Positions 1 to 51,762 are shown, counted from the first letter of the stretch. The stretch: DNA of 51,762 bases from Asterionella formosa (GCA_002256025.1 NKIB01013776.1:1-51762); one strand, 5' to 3'. The notes: generated by a model from the sequence alone, not told the origin. Program-made: numbers and translations.

Positions 1-495
1 TGTGTTGCTTTTGTCTCAACATCCGCTCCTCGGACGTTAGTAACTCGAACGAAACAGTACATGTTGCCCCTCCCCGATAGCATCTACTCCGCTTCCACCA
101 CTCTTGCCACCATCGACATGGACATTGCCAAATTGTCCGACAACGAGTTTGCCCCTGTTTTCGCGGGGGGAATCGTTGTCATGTTTGGCGGTCTCATATC
201 AGCCTTGATTGTTGGTTTCATATTGGAGAAGGGGGATTTGTATGCAAGTGTCGTGGCTGACTCGTACATACAGTCCAGTGACGATGAAGAATTTTGGAAG
301 GGCCTCTCAGAAGAAGAAAGGAAAAAGACACAGGCACTTATTTCTAAGGTCAAGTCGAACAATGGACGGCTTCCTGAAGTGGGGCAGGTTGTAAAAGAAG
401 CACCAGAAGTTGTATTCTCAGTTGCTGTCGAGACTGCCGCGTCCAATACGAAGCAATCAAAGAAGGAAATTGATATGTTTAGCGATTACGAATAG
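1..495 (+). CDS. 5'-truncated hypothetical single-pass membrane protein, probably plastid-targeted
   Basis: The frame is open from base 1 (CVA-FVSTSAPRTLVTRTKQY) into the 144-aa ORF. This looks like a signal-peptide cleavage site with +1 Phe followed by an S/T/R-rich transit peptide. There is one hydrophobic helix (VFAGGIVVMFGGLISALIVGFIL) and a stop TAG at 493-495. Confidence 0.7.
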   Translation, partial: CVAFVSTSAPRTLVTRTKQYMLPLPDSIYSASTTLATIDMDIAKLSDNEFAPVFAGGIVVMFGGLISALIVGFILEKGDLYASVVADSYIQSSDDEEFWKGLSEEERKKTQALISKVKSNNGRLPEVGQVVKEAPEVVFSVAVETAASNTKQSKKEIDMFSDYE

Positions 496-672
496 ATACT
501 GTATCATCACTGCTGAGAACAAATATTGGGCCTGGTAACACAATTAAATATTAATATAATCTTAAATGGAACACAGACCCTCACTACTACACACAAATAG
601 CGATCCCACCCAAGTCTCTCTAAATCTTCCGTGCGTCACCGAAAGCTGAACAGAGGACAAAATGCGTCCTCA

Positions 673-2560
673 TCATGCTTGCATGTCGTCATTGCCGTTG
701 TACTCAATAGCAACGGGCGCAGCATCTGATGGCTCACCTTCGCCCGCTTGCGGTTGTTCAGCTTGCCCATCGTGATTCCGTTCAAAGTGTTCACATATAT
801 TTAGCAGTTGTGCCGAGTTGGTCTTTTGCGCCACTTGGTGCAAGTATTCCACCGTCTCAACAGTAACGGTTGATTGCAGAAGGGCTTCACACCTTTGCTT
901 CAAATGATCCAAAAAGAACTGGTCTGCAAGTTCCATCAAGTCCACCACTTGGTTCACTTCGATATTACCATCAAGCGCAATATCCAGCTTGGGGATGCGA
1001 CCTGAATAGATGTACTCCATCATCGCCAAAAATGCCTGGCAGGAAGTGTTCGGAATTTCGATTTCGGCCCCTGCTTCCGATTCGCGAAAGCCAGTAGTAA
1101 ACATGGCGCGAAAACAATCACTCACAATACTTAAAACAAGCTTGTGCCCATAAACATATTGGCCTTCCACAACGAAACGAACGTCAGAAAATTCCTCATC
1201 ATTAAAGAAATGCTTCAGGCGTCTTTCAAACAATTGAAGCGATGCTGGTTCATTGACGCATGCGCGTGGTGGTGGGTCCGTGTCAAGCACGAAAAAGTCA
1301 TTCAGATAGTCTGATCCACAGGATCCTCCAAAGATAAATAGCCTGCGATGAACGGCAGTGGCAGTATGACCAGCACGGCGCCCTGGTCCCGGACCTTGAA
1401 TTTGGATACCTGTCTGTGAATCTTCGTCGTTGGGATTAGGAGATGCAACTACGCCTGTTATGTTATCTCGGGATCTCCAGTCAGCCCGAGAACCAGCAAA
1501 TCCACCACCCTTGTTTTCAACATCAGAAACACTCCCTATCATTCTAGAATTATCAGGATCGTCCTCATGATAATTTGACCCAACTGCCCTATTTCCACCT
1601 GTCGTTACTTCACTTTGATTCACGTCCAACCATGCCATTTCCTTTCGATCCAAAATTTGTAAATCTTGAAAACATTTGGACGATGTTCCAGATCCGCCAA
1701 ATAGGAAAAGCCGACCCCGCAAGGCAGTTAAGGTCATACCAGCACGAGGATGGGGTAAAACACCAGCGACATGAGGGCAGGTCCAATTTGAAGTGGCAGT
1801 ATCCAAAATATGAATATCATTCAATCTCTCTCGTCCGTTCCTGCGAAAAATGAGAAGTTTGATGAGACCATAAAATATAGAGTAATGTATCATTAGCACT
1901 TCATTGCAAGCATAATACGCACCACCCGCCAAAGATAAATAACTCAGCTGTTTCTTCGAGGTATGCACTAGAGTGATTTGCACGTTGCTGTGGGAGCTGA
2001 CCGGTGGTTTCTACCTTTCGCCACTGATAGGCATCGACATGCAATGCATGTAAATCGTTTAAATATTCCCTTCCATTTCCTCCTCGAAAGACGTACACTT
2101 CTCGACGGGCCGGCACAAAATCAGCTGAATGCATGTTGCAGGGTCCAGGCGTGGAACCCTTGACGGCAGGCTGGTACCAACGCAGTCCTGACGAACTCAC
2201 GTCCAGCACGTGCATGTCGGAGGCTGCCAATGGACCTTGACCGAGCCACCCACCGATAATTATGATTCTCCCGTGTTCTTCATCGTTTGGGTCCGTCGCT
2301 AATGTCGCTGTGTGCCCGTTGCGTCCCGGTGGAGGAGTTCCTTCCACCTTCACTTCTGAACGTGGTTTCACATCGCTATCCGTAGTTTGCAGCCACTGCT
2401 GATTGGCTATGTTGTATAGTAGAAGAGTCTGGTGATTTCTTCTACCATCGTACCCACCGAAGCAGTAGAGGTGACCATTGAAATGGGTCACGGAATGATT
2501 CTTAATAGTAGGCTGCCCGTCCTCTGATTGGGGTGGCTCGGACCACCTCATTTCGTCCAT
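673..2560 (-). CDS. Kelch-repeat + C-terminal BTB/POZ protein (LZTR1-like), 2 exons, ~601 aa
   Basis: ATG at 2560. A GT-AG intron at 1841-1922 joins FGGW to NGRERLND in frame (1806 nt in total). Kelch motifs include YCFGGYDG, PPGRNGHTAT, LFLFGG and RRAGHTAT. The BTB domain reads FSDVRFVVEG...HKLVLS...F.AMF...F.ES...MEYIYSG. Confidence 0.93.
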
Positions 2561-5479
2561 TTCAACTTGTCTTGCCACTACGTTGATACCAAACGAGGGC
2601 TCACGAAGAATCTGGACGTCGAAAGAGAGTTCACGCGTCTTATTAAGGCCCGAGCGACCATTGGGTTGTCTATCGAAATAGGGCGACAGAATATTACTGT
2701 ACCGGTATCTAGGCAGGTTCCATGATGGTGATCATCACGATGGAAACATGACATACTGCGAACACCCGGTATACTATAGGCTTTGTTGTTATCATATACC
2801 CCCGGGGTACCTACGTAATCCCGTCATGGTATGATGTACAGTGCCGAGAGGTACCAGGGTACTAACTAGGACCTGTTATAATACCCAATTTGGAAAGCTG
2901 AATGGGGCCAAAACAACTTGAGGTCCCAAAGTTTGTTTGCTTGACTGCAGAACTTCTGACCACAATTCGGCACGAAATCGAGGCAAATCTTCTCCAATTG
3001 GTATTTTTACATCAATTTAGGCTTTGCATTTGTTTCTGATATTTCAGAACAAAGCACGAAAAGACACTTGGCCCACAACTGACCCCATCAACATGGAGGC
3101 AGTAGCTAGAATTACTGAATCAGGATGACATACAACCAGAGCATGTAGCTTCCTGGTTACACTGAATGGTGTCCTCCAGTTGACCCAGCTACAGGCAAAT
3201 CGTCTGATTGGTGAAGACATCAACATGGCTGCCTATCTTGGACCCTTGGATGAGGAAACTTATACCATTATTTTCTCATACTTCAAACCAGTTGTGACAA
3301 AGTTATCTGCTGGTAAAAGGTGATGTTTCTATGATTTTAGATACTGCACTAGAGAAATTCCAATGGTTGTTGGGTATGGGAATGTCTTCTCCTCAGAATG
3401 TACTCTTGTTCAATTAGCGCCCATGATGATGAAGGCTGATGATAATAGCAATCGCTCCAACACCAAATTTAAATCCAGGAATAACAAGGATATCAAATCC
3501 CAGAGGGAATTCTTGGTCTTTGTTTTAGCCATGCATAAGAATCGAAACAGAATCCCAACATCATACCTAGCTCCTTTGGGACACCACAATAGAGGTACAA
3601 GATGAACATCCACTTCTTAGCTGATGAGGGTGACACTTGTTCAATGATATACAATGCTCCACTTGAAGGTGAGGTATTAAATGGCAACAATTGCACCCTG
3701 TTCTGAATTCTTTGTTGCAGGGAGATTGAACATGCATTGTAAGAATGATTGTATGAGCTATCACTGTTCAGGCATCACATCACATCAGTTTCAAGAATGG
3801 AAGCCAAGGCCAACAGCAGAACAACTCATTGAAATCAAAAATATGAAACATGGCTGGTACAAGCTATGTTGCATTTGATGCTGCAAACAAGGTGTATGGA
3901 AAGGCCAAAAAGGAAAACCTTAAACTGGAGGATCATAGATTTTTCAGGTACACTTTTTTGTATCTAGTAATGAAAATTCACTTAACGATAATTGCTGTAT
4001 AGTAGCTAACAACTTTTATCCACATTGCTTTAAAATTTATTATCGGAACTGAAAGCTAGGGATGAATCAAGATTGATACTGGACAGGAAATTATGTAATG
4101 ATACAGACTGAATACATACAAATCAACAAATGCTCCTTGTTGGATTTCATGACTACTGTGATATTAAAGGCAGCAACAAGGAATTCTTGCTCTCTTAGCT
4201 AATCTTGAAAAAAAGTCACCAGAAGAAAACCTTCTTTGAACAGAAGTGTCCGAAAATGCGCAATGAGTTTATGAGGGGAATTCGTGACTATTTGTATGAT
4301 GCAAATTTTCTAGTCACGTAAAGAACAGCAGCGCATTGTTGGATGTCTATATGTATGTCCTCTATATTATACTGCAAATGACCTAATCAAGATTCCATAG
4401 AAATGTGAACCACGACAATTAGTTTGTACATGAAGCTCAGTACAAAATTAAACCTTGCATTTGGAGGTGTTTCACCCTGCTCTCTGAGCTTTCTATTCCT
4501 CAAGTTTTCTCATCTATTTGTACAGAAGCAAGGAATGATTATCTAACAGCAGTTATCAAGCTAGTCACCACGGACTCAATGATGTCTTGTTTTTGTTCGT
4601 ATCCTCAAAACTGAGAAGACCAAAGCGAAAACAAATGTTAGTGGCAATTTCAATTTTTGCTGTCAATACTAGAGCGAAATATTTTAATTGAACGATGACC
4701 TCATCTATGTTAGGCTATGTCTGCAGATACATATACGAAATAACAATAGTTCATTGTCAATTTTCGATGAGAAAGTCGGCCCAATAAGTTCGCCATTGTC
4801 ACGACAAGATGTTTATTCACCGACCTAGGTACATAAGGCAGTACAAATCAAATTTACTCAAGTAAGTGAAACATAGATAACATTTCGGTAAAATATTAGT
4901 ATAATTTGAACTGGTACAAGTAGTCCCAAAGGTTGAGATGTACAACATACCAGTACCAGTACCGGTACCTTAGCTAATAAACTGCTGTTCATAGAGCTGA
5001 ACAGACCATCTTCACAAAAATATCGTAAGTACAACATGCATGTGTCAAGCATTGTCGAAATATTGTAAAAGCATGTAGGTTTGACATTATAATTCAGAAA
5101 ATACCATATCTCATGTTACTGTTGATTTCAATGATAATACAAAAATTATTGTTCATATTTCTTGATATTCTTTTATTAAACAAAAAATTCATCAGAAATT
5201 TAGTTAAAAACTCTATCATTGTTAATAAAACGATTATTGATTTGCTAGATATTGGTAAAAAAAGTAAACACAAATTCCCTGGACTAACCCATTGGTTTTT
5301 TCGGAAAATTTTGTGCAACGAAGGTAGTAGTGGTCTGATATGATCATCCATGCCTTTGTTTTTGTGAGGAACAACAAGGAAATAGAATCTACCTGTCAGC
5401 CACTGTTACTTGCTCGCTTCCTTCCTTCCCTCCACGCCATCTTCTTTGGGTTTTACTGCAATGAACCCACATGCTGCTG

Positions 5480-6090
5480 CTTTGGTTGTTTCTCCGCCAA
5501 CCGAATAGAGATACGTGGGTGCATGACGAGTAGTTCCTCCTGACCTCCAGATTTCCAATGGGGACGTTCAGAACAATATCTGCAGTAATTCAGCAATCGA
5601 GCCTGATGCATACTACATATGGTGCAAAAAACGGAAGATTCCTCTGATATCCTGTTCCGTGGTAAAGTCGACCATGGAGATGCCTTGTCCCTTAGATTGG
5701 GGCCCATATACCACAGGAGGGATCAAGAAATTTTGATTATAGCCCATCTTTCCCAGAGAAGCTCTTCTGTATTTCCGCTGATAATGTGCTGAGAATGTCC
5801 TCCAGGTTTGGGATTGAGATACCTGTGATCACCAATGAGTATGTTTGTTGGGTAGCCCACAGCATTCGATGTGATAAGTTTGTATCCTGTCTGCTGTGGC
5901 GATGCGACATGGTTAGGATGGCGCATCTATCATTTTTCCCGCATTCTCTGGCGGTGGATCTATGCGGTCCACTCTTTTCTTTAACTGGGACCACTTGCTT
6001 CACTCCAATGCTTGCCAGAGTGGGGTGCATGATCTTCTGCATGCCAGACCAGTTGTGTTGTTTTCTGCCCATCCGTACAACAATCATTGT
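5480..6090 (-). mobile_element. Degenerate 3' end of a non-LTR (LINE) retrotransposon ORF
   Basis: Reading across frameshifts gives SG.RWA.KI...LW...RDKHLHG, matching the W..RN..LHG C-terminal motif of L1/Ambal-type LINE ORFs. Many stops and frameshifts. Confidence 0.4.
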
Positions 6091-7138
6091 TGAGCCTTTG
6101 ACATGAATTCCATATAGTAGGTTAGATCCATCGCTGTTCGTTGTAGGTGAAGGGCTTAGATGTTTTGGAAGTATACTCTAAAAATATTGTCCTGCGTATT
6201 ATCTTAAAGGGTATCTCCCCATGATGTCGTAGGCGTAAAATCTGAGTTTTTTCTTATCATAGATAGATGAATATGTCTGTCTCCAAATAGCTAATATGGT
6301 CGGAATCTTGTGCTGCTGTTTGTTCGGTTCGGCTAATAACATCATTTCATACTTATTTGTTTCTGCCTTTTTTGTCACTTTCCCTGAGCTCACATCATTG
6401 TCGTAGTAGTAAATTGACATTATGTGCACAAATTCACCAGCTCATCCACTACATCTTTCTTATCTTTTGAACTTTTACAAAGGTACTGATTTGGTCTTGC
6501 CTGTAGCTAGCTTTTTGAATTTATGAGATTCACAATGGATTGTTTGCACAGTTTCTGTATGTCTGTTATTTGTCATTGCAACTTATCGTCGCACCCAAGC
6601 AAATTAACTTTCAATTTCCTGTATTGTTGCATCTAGCTAGACTACAAGAATTGAAAAAAAGGAGGTATGTGTACTTAAAAATAAACTTTTGATTGACAGA
6701 TTTTAATGCAACCTGAGGAGTAAAACGTAATTAATGTAGCTCTTGGTCATCCTGTTGGTATATAATATAGTAGGTAATCGTTTGGCCTCTTGTTGCTGTT
6801 TGTAAGAAATTTTGGTGTTGAATGCACTGTAGTTGTTATTTCGTGAGCTGTTAGTTTTCTTGAGGAGTTGGTTACTAAGATATATTCTTTATTACCCAGC
6901 AACATACCAGGAGGATCATTATTTGTTGGATTGCTCAATGATTAGGATGGATTGTAATCGTAATCAGCCTCCTCGCTGTATGTCCACGAACGTAGCTATG
7001 CATCATAATTTCATAGCCAGCAACGTTCTAATCTCATTCCACAATCACTCTCGTTTGAAGGGATGAATATAAAAATTACAGTCTAAACTTGTTCTTGTAA
7101 CAATCAGCACAATTGAATATGTCTTCTTAGCAATGTTA

Positions 7139-7298
7139 GGGGAATCGCTTAGTGGTTAGCACACCCGCCGTGGTGGCGGGTTCGATTCCTGCATTCTCCA
7201 CATGTCTTTTCCATGTTGTCCCTAGGATTCCGGGGGGTGCGGCTGACGAAAAGACAGGTCTCGTTTAACCGTACGGACGAAATAAACCGGTACAAATT
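7139..7298 (+). mobile_element. tRNA(Ala)-derived SINE-like element, family A, copy 1
   Basis: The 62-nt head (7139-7200) has a GGGGAAT/ATTCTCC-A acceptor stem with G3:U70, an A-box (TAGTGG) and a T-arm GCGGG-TTCGATT-CCTGC, but no anticodon arm. The ~100-nt tail is shared with the copy at 18149. Confidence 0.7.
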
Positions 7299-8547
7299 GT
7301 GTCCATCTATTTGGTGGGCCCGAGTGCAATTATTGGATAGCTTTAATGTACTATAAAATTTCATTGACATTTTTGTCTTCTTAGCAATTTTATCTGGTTT
7401 CTCAGAGCAGTAGCATTTACCACGCCCACTACTAGCCAGGACTGCAATGAATGGTTGCATTTGGCTACTGGGAACGTTGCGTTTCTCCTTTGATGGTGTT
7501 CTTAATTTTTTTGTCATTGCTATTAAAGATAATAAATATTGTACCATGGTTTTGTAAGTTTACATTGGATTTTACTATTTCCTTGACGAATGAAAGCAGC
7601 AGATTTACAACTAGTAACGCCAAATTATCTAAATGGTTGTTGCGTGGCAAGCATTTCATCGTTGTGATTTGTGAAATTGGATTTAGCCAATAACCCTGAA
7701 GTGATCACCACCAATCATTTTGGTTGAGCAAGACCTATGTATAGCGTCACCAAACCACGACTCATACCCCCAATTTCTCAGAGCACCCAAAATCAGAAGG
7801 AAAATAGGTGATTTGTATAAAAAAATTCTGTAGCTACTATGAAGGTCAAAGCCTGTTGTAAGTCGCAGGATAAAACACAAGTGTTTTGTGCATATGAAGC
7901 GTTTTATGAGATCATACAGTCAATAAAAATACCATTATGCACATTATGTTATGAGAATATATACTTTATGGCTATTTTATACACCACGAGGATATGGTCA
8001 TTAAAAGGAATTTGTACCTGCCAACCAAATACTTATTGACATCAATTTCATTTGAGTCACGCTCCTTCTTGACTGGATCTTGATATCCAGCTAGGTGAAA
8101 ACCTTGAATTTATCATGGCAGACTGGACTTGCCAGTGGAAGGACGAGTTCTTCCTTGTACATATCTATTAACGCCTTTTGATAACAAGCTTTCTATTGGA
8201 TCGCTATTCTCTTCCAATTCATTATGACCCTTGACTAGGTACCAGGAGGTAGTAGTACCAATAAAAGTTAATTTTTGGTACCGATTCTAAATGAAAAATC
8301 CTCTCAGTAAAAGGTGTTTTATAATTTGTCTTTACCAAACAAGGTATGACATGAATTGCACTAAGGACACGCACCACAGGAATTGTAGATGCTTGTTCTA
8401 TCATATGAACTTCAGCACTTTATAAAGTTACCAGCAGGTCAAATTGAAAACCATTTTATTCATATCATTCAGTGTGCTGGTCCCTGTTATCGTATCCCGA
8501 ATCAAGAGTTAGTATCTCCAGGAAATAAAATTGAAACTCACTTATAA

Positions 8548-8895
8548 CGCGCTATCTAAGACCACGGAGATACACATGGAATTTCATAGACCTGCTGAGA
8601 AGTCCGTGTGCTTCCCTAGCTTTGTTAGTGTAGGTGAGTCACCAATCATCCTCTTTCGCAAAAGATGATTGTCTTAGCCGCAGTGTTAGGGAAAATTCCG
8701 ACCACCTAGGAAGGCGGCAAACTGCTTGTACGTGGGGAAACCTACTTCTCCTTGCACACCACCAGGCAACACTGCGTGGCACGGTAAGGAGTGTGGGAGT
8801 CGAACCCAACAAATTGCTTCTCAAAAAATTGCGGGAATCGAACCACACAGCGTCAAATCAAAGGCAATGAGCCCAACCAACTGAGCCATTCCTCT
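8548..8895 (-). mobile_element. tRNA-derived SINE-like element, family B, with a duplicated B-box/T-arm
   Basis: Minus strand: A-box TGGCTCAGTTGG, then GGTTCGATTCC and a second GGTTCGACTCC. The body is GC-richer than its surroundings and has a 12-bp stem at 8643-8671. The 3' boundary is approximate. Confidence 0.55.
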
Positions 8896-9269
8896 ATCTC
8901 TACAAGGAGATAGTTTGCTAGTTCATAAAGATAACAATATAGTGCTATCTCGGAACAAACGATAGAAATATAATAAAGGCCAGGGCTCTTGTTCTTGGGA
9001 AAACATCATTTGGAAAGTGATTTGCTCCAAGCATCAGCAATGCAGTTTTCAGGTCATGACAAAAGGATCAATTTTATTCCATATGAGGTGAAGGACATGT
9101 ATTGACCAAAACGACATGATAGCTGTTACTAAACATTTATTTGGAAAATTTTTCTGAAATATTACTGCTCATCCCATTGGCCTACATGACGTTCACGTAG
9201 ACGACATACTGGGACAGAATTTCCATCTGTCACAAGGACTGCTTCATGTGATAGCATTCATGTACATAT

Positions 9270-9650
9270 TGCCAAATGCTGCTTTACATCGGCTGGCCAC
9301 TCAATTATTTTTCGGAAACCGAATGCAATCATGTCACTATCATAACTATTACATGAATGAAATCAATGTTGTTCAGTTTTTTTCTATGGATATTATATTT
9401 ATGCTGACCATACTGCCAGATATTTGATGGTTCCAATCCTCAAAACGAGCATTCTGTTGTTTTCTTCCTTCCCATGATCATTGCCATTTTCATGGTTGCG
9501 CATTCCATAATCAAAGGCAAATTATCATTGTTCCACTGTTTGTATGAATGTTGAGAATAGATGGTTCAAAGAAAAATGGGTTCTCATGTATCTACATTTT
9601 GCTTGAGATGGAAAATCGAAAAAGCCCAAAAATGCTTTTTTTGAAATGTA
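9270..9650. repeat. Dispersed ~400-bp repeat, copy 1 (homologous to ~26810-27210)
   Basis: Collinear shared blocks, e.g. ttccaatc.tcaaaacgagcat, ttgagaatagatggtt, tcgaaaaagcccaaaaa. Confidence 0.7.
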
Positions 9651-10225
9651 GTTAACAATTTTAAGTTAACTACATTTACATTATAAGTGGATCTGTAGCT
9701 AAGCGCAAGGGACACATTTGAGTAATTGAGCTGGAGAAAATCATAGCAGTCGAAATTGCCCTGGAGAAATTTTAAGAATTGACCTAATTGTTTTCGCCCA
9801 GAGTGAGTACCAACCAATACAACTGGATGCATTCAGCCAGAGGTTGAGGGTTAGCTGGACCATATGTTGGTTGTGTTGACCACTTGGCTTTGTGCCAATC
9901 CAATCAACCATCCCAAAGATGTTTTCTCATATCAATCCTGTACATCAAATTTCAAATAGCCATGAATATTCTCGGATTGAAAATTGGTATGCAGTCTGTT
10001 CTGTGGTTTTGTAGTATGCACAAGATTGCACTGCTGGCATAATGTGGCAGGCACGCCAGGGCTAACCCATCACAGCTTTAATAAGAAAAATCTCAAATTG
10101 AATGTTTCATCGTCCTTTTTCGCTCATTTTCCTTCAAAGAATGACAATGTAGACTACTAATAATTTCAAGTGCCGCAATAATAAATTATTATGTAAGGAA
10201 ACAGCAAAGTTTTGGATTGATTCCT

Positions 10226-10555
10226 TTACGCAACAAATCCCTTGTACGCAAGGATATTCCCCGGGGGCTCGTACATTGTATCATAATGTGCACGTTCTGC
10301 ACGTCGTTCACCAGCTTTGCAAATGTTCTTCGTTGCCATTCCGCCAACGACACCACCTGCAATCGCTCCAAAAGGTCCCAAAGTGACACCCCCAACGATG
10401 GCTCCTCCAATAATACCTCCAGCTGTTCTGCGTCGACGCTGGCGCTTCATCGTTGCTTTCGTGTTCGTGAACGACGATTGTGGCAACTCGACTGCACAAT
10501 TTCTGTTCGGATCGTAAATGGTCAACGCGGCATCAAAATAACTTGAAGAAGACAT
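10226..10555 (-). CDS. Small glycine-zipper protein (~109 aa)
   Basis: A basic stretch KRQRRRR is followed by GGIIGGAIVGGVTLGPFGAIAGGVVGG. First in-frame ATG is at 10555, but the frame is open to ~10697, so the true start may lie upstream. Confidence 0.55.
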   Translation of the reverse strand: MSSSSYFDAALTIYDPNRNCAVELPQSSFTNTKATMKRQRRRRTAGGIIGGAIVGGVTLGPFGAIAGGVVGGMATKNICKAGERRAERAHYDTMYEPPGNILAYKGFVA

Positions 10556-11011
10556 TTGTTGCACAGATTGGCTTGGCTTTTGGACGCTTAGGACGCTTTG
10601 TAATTCTTGAGTCGGTATAAAAATCGAAACTTCTGATGTATTTGCTCCTGTGGGATCTCTTGCCTGATGTTTCCCTATGTTATGACTGGTTGATAGTCAT
10701 GTTTTGTGGCTTTGTGGAACAAAAATCCTCGTCCTTAGCAGTGTATGAATTTTCCACTCGGCTGCCGGTCTGCTCCTTTATAAACTTATGTGGTTCGTAC
10801 ATATTTATGTGTAAGTACCGGTAACAAACTTTGTTCAGGGAATTACAATCGTGGATAGAATTTTTTTCAAAAGCTAAGTAAAACATTTTTAGGCATTACT
10901 TGTCGGAGCGCCTCATTATAACAGATATTCGTAAGTTTGTTAGCCCTAAATGACGCTTCCGCAGTTTCCCTTCTCCTGCTTGCCTTGTTCCTTTTTAGTC
11001 GAGAATGAAAA

Positions 11012-11091
11012 CCGGTAATACTCGGAGTAGTACAGTAATTCCCGGAAGAGGCCGGTAATACTCGGAGTAGTACAGTAATTCCCGGAAGAGG
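11012..11091. repeat. Perfect 40-bp tandem duplication
   Basis: ccggtaatactcggagtagtacagtaattcccggaagagg x2. Confidence 0.95.
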
Positions 11092-11848
11092 CCTACCGCC
11101 GGTACATCTTGCATAGTCTACCGGTATGTACCCAAGTACCAGTAAACAGGTATACTCCGTATCACGTTTCATCTGAGGATTCGATTCCTATGCATGTCCA
11201 ACACGTAGTACATTGGAGTTGTTTTGTCATGCAGGGCGGAGCAACGGTTTACCAGGAACCCCTGATACTTACCCCCTAAGAAAAGGCAGACAACCTTGTG
11301 AAGTATCTAACCAGAAGTTGTACAGGTACGTAGTATTTATTGAATACTATATGCCATCCAGACCGCAATCATCCTGTAAATAACAAATAATATCCAGGTG
11401 ATGAGGACTGACACGAGACTTTTTCAATGTTTTGTCATCTATATATAATAAAGGCATTGCTATTGTCACACATGTGTAATCTGTTCAGCATTCTGCTGGT
11501 TTTTAGGTACATGGGCCACTAGCTGACCAACAGGAGGGTTCGTGACCACTACAGTTCCTGGGTAGATTCATAAAAGTTGGCAGGTATGGCCCTCAGCACA
11601 GTACCCTAACTTGACATTCTGTCATAGGGTTAACCCCTGGATTTGTAGAAAACATGCATGCACGAGAGCCTGAACAGGGTTAGCTGTGTCAGTGTTATAA
11701 TAATTCACTCTGCGTAGAATTTCCACTCAAGAGGAATAGTAAATGGATTATTAGGGTTTGCAGCATGATAAATTGAGGGGCCTTATGTTTGACTGTTGTT
11801 TCACAATTGTATGAATGGCTGGTTGCAATCACTATTGCATGTGCCCTG

Positions 11849-11896
11849 CCAACACCACTGTTAAAGATAGGTCCAACACCACTGTTAAAGATAGGT
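11849..11896. repeat. Perfect 24-bp tandem duplication
   Basis: ccaacaccactgttaaagataggt x2. Confidence 0.9.
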
Positions 11897-12908
11897 CTGA
11901 ACCTTGATGTTAAGTATGTTGTAATCCTTGATCAATGGGACCACTGGCGGGACTTGAGAGTACATCAACATTGTTAAGTCTAATTTGACTCTTTTTGAAT
12001 TCAAAGTAAAGTATCTAACTAGAAGTCGTAGTAGTTGTCGAATTTATGAGCTTATAAGTTAATCCTTGTGTGCAACTTGTTCTCCTATGTTGAAACTGAA
12101 GTATTCAAATACGTGTTAGTCGAGTTCTCTCCTGATAGGAGAGTTCTGATATAATCTATGTAACCCTAACCCTATAGGTGTGTGTGTAGTTGAGCAAGAT
12201 TGCTCACCTTGTACCTGGTACCAGTAATTTTAAGTCTAGAAAATGTAATACAGATTAACAGTATGTCAAGAATATACCATTAGTATCAAAGGCTATTGTG
12301 AGTCACGAGAATTTTGGACTCGACTATAGTCTAATGAATCAAATGGAGTACTCCCATGTTAATAAACTTGCTAATAAGATTGATGTTTCAGATCAATCAG
12401 AAGAAGATTTGCATCAGCAAAAAGGAACCATGAAGAACAGGTTCTCAAAGAGTGACAAATGGGATTGAAGCTGGATTTTAGTTTAAGCTTATTGATTGAA
12501 GAAACAGTGAGAATTGACAGAGAAAGGTCAATGGCGAAAACTAGCAAGAAGGCTAGCAAAGATAGGTATAAATACTAGTACTACAACAGGTAAGTTCTAT
12601 GTAAGGAGATACCCACATACTGGAAGGAGTATGAAGCTTTTAACACCAGTACCCCATGTATAAACAAATAATTGAATACACCATACAAGCATAAAAAAGA
12701 AGGGGGTGACTTGTGCGCAATGAAACGAGGAAGCGGCTGATGGACTGGTATGTTAGGTCAAGCATGGATCTGCAGATTCTGAATTCAAACAGCATCCAAA
12801 GGTACCAGGTAGACAGAGCATATTTTTTCACTCATCCTAGTGCAACAAACGGCTGAGTGAAATCAGATTGCGTCCGTAGTTTTATTCTCGCATGTGCTCA
12901 TGTATGCT

Positions 12909-13793
12909 TCACATGACGTTTTGTTGTTGGAGTTGCTTCTTAGGTTTGCCATCAACCTTTCCCGTAGAGACCGTTCCGTTACTGTTGTTTGCTTGACTCA
13001 CTGACCCTCGGTCCAAAATAATTTTACAATTTACACGCGTTCCATCGAAAGGAAGTACCAAATGACCGTATGCGGATCTGACGCGGTGTACTTCATCCAC
13101 GAAGTCAGCACGCGGCATGAGGTGTGCGCCCAATTGTCCTTTGTAATCCATGGCCATACCCAAATCCCACATGGAGAACCCATGGTTACATAGCAACTGA
13201 CCCAGCGCTGCCAGTTGCACCGAGCCAGCACTGTCTTCCGCAGAAAAGCCAGTCAAGGAAGTGTATATACTTCCAACGGTATAGCCAAGCTCTCCTGCGG
13301 CTAGTCGTCCTGTATCGGTGTTCCAAACCTCTATGCTGTAAATGCGAACTTTAGCAGATTTGCTGGTGGGGGCGTCCACAACCGCGTCGACGCCGTCAGC
13401 AGCTAAAATGGTGGCAAAGGCAGCTACTAGCGGTGGAAGCAACCAACAGTTATCGTGCTGGGCATGACAGCCTTGGATGACGCCCTCCAGACATGTATTA
13501 ACGGAAAGACAAAATCTCTTGCTCTTTTTCCTGATCGACTTCGAAGTGTGTAAATCGTGGGGTAATGAAATAACGCAACGTTCTTGGTGGAGTTTGGGAA
13601 GCAGGACTCCTTGGGTAGCGATAGGTAGAAAGCCTTCGGCCATTAGCTGGACAATCAAGCAGGGATGAAAGCATGGAGATTGACAATAGTCGCTGTAGTA
13701 CGGTAGAACCATGTGCTTGAGATAGTTTGGTATGTAGCATTGAATGTCGTCTTCACCGGCAGAATCGGACTTTTTGTGGCCATTGGGAGCCAT
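12909..13793 (-). CDS. Leucyl/phenylalanyl-tRNA-protein transferase (Aat) family aminoacyl-transferase
   Basis: Intronless 294-aa ORF. Family motifs: H.SKS.RKK, VI.GC...H..CWL, SIEVW....LAAGELGYTVGSIYTSLTGF, AGSVQLAAL, WDLGM.MDYK..LGA..MPR. Confidence 0.85.
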   Translation of the reverse strand: MAPNGHKKSDSAGEDDIQCYIPNYLKHMVLPYYSDYCQSPCFHPCLIVQLMAEGFLPIATQGVLLPKLHQERCVISLPHDLHTSKSIRKKSKRFCLSVNTCLEGVIQGCHAQHDNCWLLPPLVAAFATILAADGVDAVVDAPTSKSAKVRIYSIEVWNTDTGRLAAGELGYTVGSIYTSLTGFSAEDSAGSVQLAALGQLLCNHGFSMWDLGMAMDYKGQLGAHLMPRADFVDEVHRVRSAYGHLVLPFDGTRVNCKIILDRGSVSQANNSNGTVSTGKVDGKPKKQLQQQNVM

Positions 13794-14089
13794 TTATACC
13801 GGTATTACCTTCTAACTCTTCAGCTGGACAAGCGCTAAGGGTGCGGCAATCGCTGAAAATGTTACTGTAACAGTCCGAAAAAATACAGCTCGTTTGAGTT
13901 TTGTGCTCCTATCGAAGTCAGAGTCTCAACCCTACTGGCGGGTATATCGTTGCCACAAGGCGGAAGAGAAGATAGAAAAGATGTATAGAATGAAAAAGGT
14001 CAAGCTCTCCCTCCTTATGTATGACCGCCAAAACAGACTTCAGATGAGAATTGCTACCGGTAGTACAACACTCAAGGTAATTCAGCTTG

Positions 14090-14530
14090 ACTACATGGTA
14101 CCTGGTACAGGTATGTAGCAGATACGGTAACTGATACGAATACCAGCAGGGTGGGTACCTGGTTTGTACGGATATTCGAGAGTACCTGCGCCTCCCTGTT
14201 AATTCAAGGAATTGCTCATACCCTGGTACCTGGTACCAGGTACCAGGTACCCCGGTACCAGGGTACCTGCAAGTTGCGGTCATTTTGCTTAAACTAACAT
14301 TTTCATCAAGGATAAAGAGAGCTAAATCTTTAGTTTCAGGAAAATTACCGCAACTTGCTCGTACCTGGTACCGGTACCTGGTACCTTCTTCTGCCTTCCT
14401 CGATACTCCGAGTACATTTTATGGACATACAATGCATCCATCCAACTGTGTTCGAGGTACCCTGGTACCTGATACCTTCCCCTGGTACAGTATCTAGACC
14501 GGGACTTGGTAGCAGGTACCAGGTACCTGT
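14090..14530. repeat. GGTACC/CCAGGTACCTGG-rich low-complexity palindromic tract
   Basis: Dense runs such as ccctggtacctggtaccaggtaccaggtaccccggtaccagggtacc (14221-14267). Confidence 0.85.
14269..14358. mobile_element. 90-bp MITE-like element, copy 1
   Basis: Terminal inverted repeats gcaagttgcggt(c/a)atttt(g/c)ct. An inverted homolog lies at 23248-23330. Confidence 0.7.
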
Positions 14531-15319
14531 GTCAATATCTGCATATGATGCTCCATACATGCGCCGTACAAACCATACCGGCGCAGCCACCAGATTAGGT
14601 ACATGCGTGAGTGCTAACAATGATGTACTCGAAACAGCAATAGAATAATCATAACATTGTAGTTCACCTTTATTCATGACAAGGTTCCCCTCAAAAGAAC
14701 TACAATATCTGTTCTCTCTCCCTTGTCTGCACCTGTAATGTTGTGGCTCTTGTCGGCGGTGCAAACCAGCACTGTTTTCGACATGCAACTGTGCAACACT
14801 GCTTGCCTGTTCACTTTCCCTGTCTCTCAGGCCTTCTTCCATCATGGCGACTCCACTCATTTCCACTGTTTTACCATTCACTCATCTGATCTTGATGCCG
14901 ATCGAGGGCAAGCCTACAGCCCTCACTGTAACCCACCTTCGCACAGTAATCTTCGCCAACGCTCGCTCTGTCCACTGTACCAGTGGTGGTGCCTGGGTCA
15001 CTCTCCCTGTTGCCGATTGGGTTCCTTTGGAAAATCGCCTATTCGCTTTTTCTTTGTTAACTAATGTTGTAATTGCCACATGTCGCTTGTTTCCATGAGC
15101 CTCTTTATGGCTTTTTGAAGACATTGAACTACTAGATAATTGTTGTCGTTGTCTTCCTTAAAGTGCGATGATCTTAAAATCAGGTGTTGCTAGCTACAAT
15201 GAAATGAATCATCAGCCACTAAATAAAATATTTTATGCTTATGATACCATAAGACCAACAGTGCTATTTACATTATCATATACAAAATCAGAACCGAGTT
15301 TGAGTAATAGCATATCTTG

Positions 15320-15775
15320 TTTTCAATTATATGATGATACAATCCTAAATATATGATGCTTTACTGTCCTGCTGCAGTAGCAACAGTCATGAAAATATGG
15401 TGTTCTGTTGCTTGCTTACTACTCCGACTACTCTCTTTCAATTTTACGATCATACGATCCTGAAACTATGAAGATTTACTGTCCCCTTGCAGTAGCAACA
15501 GTCATGAACATATGATGTTCTGTAGCTTGCTTACAACTCCGACTATCCTTTTTCAATTTCACGATCACACAATCCTGAAACTATGATGATTTACTGTCCT
15601 GCTGCAGTAGCAGCAGTCATGAACATATGGTGCTCTGTTGCTTGCTTACTACTCCGACTATTCATTTTCAATTTTATGATCATACAATCCTAAAACTATG
15701 ATGATTTACTGTCACACTGCAGTAGCAACAGTCATGAACATATGGTGTTCTGTTGCTTGCTTACTACTCTGACTA
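15320..15775. repeat. 115-bp tandem repeat, ~4 copies
   Basis: The unit anchor atga.g.tttactgtc occurs at 15353, 15468, 15583 and 15698, an exact 115-bp period. Confidence 0.95.
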
Positions 15776-16533
15776 CCCCCAGTATATCACTTCCTACCTA
15801 CTACTGGTACTCTGTAGCTATATATATGATGAATTGTTATTGTCATATGATGTACTGGTACACATGAAGAACTCCCGCCCAAAAAAGGGGCTTAAACAAT
15901 TTGCTACCAAAATCCTTGCGTAAAAATAATGATACAAATGGGTTATGACTTAGTACAACAATTGAATGGTCTAAATAATTAGATCCAACGGACATAGAAA
16001 ATATTGATGCAAAACAAATTTCAGAAACAGTAGCGGTACACGAAGTCGTGGAAAACAATGGACATATCGTGCATTAAATATTTTCGAATTATCTATATGC
16101 GAATATGATCATCTCAACAATACCAGATGTTCCATATTGACAGTGCCTTTGATTTTTATAAATTTACAACACTTGATATATTTATATATTTGCAAATTTT
16201 ATAACTATATACATCGCAAATATATTGAAATCGTTCTGTCATGTTAACAAACAATGCCTGCTTCGTGAAAAGAAATATCGTAACAGAGCACATGACAAGA
16301 AAGGAAAGTTTACACAATAACGATAAACATTGTGGCTTCGACACCACATTGCGCCTTCGAAGGATGGAGTATGTTTAAGGTAATGAAGCCATCAATGTGG
16401 TACTTGGATGACAATTGTTGGGAGGCAGGACAACAACAAATTGTAAACTAAACACAAATTTCCTTTTTTCTCAGTTGATTCAACAGCTCGTTTCGCTTGT
16501 TAGGGAGCACCAATGTAAAAACAAAACAAAATT

Positions 16534-16601
16534 GGTAAGTGCTCTTGTCGTCGGACCTATTCACTTCGGTAAGTGCTCTTGTCGTCGGACCTATTCACTT
16601 C
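16534..16601. repeat. Perfect 34-bp tandem duplication
   Basis: ggtaagtgctcttgtcgtcggacctattcacttc x2. Confidence 0.95.
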
Positions 16602-17104
16602 TGATGGAACATAACTGACGGACACGCCACGTTTACCTTCTCTCAAAGTTAAGCTAACGAAAATGAATCGGTAAGTTTTATTCGACAACATTGGAAACCT
16701 GAAACTTACTTATTCAAGAATTTACTGACAATTTACTATACAGACTTATGCATGACTTGCTTTGATTTGTGGTAAGTGAAGCAAGCAAGAGGATACGATG
16801 GAATGGCGTGATGTTGTGTCAGTGTAACATATCTAGCTAACAAGTCATTCCTTCTCATTGTTACTGTAACTGCATATGACAATAAAACCGATCAAACAAC
16901 GGAATAGTCGGCGAGTTCAGAATGACACTAACAGCAGGGAGGGAGACGCAACATTAGTAAGGCATTGCTTGGCACAAGATTCAGAATAGAGGAAGAAAAA
17001 GACGAGACAGGAATATACATTGAGACAAGTGGAGAATAGAGAAACATTCCTCAGGTAGCTGTCGAAACAGAAATATCATTGTTAAATTTGATAATTAAAT
17101 TACA

Positions 17105-17361
17105 ATCCATTTCAATCTATTTTGAACACTGCTTGTGATTAGAATTATGATCATTTTTAAGATAGATTTATGATGAAACAATTGACATGATAGCCGAGTG
17201 GAGAGAGAAATGTTGGGTCGCTGGCATGTAGAATAATAGATAGCATTGCTTAATTGGATAGTTTAATAACGATCCATTTCAATCTATTTTGAACAATGCT
17301 TGTGATTAGAATTATGATCATGTTTACAATAGATTTACGATGAAACAATTGAAATAATAGC
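17105..17361. repeat. ~90-bp direct repeat at 167-bp spacing
   Basis: atccatttcaatctattttgaaca.tgcttgtgattagaattatgatcat... at 17105 and 17272. Confidence 0.85.
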
Positions 17362-18148
17362 ATAGAGTTGAGCTGATTTTAGGATGCGTTGTAGTAATAA
17401 TTTACATCGGGCAATCACGAGAATTGAAAATAATATGAGAAGGCTTATGATATTGATGAGAAATGTTGTTGATCAGTTGATATACATTGTGTGATGATAA
17501 TGTTCTTATTATCATTATACTTCAAGGTCGGTAAAATATTAATAAATCATCATAGTTATAGGATACCTTGATCATAGTTTTGATCCAAAAATTATCATAT
17601 ATACGAAAATCCTGTGCCACTTAGCATACAATACCCTTGATCCTATATGCATGATACTTTTTATTTGCAGACGCATGTAGAATGTCATCAAATGAATGTT
17701 AAGTTGTCTGTACCACGACTAGGTAGTGATTTAGGTCTTATGCTAATTTAATTCTTCCAAACACGAAGGCATGTCGGCAAATGGCCAAACAAGAAAATGA
17801 CAATGACAAGCAAAGAAGTAAAAGGAAATCTGTGCTTACTTTGCTTTATTCTCTCCAAAATCAACATAGTTCTCGTTTTCTGGCCAAAGTGATAAAAAAT
17901 AACCGATAATTGATGGTCCTAAAGCTCTTAGGATTTTAAGATGCAAATGCCAGTATCATCACACTAATCACCAGTTCCAGATATAACTAGCTAATAAAAT
18001 ATCTATGGCTGTAATCACGCTCAGGGTAGCCAAGGTAGCCCTTGCAGGCACTGTAATATAAATGAAAAAGCCTTGACCATGACAAAATATCCATTTTCTC
18101 CACACAAAGTAAGAGCAACGCTTTCCTATTTGGTACATCAATCACTAC

Positions 18149-18310
18149 GGGGGCATGGCTTAGTGGTTAGCACGCCTTTTGAGGTAGTGGGTTAGAGTCC
18201 TGGATTATTGTCCTGTCTTTTTTCATCTTGTTCCTAGGGTTCCAGGGGGTGTGGCCGAAGAAAAAGGCAGCTCCGTTTTGTCCATTGAAGACAAATAAAT
18301 CCAGTACTAA
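18149..18310 (+). mobile_element. tRNA-derived SINE-like element, family A, copy 2 (more diverged)
   Basis: gcttagtggttagcac head, degenerate B-box gggttagagtcc, and a tail (ttgt.cctagg.ttcc.gggggtg.ggc...aaataaa) aligning with 7139-7298. Confidence 0.65.
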
Positions 18311-19329
18311 TCCCTGCATTGCAACACCCGATACAGGATTGGTGAGTATCACCATGGTTGGCAATGCCAGGTACCCTACCAGCAATAAAATGGTCTTGAA
18401 TTGCTTGATGAATTAAGTTAAATTTTTTCGTATATCATTCACGACATCATAGAGAATACATTCATAAAGAATTATTTTGAAACACTAATATCGACAACAA
18501 AAATCGAAGTCACAAATCGCGCCATTTTTAATGTAATTTGACGAGACACAATTCAAAACGACGATGTTATGAACAGATTTGTTACAAACTATTTCAAGAA
18601 GTGAATTGATGTCACTATGTATGATGAATATAAGCGCCTGACCAACATCGAATACTGGTATGGTAGTCCATTTCCGTAAAATGGCCGTAACTTGCTGGCA
18701 TCAACCTTAAGTCTATGACCGGTGTGTATTAATGATCCACCGGATACCGGCAATGGGTGGTAAATTAGCCGAAATGACGATTTGGACATGCGAATATTCA
18801 CGCCTACTGATCCAATACTAAAATAAATAGTTGTCCTCTCTAGCTCGGACAACAGTTATCTTTCAGTTGTGGTGGCATGGTCATTGAGAATTATATTATG
18901 CCGGAATTCGATTTGGCAGGTACTATTTTAGGGTGAAGCTCATTCCCCCTATCGAAAAAAGTGAAGTTTTACTGGAGAGCTAGATTTCATTAGGTTCAGC
19001 AGATGCGCGCTCAGAGCGATCATAGAATACTGACATGATGTTTACCACCCCCAGCCGATGAGTCGACATATGCATGGAGGTACAGGAAACTCCATGTGGA
19101 AAATTCCCCTTTCTGTATCGTGCTCAGACCTCGCTGTTAAGTCGCGCGTTCTTCTGCGAAGTTCATGTACACCTTGAAAAGCTCACGTGACTATCATGTC
19201 ATCAAAGCTAATTTGTGATCTGAGAAGGCATTAAACATCCAGGGGCAATATGAACATTGCTTACAATACATGGCAAGAAATCATATATCTGTCAGTATCA
19301 CACTGAGAGAGTTCGAACGAAAAGACCTT

Positions 19330-19493
19330 AAAAGACCGCAAAAGAATGCGAAGTTCGCAAAAGACCTCAAAAACACGGAGACGAACGCGCAAAAACCGCA
19401 AAACAGGAAAACCCTAATAAGCGACGTTTTTCTGCGTTCGTCTCCGGGTTTCTGTGGTCTTTTGCGAACTTCGCGATCTTTTGCGTTCCTTTT
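19330..19493. repeat. Foldback (long imperfect inverted repeat), MITE-like
   Basis: The left arm gcgaagttcgcaaaagacc.ca.aaac.cggagacgaacgc is the reverse complement of the right arm, ~60 bp per arm with a ~30-nt spacer. Confidence 0.85.
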
Positions 19494-20974
19494 GGAAAAC
19501 GTGTTACAAGGAAGGTCGATTTTAGATAAAACACAGTTTTTGTATTGTTTTGAAATGACAAAAAATGTACAGGAATAAATATAGCAGTATGTCTATGTAG
19601 AATATATGTACTGGTAGTCCCTGCCTACATTCCTGAATACATATTTACTAAAATATGTAAACTGGTGAACTAATTCAATATACCCGTAAAAGCTGGTGAC
19701 TTGTATTCCCCCATATACCTGTACCCCCCTTTGTACATCTGGCGCAATACTCCAAAATATTTTATGTCTACAGAAAAATTACCTGAATATTATTGTATTC
19801 TAGTTATTTGATAATAGATTTATGCTATAACTGAATTCTTACCGGTCACCATCATGAAACAACAATCAACAAGAACTTGAGCGGTGCCAAGCAATGACAT
19901 TTGCGATGGCGATATCGTTGGCCTCAGATCTATTTCAGCAGTCGAAGCTGCAAGTTGCAAGCTTGTCATGGCGCAATTATCAAGTTGAATGCTACAGGCA
20001 GGCTCAGACAGTGCTGGCCTTGATGTGTTCGGCTTGCCGGAAGCGTTCATAGAATCATTTCGTATCTCCTGCATGTCATGATTCTGGTCAAACATCACAA
20101 AAGTGATGTGATTGGCTTGTCTCAATTTCTATCACGGTCCAAGTCGAAGAACCTTCACAAATTAATACCATTTTAGGATCACGCACAAACATGTACACAA
20201 TCTAGGAATTACTATTGATGCCACCACGAAAATCGGGCGTGCCAGCGCACCAAAACTAGAAATTATATTGATCATAGATACCATTTGGGCCTACAACAAT
20301 ATATCTTTAATGTTGCTTTTCACATTTTAGACTTCTGAGAAAATGGTGGTGAATTTGGTTTGCTCATAATGCTTGGCGATCAAAAAAGGAATTGTCCATC
20401 TCATCAAAATTAATGTCAGATACTTTACAACAAAGGTTCCTCTCTGCAGACAAAGGATCCAATGGGCAATGTGCTCAAGTGGTTTCATATTGAGATGCAA
20501 GCAATATTAGTTGCAGAGCAACTGATGGTTCCTTGCAAGTCTTTACATTTAACCTAATAAAATCTGAGGATTCTTCTGATGGAGTTGCAAAAGATATTTC
20601 GCACTCTGTGACGAAGTCCCTTGCATTACCAGAAAGTTTTCACTTCAATGGGTCAGCTCCTGACTGTGGAGGTGGAGGGACAGAAGAGTCATAGGCAAAA
20701 AGCTAGAAGAAATTGAACCTTACTGCACTTTGTTTTACCTTGTTGGCACATGCACTCTACACCTGCTTCAACTAGAGATACCAGCTCGGCTCCGCCTCGC
20801 CCAACGAAGGGAGCTCATGGAGGGGCGCCATCAACGAGGTTGATATTGATCCACTTGATTATCTATTTACCTCTCGTGTCAGCAATGGCACAAGTGCGAT
20901 TATTAGCTAAGTATTAACGTTTTATAAAATTTGAGTTACAGACATACTCTTGCAAAGTGCCCCATATGCTGGCA

Positions 20975-21181
20975 TTAAAAACACTTGATAGTTTTTCGTT
21001 TCTCTTTCTTCTCAGTAGTTAGCTCTTTCGTTTCGCTGGTATCGCCCTTACTGTGGCAATCACTGGCCTCGTGGCCATGGTACTTGCCACATTTCCTACA
21101 ATCTTGGCTTCTTTGAACTTTCCATGAAATACAAGGCTTGCTCTCTTTTCTTTTTCGTCTTGCCGTGCCAATATCTTGCAA
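20975..21181 (-). pseudogene. Gag-like zinc-knuckle remnant
   Basis: CRKCGKYHGHEASDC (Cx2C...Hx4C) at 21056-21100 in a basic context. The short ORF is bounded by stops. Confidence 0.4.
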
Positions 21182-22667
21182 TCCCTCTAAGTAAAATCAA
21201 TTGTGGCTGGCCGTGTACATTGAGGGGTACAAGACACCAGATTTTACGGTGTATGATTGTTGATTATTCGACAAGCATTCATGTTCTTCTTGGAACATGA
21301 TGTTTGCCGGTACCAGTCGTCATACTGACACCATCATAACAATGATGAAACGCCTAGTATTGTAAACATGTAAGTCACGAATTATAAATCAATTTTTGTT
21401 TTCAGTTACTGATGTTGTACTTAATGTATATTTGACGCACGACTGCTACTATGTAGGAACAACTGAGATTTTGATCCAGCAAGAAATCATGGAGATATTG
21501 TCACTGCAGTCAAGCGCCGTTTTGCATCCACAGATATTCTATTTTAGTTATTTCGCAATGAATATCAAACAAGTCATGTCAACAATTGTTTCACTACGCA
21601 CTAGCGACACGTGTACTCTATCTAAAAAACAAATAAAATTGTTAAGCCGTTATCAAAATTAAAAATCATTTGTTTATCATACTGCTCTGCTCAATGGTAA
21701 TGGGAAATTTCTCATGTTCAATTTATGATTGTATAAATACGCATACATATAGACCATGCATGTTTTGTACCGGCATGTTCAAATGATGCATATGCACTAC
21801 AGCCGTTTGGACTTTAGTACATTCATAGTATGAACTGCATATCGATGAGGAGATTTCTGGAATAAGGAATCCTGAAACTCAGAATTGAGATTGGGGGGAA
21901 AACCCCAATCTTAGCAAGCTTTGGAAACTTGTGTTATCAGAAAATCATTTTTTAAAATAAGGCTTTGATAAAATTGAATTTAACGGAACATCGCGAAACT
22001 GTTAGGAATTCCTAAATGTCGAATTAATACTACCAGAGGAGTCGAATTTGAGTGCCTGTTGGCGCCAAATTTCAGTTTCGGCAAAATAACTGCAACTGGT
22101 GTGGACGATCTAGATTACCTGCAGGTTGGGGTAATTTTTCTATATCTAGTTCCATGTCCAACGACTTCGTAATGGCAATAATGATTCCAAATTCCAAATT
22201 GATATGTCTCAACAACCTGGCCTGCTTGTTGTTCCAATATATTTTTAGCTTTAATCTGATTTCATTTGCTTCCATTGTTTTTTTATATTGTAAGACCATT
22301 TTGCTTAAAGTAGCAATTTTGCCTATTTTGACGTCATCCTTTTAACGCAACTGCTGCGACACCCACCTACGACCTATGTAATACTGTAGCTAACTATACT
22401 GTTTACCAGTAAACATATGTACCGGTATGATGAAGTCAACAAGCAATTCCCGCTCCAGTTATCGTCTTGCCGTTCGGGTCTTTCTAAGTATTTTTAGGTT
22501 TTAAGTAATTAGTTAAATGGGGCAATATGGGGCACATCGAATTTTTCGGCAATAAAATTACCGATTTTAGCAAGACAGCCATAATAATTATAAACGTTGG
22601 TTTTTTCAGTTGGTCAAAGAACACCACGGAGAATGGAAAATTTGTGGGCAGTAGGTAAGCGAATGAC

Positions 22668-22899
22668 GCGACAATAGCTAGAGCGGGAATTGCCTCAACA
22701 CTACCCTTCTCGGCGGCTACTTGCCTTCTCGTATAACATGTGTACTCGGAATTGGCTGGGATGGCACTCGTAGGGTGACCTTCTCGCAGTGCCACTCTTA
22801 CGGTCAGCCTACCCGCGCCACCCAGCCTCAAACACATGTATACTCGTAGGCGAGAGACCGCCTCGGGCGTGTTATATGGCCTTCAGCAATTGTTATCGC
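22668..22899. other. ~230-nt GC-rich rod-like imperfect hairpin (candidate structured RNA or old foldback element)
   Basis: Nested complementary blocks: ggcgg/ccgcc, cttgcct/aggcgag, gtata(a)catgtgt/acacatgtatac, ggctggg/cccagcc, tggc/gcca, gtagg-tgacc/ggtca-cctac. Loop at 22781-22801. Confidence 0.7.
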
Positions 22900-23247
22900 A
22901 TATCGCTATATACTATATAGCTTTGTATGGATGGATTCATGCACAGGCAACTTGCTGGTACCGTTAGGTCCATTCTGGTTGCTTACCGGTGTTGTATCAA
23001 CTTATTTGAAACCGTATGTGTCCTCACATCTTCCTGCTCTTTTCCTAGGGATTCCTCGTTATTCATACATGAGGACAATTTATGTCCGAAGTGCACTTAC
23101 CCTTTGCCCTGCTTTGTCCTAATGCAAAATTACCATATATAAATTATGATACCGGTACGTCTAATGATATTTATATCCATCTATTCCCTCGTCAAATGTT
23201 GTTACACATACGGATATATGGGGACCAGTTACCTGGTACCAAGTCCC

Positions 23248-23330
23248 GCAAGTTGCGGTAATTTTGCTGAACTAAGGATCTAGCTGTTTTTATCCCATAT
23301 CGAATTGTTTATTTAAGCAAAATGACCGCA
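23248..23330. mobile_element. MITE-like element, copy 2 (inverted relative to 14269-14358)
   Basis: gcaagttgcggtaattttgctgaactaa...ttaagcaaaatgaccgca matches the reverse complement of copy 1. Confidence 0.7.
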
Positions 23331-23507
23331 TCTCATTGTTGTACCTTCAACCAGCGGTCATTTTCCTGAAACGGACAACATGTTACCGGTCATCGACATA
23401 TTTTATAAGGTATAAAGAACATCTTCTATTCATAGCACGATTCAGCGAAATAAATAGCGGAATTCTTCTAATTGCAAAAACGAGAACAAACCGCATATGA
23501 CTATGAC

Positions 23508-23660
23508 ATTCAGGAAGCATTATGACTTTCGGGAAATTCATATAAATTTCAGGAAATGACTTTGGCTTTCAGGAAAACTTTAGGAAACTTCAGGAAATGT
23601 CAGGAAACATAAGAAAATGCGTAAGGAAATTTTCAGGAAATGCATGGAATTTCCTGAAGT
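23508..23660. repeat. Cluster of ~10 short TTCAGGAAA-like repeats (transposon subterminal-like)
   Basis: Repeated ttcaggaaa/ttcgggaaa/ttaggaaa, plus one inverted tttcctgaa. Confidence 0.7.
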
Positions 23661-23814
23661 CTCCAAATTTAGTTTTTTCTGGCCAAAGTGAAAAAACACA
23701 TATCCTTCGATCTGGATTTTAAGTACCGTACAAGATTCCCTGCTGGTAATAGTTAGGATCATTTTTGAAATACCCGTAGTGGTGTTACTAACTAATATAT
23801 ATATACCGGCATAT

Positions 23815-24695
23815 GTAGTCTTGCTGCCACCCATATGTCGATCAAGGGCGGCAGTGATTTGATGGCTGGAAGATGGATGATTGCAAGTTGCACTGGTATG
23901 TTCAGGGTGTTTGGTGAGACCATGAGTCCAACAATAGCCTAATTGAACATTGTTGTAAATGTATCCAGAAGGGACAGCACGAGCAGCTGCAGCAATACCT
24001 GGTATTGGGGGAGGGCTACTGGTTTGAATGGCAGCATGGGCACCATGATAACTGGCGATGGTGGCGGTGGCAAGGCGCAATCGTTCCTTATCAGCATGCA
24101 TGAAATGAGGGCATAAATTAACCCATGTACAGTCCATCTCAGCGCAATCACACCAAGTTTGAATACTATGAGAATATACACCAGCCTGTTCTAAAGCAGA
24201 AAGAGTCAACCGCATGACAGTACTGTCAGATAAAGGCTCCCCACCAGAATCGGCAATGGCACAAAGATGCTTGATGCGCATCAATAAATGTTCAATAGGT
24301 TCCTCTGGTGTCCAAGCATCAGCCAAGCGCATGCGATTAAGTTCTAAATCATCCGCACTCAACGTTGCATATTTAGATTCTAAGTGAGCAAGCAAGGTCA
24401 TAACAGTGATGTCTACATATCCAAAGGTAGCATCTTCCAGAACGTTGTAGTAAGTAGGGTCAATGGCTGTTAGAATTTGTTGCCGGGGAATTTCACGGAT
24501 TTGGGAGTAACAGCGGAATGTGTCAAGGCAGGTGTCAAAGAGACGGTTGGCAGCAGTGATTTGGGACTTTGTGGCAGTACCACTGTGTGGCGGCTGGGTG
24601 CCGGGATGTTCGGGCGGTAAAAATGGTTCACCAGCACGTAAGAGATAAGTAGCAGCAGCCATGACAATACCAAGGAAACCATTGGCACCAGACAA
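23815..24695 (-). mobile_element. gag: Ty1/copia gag of diatom (CoDi-like) type, without pol or LTRs
   Basis: Motifs G..GFLG.V, P.HPG, QQIL.AID..Y...L.D...GY..., L.HL...Y, W.P.EPIE, TW.N...HF, and the C-terminal YCWTHG...H.S.TC...H...A....MGGS. After MGGS the ORF runs on into unrelated repeat DNA. Confidence 0.85.
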
Positions 24696-24789
24696 TGTTT
24701 TCTTAACATCTATGAGATGTTTTGCATTGTAGAAGTCTCACACTAGCTAACTATTTTTTATGTAAATACTAAGTATGCATTGGATTCTA

Positions 24790-25681
24790 TTAGATCCATA
24801 CAAAATCAACGTCGTCATCAATGACCCATTGAAAAATGCGGTTATTGTAATCAATATTCTTCTCAGGTACATTTGGTTGAAGTGGTTCAACATATTGATG
24901 CATATACTCATCACTTACGTTGTGAAATGAGAAGTATGAGTGTGGGTAGATGATATTTGTTGTGGAAGTAGCAATTCCACTAGGATTCCTTCCATATTCA
25001 GATCGATTCTTTTGTGAAAGTCCAGTGTAGATTTCCTTATAATAACCGAGTAAATCATCAGTCCATTGATCTGTGAGACCATTTGAAACTGAAATTTCTT
25101 CCCTCACACTTTTTTGATAAGTGGTTTCCCACCAATTTCGACAAAATCAGTAGAATGACGAATATGGTTCTCTGAAATTTCTTGCGTATCTGGATTGAAA
25201 CCCAAATATTTTTGTTGCAATCGGAATTTTCCTTTCAGCACCAAGAAGCAAAATGCTTCTGTACTGGCAATGATCAGCGAACCAACAAAACGTGATTGCA
25301 ATTCACAATGTGCCCAAAGACTTAGTTGAAATTTGGTCACACCAGATTTGTCTCCTGTTAAAAATGGTTTTCCACGGCTTGTCCTGCCTATAAAACACAC
25401 TGGATTAAGAACGATTCTCTTTCGGGACCTGGAAAAAGCACATTAGATTGATATTCTGTTTTACAGTACCTGCAATTCACGATCAAACCTACATGTTCAC
25501 AGCAAAACTTCTTGGTCTTGAAAATAAAACTTACAACATTTGTGACAATTGATGGTTCAATTTTAGCTAAGCCGGAACGACGTTCTGATAAGGCTGCTGA
25601 AACTGAAGATTCTTGATAACCTTGTATGGACGAGTTTTGAACCGAATTACGACCTTTGTAGTGATTGAGCTCATTTACCAA
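24790..25681 (-). pseudogene. Fragmented ORF of unknown function, probably transposon cargo
   Basis: Three consecutive same-strand ~100-aa fragments separated by a frameshift and a stop, back-to-back with the transposase remnant at 25760. Confidence 0.4.
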
Positions 25682-25759
25682 TTGAAAATTTCCTTTGGCA
25701 AGTGCAAAATTTTTTTCCCTCAGTTTGTCATGTACTTGTTGGTCCGTGCAATTAGAAAG

Positions 25760-26104
25760 TTTATGATGGCAGGACTGCTACGTGATTCCGATATCATGCA
25801 ACATTTTGTATGTCACCCACAAATGAAACTTACAACTTGTGGAGAACGCATGCATATATGACAAAGTAACTTCCGCGACTTGGTTGAAAATGCATTCAAC
25901 AATTCTCCTGCATCAGAAAATGGAGTGTTGAAGACAGGGTGTTTATTTGTTGCCCTAGCAGTTTTCAGTGATGGTGAGGGCTCACCTATTGATAAACAAA
26001 TGAAACATTCCGAGCATCCGTTTTTGTTGACAATGTTAAACTTAACGTTAGAAGGAAGGGAAAAAATGGATGGATGGCAATTGGTATCTTTTATCAGTGG
26101 ATGA
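25760..26104 (+). mobile_element. Plavaka-like transposase remnant
   Basis: LLRDSDIMQHF...TTCGERM / ENAFN..PASENG.LK.G.LFVALAVFSD...IDKQMKHSEHPFLLTMLNL......DGWQLVSFI. This fits the Plavaka pattern (catalytic D...HP...T..N...W..l.fi) and is homologous to 46730-47099. Confidence 0.65.
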
Positions 26105-26809
26105 GAGGCTGTTGGTACTCTGTTCTTTCCTGTACTCGAATCCTATGATATTTTAAGGTCCTTTTCCTTTGCTGCACAAAAGTTTCCCAATATGAAAAAT
26201 GAGTTTGTCAAGAGATTTCGTGATTACCATTTTCACTCAATACCTAGCAAATCAATAATCCTTTTTTATCAACATCAGAAACATAACTAAATTTTAATGT
26301 TTTCTTTTGTTTACTAAAAAAATCGAAAAGTATAGGAATTTTTTTTACTATTGTTGAAATCATCAGTTAAGTTACCAGTATTTACTTCATCTCAACCATT
26401 TGTATGTACATACATTGACCACAGTGCGTGTCTATTGTTTTTGTATATGGCTCGCATAGGCAGCATAGCGTTACGTTTAACAGCTGTCCACAAGTTTGCC
26501 ATATATATGCTATGCTCTTCGTGTAAATATGACACTCGCAGTAGGCAGAACTGAGCGGTACCAGGGTACTCCCTCTGAGCGAAAATAGTTGGAGCGATTT
26601 GCAGCGACTCAAGTGCCCAGCAGCCTATTTTTAGGACGGCTTACGTAGAAAACATACCATTTTTCTACGTAAGGATTGGCTGCTAAATTTTTGTTTTGTT
26701 TTTTACATACATGTGAGTATAAAAATGTCAATCCTTAATTAAATTATTAACATCTAAATAAATTTTCGAAACCAATTTATACGTAAATTCATTGGTGTAT
26801 GTACATGGC

Positions 26810-27210
26810 GCCAAATGCAGTTTTTTAATGGCCGGCAATTCAAGTATTTGTGTGGAATGGAATAAAGCATGTCACTAACAGTATTAATATATTTTTTATG
26901 AATAGAATCACAATCATTACATATACTCTTTTCATTTTTTTACATATTACATGGACCATGCCACCAAATATTTTACGATTCCAATCATCAAAACGAGCAT
27001 ACCAGCTTCCTTCCCATCACCACCACTTTCGTAGTTGCACATTACATGATCAAATACAAGTTACCATTGTTCTAATGCTAAATCCTACTTCATATGTATA
27101 TTGAGAATAGATGGTTTGAAGAAAAATTGGTCCTCATGCAGCATGTGCATTTTGCTCGAGATGGCCACACTAAGTGAACATCGAAAAAGCCCAAAAAGGT
27201 TTTTTGAAAC
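26810..27210. repeat. Dispersed ~400-bp repeat, copy 2 (homologous to ~9270-9650)
   Basis: Same collinear blocks as copy 1, same orientation. Confidence 0.7.
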
Positions 27211-27589
27211 ATATATATTATGCAAGGACCTGTCATATCGTGATTTTTCTCGTGTTGGAATAGTATAGTAGGAAAAACAGTGCAGCAAGGTAGACAAAAA
27301 CTGGCAGTCAAGCTATGCAAACTGCCGGGGCCCCGCCCTTTGGGGAATCTTCGGGAAAAACAGAGTCATCACCATGGCGAAAACGCAAGCGCTCATAGCA
27401 GTTTACGAAGATACAGGCAAATTGCCAGCATCATCATCATCGCTTATTAGAGGAACAAAGGATGTAAATAGATGCGATCCAATCACTGGCAGAATAAGGA
27501 AAATACAAGCACTAAACACGATGTTGAACTACAATCATGATGATCTGTAGATGGAGCTAGCGCCAAAATGATAGAAATTTGCATTGCAT

Positions 27590-28170
27590 CTTGCCAAATC
27601 AAGAGAAACCACAAGAAAGTGTATTGAAATGAAAGAAAAGAAACCAATGACTTATGGTGAAAGCCAAGCAATGACATCAGCAAAAATCAAGCAGGGCTTC
27701 CGACGAAAACCAAGGAATGACGCAATGAAGGACAGCTGGCGTAGCTGAATGACTATATGAGAGACAGTCAAGGACTACTGGCAAAGCCAAAGAGTGGCGA
27801 CAGCAACAAATCAAGGAAAGCCTCCCGAGAAAGCCAAATGACAAGAGAAAAATTACCACCGGAGAAAGCCAAGCAAAAGACATGACATACAAATCAAGGA
27901 CTCCCGGCAAAATCCATAGGATGAAATTAGAGAACAATCAAGGAATACCGGAGAAAACAAAATGAAATGAGAGAAAAATCAAGGACTACTGGTAAAAGCC
28001 AAACACTGGCATTAGCGACAAATCAAGAACTACTGGAAAAAGCCAAAAGACATGAGTGACAAATCAAGACCGAGCTATTTCTAACAAAAGCAAAGCAGTG
28101 AAATAAGAGAATAATCAAGGACTACCGGAGAATGCCACAAAATGACATCAGAGAAAAATCAGAATCCGAG
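27590..28170. repeat. Degenerate ~40-45 bp minisatellite
   Basis: Recurrent aaatcaaggactac(c/t)gg..aaagccaa motif at ~27768, 27808, 27891, 27936, 27975, 28020, 28061, 28113. Confidence 0.75.
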
Positions 28171-28609
28171 GATTCATGAGAAAAAACCAATCTATGAAAC
28201 TCAACTAGGCAGAGTGGGGCCTAAACGGAAATCTTCCACCCAATAAGCACTCACAATCCCATTCTCCGACTGATTTTAGAAGTGCTGTGATAGAGAATTG
28301 AACCAGCAACGAAGCTACCTCGATTTTTTACAAATACTTCCACTTGCAGAAGTGACTGCCAGCCACCCCAAACTTTCCACTACCCCAACTTATAAGGGCC
28401 ATGGAGTGCAATGAATACAAATCTAGAAATAGACTAGTAAGAATGCGCTTTAAAAATGAATAAAATATACATAGAGCTGTAGCTAAGCACAAGGTACACA
28501 CAAGGGCATTGAGCTGAAGAAATGGCCATTGAGAGTTATAGAATTGACTCAATTTTCTTCTCCCAGAATTAGTATGTTGCAGTTCAATTGAATGTCTGCT
28601 GATGGTTTC

Positions 28610-28904
28610 TAGCAGAGAAATATTGCAAGATACCTCTGGTCTGGTCATTCAATGGTGACCTGACACAGTATGGTGGAAATATGTATGACCAATACTTACA
28701 TATATATGTTGAACCTATGGATTTACAGCAGACAGCCAACTGCTACCAGCAGTAAACCAACAGGGTGTGAAATTAATTTATAGAGCACACATTAGTAGAA
28801 TTAAACATTTGTAAATGCTTTTCTCTCTGTCTCGCGAGGATGATTGGGTTCCTTGTGATTTGCACTGCAGTTGCTCATACCGTGTTTCCACTTTCCTTTA
28901 CTAG
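28610..28904. repeat. ~295-bp direct repeat, copy 1
   Basis: High similarity to 29745-30047, including the shared exact block tatgttgaacctatggatttacagcagacagccaactgctac. Confidence 0.9.
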
Positions 28905-29744
28905 TTCTTTATCAGACCTTCCCGCTATGACCACTCTGTGGACCCATTGTAATTTTACGCAGATTCAATCTGGTCAAAGCAGCTGTTGTTGCAAACCAAA
29001 AGTCACTGTGTTGAAGCGCGCCTCAGTAGTTTGCGCCTCTTGCCGCATTTGCTGTTGTATCTCTCTCCCAGAACTCCCCACAGCTGTCCAAACTGAGGTT
29101 TTGATTGACTGTGTCCCCCTTAATTAAGCACACACGCTAATCTACTATACCGAATATAAAAGGACAATCAATCTCTTGACACCCACATGAGGATAAGAAG
29201 GGGCACTCATTACACCCATAAGAGTCTAACAAGGGGTAGCACTCATTTCAATACCATGTTCCTTTGTTACCACCCCACCATGTCTTCCCACCTTGCATGC
29301 ATCGAGAACCCCTAGCTTGCCGATTTCCTCAATGGGGGAGGGGAGATATCTGGTTATGGTGGATCTAGCCTACACAGATGCATCACAACCCCAACAAGAG
29401 TATAACATGAGGTTTCTTTTCTTTATTATTTTACTCTCCCAACAACTAGCTACGGACTCCCTTTGCCAGCCTGTATGACCCTACTCTATGGAGGGGGGAG
29501 AGATTGTGATCTTGGATTTTCTTCTTTTCACCAGCTACTTATCACTGGAACACCACAAATAAGGGAGATATGTCCCATGATGGCAGAATAGCAGAAAGGG
29601 GAGATTATTGCACCACAGAAACCAAGCAAATGAATTGGTGAGACACTTCCTCATATTTGTTCCATATTTTAAGATTGATTCCACAGCAAACCTGGGTAAT
29701 CTTGTGGCACCCATACATTGATTAACAGCTTGAATGAAGGGGAG

Positions 29745-30047
29745 TAGCAGAGAAATATTGCAACATACCTCTGGTATAGTCATTCACTGGTGAACAGGCA
29801 CAGTATGGTGGAAATATTTGTGACCAATATACTATATATGTACCGATATGTTGAACCTATGGATTTACAGCAGACAGCCAACTGCTACTGGTACCAGCAG
29901 TAAAACCAACAGGGTGTGAAATTAATTTGTAGAGCAAACAATCGTAGAATTGAACATTTGGTAAACATTTTCTCTGTCTGGCGATGATTGGGTTCCTTGT
30001 TATTTGCACTGCAGTTGTTCATACCGTGTTTTCATTTTCCTCTACTG
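29745..30047. repeat. ~300-bp direct repeat, copy 2
   Basis: See 28610-28904. Copies are 1135 bp apart. Confidence 0.9.
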
Positions 30048-30265
30048 GTAGTACCGGTAGTTAATGTCCACAAGCAAAATGAAATATACCGATCATCTAT
30101 ATCAATACCCGTATATTATATCTATGCACACTGCGTAGACGTCATCATGGTTACTTGTCATACTTGAACTTCCAGAAAAGCAATCGTCACGGATTATTTC
30201 CTTGGTTCCCCTTCACTTCAGGCGTTCTAAACATCAAGTTCGTCGCGATCACCTTACCGAGAATC

Positions 30266-31724
30266 ATGAAGCTTTCGGTGTCTCTCTTCCTCCTCAGCAT
30301 CGGCAGTGCTTCCGCACTTGTTCCCATCTCGGGAAGCAAAGGCACTGGCGAAGGGTGGTTGATGAACCCTGCCTCTCCCGTGAACTCAGCAGCGTCGCTC
30401 AAGAAGACGCTCGCCAAATCTCTCGAAGGAACCGACTTTCAAAAGCGCCTCTCTCTGTTGGGTTCTACTGGGAGCATTGGAACACAAACACTGGAGATTG
30501 TCGATGCCTGTCCTGATAATTTTGTCGTGGACGCGCTGTCTGCCGGAACAAATGCCCGCCTAATGGCAGAACAAGTTATGAAGTATTCCCCCAAGGTGGC
30601 CTCGCTTGCAACTGAAGCAGCCGCTGCCGAACTCAAGGATATCTTGTCACAAATGGGATGCAAGAAAATGCCCAAAATCATGTTTGGGGACGAAGGCATA
30701 TTGGCAGCTGCCACTGTGGATACAGCCGATACTGTCGTGACTGGGATTGTAGGAGCTGCTGGACTCAAGCCAACAATTGAAGCTATCAAGCTTGGGAAGG
30801 ATATCGCTTTGGCCAACAAGGAGACGTTGATTAGTGGAGGACCTGTGATCAATCCATTAGTGCAGAAATATGGAATTACCATGTCACCTGCTGACTCGGA
30901 ACACTCTGCAATCTTTCAGTGCTTACAGGGAGTTCCAGAAGGCGGACTTCGTCGTGTCATCTTGACTGCATCTGGAGGGGCCTTCCGAGACCTGTCCAAG
31001 GAGGAATTATTTACTATGTGTAAGGAGGATCCAAGAGCGGTCCAGTCCAAGGCAACGACACATCCCAACTGGGATATGGGAGCCAAGATTACGTTGGACA
31101 GCGCAACAATGATGAACAAAGGATTAGAGGTACGTGCCTTATATTCATTCATGATTTTTAAGGCTTGTCGCCAACTGCTTATTTTTTCCGCAGGTCATCG
31201 AGGCTCATTATTTATTTGGCGCAAGCTACGACGATATTGATATTGTAATCCACCCTCAATCCATAGTTCACTCGATGGTGGAGACCCAAGACACAAGCTG
31301 CATGGCCCAACTCGGATGGGCCGATATGAGACTGCCCCTAGCCTACTCCGTTTCTTGGCCTCACAGATTAAAGCTACCATATAGACCCCTTGATTTGGCA
31401 GAATTGGGCCAACTCACTTTTTTTAAGCCAGATCACGAAAAGTACCCTTGTATCAAACTTGCTTACGCCGCCGGACGAGCAGGAGGAACCATGACGGCTG
31501 TCCTGAATGCTGCAAATGAAGCTGCAAATGAAAAGTTTCGTTCAGATGTGGGACTCGGATTCTTGGATATTCCAAAATTGGTGGAAAGTGCCATGGAGGC
31601 GCACAAAGAAGAGCTGAAAGTGGATGAAGTGGACTTGGAAGATATCTTGTTCTTTGACAAATGGGCACGAGACCATGTGGACGCGGCAGTCTCAAGGCTT
31701 GATTCAAAACTACTAATTGTATAG
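30266..31724 (+). CDS. dxr: Plastid 1-deoxy-D-xylulose-5-phosphate reductoisomerase, 2 exons, ~464 aa
   Basis: Motifs [78 protein letters not shown] intron at 31130-31193. The presequence [20 protein letters not shown] is ASAFAP-type. Confidence 0.97.
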
Positions 31725-31921
31725 ACAAGACAAGGAAAATTTCATAGTTGAGGAATGCAAGGGATATCAACGGCAAGGATTTGTTACGCCTGGGTATTAC
31801 ATAATATCGTTCCAAACCAGTCCATTGCCTAAATGCATGGTGTTGTGCACCGATTTGTCGTATTGTCATTGACAATCTGATGCACAGATGTTCAATGTCG
31901 TTAAGCAAAACTGTCGAAACA

Positions 31922-33281
31922 CTATTCCTTTTTGTGCTCTTCCTTAGTCTTCACAGCTCGAGCAATTCCATCATCTCCAATGCACAAACAACGCTTCGCT
32001 GCTATGACTTCGTCGGTCACCACATTGATCTGCCCAGCAGACAGAACAACGAAATCAATCTTCTGCTTCTCCAAAAACATGAGATCAGCCTTTTCTGGCG
32101 CCTCCGCAATCACATCGTCTACACTAGTCGCTGCGCAAGCATTCAGCACCATGTCTGCCTGTTTTTCGCCTGGGATCCCAACGATTAACTTGGATCCCAT
32201 TGCCTTAGCTTGCATCCAAAATTTAAGAGTTTTGTGATCAAATGAATCCACCTTTCCGTTGACATAAATGACTCGAGTCTTGACCTTTCGACGAACCGAC
32301 TCGTAGGCTAATGGCACTGCAAGAAACAGAAAAAGCAATCCCAGATATCGACCCCCAGGGAAAATAAAAAGCGCAGTTCCAACCATTTCAAATGTTTGTT
32401 TCGCCTTCCCAACACTATCAGCCTGTGGAATGGATTAGAATACCGCAGTTGATATCGACGCTGTTGCCTAATTTTGCGTGGATACTCACCTTTACGGCAC
32501 TTGTCGAAAAGTCTAAACCCTCGACTAGTGGGGCGGATACACCTCCTGCCGTGAAAAACGCTCTAAATCGAACGCTTCCACTAGCAGTTTCTGCCAAAAT
32601 GAGACACCAAAGTGTCAAGTATTGCAAGGTTCGAACATAGCTACTTCCTGGAACAGTAGAGAGCAAGAAGATCCAGCAGGGAATAACAAAGGCCTTGTCA
32701 CAAACAGCGTCAATAAAGCCACCGTATGTACGGTTTTGGTGAGTTATATTCCAAGATGTAATCTTGTGAGGAGATCCGGTCGAAACAACCTCTGAAAGTA
32801 GCAACCATTAGCGCAAGATATGTTGCAATGACACCTTCCAGTCTGAAAAAACATAGAATCACGTACCGTAACTATCATCGTCGACTGGGGATGAACTTCG
32901 TGATGGCTTTTCTTTCGAGGCCAAGGCTTCCATTTGTTCTTTCTTCACATCAATCCAGAATCTAGCAACCACGCCATCAAGAAAGTCTCCAAAATCGACA
33001 AAGATGACGAGGAAACTGGGCAACACCAAGTGCCCCCACACCATTAGCAGCAGAGTGGGAATGACCAGCCAGGTACGCGCATAAGTGATAAAATTAGCAG
33101 TGAACCAATCTGGGACGTTCGCCTTGTTTTGGTCGAGCTGCAATCTCAAGACAGCGTTGAGCTTGGAGTAAAAATGCTCGTGAAGAGTCAGAAATGGTTT
33201 GATGACGGACGAAAGGTAGAGTTCAACAATTAAGTCGCCTAAACCGACGAAGGTTGTCACAAGATTGCTCTCGCTTGACAT
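31922..33281 (-). CDS. CDP-alcohol phosphatidyltransferase-family protein fused to a C-terminal cytidylyltransferase-like domain, 3 exons, ~405 aa
   Basis: ATG at 33281; in-frame GT-AG introns at 32792-32866 and 32423-32489 (1218 nt). Motifs AN.IT..R, DFLDGVVAR...G...DAVCDK and GKAKQ. The C-terminus VIYVNG..D.F......AKAMGSKLIVGI...VDDVI.EAP resembles HxGH-class cytidylyltransferases. Confidence 0.88.
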
Positions 33282-35094
33282 TGTGATTCTAATATAGGTT
33301 TCGCTAATTATAAATTGAGACAAGGCGACTCAGACCGTCGAGTGGGAGTCGAGCGACAGGTTAACGAAAAAATTTGGTATGTATTAGAGAAACGATGACA
33401 GCGGCAAAAAAATAAGGCAAGAATATGAAACAGCAGCGCATACATCGTGCAACAAAGAAGCAGTGCAGCAGAACAAACAACATCCAGACAGAACAAATGT
33501 CATTGTATTTGTATACAAGGTAGCACAGGTAGTACAGAACGAGGTCGCTACAAAACTCCGGGCGTGGTACAAGCTATGTGATATAAGTGAAGTTCAATAA
33601 GGAGGTGTTCCACCCCATTCTTTTTATGCATACCCTGGCACCCCGGTCGACCATGAGATACTCCCGGCCGAGCAGCATGATGATTGTCGAAGACATCAAT
33701 TTTGTTATTATTTAGATACATATCACCGATGCTCGTACATGAAGGTATCATGCTCATGCATGATAAACACCCAGCAATTTACCAGGAAGGACGGTTGCGC
33801 GCATTTCAGTTACCATTCACTCCCTATGATTCGTCCCATGTCTGCCGGACGAGATAGGCCAGCCTTTCGATGAAAATCATTTTTGTTATTAAGAAATTAG
33901 GACACGTTACTCTTATTTGACTTGTGATGATTTGCAGAATCAACCTCTGAACACGATTCGGATTTGCTGCTTGTTCAGTTATCCGTTTTATTGCTTCGGA
34001 AAATAATAATAGGAATCATTCTACATTTAGAACTTCTGACAACGACTAGAACTTGCTAACTACGAATAGAATTTGCTGACTACCGGTACCGTTAACATAC
34101 GACTAGAACTTGAGGGCGAATATGAATAGATTTTCTGAATGACCCTCCTGCAAATGAAGTGGTACCTGGTACCAGAACTATCTTAGGTACGTGGTACCAG
34201 ACACCGGAAAACTTGGTAGACTATGTACAGTTTCCATACAGACCGTGTACCGGTGTATACATGGTCAGGCACAACTACCGGTATGTACCTGAGGAAGGTC
34301 CGCTAATCGAGATATGTAGCTATATCTTTTCATAAGTAAACGTGTTTAACCGGACCTTCCTTTGGTACCAGGTCCCAGGTACTATATTTCCACCTACCGG
34401 TAATGGCCATGCTACAGTAATACTGCCATGAACATACGTGACGTTATGTATACCGCACGCACGTACCAATTGCACTTCACAACCGTTGGAATCGTCGGGC
34501 TGGCGACAATTAGCAGTTGAGAGCTGACCCCCCCCAATAATGCCAAGTATGCTACTAACACAGGCGGCACTCGGAGTACATGTCAAGATAACTACACATA
34601 CGTGCCGGTAGTTTACCAGCTATGAGTCGGAAGGCCTGGTAGGATCAAGAACGCAAAGAAATGGATACTCCCCACTATATTTATATAGACTGATGTCAAA
34701 TCTATAACCAAGTTCAACGCCAACACCAACGCACATGCACATTTCCCCACTGATCAAAAGTAAGCAACGGCACAATAATCTCAATTTGACCGGGGTGCGC
34801 GTACGCAAAGGTCAACGATTGCTTGATTTCTGTATGTAATCTAGAATATGATATATTTATGCAGAAAATCTGTCTGTTCAGTATACACAGTATATACGGT
34901 AATCTCCTACATACACAAGCAGGCAGGCCCAGGAAACCAAGTGCAGGTATATATAGAAAATATTGGGATATGCATGGCTGTGATACAACTTCTATGTAGC
35001 GGTAGTAAATGCATTATTTTTGCAAGGCTCACAAATATCTTTCATCCCTGACTCTGTGCTCAGCTTCAATTGATCTCAATTCATCCTCTCTACG

Positions 35095-35802
35095 ATGACT
35101 CCTAATCGTTGCAACATCTATGATACGTTCTGCATCATGTTTGCAATGGTCGCTTTGGGATTCTCCGTGTCTTCTGTTGTCCAGTCGCACCAAATGGACA
35201 GGTCAGCTCCAGAAGCCGCTGACGCTGGCTTGCATCTCCTCTCTTGTCCGAACCTCTTTGATCAGGTTGAATATGGCACCGATGAGAGATACAGGAATAT
35301 TCGTCTAAGTCTCGAAGGTTCTGAGCTTCTCATGGGTGCACTGAAGGACAGCATGGCGCATGCTCGTGTCGTTCATACTGGAAACACAAACAAGAGGAAT
35401 CAAGGTCCCTTCGTAGCTCTCTCGAAAGTCATCGCGGAACAATTTGGACTCGATGCCGATCAATCCGTTGATGTAAATGTTCCTCGCAGATCGGACAGTT
35501 TGCACCTCTGTGGAGTGCTCAAAAATATTGTTGATAACGACAATACCGGGGAACTGGACTCGAAGGTGACCATCAGTATCCTGAAGCTTGAGCGCGAAGA
35601 AGAACCCTCGTTTCTACTTCGGGGCGCCAGGATGGTGGTGGATCATCCCCTTGTCGACAATATCATCGTAAAGCTGTCGGACTTAGACCAGGCTCTGAAG
35701 CATGCCTTGACCGCTTTTCATCAAAAAGCTCAGGCTAGCATCCCTTCTGGATCATCGCCGCAGTTAGAGGGCGAGATTTCAGCTGGTTCCTTGCAATCCT
35801 AA
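35095..35802 (+). CDS. Hypothetical protein with an N-terminal signal/anchor and a degenerate FkbM-like C-terminal segment
   Basis: Intronless 235-aa ORF with a hydrophobic N-terminus. ISILKLEREEEPSFLLRGA...VDNIIVKL weakly resembles FkbM I..LK.DVEG.E..VL.GA....V.NI..E. Confidence 0.7.
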   Translation: MTPNRCNIYDTFCIMFAMVALGFSVSSVVQSHQMDRSAPEAADAGLHLLSCPNLFDQVEYGTDERYRNIRLSLEGSELLMGALKDSMAHARVVHTGNTNKRNQGPFVALSKVIAEQFGLDADQSVDVNVPRRSDSLHLCGVLKNIVDNDNTGELDSKVTISILKLEREEEPSFLLRGARMVVDHPLVDNIIVKLSDLDQALKHALTAFHQKAQASIPSGSSPQLEGEISAGSLQS

Positions 35803-36406
35803 ATTTCTGGATAGTTTTCTATCTACTTTTCGACGCTGTAAATTTATTCTCGCGCTCACTACTATAACCAAACCACCTTTCAACAACAATTTCGTAGTGG
35901 ATAATATCACATCAAATGAAATTTGGCCCACCTGTAACCGACGATATACCCTTTCTTTTATATTTTGGGTAGCCTAGATTTCCAATATATTTTCATTCAT
36001 TGGCAGTTGGACTCAAACACTGAAATTATGATTCAAAACTAAATCTTGACGGCTGCTAAATAAGTTTTGAATGGAATACCAAGGAATTGTGAAGTAATAG
36101 TGGCACGAGACAAAGTGATGAGTAGCACTCATCAGGAGAAACAGGGTCCTACCGCCTTTCACTACTTCCTGTAGCTAGCATATCACATTCTTTTCTTGTT
36201 TTTATGTATTACCCTTTTACACGTAGGAAGGATAAGGCTTCTGCCTAGATAGTATTGATTCTTAATTTCGAATAAAAACTATAAATGTCCTCAATATTCA
36301 ACCATTGCGAAATCCCTATGACTCCCAAGGGCTAAGGAGCCATAACTCAAGCACCGATACCACTCATCATAAAAAGCCCACCACTTCAGCAGAAGTGAGA
36401 GCCAAA

Positions 36407-38402
36407 TTAGCCGCTGAGTTGAGTAGTACTGCTGCTAATACTACCATACAGGTTGTTGCCCCCTGGTTGGATAGGATCACCCCAAATTGGAGTGAGACAC
36501 TGGCTATTTCCAGATGTAGTCAAAGTGCTCAACTCGGATGCAATTGAGGACACGAGGGGAACATGAATCCCCAATTCGTCCTCGGGCATCAACGGATAAC
36601 GACTTTCCTTCCACCCGCCTCCACGAGATGGCGTGAACTTTATAACTGTGTGCATTGGGACTTCAATAGACATGCACTTCTCGACTGGCGAGGCACGAAA
36701 ATAAGCGATTAGGGTTTGCAAGACGCTCACATGGCTCACAACCAAGACGGGTGAGACTTGCTGCTCCACATCAATAATAACAGTTTCTAACCGATTGATT
36801 ACATCACGATAGCACTCTCCACCGGGAAATCTGCAATGACATGTGGTCAGCAACACAGCAATACTAAAATGAACAACATATGCACTCAACAATTGCATTA
36901 CCATACCTTGTAAAAAAAGGATCTTGTTCTAGCTTGGCGTACCAGTTTGAGTCCACTTCCTTGATTTCACCGAGCTCCATTCCTGCATAATCACCCTTAT
37001 CGAGGGGATTGAGATTTGAAAGAGTGTCGATCGGAAACCTATGATAGTCCCAGTCCACGGTCTCGACAGCTCTTGGCATGGTACTGGTGAAAATCCTGCA
37101 AGGAAAAGGTAACTCTTTTCCGTCAATACCAACTTCGTTCTTGAAGGATGACAGTCCTGTTCTGGAAGTTCCTGTATGGAGGCTGCGATGGTACATCGAT
37201 TCTACAGCTGCCCGCTCCATCATAAATTCATTGCCCTCCATCGCGATGAAGTTCCAAAGTTCATTTCGAAACGACTGGCCAGTTGGACCAAGGCTATTGT
37301 TCCTGTTCGAAAGCTTTCTTGTGTGCACTGTCAAATCCATGTCTCCAACTTTAGCAACATAGTCTTCTTCATCTGTTTTCACATTACTTGGCACCTTGCC
37401 GGGTCTACAAAGGAATACAGGCCTGGTACCTACATTCCAAGCCATTAATGCAGGCACAATGAGTTTGGCCATTCGACCGTAGATATGATTGACCATGAGT
37501 TTCGTCGAAAGGTTGAAGATTTTGATGTACGACTGACTTTCGTCAGTTATTGTTTCATACTGCTCTTCGTACTTTTGAACGCGAACCATGAGATCTGCCA
37601 TTGCGTCGTCTATGTTCATATCTTTGTAATCCGGACTACTTTCCACTTTGAATTTGTAGTTTTCGCGCAGCAAATCGATATCATCACAAATAGACTCAAC
37701 AAAAACCACACCTGTTGGCTTTCCCGCACGTTTCGAGGGATGCGTACACTGATCTAAGATCCAAGCTCGTCTCTTCGCCGTAGAATTGGTTGCATCAAAA
37801 ATTGCAATCCGGTCCGAATTATGCTGCCCTTCCCTGGACCAATCCGCATTCGAGGCAGATGTCGAAACGCTTTCAGCGTCTTCGTCTTCTCCATCCAGCC
37901 ATTTCAGCATATCTATAAGTGCCATTTCTGCAACTTTCTCCCTCAAAGTCGCTGCACTTACGTTGTTTGCGTCGAAAAAGTCGGCGTTGCAGGCTCCACT
38001 TTCGGCTCGCCCATCATCTGGAGACTTTGTGGCTAGCTCCGCTGCTGCTTCTCTTCGATATTTTCCCACATTAAAGACCTTGGTTTGTATTGTTCTCCAT
38101 GTTAGAAAGGACAGAAGTTTGCGGGCAACAAAGCTTTTCCCCCTGGCTGGCAGACCAACCAAGGCAATAACCAGTCTTTTGGAATTACCAGTCAGGTTGT
38201 TCCTCTGAATCAAAAGGGCAGAGGATCAGATTCGAATACAGGGCAACATGCTTCATTGAGCATTAGCAACGTATCTTGTGACCAAATCTGATGGGGAGCC
38301 CAAACTCACCTTGGTTAGCTTTCGAAGCGTCAACGGTGTCACTTGTGCTGCTTCTTCGTTTCCCGCTGTGTAGTAGGAGCTATTGGCGTCTCCGGTTGCC
38401 AT
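36407..38402 (-). CDS. 6-phosphofructo-2-kinase/fructose-2,6-bisphosphatase, 3 exons, ~604 aa
   Basis: ATG at 38402; introns at 38205-38309 and 36831-36906 keep the frame (1815 nt). Kinase motifs LVGLPARGKS, FNVGKYRR, IFDATNST, VFVESIC and SYIKI. Phosphatase-domain motifs R.PGGE.Y.DV..RLE and VLVVSH. Confidence 0.95.
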
Positions 38403-39918
38403 GGAGAAGTGTTAAGGATGAGAATGCCTGGTGTGTGCTGACGTGATGAAAACGCTCAATGTTGCGGCGAGGATAAAATGATTCTTCAAATATGTGCCAG
38501 AAAAAAAGGTTCTTTCCTGGTTGGAAGTATGTTGTTGTTTCGGTAGTACGTACTGTTGTCCTTTCGTCATATCATCCAATGTATCGGTCTATCGTACTGT
38601 ACTTTCATGTAAACCAAGTACCGGTGGCACCTTGTACAAACTATAGTAGATATCAAATGTGTGGTTTACATACCGGGATTTGTATGACGTTGTGGACCCT
38701 GTTACATACCTGTATCATGTTGGAGCAATAAAAGCTCAAACTGAAAGGTCGGAAGTTGGAGATTCAAATTCTTCAATCTTTTGGGTGTTTTCGATTCTAT
38801 GATATATTACCGGTACCAGGTAGTATGGATGTGCTAATGTATGTATTCCGTTATGGAGTACAGAATGATTGTTCTACATAAATTGTATGTGTAAATCGTC
38901 ATTCCGGTATATAAACCATATACCGCGATTTAATTTTGTAGATGTATGTATGGCTATAGGCTGAATTGAACAGCTTCGTACTCCTTCCCACATGAGGCTA
39001 TCTTATCTCCTTACGTAAAACGTACCTGTTGTAGTGCTAGTATTTATACCTATTGTTGCTAGCCTTTTCGTAGTTTTCGCTATTGACCTCTCTCTGTCAA
39101 TTCTCACTGTTTCTTAAAATAATAAGCGTACAGTACTCTAATAACATAGTTTCAATCCCATTCATCACAATTTGAGAACCTGTTGTTCGTGTTCCCTTTT
39201 CGCTGCTGTGGAAACCTTATTCTGATTGATCTGAAACATCAATCTCGTTAGCTACTGGTGGTTTCTTGACATTGGAATGCTCTTTTAGATTCATTGGACT
39301 ATAATCGAGTCCACAATTCTCGTGACTCATATTAGCCATTGATACTACGGTACTTGTATATTCTTGACATGCTTGCACAATATTCAAAATAATGATAAAT
39401 GTACAGTAGTAAGCTAAATGTAACAAATGTATGCCTGTACCGGGTGGTCTCCATGAGGACAAACATACAAGAAGCAATGTACCGACTGGTTCATAGGTTT
39501 GTCACGAGTAGCATCTCGAGATAGAGTCGGCTCCAGAGATCTCTGTCTTATCTTTTCGGTATAGCTATCAGCTCTCAAATAGTCTGGGTCAAAGGCCTAC
39601 GGCGTCACTCGATCTAGCCATAGGCTGAAATAAACATTCAGAGCTAGAATAAAGAGCATAACTGTATTTTTCTCGAGCACATCGCAAGCCCATTGCCAAA
39701 GCATCTTTCCCGCAGCTAGTGAGATGGGGACTATACAAACAGGACAACAAATCAACACTATCAATGAATTAAATTGCTACAGTGCAGAATAGACCTATCA
39801 ATCTCTCCAATAGGATACTTTGTCAAACTATGTCATAAGTAAGTTGCATTCACAACAACTCTACTAAATGCTTATTACACTAGATCGATCGCCTGATTGT
39901 AAGACATCTGCTTGGTGT

Positions 39919-41480
39919 TCACTTCTTGGCAGAGTTCATAGCAAGAGAATATAGGAGCGTTCCAAAGATGGCAATAGACGATCCAACAATGCTTCCTGTG
40001 CTCATTGGAGTTTTGAAGGCAATGACGGAAGCAACGATGATGACAACACGCTTAATGGTGTTTCCAACAGCATGGGTGACGGGATTGACCTATGGAAGGA
40101 AAGTGATTGGATGTGTTAGAAATAGACACAAACAATTTCAAAGAAATTTGAAGTATTTATGGCAAAACACATACCTTTCCGAGGGCAAGGAAGGCAACCT
40201 CGTTGTACGCATAGTAAGAAGCACCACCAAGTGCAAGAAGTGTTGAAAGGGACTTGGTAGTGTACTGGCCTGCCTTAACAAGGTCACCAAAAGCCTTGAA
40301 CATGCCGGTACCCTCAATTGCAAGAGCTGTAGGGATGAGCATCAAGGCGGACATTGCAGTCAAGACAGCGTAAAGGTTCTGGGCATCAAGGTTTTCGCCG
40401 ATCTTCTTTCCAGACATCGTTTTCTTGGAAAGAACGCCGCGGGCCGCAGAGGAAACATTAGAGAGCATTGCAGCTGCGAGAGCTAGAACCGTAAATGAGA
40501 GTTCCTTCATGGAGGCGATAGCAACTCCTCCAATAATTGGGAGAAGAGTCAAGTAAACTTTAGTGGGGAGGATCTGTCCAAGGAGAAGGGCATTAAGTCC
40601 ACAGGTAACGACAGGCTCCGAAGCCTTGACAATGTGAGCAAACGACACGGCTCCTGCACCGAGAGCAATGACAGCTCCGACGTGGACACCAGTATGGCAA
40701 AGGGCAATAGGGATAAGGGTTTTGATGTCATCCATACTGAGCTTGGGTGCCTTGCGAAGGCCAGTGAGCCACAAGGGGACAAAGTAAAAAACTCCAGCAA
40801 CCATCTGAATGGTCGCGACAGTCCAAGGGAAGGCAAGCGCGTTCAAGGATTGCTTGTTATAAATATTGTAGGCAATGTTGAACAGGTACCAAAGGGCGAA
40901 ATACATGCCGACTTGAAGAGTCTCGCCCAAACCGCCCTTTGGTTCATCAGCTTTTGCAGCAACTGCACCTCCAGCAGAAGAAAGGGCAAGAGAAGTAGAA
41001 CTCTTCACGTCACTCCTAAGAAAATGGAAGAGCAAGGTTAAGAAAGCATGAGAAAACTTATATTCTTTGTTTAATACTGAGATAATATGAATAGAATCTA
41101 GGAAGTTGTTGGTCGGATCTTCTGTTCGAGAATCGAGAACACAAAACCATCTTCCGGTCAGGTCTCGCTTGCACTTGTTATAGACGGTACTGAACAAAGA
41201 AAAATTGCAATTCAGAGGCGTTGAAACAAATGCTAAGGCATTCATGTTTTACTTTTGCTCCTCAGTTTGTACAACAACGCTACACGTCAACAGATTCGCC
41301 CAATACGCGCCGATGGACTGACATCTCCGAAGGAACTCACTTTGAAAAAGGAAGGCGAGGTCCGTTCTTGACGACATTCGTGCTGACAATACTCTTGACA
41401 GCAGGACCAGGAATGAAGGCACTGGCGGTAACACCAGTGGCGGCCAAGGCCAAGACGAGTAAAGCTTTCTTCATCATCAT
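39919..41480 (-). CDS. tpt: Plastid triose-phosphate/phosphate translocator, 3 exons, ~383 aa
   Basis: Presequence MMMKKALLVLALAATGVTASA-FIP (ASAFAP). Introns at 41016-41340 and 40090-40174 are in frame (1152 nt). Motifs YFALWYLFNIAYNIYNK, AVSFAHIVKASEP, YNEVAFLAL.KVNPVTHAVGNTIKRV. Confidence 0.95.
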
Positions 41481-41639
41481 GGCTTTTGGGTGCAAGGTTC
41501 AAAGTCTGAAGTTGGGTATCATTACACTTCAGCGGACAACACGACGTCAACATGTGAATGCCGTGCGTGGCGAAATTGCCGCCGAGACAAACGTACGTGA
41601 AACATAAACCGATCCATTCGACTTCGACTTTTACGCAAA

Positions 41640-42135
41640 ACGGGGGTACCAAGTACGAGGTACCGCCTGGTACCTGGTACCAGTTACTCTGTGTGGTCAT
41701 CATGTACTCACAATGTGTTAGTAGAACCTACGAGAGATCCCATAATGTATCAGGACAGCAGTCTTGACATATATACCAGAACATAAATACTTAAACATGT
41801 ATTCCTACATACTGAACAGTAGACTACCTGGTACCGGTACCGGTATGTACATGGAAGACCTCACATACTGATGGTACCAGGTACCTCGTACCAAGAACCT
41901 CCGGTATACTATACTACAATACTACTACGAATGGGTACCCGAGAAAGAATCGACTACCGGTAGAAGCGGAATCCTTTAAGGCCATACGTGTTGTCGTAGT
42001 CTTGTGCTGCATTGGTGTAGGTTTACTATAGCACCTTCGACAAAGCTCGCTATATGTACGTGTATCGACTGGGTACCTGGAAGTCTACTGGTACCTGGTA
42101 CATGTAGAGTCGAAGCTATGTAGTGCAGTGGTACC
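41640..42135. repeat. GGTACC-rich tract upstream of the translocator gene
   Basis: cctggtacctggtaccag, cctggtaccggtaccggta, ggtaccaggtacc and similar. Confidence 0.75.
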
Positions 42136-42465
42136 ATAGTTAAGTAAGCACTTTCGACAAAACTCGTGATATATGATAATTGTATATAATATCTAGCCGT
42201 AGCTATGTAGAGCACTAGTAAACTAGCACCTTTGACAAATCTCGCTATATCTACTGCCTTGTATAGAGTGGGTAATACCATCACCTCTAATAGTTTTGTC
42301 ATGGAATGAAATCCCTTTGTTGTACCTCAGTTATCTAGTAATATGCATGTTAACATGCAAACCATGGAACTACTAGTAGATAAAATAGAAAATAACAATT
42401 GAAGTAGTAAACATGCAATGTAAATACTAAAGTGATTGCAAATTTTAAGATTTAAATGAAATTAT

Positions 42466-42757
42466 CTAAACACACAGCAGTGAGTGCCCACCAGTGCAAC
42501 AATCTTGTATCAGATGCATGAGTATGTATGACACTATTTGGTCTTGGCCATATGGCTCATAAATTCGGTCTATTGCTGTGTTTGCAGGAGTATAGCCAGC
42601 ATGAAATAGCATTGCCACTGTCTCCCACAGAACTTTGCACCAGCAGTAAATGAATTTCACTCTACTACTCCTTTCAACCCTTGTAAATAGCCTTGCTGGC
42701 TTTTCCCCTCCAATCCCAACCTCCCATTCCTGTGAAAGAACAACTAGAGTCGTTTTG
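42466..42757 (-). mobile_element. GCR1_C-domain remnant, likely the 3' end of a Crypton-type element
   Basis: Open frame L.QEWEVGIGGEKPARLFTRVER..VKFIY...KVLWETV..L..AG.T...AIDRIY..YG.......GGH.LL, the typical GCR1_C pattern. No N-terminal part is present. Confidence 0.65.
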
Positions 42758-44027
42758 GTGTCTTACTACTATTGTAGTCTGGATCAACAGCCATTTGGCT
42801 CTCCAAATCGTTTCGTTTTGGATTAAAGTACTGAAAGACTATTTAGTTTTAAGCAAATGATGGACTCAACTTTAAGCAAGACATTTTTAAGCAATATTTT
42901 GCTTAAACTTTGCAGACATGCATGGCTGCACAGTCCTTAATTCATATGTATATGGCTGTATGTGTCGCTACAGAAGGAAAGAGATTTACCAGCATTGGTC
43001 TACCAGTATATCAACAATACTATGATGGTAATAACAGTGGATCGCAACGTGTAGCAATATTTCATAATGGTTTTCTGCACTCCTGTGAGCACTCCCATCT
43101 ATGCTGCATAAAGGGGCTGCCAAACATTCACGATACGGTATTACTAGTAGTTTTGACAGCATGTTTGACATTTGTCAGCTTTCACCACTATACAACTTGC
43201 CAATTCATAATCAATCAGTTCTCAGTCGATAAATGACTTTTTTAACATCTGTTGCTCCAATTATTCATGTTATTGACGTAGTCGTAGTCTTATTTGTTGT
43301 GTAATTACTGTAAAAGTGCCAAAGCTCCTCGTAACATGTCATTTTAAAAATTGTGCATCACTGGTTTACTTGAAAAATGTGCCATCAGCGACTTCAATTT
43401 AGGTTGTCAATATCAGTGTAATTAGCATAATTGTTTTGATTGTATTGTCGATGGTGTCGTTATTGTACATGTCAAAAATAGTCGTTCTGATTTTTCATTA
43501 AGTTATTTGTTATCTTTGTCGTGGTCAAAACTGAGACAACAGTAGGCAATATTCTCTCACCAGCCGTTCAGAATGACTACACTGTAGTGTTTAAAATAGA
43601 GAAAAAGCATAATCTAAGCTAAATAAATACATTCTAGTGCCTATGTGGGCTGCCTCGGGGACCCTGTACATGAATTCATCACAAGGCAAGGTGTATGATA
43701 TACTACATGTTTCATGGGAAATGCATTGGTTACTTCACCTTATGTTTACCGGTATGTTGTATCATTAACTACAGTGTTATGTATTTATGTGGCTGTGATG
43801 GTATTTGGTTTGACATGATGACATCACACATGAAGGGAAATTGATACTTTAAGCAAATGCACTTCAAGCAAACCGGTCAAACGTTAAGCAAATCCTACTA
43901 GCTAGCTATGGTACCAACTGGCAGAATAAGTAAAAGATAGCGTCTGTGAATATATTTTCCATAAGATCTAACGTTTTACTCAGCATAAGTTTAAAAAAAC
44001 TGATTGATTATTCAAATATTTTGATAG

Positions 44028-44391
44028 GTTGATGATAATTTTGATATATCAACGGCCATATCTGTATGATCAATCAAATTTGTTCATTAGGTTACTAGCA
44101 TACACATGTTAGGTTATGCGTATATAAGAACTCGTATATATTAGTTACCAAATCTAATCGGTTATTCCAAATTGTTGATGTATTGATCAAATGTTGCTGT
44201 GTAAAGTTGATGATGTTATGTTGATGACAATTTTGATATATCAATGACCGTGTCAGTGTGGTCAATCAAATTTGTTTGTCAGATTACTTTCTTACACACG
44301 TCAGGTTACGCATAGATAGAAGGCATATATATTGGTTATCAAATTTAATCTGCTAACCAAATGCTTTGATATATTGATACGTTGTTTGTGT
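44028..44391. repeat. ~192-bp diverged tandem duplication
   Basis: gttgatga.aattttgatatatcaa...tcaatcaaatttgtt... at 44028 and 44220. Confidence 0.85.
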
Positions 44392-45392
44392 GATCAATAG
44401 CTGTTGCTCTTTGATCAATTATTGTTTTTGCGAAGGTTATGACTTAACACAGATCACCTTATGTGTATGTAAACCTTGTACCCAACGATGCTATCAGAAT
44501 GAATTCTGTGCAACAACGGTGCGTTCCTTGTTGCCATTCCGATTTGAATGCTCTACCGGTACATGCTTTGATCCAATTCTTGTACCGGTAGTATTCGTCA
44601 TTATCTCTCCATTCGCATATCAGTAATCGAATTTCTTATAAGCCATGTGCGTTCGTCAAATCCCTTACGAGCTACCTTCTTGCGGGGACGACGATGATCT
44701 CAGTCTTATGACGAATGATATGGTCTCGATATTGGTGGGGAATTATGCTGGCGGAGTTTGATTGCTTGTTTGTTACTCGAAATCAAAAGCTTTGGTCAAT
44801 TTATACGACAGAATTGGAGAACGATGCATTGAAGGCCATACCCGATTCCAATTCCAACCGAAATCAAGAAGATAGTACCTTTTGATCATAATTCGCCCAT
44901 TGCGAACATTGATCCGTATTTCGAATCTGTTCTTCAAGATGAGATGTGGATCAAAGTGAAGATGGAACAGATGGCGGCGCAGTTTGTTGCTCATGGCCTT
45001 AATCATGGGTCTTTCATTCTCGTTGACTAGCTATTGTTGAGCACATTTTTATGCTGCAGAATTAGAGCTGCAACATCACTAATCAGAGAGTAGTAGCATC
45101 ACATGAACCTTGAATAGCAGGGGGTTCGAAATAACAATCGTACATTTGCTTAATAACATTGTACTATCCCATTGTTTTAAGAAATCTCTTTATCGGCAAC
45201 ATCAGAGGCACTACATAGGACAGCCTAACCACATTGCCACACACATAGTTTCCACAAAGTGACCGCTATATTTATATAGCTTATATATATAAGTAGTGTA
45301 GCTTGTCCCACACATATGTTCTTGCCACTTCAAAGAAGTGTAAAATATTTATGAGGGTACGAGAACCTTTATTCAATTAATAGCTGATTCCA

Positions 45393-46725
45393 ATGTCGTA
45401 CAGCAACAATGGTTGTCGAAATGAGTCCAATGATGTTGATAAACTTCTTCGTTATTGGGGCGTTTCAAATGATCCCTGTATTTTTACTAATATTGTTGGT
45501 GCTGGTATTGATACAGAAGAAAAAAGGAACAAGCTTCTGTGCACCATTAAGGCCGTATTTGAGAAGCATCGCCAAAATTGGGAAACTTTTTTCCTGACAA
45601 GCCGATGGAATTATTCATTCCTGTCAAACCAAATAAAGATCATCGACGTCGTGTATTCTCCATTTATGCATTGACACAGGCGAGTGAAAACGAAATGTTG
45701 ACGCCAGTTCATCTTCTCCCAATACCATTCCAAGAAGTAAAGATTATGTTGCTTGTATGCCCATGGTAGATCTTGTTTCTACTTCCTCAGAGCGTCTAAT
45801 TGAGTCTATTGAATCTGATAGACTTGATATGATAAAATCTCCCCCTTCCAAAGCAAAAGCAAAATTTAAATAATAGGCAACTCCAGACATGGTTGCCAAT
45901 CCGGAAGAAGAAGTCCATGACTTGTCACCAACGAGTTCCGAAATTGTATGAGTGATTGGGAAAGTAAATAAAAAAACAGGTCCAGGAGGAAAGTGATTTG
46001 TCCCATTTATCTAGTAAAGAGTTAGAAATATTGAAACAGGACATGGTCGTCAGTCTGGATGTAATTCATGACTTCTTACCAAAGATTTCCGAAACTGTTG
46101 CAGTCACTGGGACAGTAATTGAGCAGGTCAAGGAGATAAGTGATTGATCCTATAATGATAAATCATTATTGAAATTATTTGATGAAGGAATTCATAAATA
46201 TTTATGCGAAAGAGCGAGGAGAAGTGAAGAAACACATCAATTACTTGTATCGAAAAAATCGATAAAGGGAAAGATTGCAGCTGCTGTTTCGGGATATGGC
46301 AACAAATTGGAATGTTTCAACAATCACCTTTATAGTGTTTCACCCTCTTTTTTGTGGAAAGCGTGTCCCGCCCATTCTGCGTGAATTGCCAAGTATTTGA
46401 TATACCTTTTCGGTTCCCACTTCCGTTGGTGGGTCCGGAGTCTCATAAGCTTTACTACAATACATACTCTCGCTCCCCCTCAGAAGTACGTCAATATTGC
46501 AGGAATGAGTATTCCCTTAAATTTTCAGAGAAGCAGTAAAGGGACAATCTTATTGAACTGGACAATTGTGCATATTGGTATATTGAAAATGTGACCGCCA
46601 TTGTGAAGGTCATTGTTCATGAACTGCATCCCTCAAACATTCATGTAATTGTTGAATCTCAAGACAGAAATGATTGGAATACTGAACATCCTTATCCATC
46701 TTCTAGATGTGCATTGGTGAATCTC
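45393..46725 (+). pseudogene. Fragmented ORF(s) of unknown function converging on the transposase remnant
   Basis: A chain of + strand ORF fragments (45393, 45578, 46169, 46354, 46591) broken by stops and frameshifts. Confidence 0.4.
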
Positions 46726-46729
46726 GCTA

Positions 46730-47710
46730 ATGGATGTTCAGAATGTTTCTGCATTTTGTCAATTGTGGATTCATCACTGAAAAGTCCAATTCCTACAAAC
46801 AGGTGGCCGGCTTTTAGTTACCCATCCTCTGAAGCGTGGGATTCATTAAAAGCTGAGTGAAACCATTCTGCAGAAGTAGTTTCATCGAAAATGCGTTTTC
46901 CGCAAGTTGTGAATTTCTCTTGCGGGCAGTACAAAAAATGTTTCATCACGTCAGGATCTTGTAGCATGGAACCCAGTAACCCAACAGGATCGAAATAATG
47001 CAGAGTGCAGGGTAGTTGAAATCCTAAATTAGGTTCACTTTGCCATTGTTTTACCAAAAACTTCCCCCCTGTAAGAGACGGAGGAAATGATGTATTCAAA
47101 TTTTTTTAAATGTCTGATGGGAATAGCCATCATCACAAGCCTTGAAAGCCCAATTCATAATATGATCAAAGTAGGATGGTGGCAAGAAATGTTCGTTGAT
47201 AAATAATGTTAGCTCTAACTCGATTGGGTCCATTGCTAATGTTTCTCTACTGGGAATAGACAAGTTGTATTGCAGAGGAATATGCTTTGATTGATGCAAT
47301 AAAAGTCCTTCTTTTTTCCTTGTTTTCAAAATACTGTATGTTTTTCCGGATATCGATTCAAACTGTATAGTCTCTTCTCGGTCCTCTGTCGAGATAATAT
47401 CATCATCATCTTGGAAGCTATTATTTGCTTCGGGGAAAGAAACATCACCGGCTGGTTGCTGAATGCCTTCCAATGTTTGTCTGCTCGTGAAAAGGTGTTC
47501 AGAGGGAGTTTTGAAACAGAATTCCGACGATGCAACGATCGACGGATCTAGCTGGTGTTCTTGATAACTAACACGACACCAACCAATTGGTACAAAAGAA
47601 CGATTCGAGCAAATATTGTGATGCAATCTCGGTGGTTTCCGATTTTTTCTCACTTTGTAGCCACATAGTGGACACCAGTTATAGATCCTTCGTGTAGGAC
47701 CTGATAACAT
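46730..47710 (-). mobile_element. Plavaka-like transposase pseudogene (N-terminal half)
   Basis: ATG at 47710 and an N-terminal CPLC...HH..C Zn-finger-like motif. Then LP.SYFD.IMNWA and YFDPV..L.SML.DP.VM...G.RIFDE...AEWF..A, then (after a stop) LFVGIGLFSDESTIDK..KHSEHP. One frameshift at ~47097, one stop at 46818, truncated after SEHP. Confidence 0.7.
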
Positions 47711-47929
47711 TTGTCAACCAATACCATCAGTCATCGAATGAAATGACTTTGTCTTCACTTGTAACTAAGTTTCATGATGATACGCATTGGGACCAACTAA
47801 ACATTCATGTTAGAATACTGTATAATTTGTCGGTACTCTCGAACAGTAGGTTTGCCCAACCAGTATTGCGGTATTCCTCAAGCCATTGATGAATTTCTTA
47901 CGTTTTTGACGGTTACTTTACGGCCGCTA

Positions 47930-49425
47930 CTAACCGTGGACACAAACCAAAACACAAAAACTTATTTTTGGATTGGTTTTTATGAAATTAGATCTTAAGT
48001 TAGACCACACTGTTCCGTCATGTTGCAATAAGAATGATGAGAATTTGTGGTTACGACCACATTTTGATCCATCAGTGTGTATGTTGTCATCCTGTCGTTT
48101 CAGTTCGGCGACGTAGTGTCCATTTCTTTGCTTTATGCTGGCGACAAATAGAAATGAATCCATAGAGCACCATTTTTTAAACTATTATCCAAATCTNNNN
48201 NNNNNNNNNNNNNNNNNNNNNNNNNNNNNNNNNNNNNNNNNNNNNNNNNNNNNNNNNNNNNNNNNNNNNNNNNNNNNNNNNNNNNNNNNNNNNNNNNNNN
48301 NNNNNNNNNNNNNNNNNNNNNNNNNNNNNNNNNNNNNNNNNNNNNNNNNNNNNNNNNNNNCTTTGAACGGTATGGACAAATGTATTGCATGTTTCTCATC
48401 CACACAATTATCCCATATATTTAAACAGTTCCCTCCTAAAGACAAGGACATAATCATTCCACAAGGCATAGGAGTGTCCTTTTTTGCATTCTGTTGGTGT
48501 ATAATCTTTGTGTGGTTTATGAGGCTTTGGGTAGTCATTCTTTCCAGAATTGTTGAACAACATAGTGGCAGTGTGCGGTATAATTCTGTCGCTATTGCCA
48601 GAGACATCATCGGAACCTGCTATTAACAAGCACTTTATCATATGCCAAAATGTTTTCACATTTGGCAGATCCAGCTTTGAATATTTTAAGCTGTCAGTAT
48701 AATTCTTGAAAGGAAACACTTGCATGGCTTTTCCTTCAAAAGTATTTGCAAGTGCTTGCAGTTGTTTTGAATGTTTGTTTCAACTAACGAATAGGAGGGT
48801 TATAGATTTTCTCGGAAGTACAAAAAGATTTCGCCACATGTAAAACTGGATTAATTTTTCCTTCTATTCCAAAAAACTCATCTGGAAGGAAAGATAGATT
48901 GAGGAAAAACCCGCGTTCTTGTTCAATTCCGTCTATAACATAAAGGAAGTTATCGGTTCTCAGAACTGTTTTGATTAACCGTAATGAATCAGTGATGAAC
49001 CATTGGAAATCGTCTATTTCTGCTGCATTTGGTGGCATGTTGTTGTGTTTCTGATGTAGTTTAAAATCTCAAGGAAAGTGAGTTTTCCATAAAATCATCG
49101 CTGGTCCTATATGTTTCCGAAATTTCCTTGAAGTTTCAAATGATGTTTTGTTAAACAAGCCAGACTTTAGGACAACATAGAATTTGATGAGAACAAAATC
49201 CAGGACACTGTCATCTAGTCTTGTCTCCTTGCCTTTGTCATCATGATCAAAGTATCTAACCATTAAGAGTCGTTCCTTACTCTTCCATTGTCTCTTGAAC
49301 ATACATGAAATACGCCATAGAAACAGGTTTTTCCTGATTGAAAAATCTGCGATTGGTATCCCCTTCACAACCAAGATCGTTCCATTCCTTGTAGCACTCG
49401 GAACGTTTGCCATTCCAGATAACAA
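47930..49425 (-). pseudogene. Decayed 2OG-Fe(II) dioxygenase-like gene
   Basis: TMLFN....PHKPHKDY (HxD). After a frameshift comes PCGMIMSLSLGG.CLNIW....HLSIPF, then the N-gap, then NGAL(W)IHFYL. This is the strand order expected for the DSBH fold; the distal His would fall inside the gap. Confidence 0.55.
48197..48360. other. Assembly gap (164 N)
   Basis: Run of n. Confidence 1.
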
Positions 49426-49601
49426 GTGATATATTGCACTATCGACAGTGTGTGAATGTCAAGTTGTTGAGAGAAACGTGACTGTAACAGAACAAGGAAG
49501 CAGAAAGGGATAATGGTCTGTCAACTATAGGATTAGACAGAGGGCGAGTGCTGGATCGGAAGTGATGCAGCACCGACAATACTCAGTAATAGACATTAGA
49601 T

Positions 49602-50109
49602 TGGTAGCGCAAAGCTACAGTTTCATAGTACCAGCGTAGTAATACGTACAGTGTCACTGTAGCCATGTTATGTTCCAACCGGGTATTGAGACAAAGGGGA
49701 AAAAGCAAGGAATGCTGGTAGGGCAAACCTACAGTTTCATAGTACCAGTGTAGTAACCGGTACAGTTTCACAGTAGTCACGTCATGTTCCGACCGGGTAT
49801 TAAGACAGCAAGGGGAAGAAGGGAATGCTGGTAGGGCAAACCTACAGTCTCACAGTACCAGCGTAGTAATAGGTACAGTTTCACTGTAGCCACGTCATGT
49901 TCTGACTGGGTATTGAGACAAAGCGGAAGAAGGGAATGCTGGTAGGGCAAACCTACAGTTTCGCAGTACCAGCGTAGTAACCGGTACAGTTTCACAGTAG
50001 TCACGTCATGTTCCGACGGGGTATTGAGACAAAGGGGAAGAAGGGAATGCTGGTAGGGCAAACCTACAGTCTCACAGTACCAGCGTAGTAATAGGTACAG
50101 TTTCACAGT
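49602..50109. repeat. 111-114 bp tandem array, ~4.6 copies, alternating A/B variants
   Basis: ggaatgctggtagggcaaacc at 49709, 49822, 49933 and 50044. Units alternate between gtaata.gtacag..tcactgtagcc (A) and gtaaccggtacagtttcacagtagtc (B). Confidence 0.95.
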
Positions 50110-51421
50110 GATCGTGACTCTTGACTCCTGTTCGGAAGAAGCTGATAGGAGCTAATAATAAGAGGAAAGCCCAGTAGTACTCGGAGGAACGATCACAAGT
50201 GTCCAGGTGAACAAACTGGTACAGAGAAGTAACCCAAAAAATAAAATCGGATTTATTATACTCCGTAAAGTTGGTTTCGGTTACACCAACTAACAAAGAG
50301 AAGAGAATAAGCAAACAAATATAATAAAAAAACACACAATAAGGAATCCAAATAAACTTACTCAAAACTGAACGAATGAAATGGTTCAATGTCAATTAGA
50401 AATAATGAATACGTTTAATGCACATTCCTCCAAACATACAGTCAATGTACTCTTTTCTTTCCTTAGCACTTCTTACAGATAGGAAATCGGTTCCTCTTTG
50501 AGAAACTTCTTCAACACCATTCCAGATGCAATACGCCAATTCAGAATCATCCTTAACAGCAAGAGCGATTTCGGGATGACGTTTCAACAGGAACGAAATG
50601 CACAATCTTGCATACCAATGACTTGTTGGACTTGATATTCCAATACTACTTGGCACACATGTTTCAGCAGGGTGTTTGTAAACTGTAAGGACAATGAAAG
50701 TAAAAATGGTTGGTAACGTTATCAAAAACAAGGTGATTCGAGGAGATTTAAATGTGTACATGAACTTACTTGGGTGTGACAAAATTTTCTAGTCTGAAAT
50801 ATTTCACCAACTACTTCGGTTGCATGAGAGGAAGTTATCGATGCAACTACATCCCTTCGTCTTGTATAAACAGTAGTGGCAAGGCTGGAATCTTTGTATC
50901 CACTGATAGAAGAGTTATTCAGGGAAATTTTGCGTTCCAACAGGGCAATCTTATTATGAAGTTGTTGAATATAATACTTATGATTCTGATCAATCACTGT
51001 CTCACGACTAAGGCGGAACTGTGATATATTTGAAATTGTCGCCAATATCGAGATGTAAGTCCATAATATTTGTCTTTGGATTATCAGTCACTGGTGAATC
51101 GTCACTCCTTCCTTGAATGGGTGGATAAAAAGGCGGCACCTTCTTGTTACCAGGAGAGGAAAGTTCTGACAAAATATCATCATCTTCAAAATCTGAATCT
51201 TGATGATGATCTCGCTGCTTTGTTGAAGCAGTTGTATTTGTTACAAACTCTTCGTACTCATGAGACAATTTCGTTGCAGGGGTAACCAAATGCCTGCTAT
51301 GTTTGACATGAATAGGAAGGCTTTTTCCAGTCTTATCATCCTGATTACTGTTGCGGTACTTCTTCTCAGACAAGTTATCAACTCTAGAATAATCGCTTCT
51401 TTTTATTCCTCTACCGGACAT
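50110..51421 (-). pseudogene. Fragmented, probably intron-containing ORF of unknown function (transposon cargo)
   Basis: ATG at 51421, a low-complexity N-terminus, a coiled-coil-like segment and further fragments (50722-51045, 50396-50782, 50072-50395) joined by frameshifts or introns. It ends abruptly at the tandem array. Confidence 0.45.
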
Positions 51422-51762
51422 GACGATAACATTTTACAGGAGTCAAGGTAAACAGGCCGCTGATGCTTTAAAATCAAAGAATGAAACAATATTATAAGAG
51501 AGAAGTCTGATGTTATTTTTGGCGCGCCAAGATTAAAAAGGCGTTGGTCTCTTAGATCATACAGAAATATTAATTTATCATTCACTGTCTATGTTGTTAT
51601 AATCTGAGTACTTCGGCATTATATCATAATAATGCACTTCAATTGTTTTCAATCATGTTCAAATACCTACCGGTAGTATTGATCAATACTGTAGCCAAAC
51701 TTGAACGTTAGAACAGTACCGACAGGAACATAGACGAAATGTACGGTACCCCCTGGTACCAG

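Follow-up and report, generated by a model that had tools for sequence, protein, structure and literature searches.

The segment from 46.7 to 51.6 kb of the Asterionella formosa DNA analysed here (a stretch of 51,762 nucleotides, hereafter the window) is a dead mosaic in which three unrelated repeat families, each present in very high copy number in one alga, meet at positions 50109 and 47980 (Table 1). Its first part (gene A) belongs to a transcribed, spliced gene family to which no function is assigned, and has lost its 3' side; the second (module B) consists of a 111-base tandem array and an orphan reading frame (ORF2), and usually runs on into other sequence; the third (repeat C) represents about the first 40% of a Plavaka-family transposase gene. 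The adjacency of ORF2 and Plavaka would be a derived junction, the standard structure of neither family, and one that may since have been duplicated a few times. With an oxygenase domain of the PhyH (phytanoyl-CoA dioxygenase) kind assigned to the C-terminus of ORF2, the reading as a whole stands at roughly even chances.

The original prediction described a Plavaka-like DNA transposon carrying a 2OG-Fe(II) dioxygenase gene. Every feature that it listed is present, on the minus strand, and its description of the copy as dead applies to all three genes (gene A, ORF2 and the transposase). As for its interpretation, the Plavaka identity, the H-x-D...H...R pattern and the separation from TET/JBP stand, but the oxygenase fold is putative and carriage by Plavaka is not general.

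Table 1. Features of the window, with positions counted from its first letter
Feature	Position	Strand	Basis or remarks
Gene A	50110..51433	-	reading frames; RNA joints; P0021 comparison
Tandem array, 5' part of module B	49602..50109	-	period 111, 4.5 copies, 88% matches
ORF2, decayed orphan protein of ~470 aa	47990..49458	-	H-x-D...H...R in C-terminal ~180 residues
Assembly gap, 164 N	48197..48360		true missing stretch ~38-41 bases, encodes FIFLMRGDIVHGGA
Junction of module B and repeat C	47980		end of L001-L005 homology; contig loose ends
Single inverted partial array-unit core, between ORF2 and Plavaka ORF	47832..47877		complementarity to array units
Transposase N-terminal region, C-x2-C...H-H-x2-C motif	47096..47713	-	ORF frames
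Plavaka core fragment, one in-frame TAA	46715..47105	-	Pfam PF18759, profile 43-135 of 325
Second mosaic, gene-A paralogue and Plavaka fragment head-to-head	24997..26104		no ORF2, no array
Diverged gene-A paralogue	24997-25777	-	tblastx E 0.006/0.011; P0021 tblastn 34-45% identity, E 1.6e-7
Second Plavaka fragment	25763-26104	+	tblastx E 1e-15

Composition of the mosaic

The reading frames that had been described as a cargo ORF exist, but they belong to one intron-containing gene and not to a single open frame: RNA contigs from two studies omit 50682-50770 and ~50287-50361 of gene A (joints 50681->50771 and 50286->50362, in runs X20 and X7), and GTAAGT donors can be read at both skipped stretches. 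The gene has a premature in-frame stop at 50396-50398, where most other copies have CAA and where P0021, a protein of 312 aa that is 93% identical to gene A, has Q. Gene A ends abruptly at 50109/50110, where the array begins; P0021 extends past this cut (...KSHDHYLLGPVRSF...) by ~120 further residues that are absent from the window, and the continuation in both P0021 and P0022 differs from the window. Gene A matched no Pfam family; the family to which it belongs has many copies, is transcribed, contains introns and has no assigned function.

The predicted 111-114 bp array is borne out, with unit spacings of 111-114 and a period of 111. Arrays of ~4 units also lie ahead of ORF2 in L002, L004, L005 and L006, four of the six metagenome loci (L001-L006) in which module B was found. 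A scan of 45500-51762 found neither an Rfam family nor a tRNA, and the array therefore corresponds to no known RNA gene. The inverted core downstream of ORF2 is 76% complementary to four array units over 46 nt and 83% over 36 nt, and an 18-nt part of it reaches 94% identity, with E 0.016 in a comparison with the whole window; this inverted motif was not found downstream of ORF2 in the metagenome loci. Contig depth is far greater in ORF2 and the array than in the Plavaka or gene A parts; since contig depth cannot rank the parts, this difference is not used as evidence.

Outside the window, module B was seen in a single independent context, with a PIF/Harbinger transposase upstream of it and an ORF of 448 aa (L003 681-2027), which has no Pfam match, downstream. 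The transposase (DDE_Tnp_4, PF13359), recognized upstream in L004 at 931-1203 (40.5 bits, E 2.7e-10, cut-off 24.8) in a frameshifted gene, adjoins ORF2 in L002, L004 and L005; because L002-L006 are mutually 97-99% identical, this counts as one independent locus. No inverted-repeat pair was found around the Harbinger gene and ORF2 in L004 or L005, the contigs of which are incomplete.

The transposase ORF of repeat C starts at 47713, opens with CPLCGYKVRKNRKPPRLHHNIC and, after a frameshift and one TAA, reaches LFSDESTIDKMQKHSEHP. Read through this TAA, 46715-47105 matches PF18759 at 39.3 bits (E 6.1e-10, cut-off 26.3), as had been predicted from the FSD...HP core and the Zn-finger-like N-terminus, both of which are present; 46818-47105 alone reaches 25.9 bits against the same cut-off of 26.3. 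By this profile match, repeat C is a true Plavaka-family fragment, comprising the 5' part only. It is truncated near 46701-46715, and none of the 41 ORFs of at least 45 aa in 41900-46730 matches Plavaka, leaving profile positions 136-325 absent. A contig of 1755 bases (record 18) extends ~1.1 kb beyond the point at which the window diverges. The N-terminal region of the transposase has no Pfam family, and among 255 candidate relatives of at least 360 aa none scored, which the tool itself describes as weak evidence. The two pieces of the second Plavaka fragment have no Pfam match on their own.

ORF2 and its C-terminal domain

The decayed ORF with an H-x-D motif was correctly recognized. It is interrupted by two in-frame stops, by three or more frameshifts (one of them after PHKDYTPTECKKG) and by the assembly gap, and its natural stop (after ..GWSNL) is mutated. 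Its PHKDY is encoded at 48515-48501, with HKD at 48512-48504. Between the sequences that flank the gap, L001 has 38 bases; loose ends at 48193 and 48362, with 16 contigs on each side, translate by eye as FIFLMRGDIVHGGA, and the distal His is encoded within the hidden sequence according to P0005, P0011, the L001 ORF and the gap-edge contigs. The copy in the window, with its His in the gap, retains HKD and has Trp in place of the Arg (ALWIHFYL).

Few relatives of ORF2 were found, just seven among 1.84 billion representatives and all of them fragments of 52-138 aa, and a search of viral contigs with profile A2 returned 82 pattern matches and no true relative. Contigs from transcript libraries overlap ORF2. 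The family is an orphan, high-copy and transposon-associated one, in which PHQD, 57 residues, GDIVHGG, 13 residues and Arg follow one another in the L001 ORF, P0005, P0011, P0014 and P0019.

The C-terminal ~180 residues of ORF2 would form a small double-stranded beta-helix (DSBH) domain of the Fe(II)/2-oxoglutarate oxygenases, most likely of the PhyH kind (PF05721), in which PHQD (by its His and Asp) and GDIVHGG (by its His) would supply the metal ligands, and the Arg 14 residues past the latter His would be the 2OG-binding residue. We regard a PhyH-like fold as plausible, at slightly better than even chances; fold, ligands and any substrate are predictions from sequence. The H-x-D...H triad and the downstream Arg, in these presumed roles, are complete in the L001 ORF, P0005 and P0011. 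Short PhyH forms (~170-190 aa) share with ORF2 the order of HxD, distal His and Arg at similar spacing, and the strand-loop-HxD segment of ORF2 aligns to ...K.p......WHqD. In contrast to PhyH, ORF2 has no Pfam match, is transposon-associated, carries an extra ~290 aa at its N-terminus, themselves without a family match, and is ~30 residues shorter from the second strand to the distal His than the bacterial PhyH proteins used.

PhyH is the family nearest to ORF2 by language-model features, with scores of 0.90-0.93, where 0.9 is by the tool's own statement attained by 4-10 in 100 shuffled proteins. With P0011 as query, the best three matches in the ESM Atlas were PhyH clusters at 0.90, and all of the top ten family-assigned matches fell in one family or clan; with the L001 ORF, PhyH accounted for 23 of 30 matches (top PhyH score 0.92), among which was also the halogenase HalD. 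In length, the PhyH clusters that are the best neighbours span 164-191 aa. An hhalign comparison with 32 bacterial PhyH proteins placed GDIVHGG on the PhyH distal His and, with maximal extension, also brought PHQD onto WHqD within that co-linear alignment. The hhalign score against PhyH falls short of significance (probability 1%, P 0.05); of 200 column shuffles, 14 reached it. Across a panel of seven families, the top two hhalign scores belong to DSBH families, AlkB-like at 20.4 and PhyH at 17.3 against 10.5-13.6 for the other five; the AlkB-like match is short and does not run co-linearly with the motifs.

Other searches were marginal or negative. A local PhyH HMM gave the L001 ORF 4.3 bits, a score attained by 5 of 2000 shuffles, and an off-frame control segment scored as high as the real frame (4.6 bits). 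Conversely, an ORF2 HMM run against 144 panel sequences ranked DSBH proteins in 13 of its top 15 places, all at 2.4 bits or less, with a PhyH median no better than those of the glyoxalase or cupin decoys; a TauD search of 41 Bacteroidota genomes yielded no sequences for the comparison panel. Neither the ORF2 pieces nor their relatives matched a Pfam family (E up to 10; up to 1 for the L001 ORF and the window pieces), and a PDB sequence search with profile A2 returned no match at E up to 10. AlphaFold2 models had mean pLDDT values of 47.4 (P0011, alignment A1) and 36.0 (L001 ORF, alignment A3), too low for a fold search, since low-confidence models yield meaningless matches.

An alternative reading keeps the mosaic but takes ORF2 not to be an oxygenase, its H-x-D...H...R being fortuitous in an orphan transposon protein, for example a second Harbinger DNA-binding protein; we consider this somewhat improbable. 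PIF/Harbinger elements need a second, DNA-binding protein, and a Harbinger transposase lies beside ORF2 in three metagenome loci; the negative Pfam, PDB and structure results, the long unassigned N-terminal part of ORF2, the uniformly marginal statistics and the off-frame control are all compatible with such a protein. Weighing against it, the two language-model searches concur on PhyH, and motif order and spacing are right in a co-linear alignment to that family. Moreover, the 448-aa ORF of L003 could equally well be the second Harbinger protein, and Myb/SANT, sought in ORF2 by Pfam, gave no match.

The original caution that the oxygenase is not clearly TET/JBP agrees with our searches: the Tet_JBP profile (PF12851) returned no rows for 13 distinct ORF2-family proteins (12 at E up to 10, the L001 ORF at up to 1) or for four pieces of the window (E up to 1). 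A TET/JBP identity of ORF2 is not supported.

The junction of ORF2 and Plavaka

Linkage of ORF2 to a Plavaka transposase, as originally proposed, fails in most other copies. In all six metagenome loci, none of which contains Plavaka, DNA homology to the window is limited to 50109-47980 (the array and ORF2), breaking off ~10-20 bases past the stop of ORF2 on one side and at the array's outer edge on the other. Against the rest of the window, their flanks have no tblastx match at E 1e-3 and a single blastn match of 39 bases (14210-14247). L001 is ~90% identical to the L002 group, and its downstream flank is common to that group and not to the window. Contigs leave the junction as well: loose ends on the C side of 47980 number 35 in run X1 and three in X20, and on the B side one X20 contig has a loose end at 47983 and continues into the downstream flank of the L002 group, not that of the window. 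Further loose ends lie at 50109 and 46701.

It is unlikely, against this background, that a Plavaka-type transposon or subfamily carries the array and ORF2 as an accessory oxygenase gene within one mobile unit, of which the present copy would be a truncated corpse. ORF2 and the transposase do lie on the same strand, ~270 bases apart as measured from the ORF2 stop position of relatives, with the inverted array-unit core between them. The 47980 junction is bridged by a second contig (X20 record 19, spanning 47545-48037), which has 26 differences in 493 positions and is ~95% identical, and deletion-type joints link B and C at 47580->49385 (X1, X20 and X7) and 46780->48957 (X1), as expected of internally deleted derivatives. 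From the bridging contig and three deletion joints, a small chimeric ORF2-Plavaka subfamily is possible. However, the sides of the joints are short (29-47 bases), and the bridging contig could come from another strain or from a segmental duplication. The second Plavaka fragment of the window has no ORF2, the transposase covers a minor part of its profile, and terminal inverted repeats and target duplications were looked for and not found; no inverted-repeat pair encloses 46.7-51.7 kb, in a truncated copy of which the ends may be missing.

The idea that ORF2 is a captured host gene was rejected, as every relative is a fragment within a repeat context and the contig pieces that align to ORF2 number in the thousands.

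Comparison with other transposon-borne enzymes

Plavaka transposons are related to EnSpm/CACTA and were described in fungi; repeat C resembles them in its Pfam match, its core and its N-terminus, and differs in that no catalytic remainder, termini or target duplication were found with it and in that its host is an alga. EnSpm-Plavaka elements have already been reported in the green alga Auxenochlorella (PMC12633428), and Plavaka termini have been given as TGT..ACA or CATCA..TGATG, with target duplications of 2-3 bp (PMC12730594).

Epigenetic enzymes encoded by transposons themselves have precedents, TET/JBP in fungi and SET in oomycetes (PMC12730594). In fungi, TET/JBP genes have moved between 11 transposon lineages, with Plavaka and Harbinger among them (Kojima 2025, PMC12730594), a precedent that would also suit carriage of ORF2 by Plavaka. 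The locus described here is similar in that a putative Fe(II)/2OG oxygenase, here a predicted one, lies in a DNA transposon context, and in that one module stands beside two transposase superfamilies (Plavaka in the window, PIF/Harbinger in L002, L004 and L005). Unlike the fungal genes, ORF2 has no Tet_JBP match and is nearest by features to PhyH, its setting is non-fungal, and it is known here from junctions and not from complete elements. Among the transposons of the oomycete Phytophthora, HarbingerS and MuDR elements are reported to include a gene for a SET histone methyltransferase (cited in PMC12730594), a stramenopile precedent for a chromatin-modifying accessory enzyme that again involves Harbinger; ORF2 differs from it in enzyme class, and a chromatin substrate for ORF2 would be hypothetical. 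In the literature searched, which did not extend to the supplements of PMC12730594, no report was found of a Plavaka-oxygenase or PhyH-transposon element in diatoms.

We give a slim chance to a more far-reaching proposal, in which ORF2 would be an active-site-complete PhyH-type oxygenase of freshwater algae that exists solely as a passenger of transposons. The module would have passed between PIF/Harbinger and Plavaka and would benefit its carriers through oxidation of a substrate in chromatin, nucleic acid or a silencing pathway. If true, a transposon-borne oxygenase would have arisen a second time, independently, from another oxygenase clade and in another eukaryotic supergroup than fungal TET/JBP; a PhyH-like, high-copy, transcribed, repeat-only family beside two transposase superfamilies would extend the theme to algae and to a further oxygenase clade. 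With the fold only suggested and the Plavaka linkage not general, the locus is of value as a pointer to an orphan, repeat-borne gene family and not for its dead copy. The sequencing runs that contain the window are labelled as algae, freshwater or lake metagenomes, and the window carries plastid-type host genes (DXR and a triose-phosphate transporter).

Composition of the locus

The features described in the original prediction are all found on the minus strand, where they form a gene of unassigned family (gene A), a tandem array followed by a decayed orphan-family frame (ORF2; together, module B), and a piece of Plavaka transposase (fragment C). The proposal built on them, a Plavaka element equipped with its own dioxygenase, stands in part: the transposase is of the Plavaka family, ORF2 is a putative oxygenase, and its linkage to such an element is not general. 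The remainder of the window carries ordinary photosynthetic-eukaryote genes, several of them spread across reading frames in a way that suggests introns.

Features of the locus and host genes in the window
Feature	Position	Strand	Remarks
Gene A frames (n = 3)	51433-50110	minus	
Tandem array	49602-50109	minus	period 111, 4.5 copies, 88% matches
ORF2, broken	49458-47990	minus	interrupted by 164 N at 48197-48360
Plavaka ORF	start 47713, ~270 bases after ORF2	minus	C-x2-C...H-H-x2-C motif at start, then frameshift and one TAA, into ...LFSDESTIDKMQKHSEHP...
Kelch/BTB protein	673-2731		
Leu/Phe-tRNA protein transferase	12909-13793		
DXR (DXP reductoisomerase)	30083-31724		
PFK2/FBPase2 (6-phosphofructo-2-kinase/phosphatase)	36407-38225		
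Triose-phosphate transporter	40157-41248		

Judged by its profile match, fragment C is a true Plavaka-family gene of which the 5' part only is present. Positions 46818-47105 score 25.9 bits, against a cut-off of 26.3 for the Pfam Plavaka profile, and 46715-47105, with the TAA read as X, reach 39.3 bits (E 6.1e-10), matching 43-135 of the 325 profile positions. The last 190 of these were not found downstream, where 0 of the 41 ORFs of at least 45 aa in 41900-46730 match Plavaka. The truncation is further indicated by a 1755-base contig of the RNA library X20, which tracks the window over 47333-46729 before continuing for ~1.1 kb absent from the window, and by a contig loose end at 46701. Another repeat family adjoins the fragment at 46500-46701; a 1153-base RNA-library contig matches this interval and then departs.

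Joins between gene A, module B and fragment C

On the evidence of sequence comparison, the locus is a dead mosaic of three families (A, B and C), all of them cut short where they meet. Among JGI metagenome contigs, a scan identified six loci (L001-L006) whose DNA matches the window at 82-89%, confined to the array and ORF2 (50109-47980); the match stops ~10-20 bases past the stop codon of ORF2 and, at its other end, within the array, and the flanks beyond have no window match (tblastx, E 1e-3). L002-L006 are mutually 97-99% identical and therefore count as one independent context; L001 is ~90% identical to this group and has the same downstream flank. L004 carries a frameshifted PIF/Harbinger transposase (DDE_Tnp_4, E 2.7e-10) upstream of the array. 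Downstream of ORF2, on the opposite strand, L003 carries an intact 448-aa ORF (681-2027, minus) with an acidic middle and no Pfam family, which is broken in L004 and may supply the second protein of the Harbinger element next to it.

Contigs assembled from sequencing runs place breaks at the same joins. Every part of 46500-51700 is extremely repeated in the contigs of four runs (27,461 pieces from run X1 alone). At 47980, 35 X1 and 3 X20 contigs track the Plavaka side and then depart; one X20 contig tracks ORF2 and departs at 47983 into an L001-type flank, and one contig of X7, also an RNA library, tracks gene A and departs at 50109. Together with the end of homology in the metagenome loci, the departures at 47980 argue against the predicted carriage of ORF2 by a Plavaka element; the boundary of gene A at 50109 is also marked by the tail of that gene, which is missing here.

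A small chimeric subfamily linking ORF2 and Plavaka, internally deleted derivatives included, seems unlikely, although several observations speak for it. One X20 record (record 19; 494 bases, 26 differences) spans 47980 and extends 57 bases past it towards ORF2. A joint 47580->49385, which leaves out almost the whole of ORF2 together with ~45 codons at the start of the Plavaka ORF, recurs in X1, X20 and X7 (one DNA library plus two RNA libraries from separate studies), and X1 contains a further joint, 46780->48957; the joint sides are 29-47 bases long, however, and such lengths can mislead in metagenomes, as the tool itself warns. No direct repeat that would explain the joint 47580->49385 was found in the window, and this joint may mark a chimeric element that has undergone internal deletion. 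In addition, just ahead of the Plavaka ORF, part of the array unit is repeated in inverted orientation (47832-47877; 46 nt at 76%, with an 18-nt core at 94%, E 0.016).

The ORF2 family and its similarity to PhyH proteins

A phmmer search of 1.84 billion representatives with 48408-48779 returned 7 proteins, all of 52-138 aa, and a word-based search with one relative, P0005, returned 14 (83-154 aa), 0 of them with a Pfam family. These fragments overlap and reveal the ancestral frame: P0005, a second relative (P0011) and the intact 178-aa ORF of L001 (408-941) read ...VIPHTATMLFTNSGKNGYPKPQKPHQDYTPTE...GMIMSLSLGGNCLNVWDN...AIHLSIPFKFIFLMRGDIVHGGALDNS..NGALRIHFYLSP...FLLQYDGTGWSNL, followed by a stop. 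Relative to this frame, the window copy has a frameshift after PHKDYTPTECKKG, lacks ~14 codons in the N gap, has Trp for Arg, and has lost its stop by mutation. The distal His required by the original prediction, concealed in the window by the N gap, is present: 16 contigs of X1, a source-like run, reach into the gap from each side, and a by-eye reading of these loose ends encodes the same FIFLMRGDIVHGGA as the three relatives.

Our best guess, held only a little above even, is that ORF2 encodes a PhyH-like double-stranded beta-helix (DSBH); all the positive tests are weak. No piece or relative of ORF2 has a Pfam family, a PDB sequence search with the family gave 0 matches at E up to 10, and AlphaFold2 models of two members have mean pLDDT of 47.4 and 36.0. 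In ESM Atlas feature searches, the three best matches of P0011 are PhyH clusters (0.90), with 10/10 of its best family-bearing matches in one family or clan, and 23/30 matches of the L001 ORF are PhyH (best 0.92, 159/256 features in common), a HalD halogenase cluster also being among them; according to the tool, between 4 and 10 of every 100 shuffled proteins also reach a score of 0.9.

Profile comparisons used 35 PhyH genes from Bacteroidota genomes, the 32 of at most 330 aa being aligned. In hhalign, GDIVHGG...R falls on the family's H.s..N.S...R (score 17.3, P 0.05; reached by 14/200 column shuffles), and with maximal extension of the same alignment PHQD also falls on WHqD. Within a panel, AlkB-like scored 20.4, through a short stretch that is not co-linear with the motifs, ahead of PhyH, 2OG-FeII_Oxy_3 (13.6), SDR (13.4), Cupin_2 (12.2), glyoxalase (12.0) and DXR (10.5). 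A local PhyH HMM gave the L001 ORF 4.3 bits (reached by 5/2000 shuffles), a level that is not discriminating because an off-frame L005/L006 segment reaches 4.6 bits elsewhere on the HMM. Conversely, when an ORF2 HMM was run against 144 panel sequences, 13 of the top 15 were DSBH proteins, none above 2.4 bits, and PhyH proteins had a median no better than that of glyoxalase or cupin. A TET/JBP identity, raised by analogy with fungal elements, found no support.

TET/JBP genes occur inside 11 fungal DNA-transposon lineages, Plavaka and Harbinger among them, according to Kojima 2025 (PMC12730594), which also cites HarbingerS elements with a SET gene from Phytophthora, an oomycete; EnSpm-Plavaka elements are noted in a green alga (PMC12633428). 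Likeness to these TET/JBP- or SET-carrying transposons holds only if ORF2 is both an oxygenase and a true passenger, each of which is putative. The literature searched describes no transposon-borne PhyH-like gene and no Plavaka element in diatoms. What retains interest is the orphan, high-copy module of array and ORF2, which bears a PhyH-like signature and adjoins transposases of two different superfamilies.

Gene A, a second mosaic and palindromes

Gene A, for which no Pfam family was found, belongs to a family that is transcribed and spliced: RNA contigs from two studies (X20, X7) skip 50682-50770 and ~50287-50361, both of which begin with GTAAGT on the minus strand. The TAA at 50396-50398 is CAA in most copies. 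As judged from the relatives P0021 and P0022, gene A normally goes on ...KSHDHYLLGPVRSF... for ~120 residues, a tail not found in the vicinity; its diverged paralogue occurs at 24997-25334, next to a second fragment that covers the same Plavaka part in diverged form (25763-26104, plus strand; tblastx E 1e-15). The gene A paralogue there, on the minus strand and 34-45% identical to P0021, stands head-to-head with the Plavaka fragment (24997-26104). Within 52 kb, gene A and Plavaka fragments thus adjoin each other at two places, oriented differently, and both genes may belong to a single element family. Beside this second mosaic, a 385-aa open frame without a Pfam family (23580-24737, minus) may be repeat-borne as well.

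Palindromes and inverted repeats containing GGTACC cluster at 41641-41903 and 51700-51762, for example GGTACCTGGTACCA, whose complement lies 189 bases from it; GGTACC motifs like these are also present at the window end and in the array unit.
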